Shown one piece after another: positions 1-61,462 of a stretch of 61,462 nt of DNA (positions within the stretch are counted from its first letter, which is position 1; every line of letters begins with the position of its first letter). The notes below the pieces were generated by a model. It made no database searches. It was given only the letters and a program-made list of their open reading frames with translations, and was not told the origin of the DNA. The DNA comes from an uncultured Gammaproteobacteria bacterium (GTDB lineage: Bacteria > Patescibacteriota > Patescibacteriia > UBA9570): NCBI GenBank assembly GCA_964385285.1, contig CAYLOJ010000007.1, positions 1-61,462 on the forward strand. The letters run 5' to 3'. The position numbers and the translations under genes were made by a program.

Positions 1-47
1 GCGTGGAGGATTCAGAGTCCTCTGCCTTACCGCTTGGCTACTCCCCA
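1..47 (-). tRNA. tRNA-Gln(CUG), 5' portion only; gene is cut by the window start
   Basis: Minus strand reads UGGGGAGUAGCCAAGCGGUAAGGCA-GAGGA-CUCUGAA-UCCUC. This gives the acceptor 5' strand, D-arm and anticodon arm with anticodon CUG. The T-arm lies outside the window. Confidence 0.7.
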
Positions 48-109
48 AGGTACTATGTTTAAGCTGCCCTAATATATCGTGTCTGTTTGGCGTTGTAAAG
101 TGATCTGCA

Positions 110-1702
110 CTAGACCTCTTTGCCGCCAATACTTTGTAGTGCTAAATCCCAAACATTTCCAACATCATCTGGATTCACACCAGCGATGTTATCTGAAGGT
201 AACGTATTCAATACCGAGACATCAATATCATATTGCTCACCCACCACGCACTCAACAACCACGGCCTGCCCTAAGATTTGATTCAATATTCCCGTAATGG
301 CGTGCAGATAATCGATTTGGCAAACTTTAGCTTTATGAAAATCATAACGAAACCCTAACTGTATTCGATTCGGTGCAAACGCATTGGCGACATGGGCAAC
401 GGATAATGCCATGGCCAAAGCATGATTTACCTCTTTCGTTTTAGCGATGACCGTTGTCCAATGTTGCTTCACGATTGCCAATAATTCTGGGTCTGGCGTG
501 CCTTGCCCGGCCGGCGCGAGCTGAACGGTTGCTGCTGCACTGGGTGTAGTAGATTTAGGCGCGGCACTAGCGATCGGTTTGAGAGATGGTTTAGCGGGCG
601 CAGGAACGGTTGTTGCTGGAGTAGCCACCACCGGCGCAACCGGTGTACGCGTGCACCACTGCAACCCAGGCACCTCGATTAACAACTGAGTGATTGGACT
701 TTTTTGGTAGAGTTCTCCCGCAGAGATAAACAGATCTAACAGCTGCAAATAATCCTGACTCGTCAGTAAAGACAAGGTTGCTAATAATTGTTCATGCGTA
801 TTAGCGTGAACGTCTAAATCTTCCAGGTGTGTTAAGGAATGATCCACGCTATATAATAAACCCCGCCGGAAGAGCTCCAAGAGCAATTGCCAGAGCTCTT
901 TCATTTGTGCACCAGATTGCACAGCCTCGGAGACGGCTTTGGCATAGGCTTGCGGTTGTTGCTTAGCTAAGTGCGTGAATAGCTCAACCGCTACAGCCAT
1001 ATCTACCCGCGGTAATACGACGTCCGCCATGGCACTGGTAATCTCCTTCTCGCCTACTGCTAACACCTGACCTAATAGACTTTCGGCATCACGCGCAGCC
1101 CCTTGGGCTTTGCGGGCAATGCGTTCCAAAACAATGGGCTCGACTACCACGCCTTCCTGCACACACAGCCACTCCAAACGTTTGATGAGGTCAGGCAAAC
1201 GAATCGCATGAAAATCAAACCGCTGGCAACGTGATACTACCGTAGCCGGTAACTTGTGTACTTCCGTTGTGGCCAGAATGAATACAACATGGGCGGGTGG
1301 CTCTTCCAGGATCTTCAACAAAGCATTGAAGGCCGATACCGATAACATATGTACTTCATCAATGATGAAGACCTTATACTGTACCTGCGACGGCGCAACG
1401 TAGGCATTCTGAATAATATTTTCACGAACATTATCCACTCCGGTATGACTAGCAGCATCAATCTCAATGATATCAATCAATGTTTCCGTACTAGCCGTTT
1501 TACCGTTGATCGCTTTTGCAAAAATACGAGCCAGTGTCGTTTTACCGACACCACGCGGACCAGCAAATAAATAAGCGTGTGCAATGCGACCAGAGCTAAT
1601 TTGGTTCTGCAGGGTTAACTTAATATGCTCCTGATTAATCACCCCAGCAAAGTCTTGTGGACGATATTTTCGGTAGAGTGCAGTCGCTGAAGATGTGGAC
1701 AT
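110..1702 (-). CDS. dnaX: DNA polymerase III subunit gamma/tau
   Basis: ORF track 110..1825. Clamp-loader motifs present (YRPQDF, GPRGVGKTT Walker A, DEVHML, SRCQ). Start moved to the in-frame ATG at 1702 (MSTSSATALYRKYRP) because the 41 upstream codons run through a terminator and GC-rich hairpins. Confidence 0.9.
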   Translation of the reverse strand: MSTSSATALYRKYRPQDFAGVINQEHIKLTLQNQISSGRIAHAYLFAGPRGVGKTTLARIFAKAINGKTASTETLIDIIEIDAASHTGVDNVRENIIQNAYVAPSQVQYKVFIIDEVHMLSVSAFNALLKILEEPPAHVVFILATTEVHKLPATVVSRCQRFDFHAIRLPDLIKRLEWLCVQEGVVVEPIVLERIARKAQGAARDAESLLGQVLAVGEKEITSAMADVVLPRVDMAVAVELFTHLAKQQPQAYAKAVSEAVQSGAQMKELWQLLLELFRRGLLYSVDHSLTHLEDLDVHANTHEQLLATLSLLTSQDYLQLLDLFISAGELYQKSPITQLLIEVPGLQWCTRTPVAPVVATPATTVPAPAKPSLKPIASAAPKSTTPSAAATVQLAPAGQGTPDPELLAIVKQHWTTVIAKTKEVNHALAMALSVAHVANAFAPNRIQLGFRYDFHKAKVCQIDYLHAITGILNQILGQAVVVECVVGEQYDIDVSVLNTLPSDNIAGVNPDDVGNVWDLALQSIGGKEV

Positions 1703-1720
1703 AGGAGGCTTAGTATACGG

Positions 1721-1744
1721 AAAAAAAATCGGCTTGGCAAGCCG
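1721..1744 (-). terminator. Rho-independent terminator ending the cassette-A transcript
   Basis: Minus strand CGGCUU-GCC-AAGCCG hairpin followed by U8, about 18 nt upstream of the dnaX ATG. Confidence 0.6.
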
Positions 1745-1772
1745 CGTATTTGAACGAAAAATCCTAGATTGT

Positions 1773-1840
1773 GAGTAGCCCGCCGCATCGAATCGCATCG
1801 ACGCGGCAGGCACTCCTCCTACCATTGACGCCGAAGCGTC
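1773..1840 (-). other. Cassette-A 3' module: UUCG-tetraloop hairpin, then UAGGAGGA, then a 13-bp GC hairpin
   Basis: Minus strand GACGC-UUCG-GCGUC (1827-1840), then GGAGGA (about 1814-1822), then the GAGUGCCUGCCGC...GCGGCGGGCUACUC stem (1773-1815). Confidence 0.5.
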
Positions 1841-1843
1841 TTC

Positions 1844-2242
1844 CTACTCCAGCGGGCGCAGCGCCGCAAACAACTTCTGGAGCAACTGCTCCACGATGGT
1901 CGGGCGCTCCCGCGTCCAGAGCGACCAGATGGTCTTCGCGTCGCCCATCAGCATCTCCTCCGCTCCAGCCACGGTCAGGATGCCATTCAGGCGCGCGGCC
2001 TTGTAGGCATTCGCGACCAGCGTCTGAACGCAGTAGTCGTTCTGGCTCGGGTCGAGCAGGATCAGCGTCTGCAGCCAGATGGCTGAGTCGCCGAGCTGCT
2101 TGATCGGGACACGCTGGTGGCGGCTGAAGTCCGTCTCCGGGTAGTCGCCCTTGAGTTCGTCGTAGTCCGCCTCGGAGAAGCGGACCAGCGGCGACTGCAG
2201 GCCGTCATCGCCACCAACCGGGAAGATGATCATCAGTAACAT
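1844..2242 (-). CDS. GC-rich cassette A: hypothetical 132-aa cytosolic protein
   Basis: ORF track. Third-codon positions are almost all G/C, unlike neighbours. Weak SD (AGAGG) lies 6 nt before the ATG. The antisense ORF 1771..2103 is Arg/Ser/Pro/Ala-rich and judged spurious. Confidence 0.7.
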   Translation of the reverse strand: MLLMIIFPVGGDDGLQSPLVRFSEADYDELKGDYPETDFSRHQRVPIKQLGDSAIWLQTLILLDPSQNDYCVQTLVANAYKAARLNGILTVAGAEEMLMGDAKTIWSLWTRERPTIVEQLLQKLFAALRPLE

Positions 2243-2289
2243 CAGAACCTCTGTGTGGCACAGTGAGCATCAGGCTCAATGGCGCGATT

Positions 2290-2333
2290 TTTTTATCACA
2301 AAAAAACAGCTCTGTCAATGCAACAGGGCTGTT
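2290..2333 (-). promoter_or_regulatory. Terminator hairpin of the upstream gene with an embedded sigma70-type promoter for cassette A
   Basis: Minus strand AACAGC...GCUGUU hairpin plus U-run. TTGACA (2313-2318) lies in the loop, followed by a 17-nt spacer and TAAAAA (2290-2295). Confidence 0.5.
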
Positions 2334-2351
2334 TTATGGATTTTTTTAACA

Positions 2352-3050
2352 CTAGCTGAGCTGTGCCGCGTCTCCTGCAGATAACTGAGCGGCATCACCA
2401 GATGGTAATTCAGCGGCTTCACCGGAAGGCAACTCAGCTGACTCGCCACTGGGTAGCTCTGCAGCGTAACCCGATGGTAGCTCGGCAGTATCCCCTAGTG
2501 GCAATAATGACTCCTCACCATGTTTGATCAAATTTTCAACCGCTGCCCAGACAGACTCACCATCTTCAGGAGTTAAGATTACTACTTCATCTCCGGCGGC
2601 TCCTTTGAAATAGGTAATGGCTGCTAAAATCACCCGATAGGCTCGACCACTCACTAAGACAGTATAATCACCAGTGGTTTGATCGATCACCAACGTACCA
2701 ACCATGCGCTTCCGTTCGACTGGTCCGATCTGTTTATAGATAAAGGTACCGTCTGGTTTAATCGTTAGTTTCAAGATATCGCCTTCCACTAATTTGGATT
2801 TGGAAGCGTAATTCGCCGGAACGGTATAGACCTTACCGTCGGCCCCGACCATATTCTGTCCATTAAAGACTCCTTCAATGATTTGGTTATTCCCTTGAAA
2901 GCTCGGTTCAGACAATACCGCAGCGCGTTGCTCCACAGCTGGTAAACTGGAACTATCCAGGCTATCCATGATTTGTTGCGCCAAATGCAATTGCGCCGAG
3001 GCATTTGCTAACGCCTGACGCAACTCTTGCAAAGTAGTATCGGTATCCAT
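2352..3050 (-). CDS. Hypothetical protein with a C-terminal AELPSG[DE] heptad tandem repeat
   Basis: ORF track. Five to six imperfect 21-nt repeats at about 2352-2480. Confidence 0.7.
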   Translation of the reverse strand: MDTDTTLQELRQALANASAQLHLAQQIMDSLDSSSLPAVEQRAAVLSEPSFQGNNQIIEGVFNGQNMVGADGKVYTVPANYASKSKLVEGDILKLTIKPDGTFIYKQIGPVERKRMVGTLVIDQTTGDYTVLVSGRAYRVILAAITYFKGAAGDEVVILTPEDGESVWAAVENLIKHGEESLLPLGDTAELPSGYAAELPSGESAELPSGEAAELPSGDAAQLSAGDAAQLS

Positions 3051-3107
3051 ATTGTTTTTGTTTTAACGACTGAAGATGTTTGAGGGGCTTACTATAGCAA
3101 ATTTTTT

Positions 3108-3896
3108 TTAGGCTGCCAATGAACCACCTTGGCCTAAGTGACTCTGATTGTTACTTTGTTGAGCGGCAAGTTGTGCCGTATCATCTTGGCTGGCATCCAC
3201 CATTGCTTCATCCGGCTTAGCTTCTTCTAATTTCTTGGGGCTGCCATCAGCATTCAACCGTTCTTGATAGATAAACATGACTTTAAAACCCAGTTCAACA
3301 TTCTCTACCACGAAGCCAAATTCATTTTTACGTACTAAGCGAAAATCAGCATCCTGTTTTTGTAAGGATTCGTAGAGTGCTTCGCCTTGGCCTGGTGCCA
3401 CAATAAAATTGGCATCCCCTTTTTCCCGTAAACGACTAGTGGTGCGGCCACTGATCGTTTCTGGTTTAATTGCAGCAATGGATTCACGGCAATTCTCCAA
3501 CGCATCATAAATATCCTCCGCCAACGCATGCATCAATTTTTTTAACTGAGAATCTTGATCGGCCGTATCTGTAACCTCTTCACTCACTGTGCTGGGAGAC
3601 AACTCGCTACTCACCGTTACACCTAAAGATTTTTGTAGTTCACCTAAGGCAGCTTGGCGGCCAGCTTCATCTTTTTTAGCAAAGTTTTGTTCAATCACCT
3701 TATAGATACTGTAAACACTATTGAACCGAACCGGATCCACTTCAACTTGTTCTCCAGTTGATGTATCGGCTACATGCTCAATTTCTCCAGTAGGAACAGC
3801 GTCGCGACTTTCTGTTCGCATGTTTAAACGTTTTTCAAACTCTGCTTCTTGGCTAGGTAATTTGCCTTTCTGTGGAAATTGGACAACTTGAGACAT
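3108..3896 (-). CDS. Hypothetical acidic protein
   Basis: ORF track. Host-like composition. No recognisable motif. Confidence 0.6.
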   Translation of the reverse strand: MSQVVQFPQKGKLPSQEAEFEKRLNMRTESRDAVPTGEIEHVADTSTGEQVEVDPVRFNSVYSIYKVIEQNFAKKDEAGRQAALGELQKSLGVTVSSELSPSTVSEEVTDTADQDSQLKKLMHALAEDIYDALENCRESIAAIKPETISGRTTSRLREKGDANFIVAPGQGEALYESLQKQDADFRLVRKNEFGFVVENVELGFKVMFIYQERLNADGSPKKLEEAKPDEAMVDASQDDTAQLAAQQSNNQSHLGQGGSLAA

Positions 3897-3925
3897 AGGT
3901 TGAATTTTTATTTTAATAATTTTTT

Positions 3926-6478
3926 TTAGAAAAAGGAATCTGGAGCCGTGAGATCAGAACCACCGCCTAACTGATCTAACTTACCACGTTCAATAATTTC
4001 CGCTTCGACGATGGCGCGATCGCGGCCGTATTTGAGACGTGATAGTTGTTTCAACTGTTCAGCTAACGGCACATTGCCTGGTGGCGGCATGATCGTTTTC
4101 ATATTGAATGGCCGACAGGTGGTGTTATCAATCAAGAGTTTAATATTCGCCGTATATTTTTCGACGTTGATTACATCGTTTTCGTTAAAGACCGGCGCAA
4201 ATTCTTTGGCGATCATCTCGGCATCTTCCACGCCGATGCGGAACGCTACTTTGGTACCGACGTTACCAAACACAGCATCGCGTACTTGGGAATCATTATT
4301 CTTCACCAATTGTGAAACATACTGGTGAGCCAAGATCATATTCAAACGATATTTACGAGCCTCAGACAAGATGATCGCAATCGAATCGGTCGTATAGTTT
4401 TGGAACTCATCAATATAGCAGTAGAAATCTTTGCGTTGCTCCTTCGGCAAATTGGCACGTGACATCGCCGCCATCTGAATTTTCGAGACCATGATCAACC
4501 CTAACAAACTACTATTCACTTCTCCGATCTGCCCTTTCGACAAATTCACCAACAAAATTTTACGATTATCCATGATCTCGCGCACGTTGAAACCAGATTT
4601 ATTTTGACCAACGATATTGCGCATCATATCGTTGGTTAAGAAACGACCAATCTTGGAAATGACATACGACAACATGTCAGCGGCTTGTTGGCCGGCTTGC
4701 GACTGTTCGTATTCTTGTTCCCAGAAGTTTTTGACAATCAAGTTCTTCACATGTTTCAGTTTTTCTTTGCGGAACTTGGCATCAGTGAACATGCGTGGAA
4801 TTTCAATCAAACTCGCGCCGGCTTCTTTGTCGTCCATCATCGCCAACATCGCATTACGCATATAATGTTCAAACATTGGACCGATCATCTCCTGACCGAA
4901 CAACTTGTAGAAGATAGCGACCATTTCCTGCACAGCAAAATCTTTCTGCTCATCGGTATCGTATTCCAACATGTTCAACCCGACTGGGCGATCCACATCC
5001 CCTGGTTGAAAGACGACCACATCATCAGCACGTTCTTTCGGAATATGCTCTAAAACGTCTTGGACTAAATCACCATGCGGATCAATCACGCACACGCCCT
5101 CGCCATTTTCAATATCCTGGATTGCCAAGTTGGATAACATCACCGATTTACCTGAACCCGTCTGACCAATGACATACATATGACGCTGACGATCTGGTCG
5201 TTTAATCCGCACAGGCGTGACAATACCGCGGTATTCAACACTGCCTAAAATCACACCTTCTTTAGGCATATTAAAGGGCGGTGCGGCTTTTTTCGATAAC
5301 AACCAACGAATATTTGGGGTCTCGGTCGTTGGCAAAGGCATGTGATAGAGCGTGCAGATCTCCTTAGTATTTAAGACAAACGATTTGTGCTCATCAAATG
5401 TCCGGTAGATAAAATGTTCAATCTCCTTCTGATTGATACTAGGTTTGGAGCTCTTGAACTCATTGGCATACAACGTACCTGAATACTGCGCAAAGGCGCC
5501 AAGAATGGTGTGTGTTTTATATTCTGCAATTTCTTTGGTGGCGGCGGAAACGATAACACGAATGTTCACATCAAATCCAGGATTTCCCGCTTTCTCTTCA
5601 AAGCCCTTCACCATCTCTTCTTCCATCGGCGATAATTTATATTCACGCTCTGTGCGCAAGTCGATCCCCTGTTCACGTTTCGCATGATCTTTGAAGAAGA
5701 TATATTTCAAAGCAATCCACTCACGATAAAAAAAGTTACCAGCGACTTCCGCGTGAGCTTGTTCATATTTTTTACCCTGGTGCATCGTGGCGGCAATATG
5801 TGCTGGGACCCTTGCCCAATGTTTGCGAGATGGACGAATCACAAACTGCACGGCTGCTCCTTCATGTTTCTCGAATTTTGACAGCACGTTTGTCAATGCA
5901 CTCATCGGATCTACCTCCAACTTATTGTAGATCAAAATGGGAAACTCGTTGGCTTTTTTTAAGGTGACCCGTGATGCCACGACTACGCCGTTGGGTTCAA
6001 AGACATTGTAATCCTCTACTTCATCGATGACGGCTGCATCGTACTGGGCTTGAAACTGCTGTTCAAAATAGGTGCGCAAATTATGTGGTACGACGGCAAA
6101 ATAGGTAATCAATTGATCTTTATCCGCGACAATCTCAAAACTAAAATGATCGTTACGACCAAACCAAAACTCCTCCCACCGAGAACCATGCGGAATTTGA
6201 TGAATTGCAGTATAGAAAGCTTCCGCAATACTAATACGCTGCTCTTCCGATTGTTTACGATACGATGGATTATCGCCAGACTGCTTCTCTTGCATGTCCT
6301 CTTTGGGCACACGAATCATCAACACGGCTCGCTTCATGCTATCAGAACGATGCACTAACTTGCGCGTATAATTGCGTAACAACATGATGGTTAGATAAAC
6401 CACCAGCAAAGCTACCAGGATATACAAGATGAACGGAACGATAGGATAAAGCAGGAAAAAGTCCAAGATCTGATCCAT
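3926..6478 (-). CDS. Membrane-anchored HerA/VirD4/TraD-like P-loop ATPase
   Basis: N-terminal TM helix. Walker A GQTGSGKS, VIDPHGDL, Walker B-like YIDEFQNY, and ARKYRLNMILAHQ typical of DUF87 / TraD-TraG C-terminal ATPases. Confidence 0.65.
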   Translation of the reverse strand: MDQILDFFLLYPIVPFILYILVALLVVYLTIMLLRNYTRKLVHRSDSMKRAVLMIRVPKEDMQEKQSGDNPSYRKQSEEQRISIAEAFYTAIHQIPHGSRWEEFWFGRNDHFSFEIVADKDQLITYFAVVPHNLRTYFEQQFQAQYDAAVIDEVEDYNVFEPNGVVVASRVTLKKANEFPILIYNKLEVDPMSALTNVLSKFEKHEGAAVQFVIRPSRKHWARVPAHIAATMHQGKKYEQAHAEVAGNFFYREWIALKYIFFKDHAKREQGIDLRTEREYKLSPMEEEMVKGFEEKAGNPGFDVNIRVIVSAATKEIAEYKTHTILGAFAQYSGTLYANEFKSSKPSINQKEIEHFIYRTFDEHKSFVLNTKEICTLYHMPLPTTETPNIRWLLSKKAAPPFNMPKEGVILGSVEYRGIVTPVRIKRPDRQRHMYVIGQTGSGKSVMLSNLAIQDIENGEGVCVIDPHGDLVQDVLEHIPKERADDVVVFQPGDVDRPVGLNMLEYDTDEQKDFAVQEMVAIFYKLFGQEMIGPMFEHYMRNAMLAMMDDKEAGASLIEIPRMFTDAKFRKEKLKHVKNLIVKNFWEQEYEQSQAGQQAADMLSYVISKIGRFLTNDMMRNIVGQNKSGFNVREIMDNRKILLVNLSKGQIGEVNSSLLGLIMVSKIQMAAMSRANLPKEQRKDFYCYIDEFQNYTTDSIAIILSEARKYRLNMILAHQYVSQLVKNNDSQVRDAVFGNVGTKVAFRIGVEDAEMIAKEFAPVFNENDVINVEKYTANIKLLIDNTTCRPFNMKTIMPPPGNVPLAEQLKQLSRLKYGRDRAIVEAEIIERGKLDQLGGGSDLTAPDSFF

Positions 6479-6479
6479 A

Positions 6480-7028
6480 CTATTGTCCTAATCGACGCCT
6501 TAACATCTCCTCTTGCGCCACCTTAATAATCTCATCCGCTTTTAATTTTGCTTCTTGCTCCAAGAAAAATTTGTTCACTCCTGGAATCAATTTCAACCAA
6601 GCGCGGATTAAATGCAACACTTTGCGCGCAGTCAGTTTCAAATGAATCGTCAAATCTTCGATCGCTTTGGCGACTTCCTCCCCTTTCTTACGAAACTTCT
6701 CTTGCTGAGCTGGAGTCATGGTCACATAAGCTGTTTCTAAACCATCAGCCATCAACTCTTCATATTTCATCTGCAACGGTGTCTTCCCCGTATCGTCGGT
6801 CATGACGTTGTCTGTCTTCGGACGACTAGCCTGCCGAATCACATAGGGTGATTCATCTGGTTTCTCCTCATTCACCTGTTTGTACTGCTCAAAAGCCTGC
6901 TCCGTTACTGGAGCCTGCTCAACCGGCTTCGTCATTTCTACGACAGGAGCGACTTGTTCAATTTTGGTCGCAACCGACGGTTGCTCATGCTGATCGTGAT
7001 GTTCAGCTAGGTGTTCAGGCTTAGGCAT
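6480..7028 (-). CDS. Hypothetical protein
   Basis: ORF track. Stop lies 1 nt from the ATPase start, so the two are probably co-transcribed. Confidence 0.55.
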   Translation of the reverse strand: MPKPEHLAEHHDQHEQPSVATKIEQVAPVVEMTKPVEQAPVTEQAFEQYKQVNEEKPDESPYVIRQASRPKTDNVMTDDTGKTPLQMKYEELMADGLETAYVTMTPAQQEKFRKKGEEVAKAIEDLTIHLKLTARKVLHLIRAWLKLIPGVNKFFLEQEAKLKADEIIKVAQEEMLRRRLGQ

Positions 7029-7088
7029 GGACTTACTATACCATAAATTAGGCTTTACAGCAAGGATTTTTTCTGGTAATCTATTGCC

Positions 7089-8054
7089 ATGTCAGAAACC
7101 GTTTTAACTGCCCTACCGAACAATGTTGAAATCTTGGAACACAACGGGATTCGTTGGATTAATATTGAACAACCAACCAAAGAAGCGCTGCACTACTTAA
7201 AGAGCCACTTCCCGTTTCACGTCTTAGATTACGAAGACATTGTTAGCTCGACGCATCGCTCCAAGGTCGATAAATATCCAGACTACATCTTCTTAACACT
7301 ATTCTTTCCATTGCTAGATCGTAAAAGCCGATCGATCAAAGCTGGTGAGATTGATTTCTTTTTAGGGAAAGATTATCTCGTGACCGTGCAACGCGCTGAT
7401 ATTCCCACCTTTGTAGATATGTATCAGCTCTGTGAAGCATCGGAACAAGCCCGCGCTAACTACATGGTGCAATCCCCTCAATATCTGCTCTATAAAATTT
7501 TGCAGCGCTTATTTCAATACTGCTATCCTATTTTGGATCATATTGATTCTGAAATTGATATTATTGAAGGTCGCGTCTTTGAAAGCGGTCAGCAAAACCT
7601 ACTGCAGGAGATCTTGGAAGCCCGCCATAACATTGCCGATGTGCGCCGCATCATTCAACCCCATCGCCAAACCTTGTTACGCTTGAACAAACCGATTTTA
7701 ACAAGTCATGAACCCGATTTTGAATTGGATAAGAAGTATGAAGATTATTTCGATGACCTGCTCGATTACACGCAAGAGATTTGGAATCAATTGGAATCGT
7801 TTAAAGAGTCAATGGAAGCGCTACATGAAACCAACCAATCGCTGATCTCCTACCGGATTAATGAGGCGACGAAAACGTTAACGATCTTCTCGGCATTAAT
7901 GCTTCCCGCCGGCGTGATCGCTGGCCTATTCGGAATGAATGCGCACAACATCCCCTTTGCTGGTGATGCTAGCGACTTCTATATTTTCACGGCGTTAACG
8001 GTTTTAGGTATCTTGGCTACTTTGCTCTACGTGCGTCGTAAAAAAATCTTATAG
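7089..8054 (+). CDS. corA: Magnesium/cobalt transporter CorA
   Basis: Two C-terminal TM helices and the GMN motif (GLFGMNAHNIPF). Confidence 0.85.
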   Translation: MSETVLTALPNNVEILEHNGIRWINIEQPTKEALHYLKSHFPFHVLDYEDIVSSTHRSKVDKYPDYIFLTLFFPLLDRKSRSIKAGEIDFFLGKDYLVTVQRADIPTFVDMYQLCEASEQARANYMVQSPQYLLYKILQRLFQYCYPILDHIDSEIDIIEGRVFESGQQNLLQEILEARHNIADVRRIIQPHRQTLLRLNKPILTSHEPDFELDKKYEDYFDDLLDYTQEIWNQLESFKESMEALHETNQSLISYRINEATKTLTIFSALMLPAGVIAGLFGMNAHNIPFAGDASDFYIFTALTVLGILATLLYVRRKKIL

Positions 8055-8069
8055 TGTTATACTTCATGC

Positions 8070-9431
8070 ATGTTGCAGTTCTATAACACATTGAGTCGAA
8101 CCATCGAGCCATTCACTCCCCTGCATGCTGGGAAGGTAGGTTTGTATACCTGTGGGCCAACCGTATATAACTATGCGCACATTGGAAATTTGCGCACTTA
8201 TATTTTCGAAGATATTTTGCGCCGAGTGTTACAAAACAATGGCTATGCTGTGAACCATGTCATGAACATCACTGATGTCGGCCATTTAACCGATGATGCC
8301 GACAGCGGTGAAGATAAGATGGAAAAAGGTGCCGCCCGTGAACAGAAATCCGTTTGGGATATTGCTGAATTCTATACTCAAGCGTTCAGACAAGATGCTA
8401 AAGATCTAAATTTATTGGATCCCAAAATCATCTGCAAAGCCACTGATCATATTCAAGAACAGATTGATCTTGTACTCAAACTCACTGAACGTGGTTTCAC
8501 CTATCAAACTAGTGACGGCATTTATTTTGATACCAGTAAGTTATCGGATTACGGTAAATTAGCCCGTTTGGATATTGCTGGATTATCTGCCGGTAATCGT
8601 GTCGAGATGGGTGATAAAAAACATCCAACCGATTTTGCCTTATGGAAGTTCAGCCCAGCAGATAGTAAACGCCAGATGGAATGGAACTCGCCGTGGGGCG
8701 TGGGTTTCCCTGGCTGGCATATTGAATGCTCGGCCATGAGTTTAAAATATCTCGGCGATCACTTCGATATCCATTGTGGCGGGATTGATCATATTCCTGT
8801 GCATCACACCAATGAGATTGCGCAGAATGAAGGAGCGCTCGGCCACAGTACGGTGAACTATTGGTTACATGGCGAATTCTTGCTAACGAACGATGAACGG
8901 ATGGGTAAATCCAAAGGGAATTTTTTGACGCTACAATTGTTAAAAGATAAAGGATACGATCCCCTCGCCTACCGCTATTTCTGTTTCTCGGCTCATTATC
9001 GTTCGAAATTGAATTTTAGTTTTGAAGCGTTAGATGGAGCGCAAACCACACTGCAGAATTTACGTCGCTTGATTCAAGGTTGGGATAAACCAACAGAGAT
9101 CGATACCGTGATGATGGAACAATTTACCGCTGCGGTTAATACGGATTTAGATATGCCGAAAGCGTTGGCAGTACTCTGGACAATGGTCCGCTCCAACATG
9201 GCTAGTGCCATTAAACATGCCACCGTGTTAGAGATGGATCTGGTGTTAGGATTGCAGTTGAATCAAGCCCCGGCTGAAATTCCACCCGAGGTGATGGAAC
9301 TAGTAATAGCGCGGGAAGGCGTCCGTCAGGCCAAACAATGGGCAGAATCGGATCGCTTACGTGATGAGATTAAACGTCAGGGATATATTGTCGAAGATAG
9401 TAAAACTGGTCCACGTGTGTATCCACTATGA
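8070..9431 (+). CDS. cysS: Cysteine--tRNA ligase
   Basis: Class I HIGN motif ([10 protein letters not shown]) and KMSKS-like KMGKSKGN. Confidence 0.9.
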
Positions 9432-10210
9432 GAGAGGTCCGAAAAATGCCTTACGAACCAAGTCGTACTAAACGGTTTGAGATTTCCGCAGACGCTATTT
9501 CACGTGAGCGACTTAAAACGCTACATGGAGCCTATCAAGATTGGAAGCAAAAATTACCAGAGGTTGGTATAGGATTTACGCTATACGGTTCACTCAGTAA
9601 AGGCAAAGTATTAGATGCCGAGTCTGCTAAACATAGTGATGTAGATGTGAGATTATTTATTGATCAGCAGGATATCGAACGATCACTTGCAACGTTACCC
9701 GAAGAGATTATGCAGCACTATTACGATATCGCCACTGCCGAAGCTAAAGTGCAGATGAATCCGGAAACAGCTTGGCGAGCAGTAGCCGACTTAATGCGTC
9801 GTGATATCACTCAGCGCTTTGCAGAACTTGCCACACCAACCGATTGCTCAGTGAGTGCTCAACCCATTGCGATGCATGGCGATCATTCCATTGCACAACA
9901 TATGGAACACTACCTCTACCCTGCTATCGATCAAGATCCATCCGACCCCAGTAACTTTGCAGATGGTTATACCATTGCCTCGTATTGGCATTTAGATGTT
10001 GGTGGTGGGATGCGGCCTTATCGTAAAGCATTTTTGGAAGAGCTGAAGCGGCACGAAACGCCTGAGGAGCAAGAACGTATTTGGTCGACGATTCATGATG
10101 CCATCATCAGTGTTGAACGCGCCGCAAATATTCCAGAACAGATCGCCAAACAATTTCCAGCAACCTTTGCGGATGCGTGCCAATATTATGGTGTCACCCC
10201 ATCTCTATGA
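9428..10210 (+). CDS. Hypothetical protein, possible nucleotidyltransferase fold
   Basis: YGSLSKGK...SDVDVRLF resembles the hG[GS]-x(n)-DhD NTase motif. ATGA overlap with the cysS stop. Confidence 0.4.
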
Positions 10211-11172
10211 AGAACCCTTGGTTAGATTTACCAAAACCGTTGATCTATTTAGCGCCAATGAGCGGGGTGACAAATTTGGCCTATCGCCAGATTGTAAAAT
10301 CATTCGCCTCGGATATTTTGTTTCCGGAATTTGTATCGATTGATGCCATGCACTATGGTTCCGACAAATCTGATCTACTACTGAAATATGAGGAATCAGA
10401 ACGCCCGATCATCGCTCAGTTGTTTGGTTCTGAACCCGAGCTGTTCCATGAAGCGGCTTTGAAAATTAAAGCCCAAGGCTTTGATGGTGTCGATATTAAC
10501 TTTGGATGTCCGGCTCCTAAAGTTGCCAAGAATGGCGGCGGCTGTGCCCTCTTAGGAGATCTCGGTCGTTGTCGGGCCATTATTGAGGCCGTCATCGCTG
10601 CGGTGGGTAACGATTTACCGGTGTCGGTCAAAACCCGCATTAGTTATAAGCAAGTCCATGTGCGCGATTTTTGTAAAACGATTGCTGACCTTCCCCTCTC
10701 TAACTTAACGGTCCACGGCCGTCCATTTGAGCGCCCGTATGAAGGGGCGGCAGATTTAGATTGCGTGAAAGAAGCCAAACAATCTGTTCCATTCTTAGTC
10801 TGTGCCTCCGGACACGGACACACCCCGGAAGCGGCTAAAGAAACGTTGGATTATACGGGTTGTGATGGTGTGGCTGTTGCCCGCGGTACTTTTGGCAAGC
10901 CCTGGTTAATTAAACAGATCAAAGAGTATTTAACGACTGGTAGTTACTGGCAGCCAAGCCAAGCCGAAATTTTGGATATCATGTTGCAGCATGCCCGGTT
11001 AACGACCAAATTAAACTCGGAGCGACCATTTGTAGAGATCCGTAAAGTGATGGGTTGGTATGTGCGCGCTATCCCGTATGCGGCTCAATACCGTGCTCGT
11101 TTAGTGCGCGTCAACAGTTTGGAAGATATTGAAGTCATTGTACAAGAAATAAAACAAGGCCTGCCGGCCTAG
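10207..11172 (+). CDS. dus: tRNA-dihydrouridine synthase
   Basis: LAPMSGVTN, DINFGCP and HGR motifs. Start placed at the ATG at 10207, giving an ATGA overlap with the previous stop. Confidence 0.85.
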   Translation: MKNPWLDLPKPLIYLAPMSGVTNLAYRQIVKSFASDILFPEFVSIDAMHYGSDKSDLLLKYEESERPIIAQLFGSEPELFHEAALKIKAQGFDGVDINFGCPAPKVAKNGGGCALLGDLGRCRAIIEAVIAAVGNDLPVSVKTRISYKQVHVRDFCKTIADLPLSNLTVHGRPFERPYEGAADLDCVKEAKQSVPFLVCASGHGHTPEAAKETLDYTGCDGVAVARGTFGKPWLIKQIKEYLTTGSYWQPSQAEILDIMLQHARLTTKLNSERPFVEIRKVMGWYVRAIPYAAQYRARLVRVNSLEDIEVIVQEIKQGLPA

Positions 11173-11187
11173 TGTTGGAGTTCAATT

Positions 11188-11246
11188 GTGGTGCGTACAG
11201 GCCGGGCGGGAATGTGATTCCCCGCGCCGGCTGTACGTTCCCCCTA
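11188..11246 (-). other. Cassette-B 3' module: UAGGGGGAA, long GC hairpin, CACCAC
   Basis: Minus strand GGGGGAA (11238-11245), hairpin CGUACAGCCGGCGCGGGG-AAUCACAUU-CCCGCCCGGCCUGUACG (11194-11237), CACCAC (11188-11193). Confidence 0.55.
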
Positions 11247-11249
11247 CTG

Positions 11250-11594
11250 CTACGGACAGAGCACGTCGGCGTAAAGGACTCCGCCCTTGGAGATGTCCTT
11301 TGAATTGATGATGTGCATCATCCGGCGCCCCTGGTAGGTCGTCCGAGCCGGCGCGATGCCACGGTTTTCGATCCACGCGAGCAAATCACCGCTGAAGTGC
11401 TCCATCACGCTGTCGGCGAAGGAGATGCGCGGGTAGATCGTGTAGCCGTTCGGCAACGCGATGGGATTGAACCCAGTACGTGGGTCACGCGTCCGAAGGT
11501 CACCCTCGTACGCGTCGGTCTCCTCGTACCAGGTGATGGTGGCGAACTTCTCCGCCAGGTAGACACCCACCTCGTCCAGTCGTCTCAATTGCAT
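11250..11594 (-). CDS. GC-rich cassette B: hypothetical 114-aa protein
   Basis: ORF track. High GC3. SD UAGGAG lies 7 nt upstream of the ATG. Confidence 0.7.
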   Translation of the reverse strand: MQLRRLDEVGVYLAEKFATITWYEETDAYEGDLRTRDPRTGFNPIALPNGYTIYPRISFADSVMEHFSGDLLAWIENRGIAPARTTYQGRRMMHIINSKDISKGGVLYADVLCP

Positions 11595-11639
11595 CGAGAA
11601 CTCCTATACATTAATGCTCTGCGAGACAGAGCCGGTGCA

Positions 11640-11671
11640 TTTAATCACAAAAAACGGATTTGTCAATCCGT
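11640..11671 (-). promoter_or_regulatory. Terminator hairpin with embedded promoter for cassette B
   Basis: Minus strand AACGGAUU-GACA-AAUCCGUU plus U6. TTGACA (11661-11666), 17-nt spacer, TAAAT (about 11640-11645). Confidence 0.5.
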
Positions 11672-11714
11672 TCCATTCGATTTGATATATAATTTGCAGT
11701 GTTCGGAGATGTGC

Positions 11715-11774
11715 GTGGTGCGTACGGGCCGGGCGGGAATGTGATTTCCCGCGCCGACCTCGTACCTTCCTCCT
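11715..11774 (-). other. Cassette-B2 3' module: GAGGAGGAA, long GC hairpin, CACCAC
   Basis: The hairpin at 11721-11765 is a sequence paralog of the 11194-11237 hairpin (same AAUCACAU loop) with altered stem bases. GGAGGAAG lies at 11766-11774 and CACCAC at 11715-11720. Confidence 0.55.
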
Positions 11775-11792
11775 CTGTCTGGTGCACTGGTA

Positions 11793-11954
11793 CTACACCA
11801 GCTTCCAGAACAGCCAGCCAAAGAACTTCCAGAACAGCCAGCCTTCACCGGCCAGGATCGCAAGGGATACGATACAGAACACCACGACCGAGATCGGGGT
11901 GCGCTGCTCGCCACTTTGGTCGTCGCCGGCGAAGCCATCCACGTCATTCTGCAT
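11793..11954 (-). CDS. GC-rich cassette B2: 53-aa single-TM micro-protein (MQNDVDGFAGDDQSGEQRTPISVVVFCIVSLAILAGEGWLFWKFFGWLFWKLV)
   Basis: Hand-translated; it is below the ORF-track size cutoff. SD CGGAGGG lies 4 nt before the ATG. High GC3 and one clear hydrophobic helix. Preferred over the 119-aa alternative frame 11663..12022, which runs into AT-rich promoter DNA. Confidence 0.5.
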   Translation of the reverse strand: MQNDVDGFAGDDQSGEQRTPISVVVFCIVSLAILAGEGWLFWKFFGWLFWKLV

Positions 11955-11980
11955 GTGCCCTCCGTGTAGTAGGCGCGAGC

Positions 11981-12015
11981 AGTAAACACAAAAAACTCGG
12001 ATTGGTCAATCCGGT
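11981..12015 (-). promoter_or_regulatory. Terminator hairpin with embedded promoter for cassette B2
   Basis: Minus strand CCGGAUU-GACC-AAUCCGAG plus U6. TTGACC (12004-12009), 17-nt spacer, TTTACT (11981-11986). Confidence 0.45.
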
Positions 12016-12025
12016 TGGTCATACG

Positions 12026-12093
12026 GGTGGTGATGGACTCTACGGGTCAGTGATGTGCGTTGCCGCGACAGCACTGACTCGTAGCTTCCCCCT
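12026..12093 (-). other. Cassette-C 3' module: UAGGGGGAA, 13-bp hairpin, UCACCACC
   Basis: GGGGGAAG at 12085-12093. CUACGAGUCAGUG...CACUGACCCGUAG stem at 12040-12084. CACCACC at 12026-12033. Confidence 0.55.
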
Positions 12094-12096
12094 AGC

Positions 12097-12402
12097 TCAG
12101 GTTGCGGGGTCTTCGAAGATCGTCATGATCTGCTTGCGGTTCCCGTCCAGCAGGGTGATGACGCGGCCGTCATTCACCTTGGTGGGGTGGGGCGTCAGGC
12201 CGATGGTGGCATGGACGAATCCAGCCAGCGTGTCGTGCCAGACCCGCTCCGACTCGATGACGAAGCGCCCAACCCGAACTGCCTTCGGGCCGAAGACGAC
12301 CTGGGTGGGACTACGTGACGTCACGAAGACCTTCGAGAAGTCGACCATGTTGAACGCCAGCGCCAGCGCCAGCTCGAGATCCTTCAGAGACAAAGTACGC
12401 AA
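12097..12402 (-). CDS. GC-rich cassette C: hypothetical 101-aa protein (TTG start)
   Basis: ORF track. High GC3. GGAG lies 7 nt upstream of the TTG. Confidence 0.6.
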   Translation of the reverse strand: MRTLSLKDLELALALAFNMVDFSKVFVTSRSPTQVVFGPKAVRVGRFVIESERVWHDTLAGFVHATIGLTPHPTKVNDGRVITLLDGNRKQIMTIFEDPAT

Positions 12403-12423
12403 AATAGCTCCGTGAGCCCCAGC

Positions 12424-12452
12424 AGGCTAATGGAGATTACTGTTTATGTCAA
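12424..12452 (-). promoter_or_regulatory. Sigma70-type promoter for cassette C
   Basis: TTGACA (12447-12452), 17 nt, TAGCCT (12424-12429), immediately after the stop of the upstream membrane-protein gene. Confidence 0.45.
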
Positions 12453-12460
12453 ACTAGACC

Positions 12461-13150
12461 CTATTCCCGATTGCGGCCGATCAAGATCATCGCCACAATG
12501 GGCGCAGCAATCCATCCAAAATTGGTCCACTCATTGGTGAACACATACTGTGTTAATGCGGAAAACTTATGAAGTACATTATCCGGCATGAAGGATAAAG
12601 TGACGGATACTAATAACCCAACATGCAACACACTAAACACCAAGGTTTGCCACCACTTCCCTTCTCCATTTGGAGCCAAGGCATTCAACACCGCTTGGCG
12701 TGACAATAAGAAAAATAAAATAATGAATACGGAGATAAAGGCAGTGATCTGTACAGTGTAACTATCGTTCACTTTGATGTTCAGCACAAACTCTGGCAAT
12801 GCCGCTACCACCGCCAACGCCATATAGATACTGACCATGATGGCGATGATACGATCCTTCCCTAAGGACAAACCATAGAGCAGAGCACCGACAACAAAGA
12901 AGCCCACTAAAAACAGATCCCATGATGGATTGCCCATGTTCAGGCTTTTAAGAGTTTGGTCGATATTCAACTGGCTAGTACTACTATTGGTATTACTCGC
13001 AGCTTCTTCAACTGCGGTAACGACTCCGGTTGATTCTGTGCTCGCCGTTACGGTACCAGAATCTGCATTCGTATTGGTATCCGAATTCGTATTACTATTC
13101 TCTGTATCCGAGACTACCGTTTTATTTTTTTGCTCAGTATTTTTTGGCAT
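12461..13150 (-). CDS. Multi-pass membrane protein with a low-complexity Thr/Ser/Asn N-terminus
   Basis: ORF track. Several hydrophobic helices. Confidence 0.65.
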   Translation of the reverse strand: MPKNTEQKNKTVVSDTENSNTNSDTNTNADSGTVTASTESTGVVTAVEEAASNTNSSTSQLNIDQTLKSLNMGNPSWDLFLVGFFVVGALLYGLSLGKDRIIAIMVSIYMALAVVAALPEFVLNIKVNDSYTVQITAFISVFIILFFLLSRQAVLNALAPNGEGKWWQTLVFSVLHVGLLVSVTLSFMPDNVLHKFSALTQYVFTNEWTNFGWIAAPIVAMILIGRNRE

Positions 13151-13211
13151 GATGGGCAGAATTATAGCATAACTGTGAACGCAATGCTACATGCGATCAA
13201 TTCATCTAATA

Positions 13212-13595
13212 TTAGATCCAGGTAGTGAGTCCCCCAACTAAGATGTAACTAAACAAAATATAAACTACTAATATTGCCATTCCTGAAAATAATTTGCTCT
13301 CAATACCTATTAGACGTTTTTTTGAAAAACTCACTTGCTGCCCAATAAATACTCTACTACCCACCCATTCAGCTAATAATAATCCACCAATCACATAGAT
13401 CATTAGTAATCCATAAATAACCACAGACGTTAAATGATTATCCATGCTGGCAATTTTGTAAAAGCCAGCAATACTAATGATGAATGCGACTAGGAACTGA
13501 TACGAGCGCCGATAGGCTTGACTATACAACTCATATTCACGTTCGTCAGCTGGTTGATAACGCCTCCAATTTAGACGAGTATCGGATGATTTCAT
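13212..13595 (-). CDS. Small 3-TM membrane protein (paralog of 13810..14178)
   Basis: Start moved to MKSSDTRLNWRRYQPADERE. It shares the WxxYQPADEREx(2)L(F/Y)xQAYRRS motif with the paralog. Confidence 0.6.
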   Translation of the reverse strand: MKSSDTRLNWRRYQPADEREYELYSQAYRRSYQFLVAFIISIAGFYKIASMDNHLTSVVIYGLLMIYVIGGLLLAEWVGSRVFIGQQVSFSKKRLIGIESKLFSGMAILVVYILFSYILVGGLTTWI

Positions 13596-13602
13596 AATGC
13601 TA

Positions 13603-13806
13603 TTAGACTTTAAATTTAAATAAATCTTCAATACTAACTTTAAATAATCTTGCACATTGCCAAGCGAGATAAAGAGTAGGTTGATACTTTCCTTGCTCAA
13701 TAGCATTGATCGTTTGACGGGTGACACCCAGCTTATTGGCTAATTCTTCTTGAGTGTAGCCGGCTTTAGTGCGGTAATCTTTTAAATTACTATTAATAAT
13801 AGGCAT
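13603..13806 (-). CDS. XRE-family helix-turn-helix transcriptional regulator
   Basis: The 67-aa sequence [27 protein letters not shown] is a classic Cro/C1 HTH. Confidence 0.85.
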
Positions 13807-13809
13807 AAC

Positions 13810-14178
13810 TTAGGAGCAAAATACGCCACAATCAAAAATAGTCCCCCAAACAAATAGGATCCCTCCCAACACAATAACGATCGACACTAACAATAGAGCC
13901 ATGCTAATTAACTTAGTATAAAGATTGCGCTTAAAGGTGACTGGTTCACCTAAAAAGATAGTGGCACTGATCAGTGTAGAAACCACTCCCATTGTGAGAA
14001 TGGCTAAAATAATTTTGCCTGTAGTCATAATTTCACTGGGTTGAGTAATGAACAGGAAGTAGACTACGATTAATAATTGGAAAGCTAGCCAACTACGCCG
14101 ATAGGCTTGATAAAAAAGCTGTTGTTCCCGTTCATCGGCTGGTTGATAATGCCACCAAAGTAATTTTTTGATTTGCAT
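13810..14178 (-). CDS. Small 3-TM membrane protein (paralog of 13212..13595)
   Basis: ORF track. Shares the N-terminal motif with the paralog. Confidence 0.6.
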   Translation of the reverse strand: MQIKKLLWWHYQPADEREQQLFYQAYRRSWLAFQLLIVVYFLFITQPSEIMTTGKIILAILTMGVVSTLISATIFLGEPVTFKRNLYTKLISMALLLVSIVIVLGGILFVWGTIFDCGVFCS

Positions 14179-14193
14179 AAGTGTTGAATAAAT

Positions 14194-14236
14194 TGTAAAA
14201 TACTTTTTACATAGACAATGTAAAAGATGTTTTACA
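14194..14236. promoter_or_regulatory. Two 18-bp palindromic operators TGTAAAA-N4-TTTTACA
   Basis: Sites at 14194-14211 and 14219-14236, in the divergent intergenic region upstream of the XRE operon. Confidence 0.6.
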
Positions 14237-14279
14237 TTTAGTCAACCCCCAGGCGAAGCACTTGTGGATAAGTTTAAAA

Positions 14280-14684
14280 ATGCTAGGATGTCTAGCACTT
14301 ATGATAAACCAAGGATTCACTATTCAAGATCAAGGTGCCGGCGTGATTGCATTTAGTTTCACGCGCAGTTCAAGTAACGATGAGGATAGTACGCAGGTAG
14401 CGCACCAGGCCACTGAGCAACTCGACGCTGCACTCCGTAATTATGACGAACGTGAAGCGTTGGTGTTAGTTGAATTTAATGATGACGATGGCGTCGTCAG
14501 TAAAGAGGCCTTAGGAATCTATTCTGAACTGCTGAAGCATCCAAAAATCATGCGCATGGCAATTTATGGCGGCCTAGCAAAATACCGTCAGTTTGCAAAA
14601 CTAGCACTCCCTTTCACTAATCTACATATGATTAAGATTTTTGATACGAAATCAGAAGCCATGCATTGGCTGATCAACTCGTAA
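14280..14684 (+). CDS. Hypothetical protein (possibly STAS/SpoIIAA-like)
   Basis: ORF track 14262..14684. First ATG is at 14280. The fold guess is weak. Confidence 0.45.
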   Translation: MLGCLALMINQGFTIQDQGAGVIAFSFTRSSSNDEDSTQVAHQATEQLDAALRNYDEREALVLVEFNDDDGVVSKEALGIYSELLKHPKIMRMAIYGGLAKYRQFAKLALPFTNLHMIKIFDTKSEAMHWLINS

Positions 14685-14688
14685 TCGG

Positions 14689-15132
14689 TTAGTTGGAGCG
14701 TTGCCGTCGTTTCAGCGCAATATGAAAAATGATCGCCAATAGCGTATTGGCCAAAGCAGCCAGAGCCAGGAGCATGGGTCCAAGCCATAAGGAAGCAAAA
14801 CTATTCACTTTGGAATGCGCAGGACGCGCAGCATCAAAATAGACGCTCACTTGATCCCCAATCGCATAGGTCGTCGGGCTTTGTGTACTGTGTGGTTTAA
14901 AGCGAAATTGTTCACCAGCGGTATTATCAAAACGAATGAGTGGGCTATACCCCTTACCCTGCTGTATGACATCAATGACAGTACCCGTCACCGGAACGGC
15001 TGTTTGAATGAACAAGGCAGTGCGCCCATACCAAGTGGCAGCAGCTAACCATAATCCGAGACTCACGAGGAACAATACCAACACCGAGTGAGTCTTTAAG
15101 CGATAACGAGTGTGATGAGCGACAACAATCAT
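14689..15132 (-). CDS. DUF3592-like membrane protein
   Basis: TM - beta-rich domain - TM layout. Paralog of 17418..17867 (GTV(I/V)D..., AIGD.V.VY(F/Y)D). Start placed at the ATG at 15132. Confidence 0.6.
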   Translation of the reverse strand: MIVVAHHTRYRLKTHSVLVLFLVSLGLWLAAATWYGRTALFIQTAVPVTGTVIDVIQQGKGYSPLIRFDNTAGEQFRFKPHSTQSPTTYAIGDQVSVYFDAARPAHSKVNSFASLWLGPMLLALAALANTLLAIIFHIALKRRQRSN

Positions 15133-15159
15133 AGAATAAGTATAACACAACTACGATAG

Positions 15160-15213
15160 GGGTTGGTGATGGTCCGCGGCGGCAATAGATATAGCCGCGG
15201 ACCATCTCCTCCA
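15160..15213 (-). other. Cassette-D 3' module: UGGAGGA, perfect 13-bp hairpin, ACCAAC
   Basis: GGAGGA at 15207-15213. GAUGGUCCGCGGC / GCCGCGGACCAUC stem at 15168-15206. Confidence 0.55.
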
Positions 15214-15591
15214 TCAGCCCTGAGGCTTGGTCTGCTCTCGCTCGTAGGCGTGAACACCGGCGTAATTGCTGGTACCCGGACCGTGGCTGAACGACACGAT
15301 CCGACCACGCGCGGTACCGTCACTGCCGAGGTGAACGTACGGGGTCAGCGTCACCACCAGCGTCTGCAGCCACCCGACCACCACGTGGTTGCGCTGGGCC
15401 AATCCGGAGTAGTCGTAGTGATCATCGAACACGATGACGTACGGCCCGATCTCCAGGTAGGGCTGCAGGACACCGGACAGATCGACGCGGACATTGATGC
15501 CGCCGGTCGACTTCGGGAAGTCCACACGGGTGAACAGCTCGGTCAGGAACGTTTCGACGCCATCCATCTTCAACAATTTCACATCCAACAT
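15214..15591 (-). CDS. GC-rich cassette D: hypothetical 125-aa protein
   Basis: ORF track. High GC3 after an AT-rich first ~10 codons. Confidence 0.65.
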   Translation of the reverse strand: MLDVKLLKMDGVETFLTELFTRVDFPKSTGGINVRVDLSGVLQPYLEIGPYVIVFDDHYDYSGLAQRNHVVVGWLQTLVVTLTPYVHLGSDGTARGRIVSFSHGPGTSNYAGVHAYEREQTKPQG

Positions 15592-15640
15592 GTGTCACCA
15601 GGGTAAAGTCCGCTGTACAAGGCAGTTAGCAGACCGGTCA

Positions 15641-15669
15641 GATGTATACTAAAAATGCTGATTTGTCAA
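15641..15669 (-). promoter_or_regulatory. Sigma70-type promoter for cassette D
   Basis: TTGACA (15664-15669), 17 nt, TACATC (15641-15646). Confidence 0.45.
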
Positions 15670-15691
15670 GCCCGAATACGCACTCTGTCTG

Positions 15692-15720
15692 TTGAAATTA
15701 GCCAAAAAAAATGATAGAAT
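15692..15720 (+). promoter_or_regulatory. Sigma70-type promoter for the 15730 gene
   Basis: TTGAAA, 17 nt, TAGAAT, located 9 nt upstream of the ATG. Confidence 0.5.
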
Positions 15721-15729
15721 TAGAAAATT

Positions 15730-17421
15730 ATGCATCCCTCAGAGCGTACACATCAGCCTGAACAGTTCGACCTAAAACGGGTTGATCCGCGCATCGCGGA
15801 GACCTTAGATGTGTCGTTAGCGCGGGAAGCGGCAACGATGCCGGATCAATGGATGTTGTCGTATCATCCGGAACGCGCCAGCAAGGAACAGCTAGCCGCC
15901 GCGGAATGGGATCCAAAATTAATCACCTACTCTGAAACATTGTTAGCGATGGCTGCGCAAGCTGAAGCGTTGCAAGCCACTGTACCACCGACAGCAGAAA
16001 ATCGGGCGGCGATTTACAGTGCGCGGTCTGCTTTGCTAAGCGAGGCTAATGCTTACTACAACCCCGTTCGTCAACGGATGGGTGCAGGCTACGGTGCTAC
16101 TCTACATTGGGAGACGCAAACCAAAAAAGCGCTCGAGGCGGCAACGGCTCGGGGATTTTCACCGGAAGATCAGCGCTTTATATTGGCCGGGCGTTTACAA
16201 GCGATCACCACGGAATTGGAAACGATCTTAACCATGGTACGTACTGGTGGCTGGAATAATCCACAAGAAAAAAATCGTTACTGTGGATTATTAGATGGAA
16301 CCCGCAGTGCAGCCGTTCGGCAGAGTACGTTAGATCTATGGTCAGCCAGTGGTGGTGAAACGGCAGAGTTTGATACGTTGTGGTCTGAATTTGATACCGC
16401 CATCACTAATTACTTAGAGCAGTTTCAAGCAGAGCCAGCACCGGATGGCGCTACCATTCTGGGAGAGGCCCGCTTAGCACAGTATTTCCAAGAACTAGGT
16501 TTAACCGAATCCCCCGCTGAATTAGTTGCCCGCTGTGAAACGGAACGCCTTGCGGTCAGCGCCGAACTTGATCGTCTCGTCGCATTACATCCCGAGGTTA
16601 CACAGGAGGATCAAAGTTATCCAGAGAGTGATCAAGCCATCATTCAAGCTGCGCAGGATACTACCCGCTGGTTTCAAGAGCACCTGATTGATCAGAGTGA
16701 TCTCATTCCACGTGGCACGGATGTCACTGATATGCGCCCAGTCATTCGTACGAATAGTAAAGTTAGCGATATTAATTTTGCTGCACTGGATCCTGGGAAT
16801 ACCTCTGTCTATTATCAGCCAGCGGCAAACCAAGAAATTTGGAAACCAAATTGGAAAATGATGAGTGTGTTAACAACCCACGAATTGGCGCATATCGTGC
16901 AGCGCAAAGTAGATGTGGTGCCCACGGGTTGGAAAAGCATGACCGCCTCAGAAGGCGCAGCGGTTGCGATGGAATGGTTAAAATTGGGGTTAGAAAAGCC
17001 GACTCCACAGGCGATGTATCAATATTTACAATTGCAGTTACGCCGCAGCGTCCGCATGAAAACTGCTTTAGAATTTCATCAGGGTACCCTCCCGGCTACT
17101 GAGTTAAAACAGCGCGGTCAACAAGAAGCGCGTTTAACGACAGAACAGCAGAGCGAAGACTTTATTGAATCGACACAAGGCGCAATTGGTACAACCACGG
17201 CCTACTGGTTAGGACCACAGCTGATCTTAGCCTTAGCCAATGCTGAACATCATGGTGATTTTAAAGCCGCTTTACGCCAAGTGGCCCACAGCAGTGGATT
17301 GCGATTGCCAGGGCATGTGTTTATGCAGGGTGATCCGAATCATTTTAGTTTAACCACTCACGTAGACGCGGAACCACTACCAGTCAAAATGTCGAAGCAG
17401 TATTTTCCGGATCATCCTTAA
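15730..17421 (+). CDS. HExxH-motif protein, putative metallopeptidase
   Basis: ORF track. THELAHIVQ plus a downstream Glu. Family not recognised. Confidence 0.5.
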   Translation: MHPSERTHQPEQFDLKRVDPRIAETLDVSLAREAATMPDQWMLSYHPERASKEQLAAAEWDPKLITYSETLLAMAAQAEALQATVPPTAENRAAIYSARSALLSEANAYYNPVRQRMGAGYGATLHWETQTKKALEAATARGFSPEDQRFILAGRLQAITTELETILTMVRTGGWNNPQEKNRYCGLLDGTRSAAVRQSTLDLWSASGGETAEFDTLWSEFDTAITNYLEQFQAEPAPDGATILGEARLAQYFQELGLTESPAELVARCETERLAVSAELDRLVALHPEVTQEDQSYPESDQAIIQAAQDTTRWFQEHLIDQSDLIPRGTDVTDMRPVIRTNSKVSDINFAALDPGNTSVYYQPAANQEIWKPNWKMMSVLTTHELAHIVQRKVDVVPTGWKSMTASEGAAVAMEWLKLGLEKPTPQAMYQYLQLQLRRSVRMKTALEFHQGTLPATELKQRGQQEARLTTEQQSEDFIESTQGAIGTTTAYWLGPQLILALANAEHHGDFKAALRQVAHSSGLRLPGHVFMQGDPNHFSLTTHVDAEPLPVKMSKQYFPDHP

Positions 17422-17867
17422 GCATGCAGCTGTTTGGCACGTTGTTGTCGATACCAAATAATCGCAAAGATCAGACTCAATAATCCATTCACTCCCCCAG
17501 CCACAGCTAACATGAGCGGTCCAAACCACAAATTTAGGAACCAATCTAATTTGGCATGTTGCGGATGTTGCGGATCATAATAGACCGTCACTGCGTCACC
17601 AATTGCAAAGGGAGCAGGCCGAGCAGAGCTCAGCGGCTGATAGGTAATGTGTTCGCCGGCTAAGGTGGTGAACGCCACTTTGACATGGTATCCCCGAGTA
17701 CCTCGCCCGACGGGAATCAGATCAACCACTGTGCCTGGCACCGTGGTTGCCTGACGAATAAAATTTGCATTGTAGCCACCCCAAATTGCTGCAGCTAACA
17801 ACAAAGCTGCCGCGACCCCAACTAAAATAATGCTGGGAATTTTAAAGTTGTGTGAACGTCGTCTCAT
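17418..17867 (-). CDS. DUF3592-like membrane protein
   Basis: Paralog of 14689..15132. Confidence 0.6.
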   Translation of the reverse strand: MRRRSHNFKIPSIILVGVAAALLLAAAIWGGYNANFIRQATTVPGTVVDLIPVGRGTRGYHVKVAFTTLAGEHITYQPLSSARPAPFAIGDAVTVYYDPQHPQHAKLDWFLNLWFGPLMLAVAGGVNGLLSLIFAIIWYRQQRAKQLHA

Positions 17868-17878
17868 TCGGTGGGATA

Positions 17879-19015
17879 CTAACTAAATAATCCGCCGCCG
17901 CTATCTACCGATTCATCATGCAAATTGGCGAGTTCTCTGTAGAGTTTCTTTTCCTGTTTGGATAATTTGGCCGGAGTTTTTACCACGACAGTCACTAACT
18001 GATCACCCCGTTCACTGCGGCCTAAGTGAGGAATACCACGTTCTTTCATGCGGAAGACTTTACCAGATTGCGTACCAGCTGGAATTTTAAGCTCCACTTT
18101 TCCATCTAAGGTTTCCACATCCAAATGTGTACCAAGCGCCGCTTGCGCGAATGAGATCTCTACATCCATAGCCACATCAAACTGTTGACGTTTAAAGATC
18201 TTACTGGGTTTGACGCGCACTCGCACATATAAGTCTCCAGCACTGCCGCCGTAGGGAGCTGTCTCCCCTTCACCATCTAAACGAATCATCTGGTTATCAT
18301 CAATGCCAGCTGGGATTTTGATCTCAAATTTCTTGTTCTGTTTCTTCACGCCAGTGCCAGTGCATTCAGTACATTTCTTTTCTGGAATGGTACCAGCACC
18401 ACGACACTCAGGGCAGACAGCGCGCGTGCGCATCGAACCCAAAATGGTGCGTTGAATTTGTTCAACCGCGCCTTGACCCTTACAGGTAGCACACTGTTTG
18501 GTGGCACTGCCCGGTTCTGCGCCTTCACCTGCACAGTGCGCGCAGGGAGAAGTTTTATAGACTTCAATGTCGCGCTCTACACCAAACACCGCTTCTTTAA
18601 ATTCCAGATCCACTTTCACTTCAATATCCGCTCCGGTCTGACGACGCGGCCGACCCCGACCACCACCGCCGAACAGATCTGAAAACATATCACCAATATC
18701 ACCGAAATCGAAATTGACTCCGCCAAAGCCACCTTGGCCTTGTTGTTGGCGAGCTTGGCGCATCATATCATCCCAATTCATGCCGCCACCGAAGCCACCT
18801 TGTTGGTCAAAATCGGAACCGTATTGATCAAACTGTTTTCGTTTCTCTTCGTTACCCAACACTTGGTATGCCTCATTGATCTCTTTAAACTTGGCTTCAT
18901 TACCTGAAGACTTATCCGGATGGTGCTGGTGCGCTAATTTTCGGAACGCTTTTTTGATCTCATCCTGAGATGCGCCCTTCTCTACTCCTAGTACTTTGTA
19001 ATAATCTTTGGACAT
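17879..19015 (-). CDS. dnaJ: Molecular chaperone DnaJ
   Basis: J domain with HPD, G/F region, and four CxxCxGxG zinc-finger repeats. Confidence 0.95.
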
Positions 19016-19037
19016 GTTGGATTAGTATACATTATCT

Positions 19038-19631
19038 TCAATTTTTGTCTCCATTTACCTTAAGTTTGTTCTCAACGCTCAGTAACTGTTCAATCCTCAT
19101 TTTACTTTCTGTGGAAAGCACAACGCTGACCTTTTCTAATAGTTCTTTCGCCTGAATTAATTGTAGATCAGCAAATTGCTTTAATGAATATAAAATATTT
19201 TTCTTTTTTTCTAAATTATGTAAAGAGTAAACTTTTGATGTGTCATTGCTAAAGGCAGAATAAAATCCACGAAATGAATAGTAGTCTGAGATATCAAGAA
19301 TGAGCGATTTGTGCTTCATCTTCATTGCATCAGCATTTTGAAGAAAGGTACCGTATACCAGTAAAGATAAATTTTTCAGATCATTCAGAACACTGCTAAA
19401 GTAGAGATCTATATGTTCGGGTATAACTCTATCAGTTTCTTGATGAGTAAAATGCTCGAGTATATTCTTATGATTATATATTTCTAGGCACAATGCAAAA
19501 AGAATGTGATCAAAGTTATTATTTGCATCGCGCTTATAACTTTGATACTGAGAGATGGCATAGACTAATGCGATAACCCCAGCTAGTGCACCGACTATAC
19601 CTGCGATTTGATTGGTTAATTCCATGAACAT
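19038..19631 (-). CDS. AT-rich hypothetical membrane-anchored protein inserted between dnaK and dnaJ
   Basis: ORF track. One N-terminal TM helix. Visibly lower GC than dnaK/dnaJ (22/60 in a hand-counted sample near 19.08 kb). Confidence 0.55.
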   Translation of the reverse strand: MFMELTNQIAGIVGALAGVIALVYAISQYQSYKRDANNNFDHILFALCLEIYNHKNILEHFTHQETDRVIPEHIDLYFSSVLNDLKNLSLLVYGTFLQNADAMKMKHKSLILDISDYYSFRGFYSAFSNDTSKVYSLHNLEKKKNILYSLKQFADLQLIQAKELLEKVSVVLSTESKMRIEQLLSVENKLKVNGDKN

Positions 19632-19636
19632 CTTAC

Positions 19637-19659
19637 CCTCCCCGGGAATTACCCGGGGA
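19637..19659 (-). other. 9-bp GC stem-loop whose 3' arm supplies the SD (GGGGAGGG) of the 19631 ORF
   Basis: CUCCCCGGG-UAAUU-CCCGGGGAG. There is no U-tract, so it is not called a terminator. Confidence 0.5.
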
Positions 19660-19676
19660 GAGATTATTCAATTCAG

Positions 19677-21605
19677 TTAGGCTTTCTTCTCGTCAGCTGG
19701 TTTCTCTTTGAAGTCAGCGTCGACGACATCGCCGTCTTTCTTTTCGGCATCACCGGCTGGTTGAGCACCAGCAGCTCCGGCTTTGGCCTTCTCGGCTTCA
19801 GCAGCCGCTTTGTACGCTAACTCACCAATCTTCTGAGCAGCAGTGGCTAGCTCATCAGAAGCCTTCTTGATCTTCTCGATATCATCACCACCCAAACTGG
19901 CTTTGACATCTTCCATCTTATCCTGAATCGCTTTCAATTCTTCTGGAGGTAATTTATCACCATGTTCCTTCACAGCCTTCTCGGTGGTATAGACCATCGT
20001 CTCTGCTAAGTTCTTGGTTTCGATCACCTCTTTTTTCTTGCGATCTTGTTCAGCATACAGTTCAGCTTCCTTAGCCATCTTCTCAACCTCTTCTTTGGAT
20101 AAACCAGTAGACGCAGTGATGCGAATCGATTGCTCTTTGTTAGTCGCTTTGTCTGTCGCTTTGACATTCAAGATACCATTGGCATCGATATCAAAAGTAA
20201 CTTCTACTTGAGGCATACCGCGTGGGGCTGGTGGTAAACCCGTTAACACGAACTTACCGAGGGATTTATTATCGGCCGCCATTTCACGCTCCCCTTGCAA
20301 CACGTGAATCTCTACTGAAGTTTGGTTGTCTGCAGCCGTACTGAAGATCTGGCTCTTCGAGGTAGGAATGGTGGTGTTGCGAGGAATTAATGGAGTGCGC
20401 ACGCCGCCTAAGGTTTCTAAACCAAGGGTTAATGGAGTAACGTCGAGCAAGAGCACATCTTTCACCTCACCTTGTAACACACCAGCCTGAATCGCAGCAC
20501 CGATGGCTACTACTTCATCTGGGTTCACACCAGCATGAGGTTCTTTACCAAAGAACTCCTTTACTTTCTTGATCACCAATGGCATACGTGTCATTCCACC
20601 CACTAACACGACTTCATGAATATCACCGACAGATAACTTAGCATCCTTTAAAGCCGCTTTCACTGGCTCCATGGATTTGTCGACTAATTCAGCAACGAGC
20701 TCTTCCAATTTGGCACGAGTCATGCGAATGACCAAATGCTTAGGACCAGAGTTCGGATCATTAGCAATGAACGGTTGATTGATCTCGGTTTCCTGAGCGG
20801 AAGACAATTCAATCTTGGCACGTTCTGCAGATTCTTTCAGACGTTGTAACGCAAGCTTATCTCCGGAAAGATCAATTCCTTCTTGTTTGCGGAACTCATC
20901 GATCAACCATTGAATAATACGTTGATCAAAGTCATCACCACCAAGATGCGTATCACCATTGGTTGATTTCACTTCCACGGTATCACTATTCACTTCCAAA
21001 ATTGAGATATCGAAAGTACCACCACCAAGATCATACACCGCAATTTTCTCATCGGCTTTCTTATCAAAACCATAGGCCAAAGCAGCAGCGGTTGGTTCAT
21101 TGATAATCCGTTTCACTTCGAGGCCAGCAATTTTACCAGCATCTTTAGTGGCCTGACGTTGGGCATCATCAAAGTAAGCTGGCACCGTAATCACTGCTTC
21201 GGTAACCGGTTCACCTAATTTAGCTTCCGCATCAGCCTTTAACTTGGCCAGCACCATCGCGGAAATTTCTTGAGGAGTAAATTCTTTACCTCCCATCGCA
21301 ACGCCGACACCTTCACCTTGCGCTTTCACACCGTAAGGCAACATTTTAATATCGCGCTGAACTTGTGCATCCGTAAACCGACGGCCAATTAAACGTTTCA
21401 CCGAGAAAATCGTGTTGTCTGGATTGGTCACCGCTTGGCGCTTAGCAACCTGGCCAATTAAACGATCTCCACTTTTGGATAACGCAATCACCGATGGCGT
21501 AGTGCGATGACCTTCTGCATTTTCTAAGACCTTAGGCTGGCCACCTTCAATGACTGCAACGCAGGAGTTGGTGGTGCCGAGATCAATTCCGATAATTCTT
21601 CCCAT
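19677..21605 (-). CDS. dnaK: Molecular chaperone DnaK (Hsp70)
   Basis: [18 protein letters not shown] and other canonical Hsp70 signatures. Confidence 0.97.
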
Positions 21606-21632
21606 ATATGTATTTGTACTTATTGTCTAGAG

Positions 21633-22058
21633 TTATTTAGTAGAAACCTTGATAGTTTTCTTGGTGGCGGCAGCGGCTTTGGGAATACTCACTGTGAGCA
21701 GACCATTCTGATATTGTGCATCGGCTTTATCACCATCCACAGCACAAGGCAATGGGACAGCGCGGTGAAAGGAGCCGTAGCGTACCTCTTTGCGGTAATA
21801 GTTCTTCTCATCGACTTCCGATGTTTTTTCACTGGAGCCTTCGATCGAGAGCACATCATTCTCGATGGCGATCTTCAGATTTTCTGGGTTAATCCCTGGT
21901 AAGGGAGTTTCGACCACCACTTGGTTGCCTTTTTCATAGACATCAACCGCTGGAGAAAAATTACCAGCCATTAATTTGTTACCCGCAAAGTCCTCAAACA
22001 TATCATTAAAATCTTGGAACATTGGGGGCATCATTGGAGACCATTTTACTAGACGCAT
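21633..22058 (-). CDS. Hsp20/alpha-crystallin small heat-shock protein
   Basis: Alpha-crystallin domain (...YRKEVRYGSFHRAVPLP...NGLLTVSIPK). Confidence 0.9.
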   Translation of the reverse strand: MRLVKWSPMMPPMFQDFNDMFEDFAGNKLMAGNFSPAVDVYEKGNQVVVETPLPGINPENLKIAIENDVLSIEGSSEKTSEVDEKNYYRKEVRYGSFHRAVPLPCAVDGDKADAQYQNGLLTVSIPKAAAATKKTIKVSTK

Positions 22059-22079
22059 ATGTGTATGGATTAATTAATA

Positions 22080-22640
22080 TTATTGTTTAGGTTTAGAGAC
22101 GATCACTTTGGCATGGCGGATCACTTTGCCATGAAGAGTGAAGCCGGCTTGAGATTCTTTCACCACCAGTTGTTCGGCACCTTCGGACTCTTCTTCCCCT
22201 ACTGCTTCATGGAGATGTGGGTCAAACGGTTTCCCTACTACTTCCATCCGGTCAACATCATTCTGTTTCAGAATCTGCATGAGATAACTTTGAATATGCT
22301 TTACGCCTTGAATCCACGGCTGAGCTTGTTGCTCGGCAGGGATGGCTTTGAAGGCGCTATCGAAATAATCGACTAATGGACAAAGATCTTGCAGTAACTG
22401 TTCAGTGGCGTATTTGCGCATGTCGGAGATTCTTTGTTCTGACTCTTTCTGCAAGTTCCGATAGTCAGCCGTGGCACGCACAGCAAGATTCTTATACTCG
22501 ACAATTTTTTCTAAAAGAGCGGTCTCGGTTTCTGGAGTTTCTGGATTTACGGCATCGTCTGATCCTTGTTCATCCGTAGCCATCTCATCCAGATTCGGGG
22601 GTTGTTTTGGTGGTTCGTCGTTATGCATATTATTGTTCAT
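22080..22640 (-). CDS. grpE: Nucleotide exchange factor GrpE
   Basis: GrpE C-terminal signature (FDPHLHEAV...VIRHAKV) and position in the operon. Confidence 0.9.
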   Translation of the reverse strand: MNNNMHNDEPPKQPPNLDEMATDEQGSDDAVNPETPETETALLEKIVEYKNLAVRATADYRNLQKESEQRISDMRKYATEQLLQDLCPLVDYFDSAFKAIPAEQQAQPWIQGVKHIQSYLMQILKQNDVDRMEVVGKPFDPHLHEAVGEEESEGAEQLVVKESQAGFTLHGKVIRHAKVIVSKPKQ

Positions 22641-23355
22641 AGCTATTAAATAGAGATTTTGTATATTTGAGCAGCTCGTAGTTGTACTGATAGTTCATCC
22701 GCATCGGACCGAGTAGCGCGACCGTTCCGCCCACCTCTTTACCGATTCGGTATGGGGTGACGAGCGTACTACAGTAGCCGCTCACCGGATTATCACTCCC
22801 CACTAGGAAGGTGACATCATCATCGGGTTCAGCGCTGTGTAACTTCATCATCACCTCATCGAGTTGATCAAACAATTTCGAAAACCCGACTAGCTCATTA
22901 ATATTCTGAAATTCCGGTTTGCTAAATAAATTAGAGACACCGGTATAAAAGAAACTATGGCTATTCAGGCTTAATAAAATTGCCTCGTTCGATTTTGCCG
23001 CTACACCTTTCATGACATTCTTCACAATTCCCTCAGCACCTTGATCGGTGACGATTTGAGTTAACTGGAAGAGATCATCTTGGCTAGTGGCGTCGAGCTC
23101 AGCTTTTGGGTTTAAAAAGTGCTCTAGAAAATAGCGATAGCCTAATTCCGTTGGAATACGTCCAGCCGAGGTATGGGGCTGGGCAATATAACCATCGTCT
23201 TCAAGCTCTTTCATCTCATTGCGAATGGTGGCAGACGAGAGGTCTAACCCCAACTGTTCTACCAAAAATTTCGATCCTACGGGCTTGGCCTGAGCCACGT
23301 ATTCATCGATAATTCCCCGTAAAAGGGCTTGTTTTCGGTCAGACAGGTGTTCCAT
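22630..23355 (-). CDS. hrcA: Heat-inducible transcription repressor HrcA (short form)
   Basis: N-terminal winged helix (SSATIRNEMKELEDDGYI). Sits directly downstream of CIRCE. One of the few native genes with a strong SD (AAGGAGG). Confidence 0.85.
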   Translation of the reverse strand: MEHLSDRKQALLRGIIDEYVAQAKPVGSKFLVEQLGLDLSSATIRNEMKELEDDGYIAQPHTSAGRIPTELGYRYFLEHFLNPKAELDATSQDDLFQLTQIVTDQGAEGIVKNVMKGVAAKSNEAILLSLNSHSFFYTGVSNLFSKPEFQNINELVGFSKLFDQLDEVMMKLHSAEPDDDVTFLVGSDNPVSGYCSTLVTPYRIGKEVGGTVALLGPMRMNYQYNYELLKYTKSLFNSYEQ

Positions 23356-23374
23356 GCCTCCTTATCTTAGAAAA

Positions 23375-23401
23375 TTAGCACTCTCGTGTCAAGAGTGCTA
23401 A
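23375..23401. promoter_or_regulatory. CIRCE operator (HrcA binding site)
   Basis: Perfect TTAGCACTC-N9-GAGTGCTAA inverted repeat. Confidence 0.95.
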
Positions 23402-23437
23402 ATCCGGCAATCCTGAATCATGCTATACTGTAGCCCT

Positions 23438-24505
23438 ATGATCAATAAAACCCTCTTCTCTACCCTGGCCGCTAGCTCTGCTGTGTGGCTAGCCTTAACC
23501 AGCAGTGCTTTAGCAGCACCCATTACCACCGATGCCGTTGTGGTTGGCAATGCCGCCCGCGAATTCGATGGTCGTAGCGTGAATCGCTACAGTAAAGGTA
23601 CAGTCACCGTCTATTCCGATGATCGGGAAAATCCTGAAGTATTATTGAGCTTCGTGGCCTATGAAAAGAAGATCGGCGTACAAGTTGCGACCGGTGACGT
23701 GGATGGTGATGGCGAACTAGATATCGTTACTCTCCCCTTTAAATCTCAAGATGCTCCTAAAGTGAAGGTATTTGATCTAGAAGGTCAGTTAAAATATAGC
23801 TTCACTATCCCATCGGGTGCGAATCGATTATCGCGTTACACGTTAAGTGTCGGCGAAATGACCGGTGACGACCAAGATGAGATCGTGCTGGCTAATGCTT
23901 CCCGTCGCGGTATGTTAATGGATGTCTTAGCATTGGATGCTGAAGGTAACGTTTCTCGTTTAGCACATTACGATGATCCTGATTACAATGATTACAGTCG
24001 TGGTGTTTGGGTAGATGTTGCCAATGTGAACCGTTATGATGAACAGCAAGAAATTATCACCGCCCCAATTATTGGCCAACCGATCGTTGATCTATGGTCG
24101 TTAAATGATGGCGAGATTAGCCATGTAGTCCAATTTGATGAACTGGTGGATACTACATCAGATTATAATGGTGGTTTACATATCTCTGGCTATAAAGGCT
24201 ATGTGGCAGCCGCAGAACATTCAGATACTGGCACAGGTTACTTATTGAAGTGGGTGGAAGCAAAAGGCAATTTGAATGAAGTCTCGAATGTGAATTGGGA
24301 GTTAGGTAAAATTGGTGATATTGCTTACAATGGCCAAGGCTACGTAGCTTCTGATTTCACAAGTGATACTGTACGTCACTATAATGGACAGTACGAAGAA
24401 AACTACACCATTACTGGTAATCGTCCTGGAACGTTCGTTGACTTCCTCTACTTCCCTACGGAGGAGACTGATGAAGATAACGGTTATGTCGGTTCAAATT
24501 ACTAA
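23438..24505 (+). CDS. Secreted FG-GAP/VCBS-repeat protein
   Basis: Signal peptide MINKTLFSTLAASSAVWLALTSSALA. GDVDGDGELD-type repeats. Start placed after the TATACT -10 box at 23424-23429. Confidence 0.7.
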   Translation: MINKTLFSTLAASSAVWLALTSSALAAPITTDAVVVGNAAREFDGRSVNRYSKGTVTVYSDDRENPEVLLSFVAYEKKIGVQVATGDVDGDGELDIVTLPFKSQDAPKVKVFDLEGQLKYSFTIPSGANRLSRYTLSVGEMTGDDQDEIVLANASRRGMLMDVLALDAEGNVSRLAHYDDPDYNDYSRGVWVDVANVNRYDEQQEIITAPIIGQPIVDLWSLNDGEISHVVQFDELVDTTSDYNGGLHISGYKGYVAAAEHSDTGTGYLLKWVEAKGNLNEVSNVNWELGKIGDIAYNGQGYVASDFTSDTVRHYNGQYEENYTITGNRPGTFVDFLYFPTEETDEDNGYVGSNY

Positions 24506-24518
24506 ATAACAACAAGAC

Positions 24519-24550
24519 AAAAAAATCCCCGCACGTGCGGGGATTTTTTA
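24519..24550. terminator. Bidirectional rho-independent terminator
   Basis: AUCCCCGCACGUGCGGGGAU hairpin flanked by A- and T-runs between convergent genes. Confidence 0.85.
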
Positions 24551-24564
24551 AATACAAACACTTG

Positions 24565-25068
24565 TTAATCTGCCGCCGCAACCACAGTCACCTTAATCGG
24601 AGTGGATTTTACCGGTGTGGCCAGATCAGAGTGATCATTATTTTGCAACGATACCATCACTTCATGTTCGCCGACTGCTAAATCGGTAACACGTACATTG
24701 TCTTCTGTACCGGCGGCATAGTACTCTCCATCAATCCAGAGATGGTAATGACCGTGTCCTGCGACGTTGGCTCCTTCCACTTCATCTGGAGCTAATTCTA
24801 ATCCAGCAATTTCTACCGCTACATCAAATTGTGGCTCAACCGTTTCCCCATCATCAGGTGAGACGATCGTAATACTAGCAGCCGTGTTGGTAGCGACCGC
24901 ATTCGTATTCGTCACCGTATTACTATTATCGACAGGAACTGTAGTGGTATTCAGATTGGCGGTCGCAGTATCGGCATTTGTAGACATGCAACCAGCGCCA
25001 GTGACTAATAAAGTCGTCACTGCCAAGCTGGCTAAGCCCATCCATGGTTTACTGAAATAATGATGCAT
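24565..25068 (-). CDS. Lipoprotein, DUF4399-like
   Basis: Lipobox VTGAGC. The GHGHYHLWIDG motif is typical of DUF4399. Confidence 0.6.
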   Translation of the reverse strand: MHHYFSKPWMGLASLAVTTLLVTGAGCMSTNADTATANLNTTTVPVDNSNTVTNTNAVATNTAASITIVSPDDGETVEPQFDVAVEIAGLELAPDEVEGANVAGHGHYHLWIDGEYYAAGTEDNVRVTDLAVGEHEVMVSLQNNDHSDLATPVKSTPIKVTVVAAAD

Positions 25069-25158
25069 AATTGATGTACGTTAATGTTGAACATCCATCA
25101 GTATAGCAAGCTTTCGCACTTCTAGGGACTAACAATCGGTTAATCCGTACAAGGACGT

Positions 25159-25205
25159 GGGAGAGGATGCAGCCGAAGCTACTTCCTCATCCCTGGTTCC
25201 TCCAG
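25159..25205 (-). other. Radical-SAM cassette 3' module: UGGAGGAA plus a UUCG-tetraloop hairpin
   Basis: GGAGGAA at about 25197-25204. GGGAUGAGGAAGUAGC-UUCG-GCUGCAUCCUCUCCC at 25159-25193. Confidence 0.5.
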
Positions 25206-25230
25206 CTCTACTGGTTTGTCTGGTTCATCA

Positions 25231-26358
25231 TCAGCGGGTCAGGATCTTGGCCTGAACATCGCGATCAACGACGAACCCACGTTCGTCACCGTCGCAACCG
25301 ATGCCACCCCAACAGGCATACACCTGCTCGCGGAGCACCGCCAGACGGAACTCTTCGATCTTCTCGAAGTCCCACTCGATGTGGTAATCGTTGCCGACCT
25401 TGATCACCCGACCGAGCGGCGGATCCCATCGATCGACGCAGCCGACGATCCGCAACTCCTCCCCCACCTTGATGAGGGCGAATAGACGAAAGCCGGCCCG
25501 ACACCACTGCGTGCGGTTCGGCACGTGCCACTCCGGAGAGAGCCACGGGAGGACCTGTTCGATCCCCGCGTCCCCGACATCCTCGGACATTCCGAAATAC
25601 AGCGGGGTATGCTGGAAGCTCGCACAGAGCTCCGCGAGGTAGCCGTAGAAGCGGACGATGTCGTCACGCTCCAGCTCGTAGCTGGTCAGCTTCGGATCGC
25701 GCCGGAAATTGGCCAACGCGTTGAAGCGGCACACATCTACACCGTTGTTGAGGCAAAACTCAGCCATCTTCTGCAGGTTTTCACGCGTCAGGTTCCGCTT
25801 GTGGAACGTGAAGGTGAGAATGATCTGCAGTTGATGTCCGGTCCGTGCCCGCCAGGCGCAGATGTTCTCAACGGCCGTGCGAATGACACGACCCGGGGTG
25901 ACGCCACGGAACACGATCGGCGTGTCCGCGGCGTCGTGCGCCGTGATCGTGATCGCACGGTAGCCGAGCTGCCAGCCACGATCGAGACGATCCTCCCAGC
26001 CGGGCTGAGTGAGGATGCGACCCGCGGACCAGGCCGCAAAGCCGTTCTCCTCCACCCGGAAGGCGGAGCCACCCTCATCCGCCAGCAACGCTTCATCGGC
26101 GAAGCTATCGGCGAGGATGTACGAGATGTCGTACCCCTGCCGGTGCAGCGAGTGAACAATCTGCATCGCCTCTTTCCGCGGCACCTCGTACGGCGCCTCG
26201 TTGAAGAAGTAACAGTGCTCACAAGCGGCCTGACAGGTCTTCTTCCCCACCGTGTTCGCGGCGTGGAAGTAGATGGTGATGTCCTGCGGGCGCAACTGCC
26301 CGAACGGGACGTTAAAGTCGACCGGCGGGAAGCAGCGCAGAGTCTTTAGAGCCATCAT
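25231..26358 (-). CDS. GC-rich radical SAM enzyme (subfamily unassigned)
   Basis: CQAACEHCY is the CX3CX2C motif followed by an aromatic residue. About 63% GC in a hand-counted sample. SD CUGGAGG. Antisense and alternative-frame ORFs are judged spurious. Confidence 0.75.
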   Translation of the reverse strand: MMALKTLRCFPPVDFNVPFGQLRPQDITIYFHAANTVGKKTCQAACEHCYFFNEAPYEVPRKEAMQIVHSLHRQGYDISYILADSFADEALLADEGGSAFRVEENGFAAWSAGRILTQPGWEDRLDRGWQLGYRAITITAHDAADTPIVFRGVTPGRVIRTAVENICAWRARTGHQLQIILTFTFHKRNLTRENLQKMAEFCLNNGVDVCRFNALANFRRDPKLTSYELERDDIVRFYGYLAELCASFQHTPLYFGMSEDVGDAGIEQVLPWLSPEWHVPNRTQWCRAGFRLFALIKVGEELRIVGCVDRWDPPLGRVIKVGNDYHIEWDFEKIEEFRLAVLREQVYACWGGIGCDGDERGFVVDRDVQAKILTR

Positions 26359-26507
26359 GTGGCCTCCAGATCTAGAGTTTCGAGATGAAAAGAGCTGACA
26401 GTAGAGACCTCCGGTGAAGCGAACTTCACCAGAGATTACTACTAACGTATTAGCACGTTAATACTCCGAAGAACGCACAATAAACCATTCTTGTTCGATG
26501 TTGTCAA
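26359..26507 (-). promoter_or_regulatory. Promoter plus ~115-nt structured 5' leader of the radical SAM gene
   Basis: TTGACA (26502-26507), 17 nt, TTTATT (26479-26484). The leader holds GGUGAAG-UUCG-CUUCACC (26413-26430) and a UAACGU/ACGUUA hairpin. Confidence 0.45.
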
Positions 26508-26559
26508 TAGTTGGAGATTTGGACATAAGAGTTGGAAGATAGATTTGAAATTAAGCTGC

Positions 26560-26700
26560 AAAAAATCCGCCAAGCGGCGGACGAAACGGGTAATGCTATT
26601 TGAGCTCGACTCAAACACCATCACCCACCCTATGGTGGTGACTATTCATATAGTTAGTGGAGAGATAGCGGGAATTCATATTCAAGTGTTTTAACGTATT
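26560..26700 (-). ncRNA. Candidate ~140-nt small transcript S1 (or mRNA for a 22-aa micro-ORF)
   Basis: Own promoter: TTGACA at 26730-26735, 17 nt, TATCTT. Terminator CCGCC-GCUU-GGCGG plus U6 at about 26560-26581. Contains ORF 26611..26679, MNSRYLSTNYMNSHHHRVGDGV, with no SD. Confidence 0.35.
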
Positions 26701-26802
26701 AAAACAAAGATACATCGGTTCCACTCCCCTGTCAATCTAGTTTTCCACAAGAACTGCTGGAAATAGAAGTGCCCCGATACAATGCGTCGGGGCAGCGCTG
26801 CA

Positions 26803-27042
26803 TCAGCAGGGATCGCGGAACTGCGTCCGTTCCACCGCGGGATAAGCCGCGATGTCCTGGTCGTAGTTCTGCATGAGGCGGAGAGCCAGGCCGCGAGCGT
26901 TCTGCTCGAGCCTGGCCAACCGCTTCGCCTTGCTGGTAGCCTTGATCTGCCGAAGCAGCTCAAGGTATTCACGCCACAGATCCGCAGGCGGCGGGGGCGG
27001 GGGCGGGGGCTTCCAACTCGCTACTGGACCGGTGCTAGGCAT
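26803..27042 (-). CDS. GC-rich 79-aa protein with a Pro8 tract and helical C-terminus
   Basis: ORF track. Strong SD AGGAGGAACCG before the ATG. Followed by a GCCCCGA/UCGGGGC hairpin. Confidence 0.55.
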   Translation of the reverse strand: MPSTGPVASWKPPPPPPPPADLWREYLELLRQIKATSKAKRLARLEQNARGLALRLMQNYDQDIAAYPAVERTQFRDPC

Positions 27043-27079
27043 CGGTTCCTCCTAAGAAAACGGGTGAAATCGCGACACC

Positions 27080-27121
27080 ACGCTAGCGCTACTTGACGCT
27101 TTTGTCAAGGCATATTAGAGT
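27080..27121. promoter_or_regulatory. Overlapping divergent promoters built on the palindrome CTTGAC-N6-GTCAAG
   Basis: Minus strand: TTGACA (27103-27108), 17 nt, TAGCGT. Plus strand: TTGACG (27093-27098), 17 nt, TAGAGT (27116-27121). Confidence 0.4.
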
Positions 27122-27198
27122 GTTCGCATGATTTTTGCAGGACTACTCTTAACCACTACCATTACCACAACACGGACATAACGTGGGTAGTTTGTTTA

Positions 27199-27235
27199 TA
27201 AAAAAACGATCGCCCACACAGGGCGATATTTTTTT
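27199..27235. terminator. Bidirectional rho-independent terminator
   Basis: AUCGCCC-ACACA-GGGCGAU hairpin (27209-27227) flanked by A8 and T7. Confidence 0.75.
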
Positions 27236-27347
27236 GCAGACTTCGTATCACCTACTAAAGACTCACATCAACTGCGCTGATTGTCCTGCGGGAGGGATTC
27301 CACTCTCCCCCAGAACCTGTCACGCGTAGTGACTGGAGGACGAGACA

Positions 27348-27539
27348 ATGTCTACGTATTACGGACAACTGATGGAAGCAGAGTTGGCGGTGCGTGGCCT
27401 GGGCCCTGATGGCAAGCCACTGCAGGGTGACCCAGACATGCATGGCGGCCACCCGGACGCAAGCCCGGACCCCGTGAAGCCGGCGGAAGGCTCGCCTCTG
27501 CCGGCGACGAACGAAGAAGAGGGCTACCACATGCCGTAG
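27348..27539 (+). CDS. GC-rich 63-aa acidic Pro/Gly-rich protein
   Basis: ORF track. SD UGGAGGA lies 7 nt upstream of the ATG. Preferred over the two antisense ORFs. Confidence 0.5.
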   Translation: MSTYYGQLMEAELAVRGLGPDGKPLQGDPDMHGGHPDASPDPVKPAEGSPLPATNEEEGYHMP

Positions 27540-27559
27540 TGAAGGACGCGGCGAGGAGC

Positions 27560-27602
27560 AGGAGGAATTGAGCGCCGCTAGATTTCAGATCTGGCCGCGC
27601 TC
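27560..27602 (+). other. 3' module of the 27348 gene: AGGAGGAA plus a long hairpin (same orientation as its plus-strand ORF)
   Basis: AGGAGGAA at 27560-27567. GAGCGCCGCUAGAU-UUC-AGAUCUGGCCGCGCUC at 27570-27602. Confidence 0.5.
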
Positions 27603-27642
27603 TTTCCATTTCTGAACAGTGTTCAGGATGCGTAACTTTGTC

Positions 27643-27671
27643 TTGACAATGGAGCTTTCTTTCAATAGTCT
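27643..27671 (+). promoter_or_regulatory. Sigma70-type promoter of Y1 RNA
   Basis: TTGACA, 17 nt, TAGTCT. Confidence 0.5.
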
Positions 27672-27676
27672 GGAGA

Positions 27677-27868
27677 TGTTACTTTTTCATTCCCGTGTGT
27701 TTAAAAAGGTACGCACCTTCAAGCAACGACTCGAGATCAGCCCTCTAGCGGGTTTGGCCACATTCCCCATGGAAATGCGGCACTGCACGTGTAGTCGTGC
27801 CTGACAGCTGTCAGATTATTTTACGATTTTATTTAGTTTTAATGCGACAGGTCACCAGCCTGTTTTTT
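27677..27868 (+). ncRNA. Y-family structured leader/sRNA, copy Y1 (terminated ~75 nt before the FG-GAP gene)
   Basis: Homologous to Y2 and Y3 (GCACCUUCAAG, GGGUUUGG, UUCCCCAUGG blocks). Ends in ACAGG-UCACCAG-CCUGU plus U6. Confidence 0.5.
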
Positions 27869-27944
27869 GTTTGTAGTATCACAAGTCCTAACGATGCGAC
27901 TTATGCGTTGGACCATAATCTGATTAACGATTAAACTGAATTAT

Positions 27945-30098
27945 ATGTATAAAAAAATCCTCTTAACAGTTAGCGTTGCCCTACTAACGGGCTTAGCAAT
28001 TCCTCACCAGGGTAAGGCAACCAGTGCCTATGACCTACCAGAAATTTCAGGTGCCATCAACTCTGATGCTGCCGGTGATACTGTCGCCAGTGGAGATATC
28101 AATGGAGATGGCTATGATGATTTGCTCATTGGAGCCAGTGGTTACCATGAATTTGGGGGTGCCGTTTATCTGTTTTATGGCAGTGAGACTTTGATCACCG
28201 ATACTAGTGTGACAACAGCGGACGCGACCTTCGATGCCACTGATGCCCAATATGCTGGTTCAAATTTAACGACTGGGGATTTTAATGATGATGGTTATGA
28301 TGATATTGTCATTAACGCTAGAAATTATGCTGTCGACGGAAGTACGGTAGGGGCTGTATATATCATCTATGGTCAAGCCGATGCACTCACCTCTTTTCAG
28401 CTGAGCACAAAAAATACCACCCGTATTCGCGGTGATCAAGCCAATGACGCCTTAGATGCTGTTGGAGCAGCTGATTTAAACGGTGACGGTGTGGATGATT
28501 TAATCATTGGCTGCCCCCAGTATGGCAGCACGAATTACGGTGCCATTTATGTAATCTATGGCACAACTGGAGCTGAATTAGATGATGCTACATTATCCAG
28601 CAGCAACATTATTTTAGTAGGACAAAATACATCCGATTACTTTGGTGCTCAGGTCAGTAATGCTGGCGATGTCAATGGAGATGGTTTTGAAGATGTGGTC
28701 ATTGCCGCTCCACGTGATGAAGAAGGATTAAGTCGGATTTGGTTGTTGTATGGGCAATCGGCTGAGTTCTCTGCTGGTACCACCAATATCAGTACGATTG
28801 GCGTGCGCTTTAACAATGAGCACGACGATGATCAGTTGGGAACCGTTGCTTATGGTGGTGATATAAATAATGATGGTTACGATGATCTGTTGGCTGCGGC
28901 TACACAGTACTCCGACACGCTCGCTACCAATGGTGCTGTCTACACTTTACTCGGAAAATCCAGCCACTATACCAACCAATCCATTGCTACTGGTCAGCAG
29001 TATCTTGGTATCGCAGCTCACGATCAAGTGGGCACCGCCCTCACTAGCGGCCAGACTAACGATGATCGCTATAGCGACATAGTGATGTCAGCACAAGTTA
29101 GCAACACAGCTCAACCCGGAATCATCTACCTGATCTATGGAGAGGCTAACCCAATTTCGCAAGCTCTGAGTTTACAGCTGAGTATTGAAGGTAGGTCAGA
29201 TTACGATGAGTTTGGGAATAGTTTGGCGAGTGGTGATTTAAACCATGATGGCTATGACGAAATCATCATCGGCGCTCCAGGTCGCAATTCCTTTTCTGGT
29301 AGTGTCTATATCCTCTACAGCACGGTCGATACGGATGGTGATGGCATTGCCGGAACTGATGGTGTCATCTTCGATGGCGTAGATACCAATGATAATGACT
29401 TTGACAATGACGGCATTACCGATGACTTAGATACCGGAGTTGATACTACCTACGAAATTGCTGATGATGGTTATGACAATGATGGCGATGGCGTTGTGGA
29501 TGAAACTACCAATACTGTAGAGGAAAATGGTACCCACACCGGTTATGACAGCCTGGATCCAAACGATTCGGATACAGCCGCTGCTAATCTCTCGACGGTA
29601 CATGGTCGTAAGAACGGTAAAATTAAAGTTACCTATTCTGACGATTCCTCATATGTCTATACGATCTTCAACCACACTATTTCTCGAAAAACTAAGGTGA
29701 AACAATATAGCGACTTAGGTTACTACGTTGTTTACCAAGCCAATGGTAAAAAAGTGGCTCTAGTTAATGCCTACACGGGCGAGGTCTACAATCGTAAGAC
29801 AGTCAATCGCAAAGCTCGCCGCTATGTGGGATTGCTAGTCACTGATGTTCGTGGCGATGGTCATACTGAAGCGGTGGTTACGAATCGCAAAGGGACGGCG
29901 GTGCAGGTGGCGATCTTCAAAGTGAATACCAGTCGCCAAACCTTAAAAAAACGCTCCAGTCTCAAGCTGACTGATGCCAACATTGCCGTAACTAAGACAA
30001 AGAAAAAAGGCAAAAAAGTATTACTGCGTAATCGAAGCAGTCGGATCCTTTATCGATTAAATACCAACTCACATTACGTATTAAGCTCGGCGGAATAA
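27945..30098 (+). CDS. Secreted FG-GAP repeat protein (717 aa)
   Basis: Signal peptide. More than 7 repeats of the GD(I/V)NGDGYDD type. Host-like GC. Confidence 0.8.
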   Translation: MYKKILLTVSVALLTGLAIPHQGKATSAYDLPEISGAINSDAAGDTVASGDINGDGYDDLLIGASGYHEFGGAVYLFYGSETLITDTSVTTADATFDATDAQYAGSNLTTGDFNDDGYDDIVINARNYAVDGSTVGAVYIIYGQADALTSFQLSTKNTTRIRGDQANDALDAVGAADLNGDGVDDLIIGCPQYGSTNYGAIYVIYGTTGAELDDATLSSSNIILVGQNTSDYFGAQVSNAGDVNGDGFEDVVIAAPRDEEGLSRIWLLYGQSAEFSAGTTNISTIGVRFNNEHDDDQLGTVAYGGDINNDGYDDLLAAATQYSDTLATNGAVYTLLGKSSHYTNQSIATGQQYLGIAAHDQVGTALTSGQTNDDRYSDIVMSAQVSNTAQPGIIYLIYGEANPISQALSLQLSIEGRSDYDEFGNSLASGDLNHDGYDEIIIGAPGRNSFSGSVYILYSTVDTDGDGIAGTDGVIFDGVDTNDNDFDNDGITDDLDTGVDTTYEIADDGYDNDGDGVVDETTNTVEENGTHTGYDSLDPNDSDTAAANLSTVHGRKNGKIKVTYSDDSSYVYTIFNHTISRKTKVKQYSDLGYYVVYQANGKKVALVNAYTGEVYNRKTVNRKARRYVGLLVTDVRGDGHTEAVVTNRKGTAVQVAIFKVNTSRQTLKKRSSLKLTDANIAVTKTKKKGKKVLLRNRSSRILYRLNTNSHYVLSSAE

Positions 30099-30130
30099 TC
30101 CGCTACGTTTTACCTTGCGATACTTCGCCC

Positions 30131-31057
30131 ATGACGGTTCTTACCTTCACACGCACCCTAGGCTTGGCTGGCCTTTTAGTTACCTGCATTGGTTGCAAAA
30201 CCACCGAGCCAGAAAAGCCAATCAGCGCTTCTTCTACTGCTGAAACCGCATTGTGTCAATCTGCAATTACCAGCCCTCGCCTACCCCCGGGAGATGTCTT
30301 AGCATTAGCAAAACAAGCTGATCCTATCTCCTATCAATTCACTCAAGATCACAGCGCGGAAATCATTCCTGTTGATGACAACAAAAGTTTTGCAGTGTGG
30401 TGGCAACCCGAGGGGTTTGATCCGGCCACAGATACTGTCTTAGTGAATTTACATGGCCATGGTGAGTGGGCCACCAGGGGTTTTACGGTTTGGCATGATC
30501 AACTCATGGAACACTCCTATGCTCACCTCGGTCTACAATGGTGGTTTGGACGCAGTTTAGAATCGAATGGCTATTATGATCCAGACCAAATTTATCGTTT
30601 GATCACAGAACAACTGGCGGCACATCACATTCCTCCAGGGCATGTGATCTTTGAAGGCTTTAGCATGGGCAGCGCACGATCGTATGCAGTTACCTTACGT
30701 GATGCATTGTGTGGGGAACATTACTTTGGTGTCACTATCGCCAATGCTGGACCGTGGGAAGATGACTATGACACAAATGCTGAAGTGCTAGCTGGTAATT
30801 ATGGCGCCACCCCGTACGCAGGCACAGACTGGATTTTGTTTTGTGGCGAACAAGATGAGAATGCCTATGCACATAGTACATATCCACATGTCTGCGATGG
30901 AATGGATCATACCAAAACTGTGTTGGAAGCGTACGGTGCCACAGTAGATCTTTTGTTAAAGGATCCAACCGGTAACCATGGCAGTATGATGCTACACCCC
31001 GAAAATACCAATACTGTACTGTATGCGGCCGAAAAAATTTTGGTTGGCCAGAACTAG
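30131..31057 (+). CDS. Lipoprotein alpha/beta-hydrolase (esterase / PHB-depolymerase-like)
   Basis: Lipobox LVTCIGC. Nucleophile elbow GFSMGS. Confidence 0.6.
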   Translation: MTVLTFTRTLGLAGLLVTCIGCKTTEPEKPISASSTAETALCQSAITSPRLPPGDVLALAKQADPISYQFTQDHSAEIIPVDDNKSFAVWWQPEGFDPATDTVLVNLHGHGEWATRGFTVWHDQLMEHSYAHLGLQWWFGRSLESNGYYDPDQIYRLITEQLAAHHIPPGHVIFEGFSMGSARSYAVTLRDALCGEHYFGVTIANAGPWEDDYDTNAEVLAGNYGATPYAGTDWILFCGEQDENAYAHSTYPHVCDGMDHTKTVLEAYGATVDLLLKDPTGNHGSMMLHPENTNTVLYAAEKILVGQN

Positions 31058-31383
31058 TGACGTGTAGATCGCTTCTGTAGAATGCCCCGTACTGATGGGC
31101 TAATCGCTTTGTCTTTACGATGAATGCAACCGATCCAACAGCATGGACGGCGCATCCCCTCTTTCAATTCACTGACGACACGTTTTACATGCTCGGCTCG
31201 AGTGTCGGCTTTTTTTGGAAAGGTTGTCCAACAGATCCATTCATTACGCGCTAACGGTGTTAAACTCTCCCACAACTTGAGAGCGGTTTTATCTTTAGTC
31301 AGTGCAGTTCCTAAATCGGTTGGTAGTTGGTGAACGGTACCACTAGCAATGTGTTGGGTGGTTGTCATAGACTTTATCAACAA
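31054..31383 (-). CDS. YdeI/OmpD-associated family protein
   Basis: LPTDL...LWESLTPLARNEWICW...RAEHVKRVVSELKEG matches the YdeI-type C-terminal domain. Confidence 0.6.
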   Translation of the reverse strand: MLIKSMTTTQHIASGTVHQLPTDLGTALTKDKTALKLWESLTPLARNEWICWTTFPKKADTRAEHVKRVVSELKEGMRRPCCWIGCIHRKDKAISPSVRGILQKRSTRH

Positions 31384-31395
31384 TGGATTAGTAAA

Positions 31396-32175
31396 CTATT
31401 GCCCTGAAAACAGACGTCCGTAGACATTTAGTTCCGTATACAAATCATCGGCATTTTTCATGGCATCGGAAAATGTCTCCTCTTTAATATCCACCCTACC
31501 TTGATCGTGCAGATCTTCGATGATATCGGGTATATAATCTGCCACGGGATGAGACGCGTTCATAAAGACTAAAATATCTTCTGCGTCCGTAGCCTGATCT
31601 TTAGTCAGTACTTGCTCAAAATAATCCAAGATTCCTGGATCATCATAGTAAATCGTGGATAGAAAACCATTCATCGGACCAGACGGAGTATCCAGTAAAC
31701 CCGATGCTGAAACGCTGATCCCATCCGTCCCGGTTACTTTATAAGTGTACAGATCAAAAAAATCGCCAACTAATTTTTTTTCTGCCTCTACTCGCTCTGT
31801 GGCAGGCAAATTACCAATGGTTTGACTAAGACGAACATAGTCCTGTTGCATGCGCTTTTGCAGGGCACTTAATTGATCGCGATCGTACTGCAATTGATCC
31901 AGGTAAGACTTAAGAGCGTTACTGGTGGTATCAAAATCACGTTTTGCCTGCTCGTATGCGGCTACCGGCGATTGTTCTGCACGGTGTTCAGCCTCTGGCA
32001 TAGTACGTCGCGGAAGATCTGCCTCTACTTCGGCAGGAGCGTGTTGCACAACAGGCTCGAGTGGATGCGGCGCCTGATCCAAATGCGCATCTGATGATAA
32101 TCCAGCAAATACTAATGGGATCAAACGTTTAAGCCTGTCTGGTCCTTGTCGCTTCGGCATTCCACCTTCACGCAT
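31396..32175 (-). CDS. Hypothetical protein
   Basis: ORF track. Host-like GC. Candidate promoter TTGACG at about 32235-32240. Confidence 0.55.
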   Translation of the reverse strand: MREGGMPKRQGPDRLKRLIPLVFAGLSSDAHLDQAPHPLEPVVQHAPAEVEADLPRRTMPEAEHRAEQSPVAAYEQAKRDFDTTSNALKSYLDQLQYDRDQLSALQKRMQQDYVRLSQTIGNLPATERVEAEKKLVGDFFDLYTYKVTGTDGISVSASGLLDTPSGPMNGFLSTIYYDDPGILDYFEQVLTKDQATDAEDILVFMNASHPVADYIPDIIEDLHDQGRVDIKEETFSDAMKNADDLYTELNVYGRLFSGQ

Positions 32176-32254
32176 ATAATATGTATTTAAGTACTCAATC
32201 GATGATGAAATACTATCCTTAGATAGTCATGAACGTCAACTGAAATTTACTTTA

Positions 32255-32320
32255 CACCTCCTGTATGAATCATACATGACCCTTACGGGAGGTGGGGCGA
32301 CGGCTTGAAAGCAGTCACCC
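32255..32320 (-). other. Structured 3' region of cassette H
   Basis: CACCUCC...GGAGGUG 7-bp stem (32255-32294) enclosing a UGUAUGA/UCAUACA palindrome and a CC-GUAA-GG hairpin. GGGGUGAC/GUCGCCCC hairpin at 32294-32320. Confidence 0.4.
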
Positions 32321-32354
32321 CGACAACACGATGGCAGCGACTGCTACTTGAACC

Positions 32355-32993
32355 CTACTGAGCGCTCATCATCCGGATGTACGCCACCTGCGCACCTTCG
32401 GCCGTCGGGTCAAAGGAGTAGGTGGCGGCGGTCGGAGCAACACTGCGCGTGGCAGAGATGCTCTTGGTTCGCATCGTGGACGAAGAAGCCGAGACGAGCT
32501 GGACGTGGTTGCGTCCCAACTGCTGCGACTCCCGCGCGACGATGTAGTTGAGCGCGAGGGTGTCGAGCGGAGTCCGGGAGTAGACCAGGTAGAGGTCCTC
32601 CTGGCCAAAGGGCGGGTTGATCTGCAGCGGGGAAGCTTCGGTACCGAACGGCACGGTACCTCCAGCGATAACGTAGTTGGACTCTCCGTCGTATGGAAAG
32701 ACCAGTGCCACGTTTGAAGCAGAGTCAACGTTGACGAGGTACACGTACCCCGTCTGCTGGATGGTCGCCACCATCCAGAGCTTCTCACCGTTGTGGAAGA
32801 TCCGCTCCGGATCCACAGCGCCGGACATCGTCTGGTAAGTGACAGTGGCAAGGTTGGTGGGTGCCTGGATCACACCGAGGCACTTCGCGCCGGGCGGACA
32901 CGCGTAAGCGGGCGTGACTGTGACAAGGGCGAGGAAGAAGACGACAAGGAGCAACCACTGGGGCAGTGTCTTGAAGTCATTGAAGGTAGACAT
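32355..32993 (-). CDS. GC-rich secreted protein, DUF4384-like
   Basis: Signal peptide ...LLLVVFFLALVTVTPAYA. GYVYLVNVDSASNVALVFPYDG resembles the DUF4384 core. Start set at the ATG at 32993; the track TTG is at 33011. Confidence 0.6.
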   Translation of the reverse strand: MSTFNDFKTLPQWLLLVVFFLALVTVTPAYACPPGAKCLGVIQAPTNLATVTYQTMSGAVDPERIFHNGEKLWMVATIQQTGYVYLVNVDSASNVALVFPYDGESNYVIAGGTVPFGTEASPLQINPPFGQEDLYLVYSRTPLDTLALNYIVARESQQLGRNHVQLVSASSSTMRTKSISATRSVAPTAATYSFDPTAEGAQVAYIRMMSAQ

Positions 32994-33040
32994 GGAATCT
33001 CGATTTGCCAACGCGCGTTGATGGCATCTAGGGTAGGGGT

Positions 33041-33200
33041 AAAAAAGGAATGGTCGCGCGCCAACAGTTAAGCATTGCTATGCCAGTCTGATGCAGCGCG
33101 GCCATTCATTTAGTAGCAGTCAGTTGTTAATGATCGTGTCTAAGCGTCGTTTCGGGAATTACTGTCTTCTGGAAGAAGATAAAATCACCAGCAAAAACGA
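33041..33200 (-). ncRNA. Terminated structured leader upstream of cassette H
   Basis: Starts after promoter P_H. CGUCGUUU/AAACGACG helix. Long GAAUGGCCGCGC / GCGCGCGACCAUUC stem followed by U6 (33041-33107), about 50 nt before the ATG. Confidence 0.4.
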
Positions 33201-33206
33201 CGTCAG

Positions 33207-33235
33207 ATGGTACCATGATTTTTCCACTTTGTCAA
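33207..33235 (-). promoter_or_regulatory. Sigma70-type promoter P_H
   Basis: TTGACA (33230-33235), 17 nt, TACCAT (33207-33212). Confidence 0.5.
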
Positions 33236-33255
33236 TGGCTAAGATAAACTAGTTT

Positions 33256-33320
33256 GTAGACTACTGTCTTCAGAATTTGAACCCTATTGTGCAGGCGTTG
33301 CGGCAGTGGCAACAAGTTTT
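33256..33320 (-). repeat. R repeat copy R1 (resembles a tRNA 3' half)
   Basis: Minus strand AAAACUUGUUGCCACUGCCGCAACGCCUGCACAAUAGGGUUCAAAUUCUGAAGACAGUAGUCUAC, followed by the palindrome AAACTAGTTT and the promoter. Confidence 0.7.
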
Positions 33321-33365
33321 AACTTCTTTAAGCTTACCCTTTAGTACTTTTCGTTATATGAATAT

Positions 33366-33863
33366 TCAGTATGTTAGGGCTTCAACAAGGGCCTTGCAAA
33401 AACGCTCTTGCCGCAACACAACACCCTTAGTATTGTGCCATGAACCGTCTCCAGGAATATATAACACGTGTTGACCATGCGCATCCCGATAGATCAGCTT
33501 TACTGCAACAGCGCTGCCATACGCAGTGATGATATGTTGAACGCTAGCAGAGACCACATCTGATTTATTGATACTAATGTTATCCATCGGCTGAAGAGCT
33601 GTGAACGTATAAACGCCCTTCATACAGGTAATACGTATATACCAGGGTGCAATAATTTTACGTCTAGTCGCGTACACAAAAAAAATGCCTAGCACAAACA
33701 TAACACCAACCCCTAACACACTGAGGGGCTCATCGCTACTAACAGGAATTTCTCCCTGAGCCCACAGCCAAATAAAACTACCAAATAATAGACTCATGAT
33801 AACAGGAAAAAATAAAATAATGCCTAGCCGGTCACGAGTTGAATGTCTCCTTTCAAATTGCAT
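33366..33863 (-). CDS. Hypothetical membrane protein (2 N-terminal TM helices)
   Basis: ORF track. Host-like GC. The ATG lies 9 nt after R2 with no promoter in between. Confidence 0.6.
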   Translation of the reverse strand: MQFERRHSTRDRLGIILFFPVIMSLLFGSFIWLWAQGEIPVSSDEPLSVLGVGVMFVLGIFFVYATRRKIIAPWYIRITCMKGVYTFTALQPMDNISINKSDVVSASVQHIITAYGSAVAVKLIYRDAHGQHVLYIPGDGSWHNTKGVVLRQERFCKALVEALTY

Positions 33864-33871
33864 ATAGTAAT

Positions 33872-33936
33872 GTAGATTCCTGTCTTCAGAATTTAAACCC
33901 TATTGTACAGGCATTGCGGCAGTGGCAGCAAGTTTT
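33872..33936 (-). repeat. R repeat copy R2
   Basis: About 85% identical to R1. Lies between hammerhead 1 and the 33863 ORF. Confidence 0.7.
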
Positions 33937-33950
33937 AGCCGGTTCAATTA

Positions 33951-34016
33951 TCCCCTTTCGTCCTTAATCTTGCGATCTAGACTCGTCAGTTTAGGCATTA
34001 CCTAAAGAGGGTGATG
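33951..34016 (-). ncRNA. Type III hammerhead ribozyme, copy 1
   Basis: Minus strand CCCUC^UUUAGG-UAAUG-CCUAAA-CUGACGA-GUCUAGAUC-GCAA-GAUUAAGGAC-GAAA-GGGG. All core nucleotides are present (CUGANGA, G10.1-C11.1, GAAA, A15.1-U16.1, C17). Stems I and II are loop-closed and stem III is open. Predicted cleavage between 34007 and 34006. Confidence 0.8.
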
Positions 34017-34101
34017 AGTGGGGCCTTGGGTTGCAGGAGACGTTGGAACGTTCGCCGCAACACACGTAGGTCCCACCCGCCCTCATACACCATCTGTCCT
34101 C
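34017..34101 (-). other. Conserved structured domain between the cassette-I stop and hammerhead 1
   Basis: Homologous to 36536-36610. Helix GUGGGACC/GGCCCCAC and inner ACGU-UCCA-ACGU hairpin. Confidence 0.5.
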
Positions 34102-34482
34102 TTACTGGCAGCTCACCTCCCAGCCACCGAACGGCTCAGCGGCTCCGATGATGAATGACGGTTCGGCCTCTGGTGCCTGCGGGCATTGCACCCGCCACTC
34201 GTCCGCGAGCGCCTTGGCCCGCTTGATACTGAGCGGCGGGTCCTGGAACGCCTCTTCACTCATCTGGGTGCCGAGTGAAGTGACATGACAGCGCTTGTCA
34301 CTGTGCTGCTTCCAGAACGCGCAGGCAGACCCCAGGTCGTACTTGACGGCCTTTCCATCAGGGCCGAGAGTCGACGAATTCTTCTGATAGAGTACGAATC
34401 CGCGGACTGCGTTATCGGCAGGCATAGCAGCCATGATGCTGAGAACGATGAGAAGAGTGAAGGCAGTCTTGAAAGTTCGCAT
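34102..34482 (-). CDS. GC-rich secreted 126-aa Cys-containing protein (cassette I)
   Basis: ORF track. N-terminal signal-like helix MRTFKTAFTLLIVLSIMAAMPA. Confidence 0.6.
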   Translation of the reverse strand: MRTFKTAFTLLIVLSIMAAMPADNAVRGFVLYQKNSSTLGPDGKAVKYDLGSACAFWKQHSDKRCHVTSLGTQMSEEAFQDPPLSIKRAKALADEWRVQCPQAPEAEPSFIIGAAEPFGGWEVSCQ

Positions 34483-34513
34483 GGGCGCCTTATCCAGGTG
34501 GTGAGAGATACCG

Positions 34514-34564
34514 TTCCACCTGCTTACAGCTGACTTCTAAAAAATCAGATCTAAGCAAGTGGAA
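34514..34564 (-). promoter_or_regulatory. Conserved 13-bp leader hairpin followed by CUCACCACCUGG, upstream of cassette I
   Basis: UUCCACUUGCUUA...UAAGCAGGUGGAA. Homologous to 37137-37186. Confidence 0.45.
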
Positions 34565-34591
34565 CGAGTAATGTATGAGGGTTGTAAAGAA

Positions 34592-34774
34592 CAAAAAACA
34601 GGCGGTTAGCCTGCGTTGTGGAATAGAGAATGAATGGTTGTTTGGCTCGTACGATTACCTCGTACAGTGTCACATTACCATAGGGAACGTGACCAAACCC
34701 ACTTCATAACTTTTCCATTCAGTTATGCTAGTAGTTACTTGAAGGTGCATGTTTTGAGGCATGTCCTCAAAAAC
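34592..34774 (-). ncRNA. Y-family structured leader/sRNA, copy Y2
   Basis: Promoter TTGACA (34804-34809), 17 nt, TATAGT (34781-34786). Four hairpins. Terminator CAGGC-UAACC-GCCUG plus U6 at about 34593-34613. Confidence 0.55.
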
Positions 34775-34817
34775 AGTGGCACTATACTCATGCATATGAG
34801 TTATGTCAAGAATTGCT

Positions 34818-34883
34818 GTAAACCACTGTATTCAGAATTTGAACCCCATTGTACAGGCGTTGCGGCAGTGGCAACAGGTTTTA
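34818..34883 (-). repeat. R repeat copy R3
   Basis: Lies directly upstream of the Y2 promoter. A 12-nt R-end fragment (AGAGUCUACAUA) also overlaps the stop codon at about 34929-34940. Confidence 0.7.
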
Positions 34884-34939
34884 CGGCCTGTATTGGCTTG
34901 ATTTAATAGCCACAGCATTTTTGGAGAATTATGTAGACT

Positions 34940-36250
34940 CTATGACTGCATTGGATACTTAGCCATGAACGCTTCTAACTCGGCAGATAATTTAGCTTGT
35001 TCGGCCTGTAAACGTGTGTGTTCAGCCTGAGCTTGATCTAGCTCGTCGCCATATTGGTTTAAGTGGGGATCAATTGCTTTTTGAAAATCTGCATGTCTAG
35101 CCGCTTGATCGTGTGCCTGGTACTGGCCACGTGGCAAGTTATGTTGCCAAATGTTTTTCTCTACCCGCGATACTTGAAACCAACCAATGGCAGCACCTGC
35201 CGCTGCCCCTAACGCAGCCATTGGAATGTTTGGTTCACCAGTCTGCCCCACGTTGTACATGACACCCGCCATGCCCATAATGCCAGCAGTACCTAAAGTG
35301 ATATGCGCTACCTTTAACATTTCCCAAATTTGATGAGCAGTTACCCGTAATTGAATAGAGGCATCTCTTGCATCATAGGCATGTTGGCGAGCTGCTAAAT
35401 ACTGCTCAGCATCTTCTGCATCTACCGCTAATTCAAAATATTGTGCCAGCAATTCATTCAAGCGTTGGCCAGCCGTACGTATCTGTTCAATTAAGTTGGT
35501 CACTGCTGGTTCGGGTTCGTTGACTGCAGGTTGGCGCGGATCTTTGAATTTCACGTTACCATCACTCCCCAACCGATCAATTTCTAACTCTATCTCATGA
35601 ATTTCTTCTCGCAAAGATCGTAACTCTTCAGTCAGAGTAGTAATTTGTAGATTGCGATTTTCTGGAGTACCAGCGCGTTGTTCCGCCCGGCGTTGTTTGG
35701 CAGCTCGATAGCGTTCTAATTCTGGGTACTGAGCAAACCAACGCTCAGAATAATCGTGAGATTCCTCCATACGCGACAAACCAAATTCCACCGCTGAACC
35801 AGCCATGGCCCCACCAGCTGTGGCCAACGCTGTCATGGCAGGATCCTTAGTGAGCATATACGCTCCAGCACCAACACCAGTGCCTATAATTGAACTAGAA
35901 GTAACGTAACGTGTTACTGCCCAAGCCAGTTTAGCTGCTTTAGCTTTTATCTCGGCAAAACGTTGAGAATTTTGATTAAGTTGTTCAAGTGCTTGAATAC
36001 TGCGTTCTGCTCCTTCCTGAGCTTGCAACAATTTATAGTAGTGACTTAAGGCACTATCAAATTTTCGACCTGATTCTGCTAAATAGTCCAAATAGGCCTT
36101 TAAGGTTTCTGGAGTGGCTTCACCTTGGAATTCTAAAAGATTTTTAGCATGCTCTTCAGGTTGATGGTTAGGCAACGCAACCTTTGGTTCCAAATGGACT
36201 ATCGGTTCCGGTGGACGACGAAAGGGTTGACGAGTACGTTCAATACTCAT
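34940..36250 (-). CDS. Hypothetical coiled-coil protein with two glycine-zipper membrane segments
   Basis: ORF track. GTGVGAGAY...GGAMAGSAV and GTAGIMGMAGV...LGAAAGAAIGW. Confidence 0.6.
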   Translation of the reverse strand: MSIERTRQPFRRPPEPIVHLEPKVALPNHQPEEHAKNLLEFQGEATPETLKAYLDYLAESGRKFDSALSHYYKLLQAQEGAERSIQALEQLNQNSQRFAEIKAKAAKLAWAVTRYVTSSSIIGTGVGAGAYMLTKDPAMTALATAGGAMAGSAVEFGLSRMEESHDYSERWFAQYPELERYRAAKQRRAEQRAGTPENRNLQITTLTEELRSLREEIHEIELEIDRLGSDGNVKFKDPRQPAVNEPEPAVTNLIEQIRTAGQRLNELLAQYFELAVDAEDAEQYLAARQHAYDARDASIQLRVTAHQIWEMLKVAHITLGTAGIMGMAGVMYNVGQTGEPNIPMAALGAAAGAAIGWFQVSRVEKNIWQHNLPRGQYQAHDQAARHADFQKAIDPHLNQYGDELDQAQAEHTRLQAEQAKLSAELEAFMAKYPMQS

Positions 36251-36251
36251 A

Positions 36252-36416
36252 TTAGGATTGTGTGGATCTTAGTTGAGCTTGGATATCATCAGAAAAAGAT
36301 TCGATGTCCTGGTTCAGTTGTTGAAAGGCTAATTTCACTTCTGCAGGAGAAGCTTTACCCTGAGCGATTTTCTCGCACAAGTCATCAAAGTTTAATGGAG
36401 TATTATCATTCGCCAT
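36252..36416 (-). CDS. 54-aa hypothetical protein, translationally coupled to the 36250 ORF
   Basis: Hand-translated MANDNTPLNFDDLCEKIAQGKASPAEVKLAFQQLNQDIESFSDDIQAQLRSTQS. Its TAA stop lies 1 nt before the next ATG. Confidence 0.45.
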   Translation of the reverse strand: MANDNTPLNFDDLCEKIAQGKASPAEVKLAFQQLNQDIESFSDDIQAQLRSTQS

Positions 36417-36431
36417 AAATAGATATAGACA

Positions 36432-36459
36432 ATTTTAGCAGATTTTAGGAAAAAATCAA
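36432..36459 (-). promoter_or_regulatory. Candidate promoter for the 36416 operon
   Basis: TTGATT, 16 nt, TAAAAT, immediately downstream of hammerhead 2. Confidence 0.4.
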
Positions 36460-36470
36460 GCGCAAATGAT

Positions 36471-36535
36471 TCCCTTTCGTCCTTGATCTTGCGATCTAGA
36501 CTCGTCAGTTTAGGCATTACCTAAAGAGGGTGATT
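36471..36535 (-). ncRNA. Type III hammerhead ribozyme, copy 2
   Basis: Same core as copy 1. The single stem II difference (GAUUAAGGAC to GAUCAAGGAC) converts a G-U pair to G-C. Predicted cleavage between 36526 and 36525. Confidence 0.8.
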
Positions 36536-36610
36536 GAGTGAAACCTTGGGTTGAAGCTGACGTTGGAACGTCACCAGCAACACACTTAGGTTCCACTCGC
36601 CCCTCATACA
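36536..36610 (-). other. Conserved structured domain between the cassette-J stop and hammerhead 2
   Basis: GUGGAACC/GGUUUCAC replaces GUGGGACC/GGCCCCAC of copy 1 (compensatory). GCUG/CAGC replaces GCGG/CCUGC. Confidence 0.5.
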
Positions 36611-37108
36611 CTAGTACCGCATGCACACCTGCGCCGTCAGCTCTTCACAGTTCGCAACGTGTGAATCTGGAGTACTCGCGAGACACTGTTCGTACAGGTA
36701 TCGAGTAGCGACGGGGGTGCACAGAGTGGTTGGATCGAACTGTTCGTAGTCCGACCACGGAGCCATGATCGGCCACTCATCCCACTTCGTTGGCATTCGA
36801 CCCAACTGCAGCGCGCGCCAGTTGCAGTTCGACTCGAGTGCGAGAAGTTTGATACTGGCACCCTGGGTATTCATCAGAATGACCTGCATCTGCTCCTCGT
36901 CACACAAAGGCGGCGGGTGCAATGTAGCGTCCATTTCCGTGAGCATGTACCGGAAGAGATCGGACATCGCCCGCTCTCTATCAAGTGACAACTCGAGCTT
37001 GTGAATCTTCTTGGCCTGCTCGATGAGCGCGTCCTGCTTTCGATGAGCGCACCCGCTGCTCAGGAGGATGATGAGGAGGACGACGATGGTCTTCAGCTGT
37101 GTGTACAT
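36611..37108 (-). CDS. GC-rich lipoprotein, 165 aa (cassette J)
   Basis: Lipobox LLSSGC. Seven further Cys. SD GGGAGAG. Confidence 0.65.
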   Translation of the reverse strand: MYTQLKTIVVLLIILLSSGCAHRKQDALIEQAKKIHKLELSLDRERAMSDLFRYMLTEMDATLHPPPLCDEEQMQVILMNTQGASIKLLALESNCNWRALQLGRMPTKWDEWPIMAPWSDYEQFDPTTLCTPVATRYLYEQCLASTPDSHVANCEELTAQVCMRY

Positions 37109-37136
37109 TTGTCTCTCCCAGGTGGTGAGATTAGGG

Positions 37137-37186
37137 TTCCACCTGCTTACAACTGACTTCGTAAAATCAGCTCAAAGCAGATGGAA
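37137..37186 (-). promoter_or_regulatory. Conserved leader hairpin followed by CUCACCACCUGG, upstream of cassette J
   Basis: Homolog of 34514-34564. The downstream UCUCACC...GGGAGAGA could sequester the SD. Confidence 0.45.
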
Positions 37187-37212
37187 CAGATAGTGTATGA
37201 AGGTTGTAAAGA

Positions 37213-37401
37213 ACAAAACAGCAGGTGTTTCACCTGCTTTCACATTACGATTGATTGTACTCATCTAGACCTCTTTACAGGCAACGCGATTAACTCGCGC
37301 GGTACTACGCCACCATAGGGGGTGTAGTCGAACCCACTTGAACCTGTGTTCAAGTTGTTTCTAGAAAGTGCATGTTTTTACAGATGTGTATTCTGTAAAA
37401 A
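37213..37401 (-). ncRNA. Y-family structured leader/sRNA, copy Y3
   Basis: Promoter TTGACA (37431-37436), 17 nt, TACCAT (37408-37413). Terminator GCAGGUG-AAA-CACCUGC plus U-run at about 37214-37237. Confidence 0.55.
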
Positions 37402-37460
37402 CGCGCCATGGTACACCAAAATACATGTTTTGTCAAGACCTAATAGACACTGCTTTGTAT

Positions 37461-37525
37461 GTAGACTCTGTCTTCAGAATTTGAACCCTATGGTACAGAC
37501 GTTGAGGAAATGGCGGCAGGTATTA
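37461..37525 (-). repeat. R repeat copy R4 (most diverged)
   Basis: ...ACGUCUGUACCAUAGGGUUCAAAUUCUGAAGACAGAGUCUAC, upstream of the Y3 promoter. Confidence 0.6.
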
Positions 37526-37573
37526 GTATTCACTAGCTCTATTCACCTCTATTGAGATGAACACAGTATGCGT

Positions 37574-37602
37574 GAGAAGGGGGTAGCTCTTCTCGTCCTC
37601 CA
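37574..37602 (-). other. Cassette-L 3' module: UGGAGGA plus hairpin
   Basis: GGAGGA at 37596-37602. GAGAAG/CUUCUC stem at 37574-37594. Preceded by the CGCACAU/AUGUGCG hairpin. Confidence 0.45.
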
Positions 37603-37660
37603 ATGTGATTTGCGCACATCTACCCCTGGATCATGGAATGATCAATGTGCGACTAGATCT

Positions 37661-38203
37661 CTACTTCCGCCGGCGGAATCCAAACAGCGGGAAGAGCAGC
37701 GTTGCTGCGAAAGTAATACCTTGATTACATCCTCCGCACTCGACAGAATCCTTGTCGTCTCCCGTATCGCTCTCCCCAGAATCGATCTCGACCGACTGGG
37801 TGTAGAGGTTCACGCTGGTGCCGTCGACGAAAACCGCGAGGGTCGAATCCCGGTTTCCCTCCAACCAGGCCTCGTAGAGGCTCTCGGGGATGTACGCCGT
37901 GAACTCGTCACCGGTCAGGTCATAGTCGAAGTCCTCCCGCCCGTTGGGGAAGAGATCCGACTCACTGGCCCACGTGGACAGCCATTCGTAGTTGCAGACC
38001 TCATCGCCGTCGTCGAGCAGGAAGTTGTACACGACCTGGATTGAGTCGTAGCCGCTTGGGCTCTCGACGCCCGGGGTGAACGAGTTGGCATCGACCACGA
38101 TGGCGGTCGCCGACTCGCAGAATGCGTCGTTTGAGCCGTCGGCTCCCATGGTGTAGTCAGCGTCATCGGCGAGTGCTGCCGACAGGAACAATGAAAACAA
38201 CAT
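37661..38203 (-). CDS. GC-rich secreted acidic protein with a MYXO-CTERM/GlyGly-CTERM-like sorting tail (cassette L)
   Basis: Start moved to the ATG at 38203 (MLFSLFLSAALA signal peptide, SD UAGGAGAG). C-terminus ECGGCNQG-ITFAATLLFPLFGF-RRRK. Confidence 0.6.
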   Translation of the reverse strand: MLFSLFLSAALADDADYTMGADGSNDAFCESATAIVVDANSFTPGVESPSGYDSIQVVYNFLLDDGDEVCNYEWLSTWASESDLFPNGREDFDYDLTGDEFTAYIPESLYEAWLEGNRDSTLAVFVDGTSVNLYTQSVEIDSGESDTGDDKDSVECGGCNQGITFAATLLFPLFGFRRRK

Positions 38204-38316
38204 CACTACTCTCCTACTACTTCTGCTGGAACATTCCAGCAGCCAAGCAACTTTTCGAGTTACGAGGACTAAATAGACTATCGCGTAATCTATTCCATCC
38301 CAGTAATTCGACAAAC

Positions 38317-38460
38317 AAAAAAGACCCTTACTGGGTCATTTCCTAAAAACCTCTTCATCAGAGGGAACAACGACCGGATGGTCTTTTGTTTTGAGTGTTG
38401 TTAACGGAGTGCAGCCTAGCTCCGTCTCGTTACGTAACGAGATTAAATTTTCAATGAGGC
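38317..38460 (-). ncRNA. W-family structured leader/sRNA, copy W2
   Basis: Hairpins UCUCGUUAC/GUAACGAGA, CGGAG/CUCCG, AACAAC...GACC-AUCC-GGUC...GUUGUU and CCUCU-GAUGA-AGAGG. Terminator GACCC-AGUAA-GGGUC plus U6. Confidence 0.5.
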
Positions 38461-38464
38461 CAAC

Positions 38465-38493
38465 AGGTTAAGGCAAAATGTGATTTTTGTCAA
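38465..38493 (-). promoter_or_regulatory. Sigma70-type promoter of W2
   Basis: TTGACA (38488-38493), 17 nt, TAACCT (38465-38470). Confidence 0.45.
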
Positions 38494-38513
38494 TAGGTAA
38501 CGTAAACTAGTTT

Positions 38514-38578
38514 GTAGACTACTGTATTCAGAATTTGAACCCTATTGTGCAGGCATTAAGGCAGTGGCAGCAAGTTTT
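38514..38578 (-). repeat. R repeat copy R5
   Basis: It occupies exactly the position that the tRNA-Glu 3' fragment occupies in the W1 unit. Confidence 0.7.
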
Positions 38579-38602
38579 ACAGTTCGTAAACTGAATATAA
38601 AA

Positions 38603-38630
38603 ACAAAAAACACCAGCGAATGACTGATGT
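38603..38630 (-). terminator. Rho-independent terminator of cassette K
   Basis: CAUCAG-UCAUUCG-CUGGUG plus U6. Confidence 0.6.
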
Positions 38631-38673
38631 TTTTTGGGGTGGGTATCTTCTTTCTGCTCGATATGAATCGGCA

Positions 38674-38716
38674 GTGGTGAGATACCAGCGACCCTTACGG
38701 ATCTAACCTATCCTCC
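38674..38716 (-). other. Cassette-K 3' module: CGGAGGAUA, GUAA-tetraloop hairpin, CACCAC
   Basis: GGAGGA at 38711-38716. GAUCC-GUAA-GGGUC at 38690-38703. CACCAC at 38674-38679. Confidence 0.45.
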
Positions 38717-38732
38717 GAATCCTAACATGAAG

Positions 38733-39266
38733 CTATGGGCAGGTATGTCCATCATCGACGTTACCGTCGCAGTCATCATCGATGCCGTCGCAGTTCTCGT
38801 CGGGGGCACCAGGGTGAATTGCTGCGTTGGTGTCATCGCAGTCACTGGAACCAAGCGCGTAGCCCTCGGGGGGCTCGGCCGCACAAAAGTAGTCCCCTGT
38901 CCCTGCTCCGTAACCATCTTCATCCAGGTCCGGATAATAGATGGTCTGGCCGGTCAGCGTTCCCGGCCCCTCGTCTTCGTCGATGGCCCCGTCACAATCG
39001 TTGTCGATGCCATCGCAGGCCTCGGAATCTTCGGGACTCCTTCCACCATAGACGTCATCACGATCATCATCGCAGTCATCGTCATTGGTGACGTATCCTG
39101 CCGGGACGGGGTCACCACCACAGGCCTCCCAGATTTCCCGGGGATCACCACGACCATCGCCATCGAGATCGGCATACCAGGTTTTTGTAGGGTCGCCGCA
39201 ACCCGTATCGTTTTTTACAACGTTGACTGTGCATGCAAGAAGACCGAGGAGTAGAACGAGCAACAT
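38733..39266 (-). CDS. GC-rich lipoprotein with MopE-type putative metal-binding Cys/Asp repeats (cassette K)
   Basis: Lipobox LGLLAC. Two repeats of the form DCDD...PGAPE.CDGIDNDCDG preceded by DLDGDG(Y/R)G. Confidence 0.75.
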   Translation of the reverse strand: MLLVLLLGLLACTVNVVKNDTGCGDPTKTWYADLDGDGRGDPREIWEACGGDPVPAGYVTNDDDCDDDRDDVYGGRSPEDSEACDGIDNDCDGAIDEDEGPGTLTGQTIYYPDLDEDGYGAGTGDYFCAAEPPEGYALGSSDCDDTNAAIHPGAPDENCDGIDDDCDGNVDDGHTCP

Positions 39267-39437
39267 GTACTTCTCACAAAGACGTCCTAAACCGTCCCCT
39301 ATTTTTCAAGCGTTGTGGACTAGCTGTTCAGGCAGCTATTTTTAGCACTACTGGTTGCTACTAAAACTAAAGTCCTGACTGTATCCCTAAACATACAGAG
39401 ATAAAGTTAGAACGTTACTTTAAGAAACTAGGCAATA

Positions 39438-39581
39438 AAAAAAGACCCTTACTGGGTCATTTCCTAAAAACCTCTTCATCAGAGGGAACAACGACCGGAT
39501 GGTCTTTTGTTTTGAGTGTTGTTAACGGAGTGCAGCCTAGCTCCGTCTCGTTACGTAACGAGATTAAATTTTCAATGAGGC
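39438..39581 (-). ncRNA. W-family structured leader/sRNA, copy W1
   Basis: Part of a ~203-bp direct repeat (39438-39640 versus 38317-38519) with only 3 mismatches, all in the promoter spacer. Confidence 0.5.
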
Positions 39582-39585
39582 CAAC

Positions 39586-39614
39586 AGGTTAATCCAAAAT
39601 GTGGTTTTTGTCAA
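39586..39614 (-). promoter_or_regulatory. Sigma70-type promoter of W1
   Basis: TTGACA (39609-39614), 17 nt, TAACCT. Confidence 0.45.
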
Positions 39615-39634
39615 TAGGTAACGTAAACTAGTTT

Positions 39635-39654
39635 GTAGCCCCACAGGGAATCGA
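39635..39654 (-). repeat. 20-nt duplicate of the tRNA-Glu 3' end (att-like direct repeat)
   Basis: gtagccccacagggaatcga is identical to 39793-39812. It cannot fold as a tRNA on its own. Confidence 0.8.
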
Positions 39655-39750
39655 CCACTCCGCCCAATTCAGAAATTGGGCTCCGGGCCGGGGCTTGTGC
39701 TCGTCTGTCACTGACAGCCGTGCTCGCCCGTTCGATTCCTCCACGAACCA
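39655..39750 (-). other. Orphan GC-rich fragment without an ORF, carrying a GGAGGAA + hairpin module
   Basis: Minus strand GUGGAGGAAUCGAACGGGCGAGCACGGCUGUCA-G-UGACAGACGAGCAC... It lies between the two copies of the tRNA 3' end. Confidence 0.4.
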
Positions 39751-39751
39751 C

Positions 39752-39792
39752 AAAAAAATAAAAACCCCACGGATGTGGGATTTTTATTTTTC
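39752..39792. terminator. Bidirectional terminator after tRNA-Glu
   Basis: CCCAC-GGAU-GUGGG hairpin (39766-39779) flanked by A- and T-runs. Confidence 0.7.
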
Positions 39793-39793
39793 G

Positions 39794-39865
39794 TAGCCCC
39801 ACAGGGAATCGAACCCTGGTTTGAGCGCTGAGAACGCTCCGTCCTAACCGTTAGACGATGAGGCC
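39794..39865 (-). tRNA. tRNA-Glu(CUC)
   Basis: 72-nt cloverleaf folded by hand: GGCCUCA/UGGGGCU acceptor, GUCU/GGAC D stem, GAGCG-UUCUCAG-CGCUC anticodon arm, 4-nt variable loop, CAGGG-UUCGAUU-CCCUG T arm. CCA is not encoded. Confidence 0.85.
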
Positions 39866-39964
39866 AAAAAATGCTTCGCTATTGTATCCGACTTTACAAT
39901 ACAATTCAAGATCAACTGTTCCATCGCAATGACAAATGGCAAAAAATGTGAGATAATTCTGCAT

Positions 39965-41332
39965 ATGAATATACATGAACGCCCAGCTACACGTCATCAT
40001 AACGATAGCGAAGAAGTCAAAGTGCTTAATCAGGTGGAAGGCCAACCCTCTGATGATACCGGAGAAGTTGCCCCTGATCTGAACGATACAGAAACAGCTC
40101 CGGACCATGCCGAAACACTGGCTCAAATCGAACAAATCCAATCCTTGCTGGAACGACAAAAACAACAAGTCAGTAAAGAACGTGGCGCGTTTGGTCGTCT
40201 AGTTTCGCTATTTAAAGAGAAGATCATGCGGACGGATTCTGAAGAAAAGAAACTGTCTAGCAAGATCTCTGCCTTAGAGCAATGGCGTAATAAGTTACTC
40301 GCCGATCCATCCGACACTGGTTCTGCTCGTGAATTCCTCAAACTCAATCATAGTAATGAACTGCTTGCTACAAGTGATCATGATCGCCGGTCAGATCGTC
40401 TGGCTACTACTCTATTAGAACGAGCAGCTACCGCTGGCAATGTGCTCGATGAAGGTGAGGCAAACCGTGCTGCCGAACTCATAGCCAAAGAAGAAGATGA
40501 AATTGCTGCCCGTTTTTTTGATGAAGGTGATGAGCTGAATAAACAGGCTGAATTGGAACAGACTCTACAAGAACGTACAACGAGTGCCTATAAAGAAAAA
40601 TTAGCCTCTATCCAACCATCCGTTGAGGCCAAGATTGCCGCACTACAACAAGCTGCTGAAGATGACCGTGAGATTAATTCTGAATTAGCTGAATTGTCAC
40701 GCTCTAAAGATGGTAGGCTGATCCATAGAGATCGTGTGGTTGAGACATGGTTTAACCTAGGCACCGCGATGAATTTAGACAGTGAAATTGAACAAGCCAA
40801 AAAACCACTGACCAAGTTATACCAAGAACAACTGCACAAAGGTGCTAAATCTATGCGTGCTCAAATGAAAGCCTTTGAAGGCTTATTAAGCGGACGCTTT
40901 AGTATCAGCAAGTTTTCTGGAATTATCGAACAGGTGCGACGCGAATTAGGACCAGGTTTAGTCATCGATAAATCGATGCGTGATAGTGCCGATGCTGATC
41001 TGGCTGGTATGCGCATTAAAGATCGCTTAGAACGCATGCAAAAAACCTTACCGACAGAGATTAAAAGTTTGCTACAACATAAAGATACCGTTGAATTATA
41101 CAGCCTAGGTGGTGGAGATATTGGCGCGATCGACGGACAGACGGTCGTAACCATTCCAAGTGAACTACTAGCAAAATGCGCTATTGATGCCGGTGAAGTA
41201 GATCGACTACTCCCCTCTTCATTGGAAGATTTACAAAACTACGCTCGTCAGCCAGACAAGGATGTGCTTGCTGAACTAGCAGCTGCAAATCAGCAGGATC
41301 TATCCGGCTATCAAGATAAAGAAGTGGCATAG
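39965..41332 (+). CDS. Hypothetical coiled-coil protein
   Basis: ORF track 39929..41332. Start tentatively placed at MNIHERP. Confidence 0.55.
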   Translation: MNIHERPATRHHNDSEEVKVLNQVEGQPSDDTGEVAPDLNDTETAPDHAETLAQIEQIQSLLERQKQQVSKERGAFGRLVSLFKEKIMRTDSEEKKLSSKISALEQWRNKLLADPSDTGSAREFLKLNHSNELLATSDHDRRSDRLATTLLERAATAGNVLDEGEANRAAELIAKEEDEIAARFFDEGDELNKQAELEQTLQERTTSAYKEKLASIQPSVEAKIAALQQAAEDDREINSELAELSRSKDGRLIHRDRVVETWFNLGTAMNLDSEIEQAKKPLTKLYQEQLHKGAKSMRAQMKAFEGLLSGRFSISKFSGIIEQVRRELGPGLVIDKSMRDSADADLAGMRIKDRLERMQKTLPTEIKSLLQHKDTVELYSLGGGDIGAIDGQTVVTIPSELLAKCAIDAGEVDRLLPSSLEDLQNYARQPDKDVLAELAAANQQDLSGYQDKEVA

Positions 41333-41351
41333 CTTGAAGACTTATTAACCA

Positions 41352-41384
41352 TAAAAAAATAGCCCCTTCCGGGGCTATTTTTTG
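41352..41384. terminator. Bidirectional rho-independent terminator
   Basis: AUAGCCCC-UUCC-GGGGCUAU hairpin flanked by A7 and T6. Confidence 0.85.
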
Positions 41385-41406
41385 GCTTGAAATATTACTG
41401 AACTCT

Positions 41407-42426
41407 TTATTTGGCTAGCTTCTTGCCGGCTTGCACAGCCATATCAATCAAGCGATTGGCATAGCCGAATTCGTTATCGTACCAACTGACGACTTTGACT
41501 AAATTACCACCTACAACCATCGTTAACTCTAAATCCACAATGGATGATTCAGGACGACCAACAATATCACGCGATACTACTGGCTCATTGGTCACAGCTA
41601 AGATTCCTTTATAATTGGCAGAGTTAGCTGCATCAGTTAAGGCTTGGTTCACCTCTTCAACGGTGACATCCTTTTTCAAAATCATGGTCATATCAGAAAC
41701 TGATCCAGCTGGAGTAGGCACGCGTAAAGCAAAACCATCAAAGATACCTTGATAACTAGGCATCGTTTTACCAAATGCTTTGGCCGCGCCAGTCGAGGTA
41801 GGAATGATATTGAGGGCAGCTCCACGTGCACGTCGGAGGTCTCCCCCGCGATGTGTGCCATCGACTAGATTTTGATCAGCTGTATAGGAGTGGATGGTAG
41901 TCATCATGGCCTTCTCTACTCCGAAGGAATCCATCATCACTTTCATGACTGGACCGATGCAGTTCGTGGTGCAAGAAGCATTGGAGGAGATGGTATCGTT
42001 ACCGATCTCTTCCTGATTCACCGACATCACGTAAGTACCAATATCTTTATCTTTCGCAGGCGCAGAGATAATCACATGTTTAGCACCGGCCTTCAAATGT
42101 TGACTCGCTAATTCACGAGTTAAGAACATGCCAGTGCATTCGAGTACGATATCGGCCCCAACTTCACCCCATGGAATTTTGGTCGGATCCTTTTCAGAAA
42201 AACGACGATATTTTTTTCCGTCTACCACTAAGTAATCTTCCCCTTCTGTAGTGACGACGTGAGGATATTTTCCGTAGACACTATCGTATTGTAAAAGATG
42301 AGCAGCCATGGCTAAACTTCCCAAACCATTGATGGCCACAACTTCTAATTCAGGGTTGGCTAAAGCGATACGGAAAGCGGCAGCCCCGATGCGACCGAAA
42401 CCATTAATAGCAATACGTGTAGGCAT
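41407..42426 (-). CDS. gap: Glyceraldehyde-3-phosphate dehydrogenase
   Basis: INGFGRIG and SNASCTTNC active-site motifs. Confidence 0.95.
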   Translation of the reverse strand: MPTRIAINGFGRIGAAAFRIALANPELEVVAINGLGSLAMAAHLLQYDSVYGKYPHVVTTEGEDYLVVDGKKYRRFSEKDPTKIPWGEVGADIVLECTGMFLTRELASQHLKAGAKHVIISAPAKDKDIGTYVMSVNQEEIGNDTISSNASCTTNCIGPVMKVMMDSFGVEKAMMTTIHSYTADQNLVDGTHRGGDLRRARGAALNIIPTSTGAAKAFGKTMPSYQGIFDGFALRVPTPAGSVSDMTMILKKDVTVEEVNQALTDAANSANYKGILAVTNEPVVSRDIVGRPESSIVDLELTMVVGGNLVKVVSWYDNEFGYANRLIDMAVQAGKKLAK

Positions 42427-42514
42427 ACGAACTAAGCAATAATTAATGCTAAAAGACCCGATCAGGTTAGCATAGAAACCGGGAAGCGTAAATAACCCTG
42501 ATGGGTTGTTGTGT

Positions 42515-43444
42515 CTAGTAAACGGGTGTCACCCAATGTTTATACTGCGGAATTTTCCCGTAGACAATCTGCCCATAGAGCTGCTGTAGCTGTGTAGCGA
42601 TTGGACCAACTTTGCCATCACCAATCGTAAACTGGTCCACCTGGGTGACCGGGCTGACTCGCGCGCCGGTACCTGTTAATATTACCTCATCTGCAAAGAC
42701 TAATTCAGAGCGATCAATTGAGCGCTCCAACGTTGGAATGCCTTGATCTCGCGCTACTTCTAACAACGTTTTGCGCGTCACTCCTTCCAGAATGTTATCC
42801 GTCACTGGCGGAGTAATTAGTACACCATCACGCACCATAAAAAAGTTTTCCGCACTCCCCTCTACCACGTGCCCATTATGATCCATCACCAAAGCCTCAT
42901 CATAACCGGCCAATAACGCTTCGGTTTTCGCAAATGCCGTATTCACATACGCTCCGTTTAATTTTCCACGCGCTGGAATCGCATTGTCATCCACCCGTCG
43001 CCAACTACTAATTTTACATTTCATTCCGGTGGTGGGAATGTAATCGCCCAATGGGAAAGCAAAGATGGCTAATGCATCGGTGTACCCATTCCATTGCACA
43101 CCAATACTCTCCGCATCGACAAATGCTGAAACGCGTAAGTAAGCATCTTGTTTGATCTGATTCACTTTGAGTAGATCTACTAAGATCTGTGTAAACTTGT
43201 CGGCTGTATAGTTTTGGACAAAATGATTAAACATGCATAATTGGCAAGCATGGCGAAAACGATGGTAGTGTTCCTGTGGTCTGAATAGATACAACTGCTG
43301 CTCATCAGCATTATAATGAGCGCGAATGCCAGTAAAGGCGCCCATGCCATACAAAAAACTGACGTTGGCGATACTAACATTCGCCTGGTTAAAATCGACG
43401 AACTGGTCGCGGAAATAGACTTTGCATGCTTTGAAATCGAACAT
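42515..43444 (-). CDS. ilvE: Branched-chain amino acid aminotransferase
   Basis: Fold-type IV aminotransferase features and operon context. Confidence 0.85.
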   Translation of the reverse strand: MFDFKACKVYFRDQFVDFNQANVSIANVSFLYGMGAFTGIRAHYNADEQQLYLFRPQEHYHRFRHACQLCMFNHFVQNYTADKFTQILVDLLKVNQIKQDAYLRVSAFVDAESIGVQWNGYTDALAIFAFPLGDYIPTTGMKCKISSWRRVDDNAIPARGKLNGAYVNTAFAKTEALLAGYDEALVMDHNGHVVEGSAENFFMVRDGVLITPPVTDNILEGVTRKTLLEVARDQGIPTLERSIDRSELVFADEVILTGTGARVSPVTQVDQFTIGDGKVGPIATQLQQLYGQIVYGKIPQYKHWVTPVY

Positions 43445-43455
43445 AGGATTATAAT

Positions 43456-44529
43456 TTAGCGTGAATGATAATTTAAGATTTGTTCCGTAAACTGCTCCGT
43501 GGATACTAACTTCACCCCTGAGTTTTCTCGATAGAGATCAGCCGTACGATACCCATTAGCGAGAGTTGCTTGAATGGCTTCGCGAATCCAGCTGGCCTCC
43601 GCCGTTAATCCAAACTGCTCACAGAGCAAAGCAGCAGATAAAATAGCAGCGATCGGGTTTGCTAGATGCTTACCAGCAATATCGGGTGCCGAACCATGGA
43701 TTGGTTCAAAGATGCCAATGCCATCCCCTACACTGGCCGAGGCTAACAACCCTAAACTACCACTCAACTGAGCGGCCTCATCGGTGAGGATGTCACCAAA
43801 CATATTTTCTGTCACCACCACATCAAACTGTTTGGGTTGGCGAATGAGTTGCATGGCGGCATTATCGACAAACATATGCGTTACTGTGACATCGGGAAAC
43901 TGCGCAGCTTCGGCCTGTACCACTTCGCGCCATAAGCGCGAACATTCCAACACATTGGCCTTATCAACTGAACACAGTTGTTTACGTCGCCGCTGAGCTG
44001 CTTGGAATGCCATACGCACAATGCGCCGCACTTGAAATTTTGAATAGCGCATTGTATCGATCGCTTCTTCTCCATCTTCGCTCCGGTGGCGAGGTTCACC
44101 AAAATAGATACCACTGATTAATTCACGAAAAAATAAGATATCGACCCCCATTAGTAACTCTGGTTTCAAAGAAGACGCAGCCACTAACTCGGGGTAAATA
44201 CTCACTGGACGGACATTTGCATAGACATCCAACAGTTTGCGTAACTGTAATAATCCTTGCTCCGGGCGGACCTTAGCACTGGGATTTTGATCATATTCTG
44301 GTAAGCCCACTGCACCTAACAATACCGCATCCACCTCGCGGAGTTGCTGCTGAGTGCGTTCTGGTAAGGCGCTGCCAGTGGCTTGAATTGCAGCCGCACC
44401 GATTAAGCCCTGACTAAACTCAAAGGTATGTTGAAATTGTTGGGCGATCAACTCTAACACACGCACTGCTTGTGCGGTCACCTCTGGCCCGATGCCGTCA
44501 CCGGGCAGAACGAGGATGCGCTTGTTCAT
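43456..44529 (-). CDS. leuB: 3-isopropylmalate dehydrogenase
   Basis: [13 protein letters not shown] and NMFGDILTDEA motifs. Start placed at MNKRILVL; it overlaps the leuD 3' end. Confidence 0.9.
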   Translation of the reverse strand: MNKRILVLPGDGIGPEVTAQAVRVLELIAQQFQHTFEFSQGLIGAAAIQATGSALPERTQQQLREVDAVLLGAVGLPEYDQNPSAKVRPEQGLLQLRKLLDVYANVRPVSIYPELVAASSLKPELLMGVDILFFRELISGIYFGEPRHRSEDGEEAIDTMRYSKFQVRRIVRMAFQAAQRRRKQLCSVDKANVLECSRLWREVVQAEAAQFPDVTVTHMFVDNAAMQLIRQPKQFDVVVTENMFGDILTDEAAQLSGSLGLLASASVGDGIGIFEPIHGSAPDIAGKHLANPIAAILSAALLCEQFGLTAEASWIREAIQATLANGYRTADLYRENSGVKLVSTEQFTEQILNYHSR

Positions 44530-45055
44530 ACTGTGTAATGAAATCATTAAATTGCATCGTATAGCCCAGATCGTCTAAACCTGTAACTAACCGCAGTTTA
44601 TTAAATGGGTCGATGTCGAAATGTATTTGTTGATCCGCCCACTGAATGGTTTGTGCAACCAAATCAACGGTAACTGTAGCATCGGCTAGTTGTTCTAGAA
44701 TAGCGGGTGGTAATGCGATCGGCAAGAGATCGTTTTTCATCGCATTATTTTTGAAAATATCGGCAAATGATTCGGCAATAATCACGCGAAACCCGTAATC
44801 GTGCAAGGCCCAAGGCGCATGTTCACGTGAAGATCCACAGCCGAAATTGACTCCGGCTAATAAGATTTGCGCCCCTTGATAGCGCGGTTGATTCAACACA
44901 AAATCTGGTTCTTGTCTCCAATTACTAAAGACGTGCGCACCTAAACCACTTTTGGTTGTCACCTTTAAATATTCCGCAGGAATGATCTGATCCGTATCGA
45001 CATGATCACGCCGTAACGGAACTACGAGTGAAGTAATAGGTTGGTAGGTATTCAT
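44498..45055 (-). CDS. leuD: 3-isopropylmalate dehydratase small subunit
   Basis: [17 protein letters not shown] motif. Confidence 0.9.
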
Positions 45056-46395
45056 AGATAGTTACGTACATCAACGATCGTACCGGTAATCGCTGCCGCC
45101 GCTGCCATAGCAGGAGACATTAACAGGGTACGGGAACCCTTCCCTTGTCGACCAATAAAATTGCGATTAGAGGTGGAAGCACAGTACTGTCCGGCGGAGA
45201 CTTGGTCGCCATTCATGGCAATGCACATACTACAACCCGGCTCACGCCACTCACAACCCGCATCCTCAAATAGGTCTCTTAGCCCTTCAGCTTCTGCCTG
45301 ATCTTTTACTTGGTACGATCCAGGCACAACTAGAGTTCTAACTGCTACCGTACGCCCTTTCAGGATCTGAGCTGCCACGCGTAAATCCTCGATACGTGAA
45401 TTTGTGCAACTACCAATAAATACTACCTGAATCGGTTGCCCTTGTAGTGATTGACCGGGTTGCAAACCCATGTAGTCATAGGCGGCGGTCTCATCAGCAT
45501 CTTGCGGTACAGGTAACACCTCATCAATAGCAATAGACATCGCTGGATTCGTGCCCCACGTCACCATCGGTTTCATACTAGCTCCATCGAGGATCACCTC
45601 GGCATCAAATACGGCATCGGCATCGCTCTGCCATCGAGTCCAATCCTGCACCACTCCCCGTTCAGCGAGGTAAGCTGCCGTTGTAGCATCGGCCGCAACC
45701 AAACCGGCCCGCGCACCAGCCTCAATGCTCATATTGCAAATACTCATGCGCCCTTCCATCGACAACGCCTGAATCGCTTCGCCACGATACTCTAAGGTAT
45801 AACCGGTTCCACCACTGACTCCAATCCGGCGAATAATCGCTAAGATTAAATCTTTGGCATAAACGCCCGCTGGGATGCGATGGTTCACGGTAATGGCCAT
45901 CGTTTTTGTTTTAGTCTGCAAGAGACACTGTGTGGCTAGCACATGCTCCACCTCGGAAGTTCCAATACCAAATGCCAGAGCACCAAATGCACCATGCGTA
46001 GAAGTGTGGCTATCCCCACAGACAATTGTCTTGCCGGGTTGCGTGTAACCCAGCTCTGGGCCAATCACATGCACAATGCCACGCTGCCGACTCTCTAAGC
46101 CATACAATTGAATGTGGTGTTGCTGACAATTGGCAATGAGTGTATCAACTTGTTTACGAGCTAAGGCATCTTTCCACGGCTGCTGAATGGATTGCGTGGG
46201 TACAGAGTGATCAATCGTACCGATGGTCAGATCTGGACGTCGCACCGCTAATCCCCGCTTTGCCAATCCGGCAAAGGCTTGGGGCGAAGTAACTTCATGA
46301 ATGAGATGTAAATCAATATACAGTAAAGTTGGAGCGGCTTCAGCTGCATGTACGACATGACTATCCCACAATTTTTCGTACAGTGTTTGTTTCAT
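45052..46395 (-). CDS. leuC: 3-isopropylmalate dehydratase large subunit
   Basis: Aconitase-family Cys ligands ([22 protein letters not shown]). Confidence 0.92.
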
Positions 46396-46396
46396 G

Positions 46397-47551
46397 CTAT
46401 GGTTTGACGATGTTTAATAGATCGGCGTCGTATACCTCTTTCTGTTGATCAGCTACTTGCAAGAATTTCTGATAGATCTGATCAATCTGTTCCGCCGATG
46501 TGACTGTTACACCTAGCTCTTTCAGACGATGACGTAAGGCGGCGCGTCCGGACCGGGCCGTCAGCACAATTTTGGAAGCATCTGCACCAACATCAGCCGG
46601 ATCAATGATCTCATAATTTTCTCTAAACTTCAAAACGCCATCTTGATGAATACCCGAGGAATGCGCAAAGGCATTAGCTCCAACAATGGCCTTATTGGCT
46701 TGAATGGGTAGCCCCATCGTTTCCGAGACGATCCGACTCACCGGAACTAATTCTTTCGTCTGAATGCCCATTGTATATGGATGATCACGGCGCGTCATCA
46801 ACGCCATCACCACCTCTTCCAGAGCTGCGTTACCAGCACGTTCCCCAATGCCATTAATGGTCACTTGGGCCTGGCGAGCACCGGCCCGAATACCAGCTAA
46901 GGTATTCGCGGTCGCTAAACCTAAATCGTTATGACAGTGCACGCTAATAATTACATTTTCAATCCCCCGGACATGATCGACCAAGTACTTAATTTTGTCA
47001 TAAAATTCTTCAGGAAAGCAGTATCCGGTAGTGTCGGGAATATTCACATGAGTGGCACCAGCCGCGATCACTGCTTCAATCATTTGCGCTAGGAATGCAT
47101 TGTCGGCACGCCCCGCATCTTCCGCATAGAATTCAATCTCCTCAATCGATCGTTTGGCATAAGTGACGGCAGCCACACCACGTGCCAAGACCTCTTCACG
47201 GGTAGACTTAAACTTGTATTGAATATGCATATCCGATGCACCAATGCCTGTATGAATACGTGGTCGTTTGGCAAAGCGCAATGCTTGTACAGCGGCATCA
47301 ATATCTTTATTCACAGCTCGCGTCAGCGCGCAGACACCGACATCCCCCACTACTTTTGATACCTCTTCGACTGCTGCAAAATCACCCGGACTTGAGATCG
47401 GAAAACCCGCTTCAATCACATCAACACCTAAGCGAGCAAGGTGCTGTGCTAACATCACCTTTTGTTGTGTCTGCAAGCTAGCGCCAGGCACCTGTTCGCC
47501 ATCGCGCATGGTAGTATCGAAGATATATAATTTGTTCGGCACTGAGGACAT
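46397..47551 (-). CDS. leuA: 2-isopropylmalate/citramalate synthase-like enzyme, short form lacking the C-terminal LeuA regulatory domain
   Basis: [10 protein letters not shown] and [13 protein letters not shown] catalytic motifs. Only 384 aa. Confidence 0.8.
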
Positions 47552-47565
47552 AAATCATTAATGAT

Positions 47566-47590
47566 ACAAAAACGCTCCCGAGCGGGAGCG
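47566..47590 (-). terminator. Attenuator terminator about 15 nt upstream of leuA
   Basis: CGCUCCC-GCUC-GGGAGCG plus U5. Confidence 0.6.
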
Positions 47591-47619
47591 TAGTTCTTGT
47601 TGTTTAACAATAACCTACA

Positions 47620-47679
47620 CTACCCGCGGTTGAGCGTAAGGAGGTTAAGGCCTAATTGGATTCGAATCGGCTGAATCAT
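47620..47679 (-). CDS. Candidate 19-aa Leu/Ile-rich leader peptide MIQPIRIQLGLNLLTLNRG
   Basis: Hand-translated. It has 5 Leu and 3 Ile codons and lies between ilvN and the terminator. The upstream GCGGG can pair with the CCCGC of the terminator arm. Confidence 0.35.
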   Translation of the reverse strand: MIQPIRIQLGLNLLTLNRG

Positions 47680-47710
47680 TGGCCTACTGTATACCTACCC
47701 TACTAGACTG

Positions 47711-47944
47711 TCAAGCTAGTTCTTCGAGTTGAATGACGGGAACGAGCCGTTCTAATTTGCGCATAGCCACTGCCAAATTGTCGCGTTGATTACGCACATG
47801 CAATGTCATCTGCTCGGTTCCATCCGTCTGATAACTCCGTTGTACCTGGTCAATTTCGATATCGTATTTTCGTAACAAGACGGTTACTCGCGCGAGTAAG
47901 ACGGGCTCTGTCACTGCAGTGATTTGTAACGTGTGTGCTTGCAT
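47711..47944 (-). CDS. ilvN: Acetolactate synthase small (regulatory, ACT) subunit, short form
   Basis: 77-aa ACT-like domain directly after ilvB. Confidence 0.7.
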   Translation of the reverse strand: MQAHTLQITAVTEPVLLARVTVLLRKYDIEIDQVQRSYQTDGTEQMTLHVRNQRDNLAVAMRKLERLVPVIQLEELA

Positions 47945-47955
47945 AAGGACTAAAG

Positions 47956-49665
47956 TTAGTTCTGTAAATCGGCAGCGGATAAGGCCTGATCTTTGAGTGC
48001 TGTATTGGGTGGCACCATTGGAAAGATATTCTGATGTGGGTCAACCTGGAATGCGATCAAGGTTGGTCCGTTCACAGCCCGCGCTGCAGCAATCGCCTCT
48101 TCCATTTCTGCAGGCGTATGGGCTCGCCATGCTGGAATACCAAAGGCGGCTGCTAATGCTACAAAATCCGGATTCTTCAAGTGCACACTCGAATAGTTTT
48201 GGTCATAGAGTAAAGCTTGCCATTGATGGACCATGCCTAAGACACCATCCTCCATAATAGCCATATGCACCGGCACATGGTGCTCTGCCAGGGTTGCTAA
48301 CTCTTGCACGTTCATCATAAAACCACCATCGCCTGAAATGGACCATACCTCACGCTTCGGATTACCAAATGCGGCGCCCATTGCAGCGGGCACACCATAA
48401 CCCATCGAACCTAACCCGCCCGAGGATAAATGGCTATGCGATTGCGCAAAACGATAATACCGAGCTATCCACATCTGATGACGACCCACATCACTGCCAA
48501 TAATTGCTTGCCCCTGCGTTGCGCGTGAGATTGCATCTACCACCTGTGCCTGACTTAAGAACGATCCTGTATATTCTGGTAGCTGCAGAAAATGATATTG
48601 CTCTTTCAAAGCGGTTAGGCGTTCCCACCAGGCAGCATAGTGATGTTCTCCTAAGATGCGGTTGGCCTGCATTAAGCTGACCTTGAGATCCCCTACAACT
48701 GGTACCGCTGTCGGCACAATTTTGCCAACTTCTGACGGATCAATCTCAAAATGTACAAAGGTAGTGTCTTGGATAAATTCTGCAACCCGCCCAGTGATAC
48801 GATCATCAAACCGAGAACCGATACTAATGACCACATTGGCTTCCGCTACTGCATAGTTGGTCGCTGCCTCACCGTGCATACCTAGCATCCCCATCCACAA
48901 GGGATGTGCTTGAGGAAAACAACCCATTCCCAAAATGGTATTCACCACCGGGATCTGATGACGCTCTGCAAAGGCTAATAATTCTGCCTCAGCACCGGCT
49001 AATTCTACTCCGTGCCCAGCAATGATAATTGGTTTGGCATCAGGTTGATCAAGCACTGACTGTATTTTTTCAATGGCGGCATCACTAGCGGCCACACTGA
49101 CACGTTCTGAATAGCCAGGTAACTGCGGCACCGCCGGTAATGTGATCTCTGGCGCCGTCTGCATCCAGACATCTTTTGCAAAATCAATATGCACGGGACC
49201 AGGCCGACCAGTCCGGGCAATGTAAAAGGCAGCCTGCATGACCACCTGCACATCACTAGCTCGATTGACGAAATAGCTATGTTTAACAGCCGGCAGTGTC
49301 ATACCAATCACATCGGTTTCTTGAAATGCATCCGTTCCAATTAAGGCGTCGGTTACTTGGCCAGTAATATAGACAACCGGGACAGAATCCATCATGGAAT
49401 TCTCCATGGCTGTCAATAAATTCGTCGCACCAGGACCAGAGGTACCCAGGGCTACTCCGACTTTACCGGTAGAGCGTGCATAACCGTCTGCAGCGAATCC
49501 ACCACCTTGTTCCTGCTTCGGTAAAATGTGTTTAAAGTGTTTAGCATATTCCGGGCGATTAATATAATCGTAGAGTGGCAATACTACACCACCCGGGATA
49601 CCAAACATGACGTCGACCCCTTCCCGAATTAGAGCTTCACAAAATAGTTCAGCACCAGTTTTCAT
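47956..49665 (-). CDS. ilvB: Acetolactate synthase large subunit
   Basis: ThDP enzyme motifs (GGLGSMGYGVPAA..., SGDGGFMMN). Start at the ATG at 49665, giving an ATGA overlap with the ridA stop. Confidence 0.92.
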   Translation of the reverse strand: MKTGAELFCEALIREGVDVMFGIPGGVVLPLYDYINRPEYAKHFKHILPKQEQGGGFAADGYARSTGKVGVALGTSGPGATNLLTAMENSMMDSVPVVYITGQVTDALIGTDAFQETDVIGMTLPAVKHSYFVNRASDVQVVMQAAFYIARTGRPGPVHIDFAKDVWMQTAPEITLPAVPQLPGYSERVSVAASDAAIEKIQSVLDQPDAKPIIIAGHGVELAGAEAELLAFAERHQIPVVNTILGMGCFPQAHPLWMGMLGMHGEAATNYAVAEANVVISIGSRFDDRITGRVAEFIQDTTFVHFEIDPSEVGKIVPTAVPVVGDLKVSLMQANRILGEHHYAAWWERLTALKEQYHFLQLPEYTGSFLSQAQVVDAISRATQGQAIIGSDVGRHQMWIARYYRFAQSHSHLSSGGLGSMGYGVPAAMGAAFGNPKREVWSISGDGGFMMNVQELATLAEHHVPVHMAIMEDGVLGMVHQWQALLYDQNYSSVHLKNPDFVALAAAFGIPAWRAHTPAEMEEAIAAARAVNGPTLIAFQVDPHQNIFPMVPPNTALKDQALSAADLQN

Positions 49666-50018
49666 AGGGTTGCAATGCATTCAATTTCTACTAAGGCACC
49701 TTTGGGCAGTGCAGCCACCTGAATGGTAGAGCGGGCCGGAAACGGTGCTGGCATCATGGTACTATACACCGCATTCATCGCTGCAAATTGACTAAGATCA
49801 ACCATAAAGACGGTCGTCTTCACTACTTGTTCTAAACTACTACCGGCTGCCTGCAATACCGCTTGCAGCTGCGTGAGTGCTTGCTGCGTTTGTGCCACTA
49901 CATCACTAGCTTCTGGCGCAATTTGGCCAGAACAATATACGGTGCGATCAACGGTGATGGCTTGGTTGTATGGCCCGGCAGCTTCTGGAGCCTCTTTGGT
50001 TGAAATCACTTGTTTCAT
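49662..50018 (-). CDS. ridA: RidA/YjgF family reactive-intermediate deaminase
   Basis: AAGPYNQA...GQI...ARSTIQVAALPKGALVEIE. Confidence 0.85.
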   Translation of the reverse strand: MKQVISTKEAPEAAGPYNQAITVDRTVYCSGQIAPEASDVVAQTQQALTQLQAVLQAAGSSLEQVVKTTVFMVDLSQFAAMNAVYSTMMPAPFPARSTIQVAALPKGALVEIECIATL

Positions 50019-50036
50019 AATCGATCAATCAGTCAT

Positions 50037-51080
50037 TTAGAGATTAGGGCGTAATGAACGTACTACTTTTCCCGCTTGCCACAATTCTGTGTTGGCCATG
50101 TCATCTAATTCTTTCTTCAAATTTGCTTTGTAGTTTGGATCACGATGTGCATCGATGACTCGTTTTACCTCGGTACCATCTAGGACACTCTGGTACAATC
50201 GTTCAAACACTGGCGCAACAGCCTCGCGGAACGCATGACGCCAATCGAGCGCACCACGCTGTGCGGTCATGGAACAATTAGCATACATGTAATCCATCCC
50301 TTTTTCATCCACCAGCGGAACCAAGCTCTGTGTCAGTTCTTCAACGGTTTCATTAAACGCCTCACTTGGACTGTGTCCTTTAGCACGCAACAGTTGATAT
50401 TGCGCTTCAATAATACCCGCCAACGCACCCATCAACACTCCCCGCTCGCCGACGTGATCACTATGTACCTCTTTGGCAAAAGTGGTCTCAAATAAGTAAC
50501 CGGAGCCGATCCCAATACCAAGTGCTAAGGCACGTTGTCGTGCATTGCCGGTAGCATCTTGATGTACCGCATAACTACTGTTAACGCCTGCTCCCTTTAA
50601 AAACAAGTCACGCACTTTTTTTCCTGGCCCCTTTGGTGCCACGAGAATGACATCAATATCTGTGGGCGGTACAACACCGGTTTGCTCGCTATAAATTACG
50701 GAGAAGCCATGTGAAAAATAGAGTGCTTTACCGGCAGTTAATTGTGGTTTAATCTCCGGCCATAAATCCATCTGACCCACATCTGTCAACAAATACATAA
50801 TCACCGTCGCCCGTTTTGCTGCTTCCACAGGGTCCAATAATGTCTCACCTTCTTTCCAGCCATCTTGCTGAGCGCGCTGATACGACGCTCCACCAACACG
50901 CTGCCCAACAATCACCCGCATGCCTTGATCACGTAGATTCATGGCCTGTGCTGCACCTTGAATGCCGTAACCAAGCACCGCGATCGTTTCATTAGCTAAT
51001 ACTGTCCGAGCTTGTTCCGGAGTAAATTCTTGCCGTGTCACGACTGCTTCCTCAATGTTGCCGAATCGATATGTTGCCAT
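50037..51080 (-). CDS. ilvC: Ketol-acid reductoisomerase
   Basis: GYGIQGAAQAMNLRD Rossmann motif and class I KARI length. Confidence 0.92.
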   Translation of the reverse strand: MATYRFGNIEEAVVTRQEFTPEQARTVLANETIAVLGYGIQGAAQAMNLRDQGMRVIVGQRVGGASYQRAQQDGWKEGETLLDPVEAAKRATVIMYLLTDVGQMDLWPEIKPQLTAGKALYFSHGFSVIYSEQTGVVPPTDIDVILVAPKGPGKKVRDLFLKGAGVNSSYAVHQDATGNARQRALALGIGIGSGYLFETTFAKEVHSDHVGERGVLMGALAGIIEAQYQLLRAKGHSPSEAFNETVEELTQSLVPLVDEKGMDYMYANCSMTAQRGALDWRHAFREAVAPVFERLYQSVLDGTEVKRVIDAHRDPNYKANLKKELDDMANTELWQAGKVVRSLRPNL

Positions 51081-51092
51081 AGTAAAGTAGAA

Positions 51093-52748
51093 TTAATTAT
51101 CAAATTGATCGGTGACCGCACCTACCCCTGCCGAGCTTACGGTTTGAATATATTTGCGTAAGACTCCAGCAGGATATTTCGGTTGAGGTTGTTTCCAGGC
51201 TGCGCGACGCGCTGCGAGTTCTGCAGCAGTCAGCTCCACAGATAACGTTTTGGTATCCGCATTAATCACGATCATATCACCATCCTTCAACAAACCAATT
51301 GGCCCACCTACATACGCTTCCGGAGCGACATGTCCAACAACTAATCCATGTGTACCGCCTGAAAAACGACCATCAGTAATTAGAGCGACGGTTTTGCCTA
51401 ACCCCTTCCCTACTAAGGCTGAGGTAACGGCTAACATTTCACGCATTCCCGGGCCACCTTTCGGACCCTCGTTGCGAATCACGATGGTATCACCAGCCAC
51501 AATTTGATCCTGTTCGAGTGCTGCAAATACATCTTCTTCACATTCAAAAACTTTTGCCGGACCACGATGGGAAAAATTGGCGATCCCTTTAATTTTAGCA
51601 ACGGCTCCTTCTGGGGCTAAATTACCATGTAAGATCACAATCGGACCTGCCTTTGTTAAAGGACGATCTAATGGACGCACTACGTCTTGATTCGTCGGAA
51701 GTTCACCAACGGACTGCAGGTTCTCAGCCACTGTTTTACCGGTCACCGTCAGACAATCTCCATGCAGCAAGCCCGCCTGTAACAGATGCTTCATCACCAT
51801 AGGCACGCCACCCACACGGTGCAAATCTACTGTGACATAGGTTCCACCTGGTTTCATATCCGCTAATTGCGGTACACGATCAGAGATACGATCAATATCC
51901 TCCATCGTAAAATCTACGCCAGCCGATTTGGCCATGGCTAACAGATGGAGTACCGCATTGGTTGAACCGCCCAGCGCCATCGCTACGGTCATCGCATTTT
52001 CAAAAGCGGGTTTCGTCATGATATCGCGTGGCCGAATCTGGCGTTCAATCAGATCTAATACCTGTTTACCCGCCGCCTCGCATTCCGCCTGTTTTTCAGC
52101 ACTATCGGCCGGCATCGTGGATCCGTACGGTAGGGCCATTCCCATTGCTTCAATCGCTGCAGACATGGTATTGGCAGTATACATTCCACCACACGATCCT
52201 GGACCAGGACACGCATTGCATTCGACAGCTTTCAGTTGATCATCATTAATTGCATTGGCTTGACGCTGGCCAACGGCTTCAAAAATACTGACAATATCCA
52301 CATCCTTGCCGGCAACTGTCCCTGGGCGAATCGTGCCTCCATAGACAAAAATACTCGGTACATTGGTTCGTGCCAGTGCCATTAAACAACCTGGCATGTT
52401 TTTGTCACAGCCACCAATCGTGACCAAGCCATCAAAACGAATCGCACCCGCTACGGTTTCAATGGAATCTGCGATCACCTCGCGACTGACTAAAGAATAT
52501 TTCATTCCTTCATGCCCCATGGCAATGCCATCACTCACGGTAATTGTTCCAAAAATTTTGCTTACCCCATGAGCAGCTTGCACTCCTGTGGCCACTTGCC
52601 TAGCTTCGACATCAATATGCATATTGCATGGAGTAAACTCACTCCATGTACTAGCAATTCCAACCATTGGTTTGGAAAAATCTGCATCTGTCATTCCGGT
52701 AGCGCGCAGCATCGCACGGTTTGGGGCGCGTTTGTTGCCCTGCGTCAT
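51093..52748 (-). CDS. ilvD: Dihydroxy-acid dehydratase
   Basis: IlvD/Edd motifs (CDKNMPG, SDGRFSGG). Start moved to [19 protein letters not shown], because the track's extension overlaps the upstream gene. Confidence 0.9.
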
Positions 52749-52782
52749 CTGGCTACTCCGCTCATTACAACATGCCATAAAT

Positions 52783-53994
52783 TTAATAATGTTTGTTAAT
52801 ATACTGTTTAAAGCGTTCCATTCCTTTGTGAATATCAGCCTCTGTGCTGCCAAAGCAGAAACGTAAATGCGATCGCCCGTGCGGACCAAAGGCACTTCCC
52901 GGTACAACAGTTACCTTGGCTTCGCGTAGGAGATCAACTGCAAAGGCCACGTCGTCTACCGGCTTCAGGAATTTTACAAATACATAATAACTACCCGCTG
53001 GCTGCACATAGCTCACGACATCCTTCAGTTCATCTAGGTGCTGACACATCAGATTACGTCGATGCTCTAACGTATCGCGTAGTTCAACGACACAGGATTG
53101 ATCACCCGTGAGCGCAGTCAGAGCCGCTAACTGCGACGGGCGTGGAGCCGATACAATCGTATTGTCATGCATCTTTAATAGTTGTCGAATCATGCCAGGC
53201 TCCGCCACGGTATAGCCGACACGATAACCGGTCATAACATATTCCTTCGAGAAGCTGAAACAAGCTACCCGTTGATAGCGCAGTCGCTCATCCGTAAATA
53301 GCGTCGGACAAGGTGCGCCGCCATAGGTAAGAAAATGATACGGCTCATCGGTGATTAATAGCAGATTATGCTGTAACACAATCTCTGCAACAGCATCTAA
53401 CTCGGCTTGGGTGAAAATCGTGCCTGTTGGATTATTTGGTGAACAGATGATAACAGCTTTCGTTTTTGCCGTCACTAATTTTGGAAGATCTGCGACGTTA
53501 AAATGCCAACCGTTCTCTTCCTGAAGTGGTAAAAACACGGGCACACCACCAGCCAAGCGGATTTGTTCAATGTACGAAGCAAACCCCGGATCGGTAATGA
53601 TTACCTCATCACCTGGGTTCACGACGGTTTGAATGGTCACCATCAACATCTCCATCGCACCCGCAGAGATTACAATTTCATTCGCAGGGTCAACGGTGAC
53701 CTGAAAATCACGCTGCAACTTTTCAGCGACAGCTTGGCGTAAAGATAACAAACCCAGCGAAGGTGCGTACTGACCAGAGGCGGGATCATGATCTAATGCC
53801 TCTTTTAAGCCTGCCCGAATATGTTCAGGTGTTGGGACATGTGGTATCCCCCAAGCAAACGAGACCACATCGTCCATCGTGGAAGCTAAATACGCCATCT
53901 CTTTAATCGGTGAGATAATCATCTGTCGCACACGATCGCTGATGTGATCTGTACGCTGGGCTAAACCGGCTTGCTCTAATGCAGAACGACTCAT
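52783..53994 (-). CDS. Class I/II pyridoxal-phosphate aminotransferase
   Basis: [18 protein letters not shown]-lysine motif. Confidence 0.8.
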
Positions 53995-55841
53995 AAGGAT
54001 TTCAAGCTAGCTTTATAGCAAAGAATATTATAAGCCGATTGGAAGGCTTGAATCGAAGCCACAATCACATCGGGTGAGGTGGAAGTACCGGTTACTTCCG
54101 TGCCATTAGCGTCTTTCAAGCTAAGCGCCACTCGCACTACGGCATCAGTTCCCCCAGTATCGATCTCCACTTTATAGTTGGAGAGCTCAGCCTGGAGTTG
54201 AGCATGTTGTTTCAATAATTTTTGTAGTGCTTGAATGATAGCATCCACTGGACCAACGCCTACCGCATGCTCTTCCATGATCTGTCCGGCAAAATTTAAT
54301 TTCACCCACGCCAACGGTTTTTTATGTTGCTGCGTATGGACTTCAAAATCCACTACTTCCAATATCGGTTTTTCGCCGTAATAGTCGTGTAGAACTGTCT
54401 CGATAATGCCTTGCAAATCCGCGACGTGCATCTTATCGGTTTTCTCGTGGAACAGTTGGATCTGTCGCATGACTTCATCTAAATAGCCCGCTTGCAGAGA
54501 GATATTAAATTGTTTTTGTACCATCTGCAGTACATCAGTAGCAGCCGGTACTGCGGTCCATAGGAGATCCGATTTCGCTTCCGTACTTGAGCGCACATTA
54601 TACATCTGCAGATCAAAATAACGACTCACTTCCAAGGCACTAGGTTCGAGTACTTGTGGTTTGGGCATGATGCTGATGATGCTGTTTGGATCTTTTAATC
54701 CGGCGCCGGTTAACACCACCACAACAGTGTCAGCACTGCTTATTAAGCCATCAGTCAACATCTGTGGTAATGCCGCTATCCCAAGAGCAGCTGAAGGCTC
54801 TACAAAGACACCTTCAGTATGGGATAGCAGGTATTGGTTTGGGATAATCGCTTGCTCAGAGACCGACACCCCAGCGCCCTGTGATTCATATAGGGCTGGC
54901 AAAGCTTTGGTATCATCCAATGGGCTACCAATGCCAACTGCAGAGGCAACGGATTTTACCTGATCCATGCGGTTGGCGGTTGTCTTCTTCTGCTCCCAAG
55001 CAGAGACGATGGTAGGTGCGGTATCGGGTTGGACACCAATCATGCGGGGCACTTTGTTCACGACGCCCAAGCGCAATAGATCTTTCCATCCTTTGTAGAT
55101 GGCAGCGATATTGGTTCCACAACCCATCGGCACCACCATCACATCGGGAACATCTCCGCCCAGCTGTTGATAAACTTCGTAGGCTAATGTTTTTTGACCC
55201 TCACCTCGAAATACGTAATCTCCAGCTACATAGAAACCTTGGCTTTTAGCAGCCGTATCACACATGACGACACAATCGGCATACGAACCACGCAACGTTA
55301 CCACATGCGCTCCATAGGCTAGCGATTGCGATAACTTCCCAATCGGCGTGCCTTCTGGTACAAACACAAAGCACGGTAAATTAGCGACGGCAGCATAAGC
55401 AGAAACCGAAGCGGCCATATTTCCGGTTGAAGCACAACAGATTGCCTTAGCTCCTAGTTCTTTTGCTTTGGTCACCTCTAAGAGTGAACCACGATCTTTA
55501 AATACACCCGTGGGGTTGGCACTTTCATTCTTAACATACAATTTGGGTAAGCCCAGTTGTTGACCCAATTTATGTAATTGTTGCAGTGGAGTGTGGCCTT
55601 CATTCAAACTAACGTAATCGATCTTTGTATCGCTGAATGGGTATAACGCTTGGTACTGCAATAAGGAAGTTAACGGTTGGTCAAAAATCTTTACATCAAC
55701 ACGTGCACGCAAAGCCTCATCTGTGTACGTCACATCCAATGCTCCATCGCAGGCTAAACAGCGCGTTGCCGTCTCTGTTTCTAAATACGTTGCTTGGCAA
55801 CTAACACATTCTAATCGGTACCAGGGTTGAGTCGTTGTCAT
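53991..55841 (-). CDS. Threonine-synthase-fold PLP enzyme fused to a C-terminal LeuA-type allosteric (LeuA_dimer) domain
   Basis: N-terminal Zn ribbon CxxC...CxxC. PLP-lysine motif GVFKDRGS. ASTGNMAAS. The C-terminal ~130 aa ends ...VEIDTGGTDAVVRVALSL...GTSTSPDVIVASIQAFQSAYN, typical of the LeuA regulatory domain. Confidence 0.7.
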   Translation of the reverse strand: MTTTQPWYRLECVSCQATYLETETATRCLACDGALDVTYTDEALRARVDVKIFDQPLTSLLQYQALYPFSDTKIDYVSLNEGHTPLQQLHKLGQQLGLPKLYVKNESANPTGVFKDRGSLLEVTKAKELGAKAICCASTGNMAASVSAYAAVANLPCFVFVPEGTPIGKLSQSLAYGAHVVTLRGSYADCVVMCDTAAKSQGFYVAGDYVFRGEGQKTLAYEVYQQLGGDVPDVMVVPMGCGTNIAAIYKGWKDLLRLGVVNKVPRMIGVQPDTAPTIVSAWEQKKTTANRMDQVKSVASAVGIGSPLDDTKALPALYESQGAGVSVSEQAIIPNQYLLSHTEGVFVEPSAALGIAALPQMLTDGLISSADTVVVVLTGAGLKDPNSIISIMPKPQVLEPSALEVSRYFDLQMYNVRSSTEAKSDLLWTAVPAATDVLQMVQKQFNISLQAGYLDEVMRQIQLFHEKTDKMHVADLQGIIETVLHDYYGEKPILEVVDFEVHTQQHKKPLAWVKLNFAGQIMEEHAVGVGPVDAIIQALQKLLKQHAQLQAELSNYKVEIDTGGTDAVVRVALSLKDANGTEVTGTSTSPDVIVASIQAFQSAYNILCYKASLKSL

Positions 55842-55845
55842 AGCA

Positions 55846-56160
55846 TTATGCGTTTATTGGTAAAACTCGTCCGCTCCACACGACAAGCAAATCGACACCA
55901 TCCGGGCCACTATGAGCAGTATGGACAGATTGCGCATCATTTTTGATGAAGTGTCCTGTGGCAAAGGTGCCGCGTTCATCAGTCATCTCCCCACGCAGTA
56001 CATAGGCCCATTCAAATTTGGGATGTAGATGCCGTTCCAGTTGAGTGTTGGGTTCAATCTGCATCAAATCACATTGCAAATCGAGATCCTCAATGCGATC
56101 TAAACGCTTATGTGTGACGTTGGCACGGAGCGGCTGCCAAGGGAGTTGCGTGGTGTCCAT
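55846..56160 (-). CDS. Cupin-domain protein
   Basis: HLHPKFEWAYVLRGE...H cupin metal motif. Confidence 0.6.
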   Translation of the reverse strand: MDTTQLPWQPLRANVTHKRLDRIEDLDLQCDLMQIEPNTQLERHLHPKFEWAYVLRGEMTDERGTFATGHFIKNDAQSVHTAHSGPDGVDLLVVWSGRVLPINA

Positions 56161-56192
56161 AGAGTGTTGGGTTGGAAAGTTATTGTATTAAT

Positions 56193-56322
56193 CAAAACGG
56201 CTGCTTAGTGAGCAGCCGGTGGGATTCAATGGAGTTGTGTGAAGTTTACGCCAATGCCGACTGCCTAATAGAGGAGCTAATAATGCCGATAATACTAATG
56301 TTGAGGCGTGCAGTAAACATTG
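56193..56322 (-). ncRNA. Candidate ~130-nt sRNA, or the long 3' UTR of the carboxypeptidase gene
   Basis: TTGACA (56352-56357), 17 nt, TACCAT (56329-56334), directly after the 56377 stop. Terminator CGGCUGC-UCACUAA-GCAGCCG plus U4 at 56194-56218. No ORF. Confidence 0.3.
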
Positions 56323-56376
56323 ATCCGAATGGTACAGGGCTAATAAAAAAATGTCAATTTCGCTTGTGAATAATCG

Positions 56377-57315
56377 TTACCACTGGTAATGGTCAAAAGC
56401 CCAATGCACTAACTCTGCGCTATCTTCAAAGCGACTATCTTCATCTGGAGCACCTAATAACACCACAAAAATTTGATTTCCAGCCTCATCTTCAGCAATC
56501 GTGGCCAAGCAATTCCCTGCCTCATAGGTAAAGCCGGTTTTTCCAGCAATCACATATTGCTCATGATTCTTAATCAGACGATTGGTTGTTTTTACTAACA
56601 CTTCATTCTGTGGATCGTTCTGTCTAGCCATGCGATGCTCCGTCGCACCCATCGGTTCCAACAAAAAATCGTCCGCGCTGATTGTCCGTAATAGTAGTGC
56701 TAATTCACGACTCGTGGAAACATTTTCTGCTGACAAACCGGTGGGCTCTGCATAGTGAGTATGCGTCATTCCCAGCAACTGCGCCTTGGCATTCATCGCT
56801 GCGACAAACTCTGCTTCGGGCAAGCCTGTGCTATGTGCGACCGCAGCCGCCGCCGCATTGATTGAGCCGACTAAGGTAGTTTTTAAGAGATCATGTTTAG
56901 TAAACGTATCCCCCACGCCACCAGCAAAGGCAGATCCACCCAAACTTATCTCTCCCCAGGTTAAGGTATATGGATCATCCCAGTTGGTAATATAATCTTC
57001 CGCAACGTATGCGGTCATCAATTTGGTAATACTCGCAATCGGTAACACGGTATCAGGTTCTTTTTCCCACAATACTACTCCAGAATCTGCGTCCATAATA
57101 ATCGCGGAAATAGCTGTAATACTGGGACCGGTATCTGCATCTATTTTTTCTGGAATGGTGCGAAATACTGGAGCAGGCAACACTTTGACATCCACCGGCT
57201 CAGCCAAATGATGGCTAGGAAAGACAATCCAATTTGGCTGTGATAACGCCTGTGGCAAACTCATTCCAGATAACGTACCAAAGACTGCAATAATCAGAAG
57301 GAGGTTGTCGAACAT
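56377..57315 (-). CDS. D-alanyl-D-alanine carboxypeptidase (S11 family)
   Basis: Signal peptide. SxxK motif ASITK. Confidence 0.8.
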   Translation of the reverse strand: MFDNLLLIIAVFGTLSGMSLPQALSQPNWIVFPSHHLAEPVDVKVLPAPVFRTIPEKIDADTGPSITAISAIIMDADSGVVLWEKEPDTVLPIASITKLMTAYVAEDYITNWDDPYTLTWGEISLGGSAFAGGVGDTFTKHDLLKTTLVGSINAAAAAVAHSTGLPEAEFVAAMNAKAQLLGMTHTHYAEPTGLSAENVSTSRELALLLRTISADDFLLEPMGATEHRMARQNDPQNEVLVKTTNRLIKNHEQYVIAGKTGFTYEAGNCLATIAEDEAGNQIFVVLLGAPDEDSRFEDSAELVHWAFDHYQW

Positions 57316-57320
57316 ATGAG

Positions 57321-58040
57321 CTAATCAACGATATCTTCACGCTTAATAATCTGCCACTTGCCTTCGGGTAAATTACCAAGCGTTAAATGGCCAACGCGCG
57401 TACGCAGTAACGCACGTACCCGATTATTGCGCAGTTCCACCATGCGGCGGATCTGGCGGTTCCAACCTTGCTTTAACACAATCTTAAATTGAAATTCATC
57501 AATCTGGTCCAAAGAATCATTACGCCCAGTGTTTCCCTCTTCTAGTTTTACCCCTTTACTCCAAGCAGTAAAATCCGATTGGCGTAATGGATATTTTACT
57601 CCCACCCAATATTCTTTTTCATGCTGGTAACTGGGATGTGTCAGCTGCTGAATCAGCTCACCATCGTCCGTAAATAACACTAGCCCTTCACTGTTTTTAT
57701 CTAGGCGACCAACCGGACGCACATGCTGTAAACTTTCTGGCAACAATTCCATCACCGATTGTTCATTCTCAAATTGGGCACGTGTGACTACGTATCCTTT
57801 TGGTTTATTCAGCATCACATAGGTGTAGTTGGCCGGCTTAGCATCAATCCGTTTTCCATTGACAATCACATCTGGGTTGCTATCCGGATCAACCTTATCC
57901 CCTAACTGAGCTAATTTACCATTCACCACCACATGACCACGACTAATCAGATCATCCGCCTGACGACGCGCAAACTTCGTTTGACTAGCAATGTATTTAT
58001 TGAGACGGACTAAATTCTTATTGGACTGACCCATCGACAT
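57321..58040 (-). CDS. rluB: 23S rRNA pseudouridine synthase, RluB/RsuA family
   Basis: S4 domain followed by the RLDKNSEGL catalytic Asp motif. Confidence 0.85.
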   Translation of the reverse strand: MSMGQSNKNLVRLNKYIASQTKFARRQADDLISRGHVVVNGKLAQLGDKVDPDSNPDVIVNGKRIDAKPANYTYVMLNKPKGYVVTRAQFENEQSVMELLPESLQHVRPVGRLDKNSEGLVLFTDDGELIQQLTHPSYQHEKEYWVGVKYPLRQSDFTAWSKGVKLEEGNTGRNDSLDQIDEFQFKIVLKQGWNRQIRRMVELRNNRVRALLRTRVGHLTLGNLPEGKWQIIKREDIVD

Positions 58041-58644
58041 GTGTGTTATCCTCGGTTGGATTTTGGTTGAAGAAATCTCCGGGTTTCTCTAATAAAGCGA
58101 GGCGTTCACCAATTTGAATATCACGATGCAACCGTTCGTAATCTGGTAATTCAGCCACAGTCTGAACTCCTAACAATTGTAAATATTCAGGTGTAATATC
58201 GTAGACTTCAACGGCCTTTAATTTATCCATGGTTTCCGTAATTAAACCACGAATCAACAGGTTGCGCAGAATGAGCGTGCAATTCACACCTCGGATCGCT
58301 TCCAATTCAGCTTTAGTAATTGGACTACGGTAAGCAATAATCGATAACGTTTCTAGCGAAGGTTTAGTGAGTTCACCAGAGCGCTCATCTTTAATAATTT
58401 GTGCAATCAAATCATGAACAACCGGGGCGGTGGTTAATTGTGCCTCACTACCGGTCATGCTCAAATATATCCCCCGGTCCGCGGTGGTTTGCGCATAGGC
58501 TTGGAGGGCGGCTTGCACAGCTTCACTGGAACTATTCGTCCATTTAGCCAACTTAGTGAAGCTGACTGGTTTAGCCATCACAAACAGAATGGCTTCAATT
58601 TGCTGGATTAACGTGGGTTCCATAGGTGTTTGATCTACTTGCAT
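58018..58644 (-). CDS. scpB: Segregation and condensation protein B
   Basis: Tandem winged-helix ScpB pattern (IEAILF..., ETLSIIAYRSPITKAELEAIRGV). Confidence 0.85.
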   Translation of the reverse strand: MQVDQTPMEPTLIQQIEAILFVMAKPVSFTKLAKWTNSSSEAVQAALQAYAQTTADRGIYLSMTGSEAQLTTAPVVHDLIAQIIKDERSGELTKPSLETLSIIAYRSPITKAELEAIRGVNCTLILRNLLIRGLITETMDKLKAVEVYDITPEYLQLLGVQTVAELPDYERLHRDIQIGERLALLEKPGDFFNQNPTEDNTHVDGSVQ

Positions 58645-59336
58645 ACGATGAGTATATCACTAAAACGCTGGGTCTGCTCTACAGAGACACTGTCTTGCTT
58701 CACCAGTTCTAAAATGGCTAAAAAAGTAAGCACAACGTTCATTTTATCTTGCGCATCAGGAATCAAATCAGAAAATTGTAGTTGCTTATGTTGTTGTAAG
58801 ACAGAATATAACGAGGTGATTTTCTCTTTGAGCGTAGCGGCTTTACGAATAGCCGCCTGCGGAATTTTAATCACTGTATCCAGCCGCGCAATCACTCCTT
58901 CATACCACTCTTGCAGATGATGTGCTTCCACGCCTTTGGGTGGATTAAATTCAACCGTTTCTAACCGCGCAGTAGTCACGGGACGAACCATGGCGTACTG
59001 CCCAGCAGTGATGCGTTCTTCTAACACAGTGGAAGCATCTCGAAACTCCTTGTACATTTTCAAATGCTCTGCCAAATTGGTTGCGGGCTCCTCCTCTTCG
59101 GTAATCAAGTATGGCAATAATTCGCGCGACTTCATGTAGAGCAACCGAGTGGCTACCACCAAAAAATCTGCCAGCTCTTCTGGATACATCTCTTCTACCT
59201 TATCTAAATACTGCAAAAAGGATTCCGCAATTTGTGCTAACGAAATGTCAGTAATCGATAACTGCTCCTGCTCGATGAGTTGCAACAGAACATCGAGCGG
59301 CCCTTGATATTGTTCTAATTTAATCTCGTAAGCCAT
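58635..59336 (-). CDS. scpA: Segregation and condensation protein A
   Basis: FEGPLDLLL-like YQGPLDVLLQLI start and position upstream of scpB. Confidence 0.85.
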   Translation of the reverse strand: MAYEIKLEQYQGPLDVLLQLIEQEQLSITDISLAQIAESFLQYLDKVEEMYPEELADFLVVATRLLYMKSRELLPYLITEEEEPATNLAEHLKMYKEFRDASTVLEERITAGQYAMVRPVTTARLETVEFNPPKGVEAHHLQEWYEGVIARLDTVIKIPQAAIRKAATLKEKITSLYSVLQQHKQLQFSDLIPDAQDKMNVVLTFLAILELVKQDSVSVEQTQRFSDILIVCK

Positions 59337-60717
59337 TAGAGAGTTTCAGTTCAGCTAATTGCGCGGCAGTAGCTGGGGACGGAGAATCCATCATCGGATC
59401 ACGCCCTTCTAAGGTTTTTGGGAAAGCGATCACATCTCGAATTCCTGTCTCCCCTGCTAATATCGCCACTAAACGATCTAAGCCAAAGGCGATACCACCG
59501 TGGGGTGGCGCACCAAAACTAAATGCCTCCATCATGTGACCAAAGTTCTGCATGATACTGGCTTCATCATAACCAAGAATTTCCAAGACACGTTTCAATA
59601 ACTCTGGTTGATGATTGCGAATACTACCACCGCCGATCTCAAAGCCATTCAATACTAAGTCGTACTGTGTGGTAAGAATCTCACCCAAGTGTTCTTTGTT
59701 ATTCAACCAAGCCTCGTGTTCAGGAATAGCGGCAGAGAATGGATTATGGGTAAAGGTCCAACCCCCTTGGTCAGTCTTTTCGAAGAATGGGAAGTTGATT
59801 ACCCAGGCTAAGGCTAATTCATTTTTATCGGTTTTATCTTTGCGTAAATCTGGACGATCAATGCCGTATTCTTTCATGACCGCAGCATAATCTAACCGAG
59901 GAATTTCAGTGAAGGTCAATGTCTTCTCTGGAGCCACAGTTTGAATAATCTTCATCACTAATTTCTCGATCAATTCCATCACCATTTCCCGATTTACAAA
60001 ACTCATTTCAGCATCAATTTGTGTAAACTCAACTTGACGATCACCACGAGCATCTTCATCGCGGAAACATTTAGCGATTTGGAAATAACGTTCCATACCC
60101 GCCAACATCAACAATTGTTTATATTGTTGTGGTGATTGTGGTAAGGCATAAAAATTGCCAGGATAATTGCGTGATGGCACCAAGAAATCGCGCGCTCCTT
60201 CCGGAGTAGATTTGGTTAACACGGGAGTTTCGATTTCTGTGAAATCGTGTTCGTAAAAAAACTCACGCGTAGTTTTAGCAATGGTATGGCGCAGTTTCAG
60301 ATTCTTCGCCATCCGTTCACTGCGTAGATCTAAGTAGCGATATTTCAACCGGAGTTCTTCCCCTACTTCGGAAGTATCTTTGTTCACTTCAAACGGAGTG
60401 ACCGCGGATTTATTGATGATCGTTAATTCTAACGCTTCAATTTCAATACTGCCACACACCTGATCAGCTTTAACTTGTTTTGGCGGACGCGCATTCACTT
60501 TACCTTTTAGGGTAATGACATCTTCATGGCCGAGATCACTAGCGACAGTTAACGCTTCCACATGATTAGGTAAAAAGACGACCTGACAGATACCGGTGGC
60601 ATCCCGTAGATCAATAAACACCATTTTGCCCATGTTGCGGCGACGATGCACCCAACCCTGTAATAAGACCTCTTCCCCTACCTGATTGACGCTATCTTTA
60701 ATAATAGTACGTTTCAT
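59320..60717 (-). CDS. aspS: Aspartate--tRNA ligase (short, archaeal/non-discriminating type)
   Basis: Class II motifs (FRDEDARGDRQVEFTQID, GGGSIR, GLDRLV). 465 aa. Confidence 0.85.
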   Translation of the reverse strand: MKRTIIKDSVNQVGEEVLLQGWVHRRRNMGKMVFIDLRDATGICQVVFLPNHVEALTVASDLGHEDVITLKGKVNARPPKQVKADQVCGSIEIEALELTIINKSAVTPFEVNKDTSEVGEELRLKYRYLDLRSERMAKNLKLRHTIAKTTREFFYEHDFTEIETPVLTKSTPEGARDFLVPSRNYPGNFYALPQSPQQYKQLLMLAGMERYFQIAKCFRDEDARGDRQVEFTQIDAEMSFVNREMVMELIEKLVMKIIQTVAPEKTLTFTEIPRLDYAAVMKEYGIDRPDLRKDKTDKNELALAWVINFPFFEKTDQGGWTFTHNPFSAAIPEHEAWLNNKEHLGEILTTQYDLVLNGFEIGGGSIRNHQPELLKRVLEILGYDEASIMQNFGHMMEAFSFGAPPHGGIAFGLDRLVAILAGETGIRDVIAFPKTLEGRDPMMDSPSPATAAQLAELKLSNGLRD

Positions 60718-60754
60718 CCCAGTACTATAGCGTTTTCACTAGATAAAGCAATGT

Positions 60755-61462
60755 TTATGGATAGATGCGATTGATCATGCGTGGGAACGGAATCGTCTCA
60801 CGAATGTGTTTAGTACCAGATAACCATCCGGTAATACGTTCTAAACCATAGCCGAAGCCAGAATGCGGCACAGAACCATAGCGGCGCAGATCCAAATACC
60901 ATTCGTATTCGGCGCGTGGCAAGTTATATTCTTCCAGTTTTTTGACTAACAAATCATAGTCATGAATACGTTCTGAACCACCGATAATTTCACCGTAACC
61001 TTCTGGGGCCAATAGATCAGAGCACAATACATGAGCAGGATCTGTAGGATCAGGTTGCATATAGAAGGCTTTCACCTTGGCTGGATATTTCATCACAAAC
61101 ACTGGCACATCATGTTGGCTAGTAATGAGCGTCTCATCATCAGCACCTAAATCATCATCTTCTTTAATATCACTACCTAACTTGTGCAACTCTTTGACCG
61201 CATCCATGTGCGTCATGCGAATGAATGGTTTATCTAACACGGCTTGCAATGGTTTAAGATCACGTTCTAAGATCGCTAATTCCGCTTGATTGTGCTCAAG
61301 TACATATTTCACAATCGCTTTGATCAACGCCTCTTGTACATCCATGTTACCAACATAATCCACAAAGGCCATTTCAGCATCCATCATCCAGAATTCAGTT
61401 AAATGACGACGAGTTTTGGATTTCTCAGCCCGGAAGACAGGACCAAAGTCAAACACCCGACC
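60755..61462 (-). CDS. asnS: Asparagine--tRNA ligase, C-terminal part (5' end lies beyond the window)
   Basis: [23 protein letters not shown] and GFGYGLER class IIb motifs. Confidence 0.85.

Follow-up and report, generated by a model that had tools for sequence, protein, structure and literature searches.

The window, that is, the whole 61,462-nt stretch of DNA analysed here, is chromosomal: it carries GAPDH, leuB-like, ilvB-like and aminotransferase genes, and housekeeping genes flank the region described below. On its minus strand lie two ORFs, each followed by a candidate hammerhead ribozyme (HH1 and HH2), together with their downstream neighbours. In the following list, model R1 is the covariance model that we built from HH1, HH2 and a third copy, HH3.

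33366 to 33863, minus strand: 165-aa membrane-like ORF downstream of HH1
33880 to 33938, minus strand: 59-nt repeat, 15 nt downstream of HH1, containing the palindrome UUCAAAUUCUGAA
33953 to 34011, minus strand: HH1, candidate type III hammerhead (three-helix fold, descriptor match, 96 bits to model R1)
34102 to 34482, minus strand: 126-aa ORF upstream of HH1 (59% G+C; signal-peptide-like N-terminus, by inspection only; no family match)
34940 to 36416, minus strand: gene pair encoding 54 aa and 436 aa, which follows HH2 and is kept in relatives, without a hammerhead there
36472 to 36530, minus strand: HH2, candidate paralogous hammerhead (C17 at 36526; 96% identity over 70 nt)
36611 to 37108, minus strand: 165-aa ORF upstream of HH2 (56% G+C; lipoprotein-like N-terminus, …LLSSGC)

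The sequence-only reading of this DNA had placed a type III hammerhead 95 nt downstream of a GC-rich secreted-protein gene, and the locus bears out this description. The minus strand from 34016 to 33951 reads exactly as given there, 95 nt separate the predicted HH1 cleavage site from the stop codon of the preceding 126-aa ORF, and this ORF is richer in G+C than the window as a whole (47%), with an N-terminus of the secreted type. That reading had further proposed that nothing terminates transcription before the next ORF (33863) and that cleavage would separate two cistrons. Terminator and promoter prediction on the minus strand from 34102 to 33863 indeed returned nothing between the 126-aa ORF and the next ORF; the ORFs on either side of HH1 share its strand. 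After HH2, a weak promoter-like site (36459–36432) precedes the 54-aa and 436-aa gene pair. The possibility that the 126-aa ORF and the 165-aa ORF at 36611 to 37108 are diverged homologs was discarded (BLASTP E>4), and we treat them as unrelated. An exact-protein look-up of the 126-aa ORF returned a single, identical short contig, and the ORFs between 31 and 39 kb matched no informative family except DUF4384 and a MopE-type motif. For the 467-aa and 436-aa proteins, two to three homolog clusters were found among 5.8 billion, a sign that the lineage is sparsely sampled; among the relatives, only a protein from a Patescibacteria-group MAG, at 55% identity, comes with a name, which makes the taxonomic placement tentative. 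The loci of these homologs (L003–L005 and L016–L019) carry no hammerhead.

Both hammerhead units share an upstream frame that runs from the 59-nt repeat through a promoter and a leader to a structured 5′ UTR ending at the start codon. The repeat occurs in five copies, with the other four at 33264–33322, 34826–34884, 37468–37526 and 38522–38580. The remaining upstream elements lie as follows:

34598 to 34809, minus strand: unit 1 promoter-like site and leader RNA (TTGACA-17-TATAGT at 34809–34781; intrinsic terminator at 34614–34598)
34571 to 34581, minus strand: unit 1 5′ box CCCUCAUACAU in the 5′ UTR, just past the leader terminator
37220 to 37436, minus strand: unit 2 promoter-like site and leader RNA (promoter at 37436–37408; terminator at 37238–37220)
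37193 to 37203, minus strand: unit 2 5′ box CCUUCAUACAC in the 5′ UTR, complementary to the 3′ box at 36611–36601, with wobble-compatible differences relative to unit 1

The unit promoters are sigma-70-like (TTGACA-17-TATAGT/TACCAT), and the conserved leader of ~175 nt ends in an intrinsic terminator that carries compensatory changes in unit 2 relative to unit 1. A third copy of the leader precedes an FG-GAP gene at 27945, in a unit that lacks both the 5′ box and the hammerhead module.

Read 5′ to 3′, HH1 is divided into the following elements:

34011 to 34008, minus strand: stem III 5′ strand CCCU (16.4–16.1)
34007, minus strand: C17, with predicted cleavage at 34007/34006
34006 to 33990, minus strand: stem I, UUUAGG(U)-AAU-(G)CCUAAA
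33989 to 33983, minus strand: core CUGACGA (C3–A9)
33982 to 33960, minus strand: stem II, GUCU/A/GAUC-GCAA-GAUU/AA/GGAC
33959 to 33957, minus strand: GAA (G12–A14)
33956 to 33953, minus strand: stem III 3′ strand AGGG (15.1–15.4)

The permutation is type III, with loops closing stems I and II and stem III open. The invariant core (C3, U4, G5, A6, N7, G8 and A9, with G12, A13 and A14) is complete in HH1, HH2 and HH3, reading CUGACGA and GAA in the first two and CUGAUGA and GAA in the third, so that N7 is its sole variable position. The pairs G10.1–C11.1 and A15.1–U16.1 and the cleavage triplet CUC are present in all three copies, and nucleotide 17 is not G, in agreement with the NUH rule. When the isolated 63-nt RNAs of HH1 and HH2 were folded, the minimum free energy (MFE) structure was the three-helix hammerhead. 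The sequence-only reading had described stem II as about 9 bp with a GNRA loop; the GCAA tetraloop of HH1 fits this description, whereas the helix is not continuous, consisting of 4 bp, a 1x2 internal loop and another 4 bp, and the ortholog HH3 carries ACAA instead. Stem III of HH1 comprises only 4 bp; an extension through a bulged A is possible in HH1 and is broken in HH2 and HH3. Fast hammerhead cleavage at physiological Mg2+ requires a tertiary contact between stems I and II, either loop–loop or a pseudoknot. A search for a conserved loop–loop contact across the alignment of HH1, HH2 and HH3 identified none, and the only Watson–Crick candidate for a pseudoknot between loop 1 and stem II, UAAU:AUUA, is broken in HH2 and HH3 and was rejected. 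In principle, loop 1 could lie opposite the 1x2 internal loop that interrupts stem II 4 bp from the core.

HH1 and HH2 differ at one position inside the ribozyme, a U-to-C change in stem II that turns G·U into G-C, and their identity is 98% in the ribozyme compared with ~81% in the flanks. Such high identity could reflect gene conversion rather than selection, and we counted it as little evidence. More informative is HH3 (L020:691–749), found on a Logan contig from another sample and belonging to a related uncultivated bacterium. HH3 lies 3′ of an ORF that is 84% identical to the 165-aa ORF upstream of HH2, and its contig shares the end of the 5′ UTR and the 3′ module with unit 2; a full 59-nt repeat follows 10 nt after HH3, and then a Na/Ca-exchanger gene. 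Of the 59 positions, 8 differ between HH2 and HH3, and none of these belongs to the invariant core. One substitution falls on N7 (C to U), two on loop 1 and one on loop 2, where GCAA becomes ACAA and the GNRA loop is lost. The others preserve pairing: the pair 1.3–2.3 changes from U-A to G-C in a compensatory manner, the top pair of stem I from U·G to U-A, and the pair 10.4–11.4 of stem II from U·G to C-G. All 19 bp are thereby retained in HH3 and the hammerhead helices are 100% paired across the three sequences, a set that comes from two close relatives and in which HH1 and HH2 are nearly identical. Counted by helix in these three sequences only, stem I shows one compensatory and one one-sided change, stem II shows two one-sided changes and stem III is invariant. 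In a simulation of variants with eight random substitutions, the core together with all 19 pairs survived in 0.015% (0.12% when transitions were favoured 2:1), so that the observed pattern has p of about 1e-4 to 1e-3. This pattern supports the helices, within a set too small for formal covariation statistics. The G·U pairs arise for RNA of the minus strand only. The motif with a complete core that the sequence-only reading reported is thus present, and it has a paralog as well as an ortholog whose substitutions preserve the structure.

Scanning with curated families gave a different picture. The sequence-only reading had proposed a cmsearch with the Rfam model RF00008, and the outcome was unfavourable: at the gathering threshold the whole window returned a tRNA-Glu and no hammerhead, a search of 401 nt at E<=10 returned no hammerhead, and a match appeared only when the 81 nt around HH1 were searched alone (12.1 bits, E=3.4; gathering score 48.5), default filters giving no match. 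Stem I, the core and the lowest part of stem II align to RF00008, at the cost of an insertion of 15 nt in stem II, and stem III is left unaligned; we attribute the low score to the length of stem II and to a stem III of 4 bp. The best Rfam match of HH3 is to RF00163, a model of the wrong permutation (20.4 bits; gathering score 34). HH1 is therefore not a member of RF00008 as curated, and its membership in the hammerhead class rests on other features. The RF00008 result is not decisive against a ribozyme.

Each of the two hammerheads terminates a conserved 3′ module of ~150 nt that begins at the stop codon or a few bases past it. The module consists of the box GUGUAUGAGGG, a long imperfect hairpin and a final ...CACCCUC, which provides the stem III 5′ strand and C17:

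34007 to 34090, minus strand: unit 1 long imperfect hairpin, with the 3′ box GUGUAUGAGGG at 34090–34080
36526 to 36611, minus strand: unit 2 long hairpin and 3′ box (z = -3.9; 3′ box at 36611–36601)

The base helix of this hairpin, GAGGG/CCCUC, uses the stem III 5′ strand together with C17 and consequently competes with the active fold. This competing helix was absent from the sequence-only reading. In the MFE structure of the module context, GAGGG pairs with CCCUC, stems I and II form separate hairpins and stem III is missing; the active fold of HH1 lies 2.5 kcal/mol above this MFE and that of HH2 5.2 kcal/mol, counting secondary-structure energy only. Changes in the long hairpin between the copies keep its pairing, including one compensatory G-C to A-U replacement. 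These folding predictions suggest that the GAGGG–CCCUC helix can hold the uncleaved ribozyme inactive, and how far cleavage proceeds probably depends on the kinetics of folding or on other partners of the GAGGG box.

The same fold underlies the strongest alternative, in which the module is a structured, non-catalytic 3′ UTR or intergenic RNA of three successive hairpins, with CCCUC locked in the long hairpin in vivo. Such an RNA might bind a protein, stabilise the transcript or direct RNase processing, and the match to the hammerhead junction would be incidental. The in-context MFE structure just described agrees with this explanation, as do the short stem III with its lack of covariation, the Rfam score far under threshold, and the structure-preserving changes in the long hairpin, which imply that the module is constrained beyond the ribozyme. 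It leaves unexplained, however, why 13 core positions that matter for catalysis alone, and that are unpaired in the alternative fold, are invariant in the three copies while the adjacent loops and N7 vary, and a match to the full descriptor (see below) is expected by chance fewer than 0.003 times per window. We therefore regard a non-catalytic RNA as unlikely.

Considerably less probable still is an element that works at the DNA level, with the hairpins acting in single-stranded DNA. It would be a site of recombination or one end of a mobile cassette, much like a MITE or the attC site of an integron, and the likeness to a hammerhead would be incidental. The arrangement has several features of this kind: unrelated ORFs sit within conserved frames, the downstream neighbours of the unit differ between the window and the HH3 contig, inverted 11-nt boxes flank the ORFs, and the array adjoins a tRNA-Glu gene with a duplicated tRNA 3′ fragment. 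Nevertheless, inspection of the 3′ module and the 59-nt repeat revealed no RYYYAAC/GTTRRRY core sites, and scans of ~25 neighbouring ORFs gave no integrase, transposase or phage family. An integron-type attC or gene cassette array was rejected on these grounds, as core sites are missing from the 3′ module and the 59-nt repeat and no tyrosine recombinase was found in the scanned ORFs. A prophage context was likewise rejected, as PHROG, Pfam and NCBIfam gave no significant phage or integrase family in the ORFs from ~23 to 42 kb. Moreover, the conserved frame runs from the promoter to the start codon and includes a terminator and a Shine-Dalgarno region, so that it behaves like signals for transcription and translation rather than like the ends of an element, and the 5′ box lies ~85 nt inside this frame, away from the boundary of the variable segment. 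What the sequence-only reading had termed a repeat/cassette system looks instead like a set of paralogous expression units with shared regulatory DNA and RNA, in which the 59-nt repeat with its palindrome is joined by a sigma-70-like promoter, a terminator-bearing leader and the 3′ module, and not like a recombination cassette array.

A descriptor of our own for type III hammerheads, demanding CUGANGA, GAAA, U16.1, a non-G nucleotide at position 17 and three helices, matched HH1 and the second copy at 36530–36472 in the window, with stems of 7/4(+4)/4 bp. Within a gene, at 1667–1725 on the plus strand, there is one loose, non-canonical match. In 300 dinucleotide-preserving shuffles of the window, no match occurred at stems >=6/4/4 bp, and the loosest setting gave a mean of 0.003 matches per shuffle. 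That HH1 is a chance match to a low-information motif can hence be practically dismissed: minimal hammerhead descriptors do yield false positives in large databases (PMC6155905), and the window itself has the loose match noted above, but no shuffle (0/300) produced a match at the stem lengths of HH1, and the motif is kept in a paralog and an ortholog with a compensatory change.

Searching the window and all fetched loci with model R1 revealed no further copy. With the patterns used, no further family members were found in a genome set of 185,579 species or in the metagenome and viral scans. The genome-collection pattern had stems I and III fixed and would also miss HH3-like variants; its sole match (L001) is GC-rich, does not fold as a hammerhead and was set aside as a chance hit. 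Four scans of viral contigs gave no match. A metagenome scan in which only the core and stem III were fixed returned ten matches, seven of which do not fold. The remaining three (L009, L012 and L013) are type III hammerhead-like and each directly follows a hairpin; they score ~28 bits or nothing against Rfam, and their homology to HH1 is not demonstrable.

The core of HH1 and HH2 is complete, and three sequences retain the three helices. We judge the two very likely to be genuine type III hammerheads, transcribed as the last element of a conserved ~150-nt 3′ UTR module. Both occupy the coding strand, and no terminator is predicted ahead of them. Transcription would proceed from the unit promoter through the ORF into the ribozyme, which would cut after C17 and leave an upstream mRNA ending in ...CCCUC with a 2′,3′-cyclic phosphate. 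The new CCCUC 3′ end may then snap back onto GAGGG and close the long hairpin flush, giving the upstream mRNA a structured, exonuclease-resistant 3′ end; departure of the 5′ product from the 4-bp stem III would at the same time prevent religation. The downstream RNA would begin with a 5′-OH and carry the stem I and stem II hairpins followed by the next gene, which for HH1 would be the 165-aa membrane protein ORF, a gene with no predicted promoter of its own. Cleavage would in this way yield a capped upstream end and a separate downstream RNA, and would therefore uncouple neighbouring cistrons and define their ends. The most likely role of the ribozymes is thus the cutting of read-through transcripts into a hairpin-capped upstream mRNA and a 5′-OH downstream RNA.

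The complementary boxes allow a more elaborate model. The 5′ box is complementary to the 3′ box, which contains GAGGG, over 12–13 bp; the box 11-mer occurs exactly four times in the window; and, as read from the alignment, the differences between the units retain pairing through wobbles. The stop codon of unit 2 lies inside its 3′ box. Co-folding of the 5′ and 3′ UTRs predicted the box duplex in three units with a gain of ~15–19 kcal/mol, and in the co-fold of unit 1 the complete hammerhead fold then forms. On this basis the hammerhead could be a conformationally gated switch for 3′-end processing, and with it a natural ribozyme in a bacterial mRNA controlled by pairing between the 5′ and 3′ UTRs, although we consider this model doubtful. 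By default, the box UGUAUGAGGG after the stop codon would close the hairpin onto CCCUC and mask stem III and C17. Pairing of the conserved 5′ UTR box CCYUCAUACAYUA with the 3′ box would free CCCUC and allow the ribozyme to fold. Cleavage might then signal what state the 5′ leader is in, or how ribosomes pass the stop codon, and in turn set the stability of the upstream mRNA and the expression of the downstream gene.

HH1 and HH2 are a new example of a well-known kind of ribozyme and not a new type of element. The sequence-only reading had called type III hammerheads uncommon in bacteria, which does not agree with the literature: hundreds of bacterial hammerheads have been reported in all three permutations, type II being as frequent in bacteria as types I and III (PMC3088659, PMC6155905). 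Clusters of them flank small non-conserved ORFs, with copies often close together around single genes or short blocks of varying identity (PMC3088659, PMC6155905). Some were shown to cleave polycistronic transcripts of ~2 kb in vitro, and one set cleaved on expression in E. coli (PMC3088659, PMC6155905, PMC6765202). Our hammerheads share the core and the type III topology with those described by Perreault et al. 2011 (PMC3088659) and by de la Pena & Garcia-Robles 2010 (in PMC6155905). They also resemble the Perreault-type clusters in their intergenic position on the coding strand, in copies a few kb apart that bracket varying short genes of unknown function, and in the proposed cutting of polycistronic RNA to gene-length pieces. 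Those clusters mostly lie in a prophage or integrase context, whereas the ORFs scanned around HH1 and HH2 gave no phage or integrase family; the two are the fixed end of a 3′ UTR module paired with a conserved 5′ leader, and the sequence of HH1 falls well under the Rfam thresholds. With the RF00008 hammerheads of plant viroids and satellites and of eukaryotes (sTRSV, PLMVd), HH1 has in common the permutation, the core, A15.1–U16.1 and, in stem II, G10.1–C11.1 followed by U-A and C-G. It differs in that its stem II comprises 4 bp, an internal loop, another 4 bp and a tetraloop, compared with ~4 bp and a loop in RF00008, in that stem III is only 4 bp, and in that it is not part of a circular RNA replicon.

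In the viroid hammerheads of ASBVd and PLMVd, a stable rod or branched fold masks the ribozyme. The module described here is similar in that a more stable competing helix is predicted to sequester part of the ribozyme, namely the stem III 5′ strand and C17; it differs in that the competitor is an mRNA 3′ UTR hairpin that a 5′ UTR box could relieve, and there is no replication cycle. The ribozyme insulator RiboJ was developed from the hammerhead of sTRSV. Twister ribozymes located in 3′ UTRs have been proposed as processing elements in bacteria (PMC6765202). The proposed role of HH1 and HH2 parallels both: a self-cleaving RNA between units, a downstream RNA with a 5′-OH and a hairpin, and an altered stability of the upstream RNA. 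Unlike RiboJ, HH1 and HH2 are natural and not engineered, and their functional consequence is inferred.

The locus differs from the known bacterial pattern in having no phage context, a divergent sequence and a fixed place in a paralogous unit of leader and 3′ module. It represents a hammerhead family outside a prophage context, probably in a sparsely sampled lineage, and shows that such variants escape the Rfam thresholds. What role hammerheads play in bacteria is recognised as an open question (PMC6155905, PMC6765202), and the explicit architecture of this locus makes it experimentally approachable: the 3′ hairpin has a candidate ribozyme at its base, one helix competes with the active fold, and the 5′ UTR carries a complementary box. 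If the gating model is false, HH1 and HH2 would be one more case of ordinary genomic hammerheads; if it is true, it would provide a concrete mechanism tying a ribozyme to mRNA 3′-end formation and the uncoupling of cistrons.

A conserved leader RNA of approximately 175 nt occurs in three copies in the window:

34598-34809, minus strand: conserved leader RNA, copy 1
37220-37436, minus strand: conserved leader RNA, copy 2
27640-27880, plus strand: conserved leader RNA, copy 3

Each copy is preceded by a predicted promoter, GTCTTGACA-17-TAnnnT, and followed by a gene for a secreted protein or lipoprotein (two copies) or an FG-GAP protein (one copy). One hairpin of the leader keeps its loop, CCCYAUGG, while its stem covaries (one copy has GUCAC/GUGAC, another ACUAC/GUAGU), and a second hairpin covaries as GUACG/CGUAC, GCGCG/CGCGU and GCACG/CGUGC. 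The leader also includes an intrinsic terminator, with compensatory changes between copies. An Rfam search of the window gave no match to this RNA; it is a candidate for an attenuator or a leader of riboswitch-like type.

The leader terminator ends in a U-rich tail, UUUUGUUCUU (~34588-34597 and ~37210-37219, minus strand), that is complementary, G.U pairs included, to the hammerhead segment AAGGACGAAA (33956-33966 and 36475-36485, minus strand), which comprises the 3' strand of stem II and G12-A14. This pairing is present in the predicted co-fold MFE structures of unit 2, the 165-aa ORF unit, and of the orthologous unit on the related contig L020, but U-rich and purine-rich sequences may simply match here by coincidence.

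The window also holds a 59-nt repeat, found in relatives as well:

33264-33322, 33880-33938, 34826-34884, 37468-37526 and 38522-38580: 59-nt repeat, window copies
L004:775-839 and L020 ~765-825: 59-nt repeat, copies in relatives

The copies are 83-92% identical, and their most conserved stretch, GGGUUCAAAUUCUGAAKACAG, includes the palindrome TTCA-N5-TGAA. A strong promoter-like site is predicted 17-25 nt downstream of three window copies, and the repeat is kept in relatives in which the adjoining protein is only 45% identical. It resembles an operator or activator site common to the members of a regulon.

Two further gene sets were delineated:

32355-33011, 34102-34482, 36611-37108, 37661-38314 and 38733-39266, all minus strand: predicted secreted/lipoprotein ORFs
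36252-36416 and 34940-36250, both minus strand: two-gene unit, window
L016:9840-11266, L018:1181-2691 and L019:209-1684: two-gene unit, relatives

The secreted/lipoprotein ORFs have a G+C content of 56-60%, as compared to 47% for the whole window and 39-46% for the interleaved ORFs, which could reflect a foreign source or selection on composition. The gene for a 436-aa coiled-coil/membrane protein has a 53-55-aa ORF abutting or overlapping its start, both in the window and in each of the three relatives, and the pair is a conserved two-gene unit.

A tRNA gene lies beside repeated sequence:

39794-39865, minus strand: tRNA-Glu gene
39632-39659: copy of the tRNA-Glu 3' end, 28 nt
38302-38517 and 39423-39638: 216-nt repeated segment, two copies

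The 28-nt copy, ~158 nt downstream of the gene, adjoins a 216-nt segment with a second copy, 96% identical, 1.1 kb further on; two terminator-like hairpins are predicted in each copy. Together they look like an insertion or duplication scar at the tRNA; family scans of ORFs from about 23 to 42 kb revealed no integrase with them.

Additional hammerhead-like sequences were recovered in the window and in a metagenome scan:

1667-1725, plus strand: loose hammerhead descriptor match, stems of 4/4/3 bp
L009:49-105, plus strand: type III hammerhead-like sequence
L012:181-240, minus strand: type III hammerhead-like sequence
L013:826-882, minus strand: type III hammerhead-like sequence

The first, the third descriptor match in the window, lies antisense within ORF 110-1825, carries U.G rather than G-C at 10.1-11.1 and has no second copy; it is probably a chance match, despite a shuffle expectation of only 0.003 at the loose setting. 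The three metagenomic sequences have CACCCUC...GAAAGGG in common, their stem III is 4 bp long, and a stable hairpin directly precedes each of them. In L009, as in the window, an upstream GAGGGGUG is able to pair with CACCCUC, and the L012 sequence lies ~50 nt 3' of a 152-aa ORF. A hairpin followed by a hammerhead with a short stem III may be a recurrent arrangement.

Follow-up and report, generated by a model that had tools for sequence, protein, structure and literature searches.

Organization of the Y units

The window analyzed here, the whole 61,462-nt stretch of contig CAYLOJ010000007.1 from an uncultured bacterium (assembly GCA_964385285.1), contains three homologous units, Y1–Y3, with predicted transcript lengths of 185–196 nt (Table 1). 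Their homology is clear by alignment, and within the window the core motif GGGTTYGNNNACNNNCCCYATGG is found at three places and no others, compared with 0.04 occurrences expected from shuffles. The original prediction had described three terminated RNAs here, each with its own strong promoter and an intrinsic terminator 75–110 nt before an open reading frame. All three were found at these places, with the ends of Y1 and Y2 shifted from 27868 and 34592 to 27872 and 34590. Upstream of each unit lies a near-consensus promoter in which 17 nt separate a perfect TTGACA from a −10 hexamer of the form TAnnnT, and the 3′ end of each unit consists of a short, G+C-rich hairpin and then a U-tract. These terminators lie ∼75 nt (Y1), ∼108 nt (Y2), and ∼104 nt (Y3) upstream of start codons at positions 27945, 34482, and 37108, respectively. 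The described order of promoter, RNA, terminator, and gene is real at the Y copies. The Y terminator stems are short (5–8 bp), and the energies of their arm duplexes range from −5.4 to −13.8 kcal/mol.

Table 1. Coordinates of the Y units, their downstream genes, and features of the region adjoining tRNA-Glu
Feature	Position	Strand	Description
Core motif GGGTTYGNNNACNNNCCCYATGG	27750–27772 (+), 34678–34700 (−), 37313–37335 (−)		
Y1 promoter	27643–27671	+	TTGACA-17-TAGTCT; read by eye and by pattern scan
Y1 RNA	27677–27872	+	P1 5′ hairpin, P2, junction, P3, P4, P5 hairpin, A/U-rich linker, terminator, U-tract
Y1 internal elements	junction GGGUUUG 27750–27756; P3 27757–27781; P4 27785–27800; terminator 27846–27864	+	
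Gene after Y1	27945–30098	+	717-aa FG-GAP repeat protein; Pfam FG-GAP E = 3.5e-42; N-terminal signal peptide read from the translation
Y2 promoter	34781–34809	−	TTGACA-17-TATAGT; 11 of 12 consensus positions
Y2 RNA	34590–34774	−	P1 at 5′ end, block 1, P2, junction, P3, P4, linker, terminator, U-tract
Y2 internal elements	junction GGGUUUG 34700–34694; P3 34693–34669; P4 34665–34649; terminator 34614–34598	−	
5′ UTR after Y2 terminator	34483–34589	−	∼21-bp hairpin (GUUCCACUUGCUU.../...AAGCAGGUGGAAC) and CCACCUGG element adjoining the ribosome-binding site
Gene after Y2	34102–34482	−	126-aa orphan protein, signal peptide, no Pfam family
Y3 promoter	37408–37436	−	TTGACA-17-TACCAT
Y3 RNA	37213–37401	−	P1, block 1, P2, junction, P3, P4, linker, terminator
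Y3 internal elements	junction GGGUUCG 37335–37329; P3 37328–37304; P4 37300–37284; terminator 37238–37220	−	
5′ UTR after Y3 terminator	37109–37212	−	homologous to the UTR after Y2 (repeat families D9, D14)
Gene after Y3	36611–37108	−	165-aa orphan lipoprotein, lipobox LSSGC
Upstream element, five copies	33264–33322, 33880–33938, 34826–34884, 37468–37526, 38522–38580	−	repeat families D1, D2
'E' leader family	38302–38517, 39423–39638	−	promoter TTGACA-17-TAACCT, several hairpins, two tandem terminator-like hairpins
tRNA-Glu	39793–39865	−	Rfam gathering-level match

A co-oriented gene with a signal peptide follows 36–110 nt downstream in all five Y copies (the three window copies and two orthologues of Y1 described below). 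The products encoded after Y1, Y2, and Y3 all begin with signal peptides, in agreement with the secreted proteins originally predicted, and the proteins after Y2 and Y3 are unrelated to each other. The ∼105-nt untranslated regions (UTRs) between these two terminators and their open reading frames are 84–90% identical (repeat families D9, D14), and no σ70-like promoter was detected between the Y2 or Y3 terminator and its open reading frame. The FG-GAP gene downstream of Y1 has no Shine–Dalgarno sequence. A candidate promoter of its own, TTGGAC-18-TAAACT, was read from the sequence and ends 7 nt before the ATG, a spacing equal to that at the leaderless leader peptides of the window. Hence, this gene may be expressed from its own promoter as a leaderless mRNA. 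At positions 27930–27947, and at positions 6270–6312 of a related contig (L173), several genes and leader peptides start 6–8 nt after a TAnnnT hexamer with no Shine–Dalgarno sequence, a pattern that suggests leaderless translation to be common in this lineage.

Conserved structure and covariation

Covariation was assessed on five full-length sequences, the three window copies and the two Y1 orthologues, in a structure-blind MAFFT alignment. From this alignment, RNAalifold independently predicted helices P3 and P4 and the terminator. Helix P3 comprises 10 bp with a one-base bulge, and two invariant C-G pairs close its CYAU loop. P4 comprises 5–6 bp with a GNUARU loop, and the terminator helix has 7 bp in the consensus. 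The conserved core is thus ordered as junction GGGUUYG, P3, ACN, and P4. Together, P3, P4, and the terminator are paired in 96.4% of the alignment cells.

Compensatory double changes were found in 12 of 22 pairs, compared with 5.4 ± 1.6 in shuffled alignments, none of which (0 of 500) reached 12. Little of the evidence from Y is independent, as Y1 and the two copies from relatives are orthologous to one another, and Y2 and Y3, together with their UTRs, are duplicates. Controls with slid partners gave only 0–2 pairs with double changes, and a model-fitted alignment gave 9 of 19 pairs compared with 3.2 ± 1.3. Every stem pair quoted in the original prediction is present, and the covariation claimed there for the three copies stands well above chance after the two orthologues are added. 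Y is a genuine covarying structured RNA family. Helices P1 and P2 are found in every copy, but their registers and lengths differ; P1 begins at about position +2 of the transcript. The folding z-scores are −3.7 for Y2 and −4.3 for Y3, and only −1.1 for Y1.

The core is the most conserved segment (85–96% identity among orthologues, 59–76% among paralogues), whereas conservation is lowest in the linker from P4 to the terminator (24–67% overall, 43–67% among orthologues). This linker is A/U-rich and unstructured, and its length stays at 35–46 nt despite the change in sequence. Three conserved single-stranded blocks had been proposed, of which GGGUUYG is the only one that is a conserved single-stranded seed common to all five sequences. 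Block 1 (AUGCACYUUC, extended here to AUGCACYUUCWAG) is 76–88% identical among the three window copies; it is mismatched in Y1 (ACGCACCUUC) and is not kept in the two orthologues, which share only 53–59% identity with Y1 in this segment. The third block, CCCYAUGG, is not single-stranded but forms the top of P3, namely the two C-G pairs that close the CYAU loop.

Relation to known RNA families and occurrence in relatives

A search of the window against Rfam 15 at gathering thresholds matched only tRNA-Glu and no Y copy. At E ≤ 10 over positions 27000–38500, nothing overlapped any Y copy, in line with the original remark that Y could not be matched to a known class. That Y is not a T-box also holds, given that Rfam contains a T-box model and returned no match, and that the downstream genes encode FG-GAP and orphan secreted proteins. 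The name Y RNA is a label only, and nothing links Y to the Ro-associated bacterial Y RNAs: Rfam gave no match of any kind to Y, and no Ro/TROVE (rsr) match was found among the ∼45 window open reading frames scanned.

Relatives were reached through proteins, with orthologues of the neighboring 308-aa protein and of the FG-GAP protein leading to contigs of related uncultured bacteria; for one neighboring gene, a 55%-identical orthologue is labeled “Patescibacteria group bacterium” by NCBI. In covariance-model searches, Y1 (core 27708–27803) was matched with 99–102 bits and Y2 (34646–34753) and Y3 (37281–37376) with 98 bits each. On the loci of these relatives, a model derived from the three copies of the window recovered two further members, both orthologues of Y1, in a JGI metagenome contig (L120, positions 4703–4797, 64.8 bits) and in assembly GCA_041910155.1 (L172, positions 7124–7220, 69.7 bits). 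Each of these copies lies upstream of an 808-aa FG-GAP gene and has a TTGACA-17-TAnnnT promoter and a terminator; L172 even shares the unusual −10 hexamer of the Y1 promoter. In addition, one Logan contig (L119) is identical to Y2.

In more distant relatives (L121–123, L173–180), no Y was detected near the orthologous genes with the covariance model, including runs with filters switched off on L173 and L174. Scans of metagenomic and viral sequences that required block 1 plus the core gave no match; block 1 was later found to be unconserved in the orthologues. A metagenome scan with the core only returned 48 loci, none above 30 bits, and the best of them (L145) is a chance match inside a desulfoferrodoxin-like open reading frame. 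The 118 loci obtained with a 23-nt degenerate motif in genome contigs were all chance-like (∼280 expected), and blastn of the Y2 unit against phage and plasmid collections gave no match. As far as the available data show, only three genomes contain the family. Y is a new, narrowly distributed family of orphan structured leaders or small RNAs (sRNAs).

Alignment with L173, which has no Y, shows that the Y module and its promoter either occur together, directly before the FG-GAP start codon, or are both missing; in L173, the FG-GAP orthologue begins where the Y promoter would be. The idea that a promoter in L173 is homologous to that of Y1, so that the Y promoter would simply be the promoter of the gene, was dropped after this alignment. 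Directly upstream of the Y1 module lies a high-GC open reading frame with a product ending in GY(H/P)xP, followed by a strong Shine–Dalgarno sequence (AGGAGGAA) and a tiny open reading frame encoding MSAARFQIWPRSFHF before its stop codon. This pair is kept in three genomes (27348–27615(+) in the window, L172 ∼6900–7060, and L173 5938–6260).

A variable region adjoining tRNA-Glu

Y2 and Y3 are located inside a variable stretch of ∼8.5 kb (31–39.7 kb) that adjoins tRNA-Glu and is absent from the corresponding place in relatives. Y1 lies outside this island and is conserved at the orthologous position in two further genomes. The island is built from recurring modules: five copies of an upstream element, interchangeable leaders, a common 5′ UTR, unrelated open reading frames, and a common 137-nt 3′ element. 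Nearly every gene of the island has some promoter–RNA–terminator unit in front of it, with leaders of the Y type (two), of a second type termed 'E' (two, 96% identical), and of one other type. The 'E' copies precede genes for an acidic secreted protein of 217 aa and for a 177-aa protein that carries MopE-like metal-binding repeats.

The upstream element (60–95 nt; ...TGCCACTGCCGCAACGCCTGYACAATRGGGTTCAAATTCTGAAKACAG...) is found 21–36 nt, a variable distance, upstream of −35 hexamers, and the copy at 34826–34884 stands in front of the Y2 promoter. Its part GGGTTCAAATTCTGAA has five matches compared with 0.62 expected, and no match to the element was found in viral sequences. The element resembles a partial tRNA-like copy at 39640–39700 and may be either an integration or duplication remnant at tRNA-Glu or a binding site for a regulator. 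The 3′ end of tRNA-Glu itself is partly duplicated (39632–39659 compared with 39790–39817), 158 nt downstream of the tRNA and at the edge of the variable region, a putative att-like signature. No integrase was found among the window open reading frames scanned. The 137-nt elements (33946–34082 and 36465–36602; 81–96% identical) follow the unrelated open reading frames downstream of Y2 and Y3 and form a long G+C-rich imperfect hairpin without a U-tract. Their arrangement appears cassette-like, with variable open reading frames between conserved flanks. Elsewhere, in an otherwise housekeeping stretch, positions 3926–6478(−) encode an 850-aa protein with weak similarity to coupling proteins of the VirD4/TraD type. 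The window also encodes ilv, leu, and thr enzymes, DnaK, and aminoacyl-tRNA synthetases.

Terminated leaders elsewhere in the window

The layout of the Y units recurs in the window. At nine of 16 TTGAC[AGT]-N16–18-TAnnnT sites, a hairpin with a U-tract follows on the same strand within ∼95–180 nt, whereas only 9–11% of background positions are similarly followed by a terminator. One of these leaders runs from 47714 to 47591 (−), with the promoter TTGACA-17-TACAGT and, ∼6 nt later, an ATG that opens the peptide MIQPIRIQLGLNLLTLNRG. Its candidate antiterminator (GCGGGUAGUGUAGG pairing with AACUACGCUCCCG) has −16.9 kcal/mol, compared with −7.4 ± 2.0 in shuffles, and its terminator at 47591 lies 40 nt before a gene for an HMGL-type synthase (isopropylmalate/citramalate-synthase-like), which is followed by leuC. 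This unit (47560–47714) was not recognized by Rfam and looks like a leu/ile leader-peptide attenuator on an apparently leaderless RNA.

A second leader, from 56357 to 56218 (−), encodes the Ile-rich peptide MFTARLNISIIGIISSSIRQSALA and has a candidate antiterminator of −17.2 kcal/mol (−9.0 ± 2.2 in shuffles) and a terminator at 56218; the unit (56190–56357) lies upstream of a small open reading frame and a PALP-type (threonine synthase/dehydratase-like) gene. Judged from their sequences, at least these two leaders are leader-peptide attenuators of the classical kind, and their antiterminators are highly significant; a strong antiterminator was found in two of the three leader-peptide attenuators examined in the window. 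From the nine promoters with terminators and from these attenuators, we conclude that promoter, short RNA, terminator, and gene make up the cis-regulatory leader layout of this genome.

Search for a switching mechanism in Y

The original prediction had likened Y to a riboswitch or an attenuator. One part of this comparison stands, as a covarying structured domain upstream of a co-oriented gene was found in five of five cases; the other does not, as a structure competing with the terminator was found in none of the five. For none of the five Y sequences did the 5′ arm of the terminator pair with upstream RNA better than in shuffles (the proportion of shuffles with equal or better pairing was 0.59, 0.96, 0.06, 0.98, and 0.25), whereas the attenuators of the window, used as positive controls, were highly significant in the same test. 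Likewise, no conserved long-range or closing helix linking the Y core to the terminator was found. Pairing of block 1 with the downstream UTR amounts to only 5 bp and is not meaningful.

A leader peptide was also considered and rejected. The AUG of block 1 is present only in Y2 and Y3, where it opens reading frames of 26 and 7 codons, and Y1 and its two orthologues have no start codon there. Another candidate, an 11-codon open reading frame that opens with the invariant AUGG, persists in the Y1 group; the changes in it are, however, those that compensate in the stem, and in Y2 and Y3 it stops after three codons.

Some features of Y are those of a stable sRNA, namely a hairpin at the very 5′ end, a nonconserved A/U-rich linker, and a conserved terminator. 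An own promoter and a Rho-independent terminator, as expected for a trans-acting sRNA, are both predicted from the sequence. A site complementary to Y was not found in the window stretches read, and no candidate gene for a read-through factor was found in the window.

Interpretation of Y as a leader and competing explanations

Sequence alone cannot tell a gene switch from a free-standing small RNA. We tentatively favor the explanation, which may well be correct, that Y is a lineage-specific, cis-acting 5′ leader of ∼190 nt, with a terminator that is bypassed only with the help of a trans-acting factor recognizing the P3–P4 core, and that it places a few surface-protein genes under common control. 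Transcription would start at the near-consensus σ70 promoter, and the polymerase would pass the 5′-terminal hairpin and the conserved core (GGGUUYG, P3, ACN, P4) before meeting the intrinsic terminator ∼35–46 nt after P4, just before the gene for a secreted or surface protein. Most transcripts would end at this terminator, and the downstream gene would be expressed only from read-through transcripts. Because Y possesses neither an antiterminator nor a leader peptide, we propose that read-through needs a trans-acting factor that recognizes the P3–P4 core; the role might fall to an antitermination protein that binds RNA, to a small ligand, or to the polymerase itself, in the manner of put or EAR RNAs. 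On this view, the three downstream genes would represent a small surface-protein regulon. That read-through feeds the downstream genes, is conditional, and involves a factor is what we infer. For a leader count the covariation, the conservation of the core, the steady spacing of 35–46 nt, the association with genes, the lack of any other detectable promoter for the Y2 and Y3 genes, the systematic layout, and the attenuators in the window. Against it count the missing antiterminator and core–terminator helix, the sRNA-like traits, the gain or loss of Y as a unit, the possible promoter of the FG-GAP gene, the small amount of independent evidence, and the lack of a factor gene in the window.

Several of these counterarguments would be accommodated if the Y copies were stand-alone, stable sibling sRNAs that terminate unconditionally and act in trans, whether they base-pair or use the conserved P3–P4 core to titrate a protein. 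We regard this main rival as a real possibility, if a rather doubtful one. It agrees with the near-consensus promoter and the terminator conserved with covariation, with the P1 hairpin at about +2, with the A/U-rich unstructured linker before the terminator, and with a module that is gained or lost together with its promoter. The absence of an antiterminator from all five copies, when it is clear in other leaders of the genome, points in the same direction, as does block 1, since its higher identity among paralogues of one genome than between orthologues fits a genome-specific pairing partner. The possible own promoter of the Y1 gene, giving a leaderless mRNA, also counts in favor of this explanation, and the proximity of the genes could be ascribed to a compact, co-oriented genome and to duplication of modules. 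However, the genes after Y2 and Y3 have no separate detectable promoter, and their conserved UTRs must be transcribed from somewhere. Except for GGGUUYG, the five sequences share no conserved single-stranded seed, and the window stretches read gave no target complementary to Y. Moreover, promoter–RNA–terminator units before nearly every gene of the 31–39.7-kb stretch are more naturally explained as leaders than as one sRNA per gene. The stable-sRNA traits and the missing downstream promoters would be reconciled by a dual function, in which Y is a constitutively leaky attenuator that restrains the downstream gene, and its terminated product accumulates and acts in trans, like some riboswitch-derived sRNAs. 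The short terminator stems make such leakiness plausible, but the strong conservation of the P3–P4 core would be left unexplained, and we judge this combination to be improbable. Finally, the Y copies might be DNA-level repeats, such as integration or duplication remnants by tRNA-Glu, with hairpins that matter as DNA and an RNA without function. The setting of Y2 and Y3 in an island full of repeated modules (upstream element, common 5′ UTR, and common 3′ element) would suit this explanation, which is nevertheless very improbable: Y1 lies outside the island and is orthologous in two genomes, the compensatory changes preserve a G-U-tolerant RNA pairing, a promoter and a terminator bracket every copy, and the phage and plasmid collections contain no match.

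Comparison with known regulatory RNAs

As a leader, Y shares the order of promoter, covarying RNA, intrinsic terminator, and gene with orphan riboswitch candidates and with terminated leaders of the Firmicutes type. As in these systems, one kind of leader is found at several unlinked genes in a regulon-like manner. In contrast to these systems, competition between terminator and antiterminator was not found in Y, and 35–46 nonconserved nucleotides separate the core from the terminator. Y also differs in its extra 5′-terminal hairpin and in that its downstream genes, which encode secreted proteins without an assigned function, offer no metabolic context from which to guess a ligand. The leader-peptide attenuators of the window (thr, leu, and ilv type) resemble Y in promoter type, in length, and in the position of the terminator before the gene. 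However, they have a leader open reading frame at about the transcription start that is rich in the regulatory amino acid and, in two of the three cases examined, a strong antiterminator, whereas Y has neither.

Processive antitermination RNAs, such as put of phage HK022 and EAR of the Bacillus eps operons, and the leader hairpins of LoaP-type systems resemble Y as promoter-proximal two-hairpin RNAs before intrinsic terminators. Systems of this kind work without an antiterminator hairpin, and this would explain why none is found in Y. Indeed, the anatomy of Y, with two conserved hairpins before a terminator and no antiterminator, is compatible with a put- or EAR-like RNA. On the other hand, Y showed no sequence or model similarity (nothing in Rfam, whichever put or EAR models it includes, gave a match) and is followed directly by only one or two terminators, and no NusG paralogue or other antitermination factor was seen near Y. 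It is conceivable, though in our estimation unlikely, that the P3–P4 core is the recognition element of an undescribed antitermination system, either as a ligand-binding RNA without a competing hairpin or as a target of a protein or RNA polymerase, that switches on surface or adhesion proteins in a lineage filed by NCBI under the Patescibacteria group.

Sibling sRNA families (Qrr, LhrC, csRNAs) share with Y the paralogous intergenic copies, the own promoter, the 5′ hairpin, the A/U-rich stretch, and the Rho-independent terminator. RNAs of the raiA-motif type likewise lie upstream of a gene and yet are apparently independent RNAs. Y differs from these RNAs in that its members have no common seed and in that every copy has the orientation of the next gene and lies very near it.

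If Y controls read-through, it would offer a first handle on the regulation of surface proteins, likely attachment tools, in an uncultured and poorly understood lineage, and an example of terminator control without an antiterminator. If it is simply a small RNA, it adds one more orphan sRNA family of very narrow distribution. Most strong promoters in the window feed terminated leaders that are absent from Rfam, including apparently leaderless leader-peptide attenuators, which makes the lineage promising for the discovery of new cis-regulatory RNAs and is arguably a more useful lead than Y itself. A further leader at 27093–27245(+) encodes the Thr-rich peptide MIFAGLLLTTTITTTRT, has a terminator at 27209, and gave a weak match (19 bits) to the Rfam Thr_leader model; it lies upstream of a small high-GC open reading frame and not of a thr operon. 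A similar unit, with a peptide ending in ALITTTTTLF, is found at ∼5690–5845 of L173.

Follow-up and report, generated by a model that had tools for sequence, protein, structure and literature searches.

Two genuine type III hammerhead ribozymes were confirmed, on the basis of their sequence and predicted fold, on the minus strand of the window (the whole stretch of 61,462 nt analysed), each joined to a conserved hairpin situated between a stop codon and the ribozyme. The module probably produces an mRNA 3′ end made by the ribozyme and protected by the hairpin, and insulates adjacent transcription units from each other. Hundreds of bacterial hammerhead and twister ribozymes are known, and their role there is still undefined (PMC6765202). 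The locus is a compact case: a stabilising hairpin, itself conserved, is fused to the ribozyme, the competitor helix and its 5′ UTR partner are both defined, and the module stays intact around unrelated ORFs and across two organisms, offering a handle on bacterial hammerhead function. If the proposed role is true, bacterial hammerheads can stand in for terminators as makers of protected mRNA 3′ ends and serve as insulators where genes are packed tightly in arrays. The ribozyme class is known, and the present ribozyme is a new member of it, from a bacterial subgroup under-detected by Rfam; the hairpin-plus-hammerhead 3′ module with a 5′ UTR complement, reused around unrelated ORFs, is of modest novelty.

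Both ribozymes close a unit composed, in order, of a D2 repeat, a promoter, a structured leader of ~175 nt with a terminator-like hairpin, a 5′ UTR hairpin, an ORF, the 3′ hairpin and the hammerhead. Unit 1 has a strong sigma-70-like promoter (34809–34781, TTGACA-17-TATAGT), a terminator-like leader hairpin (34614–34598), a long 5′ UTR hairpin (34513–34565) and ORF1 (34102–34482, GC 0.59), encoding a 126-aa secreted protein. Unit 2 has a sigma-70-like promoter at 37436–37408, a terminator-like leader hairpin at 37238–37220, a near-perfect long 5′ UTR hairpin at 37136–37188, conserved in unit 1 and in the third copy described below, and ORF2 (36611–37108, GC 0.56), encoding a 165-aa lipoprotein with the lipobox LSSGC; all of these are on the minus strand. 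The two ORFs are unrelated, stand out in GC content against flanks of 0.43, and are swapped precisely between the conserved flanks. ORF1 is an orphan, with no homolog in 1.8 billion cluster representatives.

Two hammerhead ribozymes and their bacterial relatives

Copy 1 is located at 33948–34015 (minus strand), with a predicted cut between 34007 and 34006, and scores 71.9 bits with covariance model R1, described below. Copy 2 is located at 36467–36534 (minus strand), has the cleavage context CCCUC with a predicted cut between 36526 and 36525, and scores 71.2 bits. An earlier note, made from the sequence alone, had proposed this second ribozyme, and it proved to be real: the catalytic cores of the two copies are identical, the sole difference between the ribozymes is a U to C change in stem II that turns a G-U into a G-C pair, and the repeat comparison agrees that they are direct repeats 2519 nt apart. 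The 70-nt ribozyme repeats are 96% identical, and the whole conserved stretches, including the hairpin domain (33946–34090 and 36465–36611), 88% identical.

The ribozyme reads ACCCUC / UUUAGGUAAUGCCUAAA / CUGACGA / G-UCUAGAUCGCAAGAU(U/C)AAGGA-C / GAAA / GGG. The conserved core (C3 U4 G5 A6 N7 G8 A9 and G12 A13 A14) is present as CUGACGA...GAAA in both window copies, and the N-U-H cleavage site as C-U-C (C17), which stem I follows and whose U16.1 pairs with the final A of GAAA (A15.1). Stem I is a loop-closed element of 17 nt in both copies; stem II consists of 4 bp, an A/AA internal loop, another 4 bp and a GCAA loop, and is closed by G10.1-C11.1; stem III has only 4 bp and is open, which gives the type III arrangement. 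In RNAfold predictions of the isolated 70-nt RNA the minimum free energy (MFE) structure was exactly this three-helix fold in all three copies, i.e. the two of the window and the one on the contig L023. Inspection by eye revealed no Watson-Crick complement between the loops of stems I and II; the relatives, too, have the A-rich internal loop that interrupts stem II after 4 bp. The loose pattern CTGANGAG-N10-30-CGAAA has exactly two matches in the window, against 0.13 expected. Both copies would be expected to self-cleave at the predicted sites.

Searches against Rfam reported no hammerhead over the window at the gathering threshold, and neither a hammerhead nor a family for the upstream hairpin over a 5-kb stretch at E ≤ 10. 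When 181 nt only were searched, RF00008 (Hammerhead_3, clan CL00010) was obtained with 16 bits, compared with a gathering score of 48.5, and again no family for the hairpin. The window copies have in common with that family the CUGANGA and GAAA core, the A15.1-U16.1 pair, C17, closed stems I and II and an open stem III. They differ from it in their low score, the fixed 17-nt stem I, a stem II in which 4 bp are followed by the A-rich internal loop and a second helix, the 4-bp stem III, and a host that is a bacterial chromosome, not a viroid, a satellite or a eukaryotic repeat.

Relatives were sought with the pattern CTGACGAGTC-N12-22-GGACGAAAGG in 185,579 representative genomes and in JGI metagenomes. 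Amid chance matches, six distinct relatives were recovered (L001, L003 = L009 = L016, L011, L014, L015 and L017), the first of them from a Saccharimonadales MAG. All six have two features that lie beyond the pattern: their cleavage context is CCUC and their stem I hairpin is exactly 17 nt long, so that their common layout is CCUC / 17-nt stem I / CUGACGAGUC...GGACGAAAGG. The six likewise remained below the RF00008 gathering score in the Rfam search. Since Rfam misses these relatives as well, the low score is a trait of the model or its training set and not of the RNA. The ribozyme of L009 lies ~30 nt upstream of a tRNA gene.

The two window copies and the six relatives were aligned, and 96.7% of the cells in this eight-sequence alignment were paired. 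Two-sided changes were observed in five of the seven stem I pairs and in one stem III pair; none of 500 shuffles reached the observed covariation score, and no slid register came close. Three of the four counted stem II pairs were uninformative, because the search pattern fixed them, and the fourth, constrained on one side only, varies between C-G and U-G. The covariance model R1, built from this alignment, found only the two copies in the window. A coherent bacterial type III hammerhead group thus lies below the Rfam threshold, and such bacterial ribozymes are under-counted as a consequence.

The search for further homologs that the earlier note had suggested yielded six relatives with strong stem I covariation, together with a third copy of the composite unit (L023). 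The genome and metagenome pattern scans gave ribozyme relatives but no further copy of the composite unit; IMG/VR scans with patterns for the ribozyme, the hairpin tip and D2 gave nothing or a chance match; blastn of unit 1 against phage and plasmid collections gave no match; and exact-protein look-ups for more copies returned only the same sample, SRR12487046.

The upstream hairpin and the proposed 3′ end

The 75–85 nt between stop codon and ribozyme are homologous between the units (81–88% identity), and comprise, in order, UGUAUGAGGG, a 63-nt imperfect hairpin and a linker, A(A)UCA, leading into the ribozyme. In unit 2 and L023 the domain begins at the stop codon itself; in unit 1 it begins 11 nt further on. 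The hairpin of copy 2 (36536–36598, minus strand) has an 11-bp outer helix, inner helices and an invariant ACGU-UCCA-ACGU tip, with an MFE of -29.6 to -31.1 kcal/mol (z = -3.4); that of copy 1 (34016–34078, minus strand) has an MFE of -29.2 kcal/mol. Copy 1 folds equally well on both strands, and copy 2 folds 6.6 kcal/mol better on the transcribed strand, a preference due to its G-U pairs; taken over both copies, the bias towards one strand is weak. The conserved structured domain that the earlier note had placed upstream of the ribozyme is present in both units, as one long imperfect hairpin.

The third copy is carried by L023, a 3.3-kb Logan contig from another sample and a related organism, on which the single homolog of ORF2 (P0006, 84% identity) was found. 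Its architecture is the same: 5′ UTR hairpin, ORF, TAG stop, upstream domain, hammerhead and D2 repeat. The hammerhead, the only one in the 3.3 kb, scores 62.5 bits with R1 and differs from that of unit 2 by 9 changes in 68 nt, which leave the core untouched apart from N7 (CUGAUGA, C to U). The paired changes are a compensatory U-A to G-C in stem I and a U-G to C-G in stem II; the others affect three bases in the loop of stem I, one in that of stem II (GCAA to ACAA) and one in the 3′ tail. As judged from sequence, a working hammerhead would be expected to show such a pattern of substitution. When unit 2 is compared with L023, identity is 94.7% for the upstream domain, 95.7% for the 5′ UTR and, at the nucleotide level, 88% for the ORF, with 22 synonymous and 26 non-synonymous codon differences in the latter.

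The structure of the hairpin is solidly conserved. Between units 1 and 2, 13 of the 63 hairpin positions are substituted and 21 of ~25 pairs are shared; when the same 13 substitutions were placed at random positions in copy 1 (5000 trials), the mean stability was -14.8 kcal/mol compared with -29.6 kcal/mol observed, and the observed stability was matched in 0.04% of the trials (p about 4e-4) and the observed number of common pairs in 0.4%. Covariation was also claimed for this domain in the earlier note, and it is real but thin, because only three composite copies are known; among these three sequences there are only one or two true double changes. For the helix GUGGGACC/GGCCCCAC, which becomes GUGGAACC/GGUUUCAC, the claim stands for one double change and for an A.C mismatch converted to A-U, and the remaining changes are one-sided and compatible. 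In the 11-bp outer helix the three copies show a single double compensatory change; three further changes are one-sided and compatible, and unit 1 has one A.C mismatch. The proposed inner change of GCGG/CCUGC to GCUG/CAGC holds as regards the invariant tip but is less clean as covariation, since the programs pair the inner part somewhat differently in each copy. The maintenance of stability despite 13 substitutions, and the conservation of the domain above that of the ORF, are stronger evidence than the covariation.

Two other identities for the hairpin were tried and rejected. As an intrinsic terminator it lacks a U-tract, being followed by AUCACCCUC, and a terminator scan found no terminator-like site between either ORF and its own ribozyme. 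As an attC site it lacks the R″ (RYYYAAC) and R′ (GTTRRRY) core, the triplets, by reading, running GTT...AAC on both strands.

The preferred interpretation starts from the hammerhead features, their conservation and covariation, the conserved hairpin structure, the missing U-tract terminator and the predicted folds. Each unit would represent the 3′ end of a modular mRNA whose ORF slot differs between the units of the window. With no intrinsic terminator past the ORF, transcription would pass through the hairpin and the ribozyme; the hammerhead would then fold and cut after ...ACCCUC, leaving the upstream mRNA with a 2′,3′-cyclic phosphate end immediately 3′ of a very stable hairpin. Its last five nucleotides (CCCUC) could fold back on GAGGG into a blunt, fully paired terminus, which would be hard for 3′ exonucleases to enter and would not be re-ligated; in the predicted fold of the 5′ cleavage product these five nucleotides are paired and the molecule is a blunt hairpin of -37 to -40 kcal/mol. 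The downstream RNA would begin with a 5′-OH, followed by the compact body of the ribozyme. For unit 1 and L023 it would be read-through into the next cassette, and in unit 2 a gene pair encoding 54 and 436 aa (34940–36416, minus strand); in either case the cut would uncouple it from the upstream message. By protecting one end and uncoupling the other, the module would act as a ribozyme-made 3′ end and as an insulator between tightly packed transcription units. This model is supported by the recurrence, in four of the six otherwise unrelated family members, of a stable hairpin ending 6–7 nt before the cut site. Most members of the group have a GC-rich hairpin just 5′ of the cut; L001 has no hairpin adjoining its ribozyme.

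In ribozyme insulators of the RiboJ type, which are synthetic, the hairpin lies downstream and belongs to the new 5′ end; the present hairpin is natural and lies upstream, at the new 3′ end. The glmS ribozyme cleaves in cis in the 5′ UTR of a bacterial mRNA, needs a metabolite cofactor and passes its 5′-OH product to cellular RNases. The present ribozyme resembles it in cleaving in cis in a bacterial mRNA, and differs in fold, in its position outside the 5′ UTR and in having no evident ligand pocket. As far as they are described in PMC6765202 and PMC5502269, the bacterial 3′ UTR ribozymes of Felletti et al. (2016) are alike in that a ribozyme cut within an untranslated region defines where the transcript ends and a hairpin beside it determines stability; those systems are engineered or reporter constructs, whereas the present one is natural. 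For bacterial hammerheads, processing into transcripts of different stability is suspected and unproven (PMC6765202).

A close known arrangement is that of the clustered bacterial hammerheads of Perreault et al. (2011, PMC3088659). These lie on either side of single genes and, in vitro, cut polycistronic RNAs, a behaviour that also supports the protected-end model. There too, ribozymes in the same orientation surround single genes or short blocks of unknown function in an island-like region, the role proposed being the cutting of long transcripts into gene-length mRNAs; circular or spliced products were raised as a possibility and were not detected (PMC3088659). The present locus differs in having no phage or integrase genes nearby, in the fusion of the ribozyme to a long hairpin within a fixed 5′/3′ UTR frame around unrelated ORFs, and in a neighbouring gene whose closest protein homolog is found in a Patescibacteria MAG.

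The competing helix and its 5′ UTR partner

The element UGUAUGAGGG lies at 36601–36610 (minus strand) in unit 2, right after the ORF2 stop, and at 34080–34089 (minus strand) in unit 1, with its GAGGG at 36605–36601 and 34084–34080, respectively. As the earlier note had pointed out, this GAGGG can pair with the CCCUC of stem III (36530–36526 in unit 2). The pairing is the local MFE solution in all three copies, and enforcing stem III over it costs 2.5–5.2 kcal/mol in local folds. A second partner exists in the 5′ UTR, just past the leader terminator: in unit 1, CCCUCAUACA (34572–34581, minus strand) is a perfect complement of 34080–34089, and in unit 2, CCUUCAUACA (37194–37203, minus strand), read identically in L023, is a complement of the 3′ UGUAUGAGGG with one G-U. 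In folds of the whole mRNAs this 10-bp 5′/3′ UTR helix formed with P about 0.99 in all three, two of which carry unrelated ORFs, and GAGGG:CCCUC was gone. For the UTR pair of unit 1, a 10-nt complement was reached in 23 of 5000 shuffles (p about 0.005).

The earlier note had suggested that the competing fold gates cleavage. The competing helix is indeed predicted locally; gating is less clear, as the 5′ UTR takes GAGGG in whole-mRNA folds and a clamp is also possible. On these models, GAGGG:CCCUC formed after cleavage would act as a plain clamp of the new 3′ end, although GAGGG may have another main partner, given its pairing with the 5′ UTR. The local preference for GAGGG:CCCUC over stem III implies, for its part, that the ribozyme could often be held off and need not be constitutive.

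A gated ribozyme has some chance of being the correct description. GAGGG would sequester the CCCUC of stem III and keep the hammerhead off until the 5′ UTR element (CCYUCAUACA) or a terminating ribosome frees it; capture by the 5′ UTR would mark a transcript begun at its own promoter and extended past the leader terminator, so that cleavage would report the history of the mRNA. Consistent with this, the alternative helix is locally the better one in every copy, its transcription precedes that of the 3′ strand of stem III, and the 10-nt complement has been kept in three copies, in which a C to U change preserves a G-U pair. In unit 2 and L023 just 5 nt separate the stop codon from GAGGG; in unit 1 the distance is 17 nt, so that opening by the ribosome fails for that unit and is not common to all. 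Long-range pairing over a translated ORF of 400–500 nt is, moreover, an unreliable prediction, the nearest-neighbour model ignores the tertiary stabilisation of hammerheads, and other family members, L009 perhaps excepted, have hairpins but no obvious GAGG competitor. The partners of both helices are invariant save for one G-C to G-U change, so neither helix can be tested by covariation. A regulated switch is a possible and attractive alternative, which the data allow but do not demand. It is doubtful whether the whole scheme applies, in which the substrate strand is held by the GAGGG decoy and freed by the 10-nt partner in the 5′ UTR, cleavage, stabilisation and insulation are licensed end-to-end, and the frame, in a Patescibacteria-like genome, is a plug-in slot for unrelated GC-rich secreted-protein ORFs.

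The cassette array and its genomic context

The units belong to an array of cassettes on the same strand (about 32.2–39.7 kb) adjoining a tRNA-Glu gene, in a window that is chromosomal, with dnaK/dnaJ/grpE, cysS, gap and leu/ilv genes. Promoter-like sites lie 3′ of the ribozymes, and the gene pair after ribozyme 2 has its own at 36459–36432. This pair has no Pfam match and is kept as a pair, at 39–55% identity, in a Patescibacteria-labelled MAG and on two Logan contigs, which is the sole hint at the lineage of the window; the homologs of its 436-aa gene (L018–L021) have no ribozyme alongside. No integrase, transposase, recombinase or reverse transcriptase was found among the 50 ORFs scanned in the window.

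Cassette exchange or integration at the DNA level, in the manner of an integron or island, could instead use as its sites the hairpin, the 59-nt D2 repeat and a 10-bp inverted repeat on either side of the ORF, with the ribozyme as a passenger of the mobile cassette. Such recombination would account for unrelated, GC-rich ORFs swapped precisely within identical flanks; D2 direct repeats bound the cassettes of an array beside a tRNA-Glu with a duplicated tRNA 3′ fragment, the ORF2 copy of L023 has a different downstream neighbour and a D2 flank of the unit 1 type, and the hairpin of copy 1 is equally stable on both strands. That of copy 2, however, favours the transcribed strand, neither the attC consensus of integron cassettes nor an IntI integrase, or any other recombinase or transposase, was found in the hairpin or among the 50 ORFs of the window, and the strict conservation of the hammerhead core would be left without explanation. 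This reading is improbable.

It is very improbable that the ribozymes are inactive relics or chance look-alikes that do not cleave. The Rfam score below threshold, the 4-bp stem III and the missing evident Watson-Crick loop-loop contact would fit such a view; against it, the two pattern matches far exceed the 0.13 expected, the core is perfect in three diverged copies in which N7, loops and paired positions change compatibly, covariation is family-wide, and Rfam misses the rest of the bacterial group too.

Scarcely credible is a retrozyme- or viroid-like element, in which both hammerheads would cut and free a 2519-nt RNA to be circularised and perhaps copied; the retrozyme-like form had been raised in the earlier note. 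Plant retrozymes (Cervera et al. 2016, PMC4918200) also have two hammerheads in direct repeats, as the two identical-core ribozymes are here, but they are non-coding, have LTR-like repeats and depend on circular RNA and reverse transcription to propagate. In the present locus the repeats are the 150-nt 3′ UTR ends of two separate genes; the interval holds the native gene pair, conserved without a ribozyme in the Patescibacteria MAG, together with a terminator-like hairpin and a sigma-70-like promoter (11 of 12); neither a reverse transcriptase nor an integrase occurs among the 50 window ORFs scanned; and the L023 unit has one ribozyme only.

Several further features of the array were recorded. 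The leaders of both units (34598–34780 and 37220–37407, minus strand) are structured RNAs with 9 compensatory pairs between copies and no Rfam match, and could be an unknown riboswitch, an attenuator or a small RNA gene. D2 bounds every cassette (33264–33322, 33880–33938, 34826–34884, 37468–37526 and 38522–38580; about 765–830 in L023). It was rejected as a structured RNA (alignment fold of -3.6 kcal/mol, no covariation) and as a tRNA remnant (ARAGORN finds no tRNA there). A coding imprint, ...C[LI]QNLNP[IM]VQ[AT]LR[QK]W[QR]QVL, was detected on its plus strand, opposite to all cassette genes: in a core of 17 codons all differences among four copies are synonymous, and this frame has no stops and, at 65:66, the best synonymous to non-synonymous ratio among all six. 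It lacks a conserved start codon, and searching with a profile of the D2 peptide gave no protein match. D2 could represent the displaced end of a gene, left as an att-type remnant by serial integrations.

Two other GC-rich ORFs for secreted proteins are each preceded by a copy of a 216-nt direct repeat (38302–38517 and 39423–39638, 96% identical), in which a TTGACA resembling a promoter and two terminator-like hairpins occur. The copy nearer to tRNA-Glu (39793–39865) abuts a duplicated tRNA-Glu 3′-end fragment (39638–39660), and the other abuts a D2 repeat at the equivalent junction (GTAG), an arrangement that suggests tandem site-specific insertions at tRNA-Glu. Small ORFs of 56–60% GC form islands in flanks of ~43–46% GC, both within the array (32355–33011, 34102–34482, 36611–37108, 37661–38314 and 38733–39266) and at about 25.2–27.5 kb and 10.5–12.5 kb. 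By eye, all five of the array start with a signal peptide or a lipobox; among the high-GC small ORFs, one has MopE-type Cu-binding motifs and one a DUF4384. These ORFs may be foreign, or native genes of odd composition. At 3926–6478 (minus strand) an 850-aa protein with TrwB/TraG-type domains of type IV secretion coupling proteins is encoded, a possible sign of a conjugative or integrative element in another part of the window.

Follow-up and report, generated by a model that had tools for sequence, protein, structure and literature searches.

The window, the whole stretch of 61,462 nucleotides that was analysed, contains an array of small units, here called cassettes, which starts at the 3' end of a tRNA-Glu(CTC) gene and extends over 7.5 kb from position 39792 to about 32300 on the minus strand. 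The array comprises seven units together with five copies of a site of about 75 nt, named R, and one R/tRNA hybrid (R0). All features of the array are encoded on the minus strand, including the module W that heads two adjacent cassettes, and are listed below in reading direction.

39909-39881, minus strand: promoter of tRNA-Glu, TTGAAT-N17-TACAAT (promoter scan)
39793-39865, minus strand: tRNA-Glu(CTC), with the 3' end …GGGGCTA as attB- or attI-like anchor of the array (ARAGORN; Rfam tRNA, 55.7 bits)
39752-39792, minus strand: intrinsic terminator after the tRNA, hairpin CCCACATCCGTGGGG plus T-run, first part of the 'empty' unit c0 (sequence reading, terminator scan)
39636-39750, minus strand: hybrid site R0, with an R-like 5' part (…CAATTTCTGAATTG…) (repeat search, alignment)
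39659-39636, minus strand: last 24 nt of R0, GGTCGATTCCCTGTGGGGCTA, a copy of the tRNA-Glu 3' end with one deletion
39438-39635, minus strand: module W2, 5' end of cassette c1 (sequence comparison, promoter/terminator scan)
39635-39615, minus strand: junction-proximal DNA of W2, followed by the -35 box (39614-39609) and the -10 box (39591-39586)
about 39582 to 39438, minus strand: predicted W2 RNA, terminator stem at 39458-39444
38733-39266, minus strand: ORF K, 177 aa, lipoprotein-like N-terminus, MopE metal-binding repeats, GC 0.58 (Pfam PF11617, E 1.3e-12)
38604-38636, minus strand: terminator of c1, downstream of K (terminator scan)
38515-38585, minus strand: R5, which closes c1 and ends with …AGTCTA before the junction (nhmmer, E 1.5e-23)
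38317-38514, minus strand: module W1, 5' end of cassette c2 (sequence comparison, fold, promoter/terminator scan)
38493-38488 and 38470-38465, minus strand: -35 and -10 boxes of W1
about 38461 to 38317, minus strand: predicted W1 RNA, terminator stem at 38337-38323
37661-38203, minus strand: ORF L, 180 aa, signal peptide, C-terminal Cys-rich segment, hydrophobic tail and RRRK, GC 0.56, ORFan (translation)
37460-37531, minus strand: R4, closes c2 (nhmmer, E 6e-20)
36440-37459, minus strand: cassette c3, promoter at 37436-37408, leader X with terminator at 37238-37220
37108-36611, minus strand: c3 ORF, lipoprotein, GC 0.56, followed by trailer Y at 36602-36465
34940-36250, minus strand: ORF of 436 aa, GC 0.46, no family, between c3 trailer Y and R3
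34817-34889, minus strand: R3 (nhmmer, E 3.7e-23)
33944-34816, minus strand: cassette c4, promoter at 34809-34781, leader X' with terminator at 34614-34598
34482-34102, minus strand: c4 ORF, GC 0.59, followed by trailer Y' at 34082-33946
33870-33943, minus strand: R2 (nhmmer, E 2.9e-22)
33328-33869, minus strand: cassette c5, membrane-protein ORF at 33863-33366, GC 0.43, without leader
33255-33327, minus strand: R1 (nhmmer, E 1.4e-23)
32355-33254, minus strand: cassette c6, the last unit, promoter at 33235-33207, DUF4384 ORF, GC 0.60, no R after it

The five R copies in the window are recovered by nhmmer with E-values between 1e-20 and 1e-23, and a 21-mer of R occurs five times against an expectation of 0.00. 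The core of the site reads GGGTTCAAATTCTGAAKACAGTAGTCTA|C, and the CTA|C at its end terminates the tRNA, R0 and R1-R5 alike. The tRNA-Glu gene itself is intact, with the insertion located exactly at its 3' end. Read by eye, R1-R5 bear only a resemblance to the T-arm and acceptor region (AGGGTTCAAATTC…CTAC). The tRNA-Glu is the only gathering-level Rfam match in the window, and ARAGORN reports no tmRNA. For R, no Rfam match was obtained at the gathering threshold or at E<=10, except for a weak tRNA-like (mascRNA) match on R0 that is at chance level (E~1; fold z-score -1.4 to -2.5). An interpretation of R as a tRNA-like RNA was rejected since its folds are not better than those of shuffled sequences. 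The R core has no match in IMG/VR; it was found in two MAGs of a scan of GTDB representatives, which are labelled as Paceibacterota and Gammaproteobacteria. No description of the R site or of mini-cassette arrays at tRNA-Glu was found in the literature. No recombinase is encoded among the 20 window ORFs that were scanned against Pfam or, judged by reading their translations, among the remaining ones, and the divergent neighbour at 39929-41332 has no Pfam or NCBIfam match.

The cassettes carry unrelated cargo within partly shared scaffolds. The Pfam match (PF11617) upholds the description of K as a MopE-repeat protein; even its best relatives do not exceed 47% identity, those that are named belonging to Myxococcota, Bacteroidota, and Planctomycetota, and the best relative (locus L014) lies in an unrelated genomic context. 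Look-ups of the exact K and GAPDH proteins retrieved no other contig. L has no Pfam or NCBIfam match and no homologue among 5.8e9 proteins. Leaders other than W are also shared between cassettes of the array. In c3 and c4, a common leader X and a common trailer Y surround unrelated ORFs, the layout of X and X' is the same as that of W, and the terminator stems of the two cassettes differ by compensatory changes. The head of c6 has the same junction-proximal sequence as W, CAAACTAGTTTAYNTTA, which is followed by a different leader. A TTGACA box is located 8-24 nt past the junction in cassettes c1-c4 and c6 of the window, where it belongs to N17 promoters, and also in the related loci L001 and L012, the cassettes of which have no leader at all.

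A repeat search of the window aligned positions 38302-38517 with 39423-39638 at 96% identity over 216 nt. The preliminary description had reported direct repeats of 203 bp with three differences, all of them in the promoter spacer. The repeat is real and the three spacer mismatches (38472, 38473, and 38483 in W1) are present, but a base-by-base comparison of 38317-38519 with 39438-39640 yields four mismatches instead of three. The fourth (38518/39639) is not part of the cassette but of the att-like site before it, i.e. the flanking recombination site, so that the block common to both copies is 201 nt long (38317-38517 and 39438-39638), with all three of its mismatches in the 17-nt spacer. This confinement has a probability of about 6e-4 if substitutions are assumed to be uniform over 203 nt. 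The RNA part of W (147 nt) is 100% identical in W1 and W2. The copies are 1121 bp apart with unrelated flanks on both sides; W starts exactly at the cassette junction (…CTA|C), the point at which identity sets in and which is common to R5 and R0, and ends with the T-run of the intrinsic terminator.

Each copy of W contains the proposed TTGACA-N17-TAACCT promoter, with a perfect -35 box, a spacing of 17 nt and a weak -10 box that matches the consensus at 3/6 positions. Because of this weak -10 box, the promoter is missing from the list of the consensus scan; TAACCT aligns with the -10 boxes TACCAT and TATAGT of other cassettes. The five hairpins that had been proposed for the RNA are all present in the MFE or centroid fold, and truncated W folds retain the same hairpins. 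The z-score of the fold is only -1.8, with 10 of 200 shuffled sequences folding equally well. The scan classifies both W terminators as terminator-like, as it does the CCUCU-GAUGA-AGAGG hairpin that is followed by U5. The match of the predicted 5' end with the start of tRNA-Glu, GGCCUCAU, is likewise real and extends to 10 nt (TTGGCCTCAT). When W was compared with the covariance models of Rfam 15, the check suggested at the outset, no known family was found and no model overlapped with it even at E<=10.

Exact W core words have no match in JGI metagenome contigs or in IMG/VR, and neither blastn-short nor a covariance model of W detected a homologue beyond W1 and W2 in the window and eight further loci. 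The wastewater metagenomes X1 and X2 contain at least three diverged copies that resemble W and have other neighbours; the contigs concerned are 1743 and 151 nt (X1) and 473 and 212 nt (X2) long. Judged from 30-nt consensus ends, hairpin 1 and the terminator appear to be retained in them despite a changed sequence. A C/A-rich single-stranded stretch, ACUCAAAACAAAA, is conserved and lies inside the part common to all W-like variants. The preliminary interpretation is partly supported. Its view of W as portable is upheld: a module with a promoter-like site, a structured segment of about 145 nt and a terminator heads two cassettes with unrelated proteins (the MopE protein K and the ORFan L), and diverged copies of it exist elsewhere in these metagenomes.

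The reading preferred for W, with a little less than even confidence, is that of a cis-acting leader and insulator. In a W cassette, the crossover point would be followed by about 20 bp of junction-proximal DNA, the TTGACA-N17-TAACCT promoter, the RNA and an unrelated GC-rich ORF for a secreted protein. The RNA of about 145 nt would form four hairpins and end in two terminator-like hairpins, at which transcription from the cassette promoter would mostly stop, and the foreign ORF downstream would be expressed only via read-through. Both the transcription of W and the attenuation are predicted features. Ten contigs of metatranscriptome X3 with a perfect match were placed on the 30-48 kb region, and nine of them fall into the array, at sparse and unstranded coverage. 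The sole RNA contig over W2 (39491-39641) also spans the promoter and the junction, so its start is not at the predicted +1, and it therefore represents read-through, antisense transcription or DNA.

Terminator-containing 5' leaders such as attenuators, riboswitches, and T-boxes have the same order of promoter, structured RNA and intrinsic terminator upstream of an ORF. W differs from them in that it matches no Rfam family at E<=10 and that no alternative antiterminator fold was identified for it, truncation leaving its folds unchanged. Promoter-RNA-terminator-ORF layouts are also known from type III toxin-antitoxin loci and the phage P4 CI leader RNA. In contrast to the toxin-antitoxin type of layout, the genes downstream of W encode unrelated secreted proteins and not toxins.

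Alternatively, W could be the gene of a trans-acting small RNA that is carried by the cassettes, e.g. as a regulator of host or cassette genes or as an addiction or immunity RNA, with K and L being expressed from weak promoters of their own. This is considered unlikely, but it has several points in its favour. W comprises everything from promoter to terminator, with two terminator-like hairpins in succession, and a pair of strong terminators upstream of the ORF is at least as compatible with a free small RNA as with a leader; the distance of 110-170 nt between the W terminator and the ORFs K and L, the C/A-rich stretch retained in all W-like variants, and the complete identity of the RNA part next to a variable promoter spacer point in the same direction. 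However, the scan detected no promoter in the stretches that lead from W to K and L, the matches of W to the complement of R, the junctions and the tRNA region do not go beyond 7-8-mers, and the sparse, unstranded transcript data give no evidence of a discrete species of about 145 nt.

Three further interpretations of the RNA were rejected. IS110 bridge RNAs are non-coding RNAs encoded beside an element end, and their loops can pair with the cores of target and donor. A role of W as a recombinase guide RNA of this type was discarded, as its best complementarity to R, the junctions and the tRNA region is 7-8 nt and no DEDD-type recombinase was found. W as one half of a permuted tmRNA or tRNA, with the R0 3' strand pairing with the W 5' strand, was dismissed given that ARAGORN finds no tmRNA, W1 lacks a partner, and there is no plausible tag frame. 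The CUGAUGA motif was not retained as a hammerhead element, as it has no Rfam match and is located in a simple hairpin loop.

Exchange of cassettes is seen in related loci. L011, L012 and L013 all encode the neighbour protein P0002 in identical form. L011 and L012 match exactly through tRNA-Glu up to GGGGCTAC, are unrelated over the next 480 and 1345 nt, respectively, and match exactly again from the R core into more than 80 nt of flanking sequence. Among the ORFs scanned in L011-L013, no recombinase was found. L004 and L005, two contigs of the Paceibacterota type, are identical up to GGGGCTA and then diverge, and the sequence that follows the tRNA in L004 (CCAAAGAGGAATTGACTATGGCC…) is the one that follows R in L003. 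Between its tRNA and R, L004 contains an 11.3-kb element that encodes a large serine recombinase abutting the tRNA junction as well as a tyrosine integrase. In the short-read unitigs of X1 and X2 (4-6x), no excised circle, empty site, K copy-number variant or variant joint was seen, and no long-read run was found to contain the locus.

The two copies of 201-203 bp are thus probably the common 5' module of two adjacent mobile cassettes and not a free-standing duplication, with the array to be read as a series of cassettes anchored at the tRNA. Two near-identical copies only 1121 bp apart could also result from a simple segmental duplication at the locus or from gene conversion that links neighbouring intergenic regions, without any cassette recombination. 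In addition, both copies in run X1 carry identical spacer alleles, which suggests homogenisation. Such an origin is nevertheless improbable: the block of identity begins exactly at CTA|C and stops at the terminator between unrelated flanks, c6, a third cassette 5 kb away, has nothing but the junction-proximal part and the -35 box in common with them, modules are shared in this way between c3 and c4 as well, and W-like copies are present in other contexts.

Part of the order R0-W-K-R5-W-L could also be a choice of the assembly. All junctions are reproduced at 100% identity by unitigs of X1 and X2 with the exception of the link through W itself, which the unitigs fail to make because W is longer than the word size of the assembler. 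Since the 201 nt of W are too long for the read word size, a chromosomal order tRNA-R0-W-L together with a separate 1121-bp circle of W-K-R5 or tandem copies of it would also be compatible with the data. The W unitig of X1 indeed has two entries and two exits without a distinguishing SNP, and its depth is about 1.5x that of the flanks. This arrangement is very improbable, however, considering that three SNPs near the R5 and R0 sides tell the copies apart in the assembly of the window itself and that K, L and the flanks do not differ in depth (3.6-4.1).

A reading of the array as a classical integron or as a CALIN, i.e. an attC cluster without integrase, with R in the role of attC, would agree with single-gene cassettes in one orientation, conserved sites of 60-80 nt between them and ORFan or secreted cargo, but it is the least credible explanation, given that R single strands fold no better than shuffled sequences, the RYYYAAC and GTTRRRY boxes are missing from the R ends, the cassettes bring their own promoters, the anchor is a tRNA 3' end, and no intI is present in the window.

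Integrons (IntI, attI, attC), including sedentary chromosomal integrons and CALINs, nonetheless resemble the array in several respects: their cassettes are mostly single-gene and co-oriented, each has one conserved recombination site that is homogenised within the array, the entry point is fixed, and many cargo genes are ORFans or encode secreted proteins. The single strand of attC folds into an imperfect hairpin (R''-L''/L'-R') with extrahelical bases, which R does not. For the five R sites, both strands of which were folded as single-stranded DNA, energies of -3.6 to -11.4 kcal/mol and z-scores of -0.9 to +1.1 against shuffles led to the rejection of the attC hairpin model. The lack of an attC fold in R, the cassettes' own promoters and the absence of a recombinase from the window show that the array is not an integron. 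Its entry point is the 3' end of tRNA-Glu, and its cassettes have their own promoter and often a terminated leader, whereas the cassettes of integrons usually lack a promoter and depend on Pc at the attI end for their expression. In integrons, the gene of the tyrosine integrase IntI is located beside attI and points away from the cassettes; the array has no adjacent IntI, and the candidate recombinases are the large serine recombinase and the phage-type tyrosine integrase of the relative L004.

Integrative elements that accumulate in tandem at tRNA or tmRNA genes have been described for the tycheposon islands of Prochlorococcus (bioRxiv 10.1101/2020.12.28.424599) and for the ssrA islands of Dehalococcoides, where serine recombinases are involved (PMC3146451). 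With such islands, the array shares the insertion at a tRNA 3' end, the presumed displacement of older units by newer ones, att copies left between units and recombinase-less units flanked by att sites. The direct repeats of the att core (CTA|C) that bound the units fit this pattern, as does the finding that one and the same flank is joined to the tRNA end in one contig and to an internal R in another. In such islands, the displaced repeat is part of the tRNA gene and some units encode the cognate recombinase; the 24-nt copy of the tRNA 3' end in R0 and the full-size element of L004, with recombinases and defence cargo, may be counterparts of these features. Further tandem or att-flanked cases are integrase-less cis-mobilizable elements (CIMEs) as well as SCC and pseudo-SCC arrays. 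In contrast to the tandem islands, the units of the array are only 0.16-2.6 kb long and mostly contain one gene, the repeated site is the conserved R sequence and not a partial tRNA, and the units share interchangeable heads (W, X) and tails (Y).

Mechanistically, a site-specific recombinase encoded elsewhere would exchange strands at CTA|C, with an R site as one partner and the tRNA end or a second R site as the other. Incoming units would be placed beside the tRNA and push older ones away, as in integrons or in tandem tRNA- and ssrA-linked islands; both the enzyme and the direction of insertion are assumptions of this model. It is conceivable, though on the less likely side, that the R-site arrays at tRNA-Glu represent a previously undescribed integron-like gene-capture system across distant uncultivated bacteria, among them the lineage of the window and Candidatus Paceibacterota. 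In this system, mini-cassettes would be integrated at the tRNA end by a recombinase acting in trans. Foreign GC-rich ORFs would be placed, precisely from start to stop, into interchangeable scaffolds, with W or X as heads that supply a promoter and a structured, terminated RNA and with Y and R as tails, and W would belong to a new RNA family that gates the expression of captured genes.

If this model is true, it would represent a second, mechanistically different route to integron-like gene stockpiling, in which the entry site is a tRNA 3' end, a short site of the double-strand type replaces the folded attC, the cassettes are self-expressing and their regulatory heads are exchangeable. W and X would then be new structured RNA families linked to mobile DNA. 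The ORF-precise replacement within conserved scaffolds seen between c3 and c4 is relevant to the long-standing question of how gene cassettes are put together. The model would also show how uncultivated bacteria with small genomes, living in wastewater and groundwater, gain and swap surface proteins, secreted proteins and defence genes.

The near-identical repeats W1 (38317-38517) and W2 (39438-39638), each consisting of a promoter and a predicted RNA of about 145 nt, are the heads of two units in an array on the minus strand, which is anchored at a tRNA-Glu gene and extends down to about 32300. The units and the R sites closing them are arranged as follows.

Organization of the tRNA-Glu-anchored array
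Anchor: 39865-39793, minus strand, tRNA-Glu(CTC)
c0: minus strand, terminator, then hybrid site R0 (39750-39636)
c1: minus strand, W2, ORF K, terminator, R5
c2: minus strand, W1, ORF L, R4
c3: minus strand, leader X, ORF, trailer Y, 436-aa ORF, R3
c4: minus strand, leader X', ORF, trailer Y', R2
c5: minus strand, ORF, R1
c6: minus strand, W-type junction sequence with promoter, different leader, DUF4384 ORF

The R sites form a family of about 75 nt with five copies in the window (nhmmer, E 1e-20 to 1e-23), and their core 21-mer occurs five times versus 0.00 expected. The final 24 nt of R0 are a copy of the tRNA 3' end. The tRNA, R0 and every R are closed by CTA then C, the W repeat begins exactly there, and the cassette promoters lie 8-24 nt inside the junction. 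All junctions were found at 100% identity and 4-6x depth in unitigs of the wastewater metagenomes X1 and X2; the order through the 201-nt W cannot be phased from these unitigs. Divergently from the array, a 467-aa protein without a family match is encoded at 39929-41332 (plus strand); it is kept adjoining GAPDH, at 45% identity, in the related loci L011-L013.

A repeat search of the window aligned 38302-38517 with 39423-39638 at 96% identity over 216 nt, with the block truly common to both copies at 38317-38517 and 39438-39638; the 147-nt RNA part is 100% identical, and the minus strand is the reading direction of all relevant features. The preliminary description had placed three differences, and no others, in the promoter spacer. 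Positions 38472, 38473 and 38483 do fall within the 17-nt spacer that separates TTGACA from TAACCT, but four mismatches were counted, and 38518/39639 lies in the preceding site outside the shared module. The proposed promoter has a perfect -35 box and a -10 box matching at only 3/6 positions, which is why the consensus promoter scan did not list the latter; this box is in register with those of the other cassette promoters. The five hairpins described for the RNA are present in the MFE or centroid fold, with a z-score of only -1.8. U-runs follow the last hairpin as well as the CCUCU-GAUGA-AGAGG hairpin, and both score terminator-like. The likeness between the predicted 5' end and tRNA-Glu was confirmed and covers 10 nt (TTGGCCTCAT). 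W (39438-39584) and the tRNA (39793-39867) also have GACGGAGC in common, in the same order relative to TTGGCCTCAT. A covariance model found no tRNA likeness in W, and comparison with Rfam returned no family at E<=10.

Module sharing among the cassettes is general. W is shared by c1 and c2, and c6 has only the first ~45 nt in common with it, comprising junction-proximal DNA and the -35 box. The units c3 (36440-37459, minus strand) and c4 (33925-34816, minus strand) share a leader of about 330 nt and a trailer of about 138 nt at 77-96% identity; this likeness ends about 10 nt short of the start codon and restarts right after the stop codon, enclosing unrelated, GC-rich ORFs. Differences between the terminator stems of the two leaders are compensatory. 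No W homolog was found in any of the loci compared or the collections scanned. Contigs of X1 and X2 at 80-85% identity include at least three W-like copies that have diverged and sit in other contexts; they were compared from their 30-nt ends only. In one of them, hairpin 1 (UCUCGUUACGUAACGAGA) is apparently swapped for CCUUACCC…GGGUUAAGG after the same AAAAUUUAA, and the 3' strand of the outer stem reads CUCGUU versus GUUGUU in W. In two copies, the terminator stem GACCC/GGGUC is apparently replaced by GUGUCC/GGGCAC, followed by U-runs, and one copy lacks hairpin 1 and has GACGGAG closely preceded by a TATAGT box. These partial data suggest that the W-like copies may form a structured RNA family.

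Loci L011-L013 were reached via a 45%-identical homolog of the neighbor gene 39929-41332, and tRNA-Glu(CTC) is present in all three. L011 and L012 encode an identical neighbor protein and agree through the tRNA as far as GGGGCTAC. Unrelated inserts follow: 480 nt with an opposite-strand ORF in L011, and in L012 1345 nt that include a 401-aa ORF and one full R. Identity resumes at the R core, which differs at three positions, and continues into the downstream flank; L013 agrees with L012. Scanning with the R core retrieved real homologs in a Candidatus Paceibacterota MAG, several JGI contigs and a MAG labelled Gammaproteobacteria. Among the Paceibacterota-type contigs, L004 equals L005 up to the end of tRNA-Glu(TTC) and diverges beyond, and its post-tRNA sequence equals the post-R sequence of L003. 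The tRNA-to-R element of L004 spans 11.3 kb (83-11182); a large serine recombinase comes first, abutting the junction, and a tyrosine integrase is also encoded. The serine recombinase ORF extends about 38 nt into the tRNA gene, and the defense cargo comprises a type III restriction-modification system, a SocA/Panacea protein and AbiV. Such junction patterns are the hallmark of site-specific insertion, with units accreting in tandem, at a tRNA 3' end.

Recombination between W1 and W2 had been proposed to delete or amplify K. Such an exchange would drop exactly one cassette-length unit (1121 bp), and its product is identical to that of site-specific excision of c1. No such variant is visible in the X1 and X2 short-read unitigs at 4-6x, and a look for long-read runs turned up none containing the locus. 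The spacer alleles of the two W copies are the same in X1, a pattern compatible with homogenization between them. One X1 contig skips 184 nt within ORF K (38793-38978), between MopE repeats; this length is not a multiple of 3, and the contig may represent a repeat-number variant or a paralog.

The W cassettes are ordered as promoter, structured RNA, tandem terminators, a spacer of 110-170 nt and the ORF, and the promoter scan detected no other promoter between W and K or L. W had been regarded as a portable leader or as an sRNA duplicated with its cassette, and its portability is borne out by its position ahead of two different ORFs and by the W-like copies elsewhere. As to function, W could tentatively be a leader and insulator, so that the captured ORF would be expressed by read-through only. 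The main rival, a trans-acting sRNA, is rather unlikely. A guide RNA is disfavored because no complementarity to the recombination sites was found. Nine of the ten metatranscriptome (X3) contigs that match 30-48 kb perfectly lie inside the array, and these thin RNA data suggest that it is transcribed; the sole contig over W2 spans the promoter and junction as well.

K is a MopE-repeat lipoprotein. Identity to its best relatives does not exceed 47%, and those with a taxon name belong to Myxococcota, Bacteroidota and Planctomycetota. L (37661-38203, minus strand) has no homolog among 5.8 billion proteins and no NCBIfam match; it carries a signal peptide, and its end, …ECGGCNQGITFAATLLFPLFGFRRRK, resembles a C-terminal sorting signal. 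ORFs of leader-bearing cassettes have a GC content of 0.56-0.62 versus 0.44-0.50 for the genome, and in the leaderless cassettes of L012 and locus L001, translation starts right after the promoter. Further GC-rich islands lie outside the array and without R sites at 1651-2400, 11051-12550, 15051-15650 and 25101-27750 (peaks of 0.62-0.67 in 300-nt windows, background 0.44-0.50), and a 42-nt GC-rich repeat occurs within them at 11188 and 11715. Two adjacent low-GC ORFs (13212-13727 and 13810-14178) encode paralogous membrane proteins with the motif W(R/W)xYQPADEREx(E/Q)L(Y/F)xQAYRRS and contain a 63-nt repeat of 79% identity.

The array is integron-like, yet it differs from integrons because R is not an integron recombination site (attC), the cassettes have their own promoters, and neither the 20 window ORFs searched against Pfam nor L011-L013 yielded a recombinase domain. 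Single strands of R fold no better than shuffled sequences, and R is likewise not structured as an RNA. The closest kin of the array are tandem tRNA- or ssrA-linked islands and integrase-less derivatives of these. The repeat itself is confirmed with small corrections and its first interpretation is partly supported. The larger result is a tRNA-Glu-anchored array of mini-cassettes with exchangeable regulatory heads, in which a role for W and a recombinase are putative.
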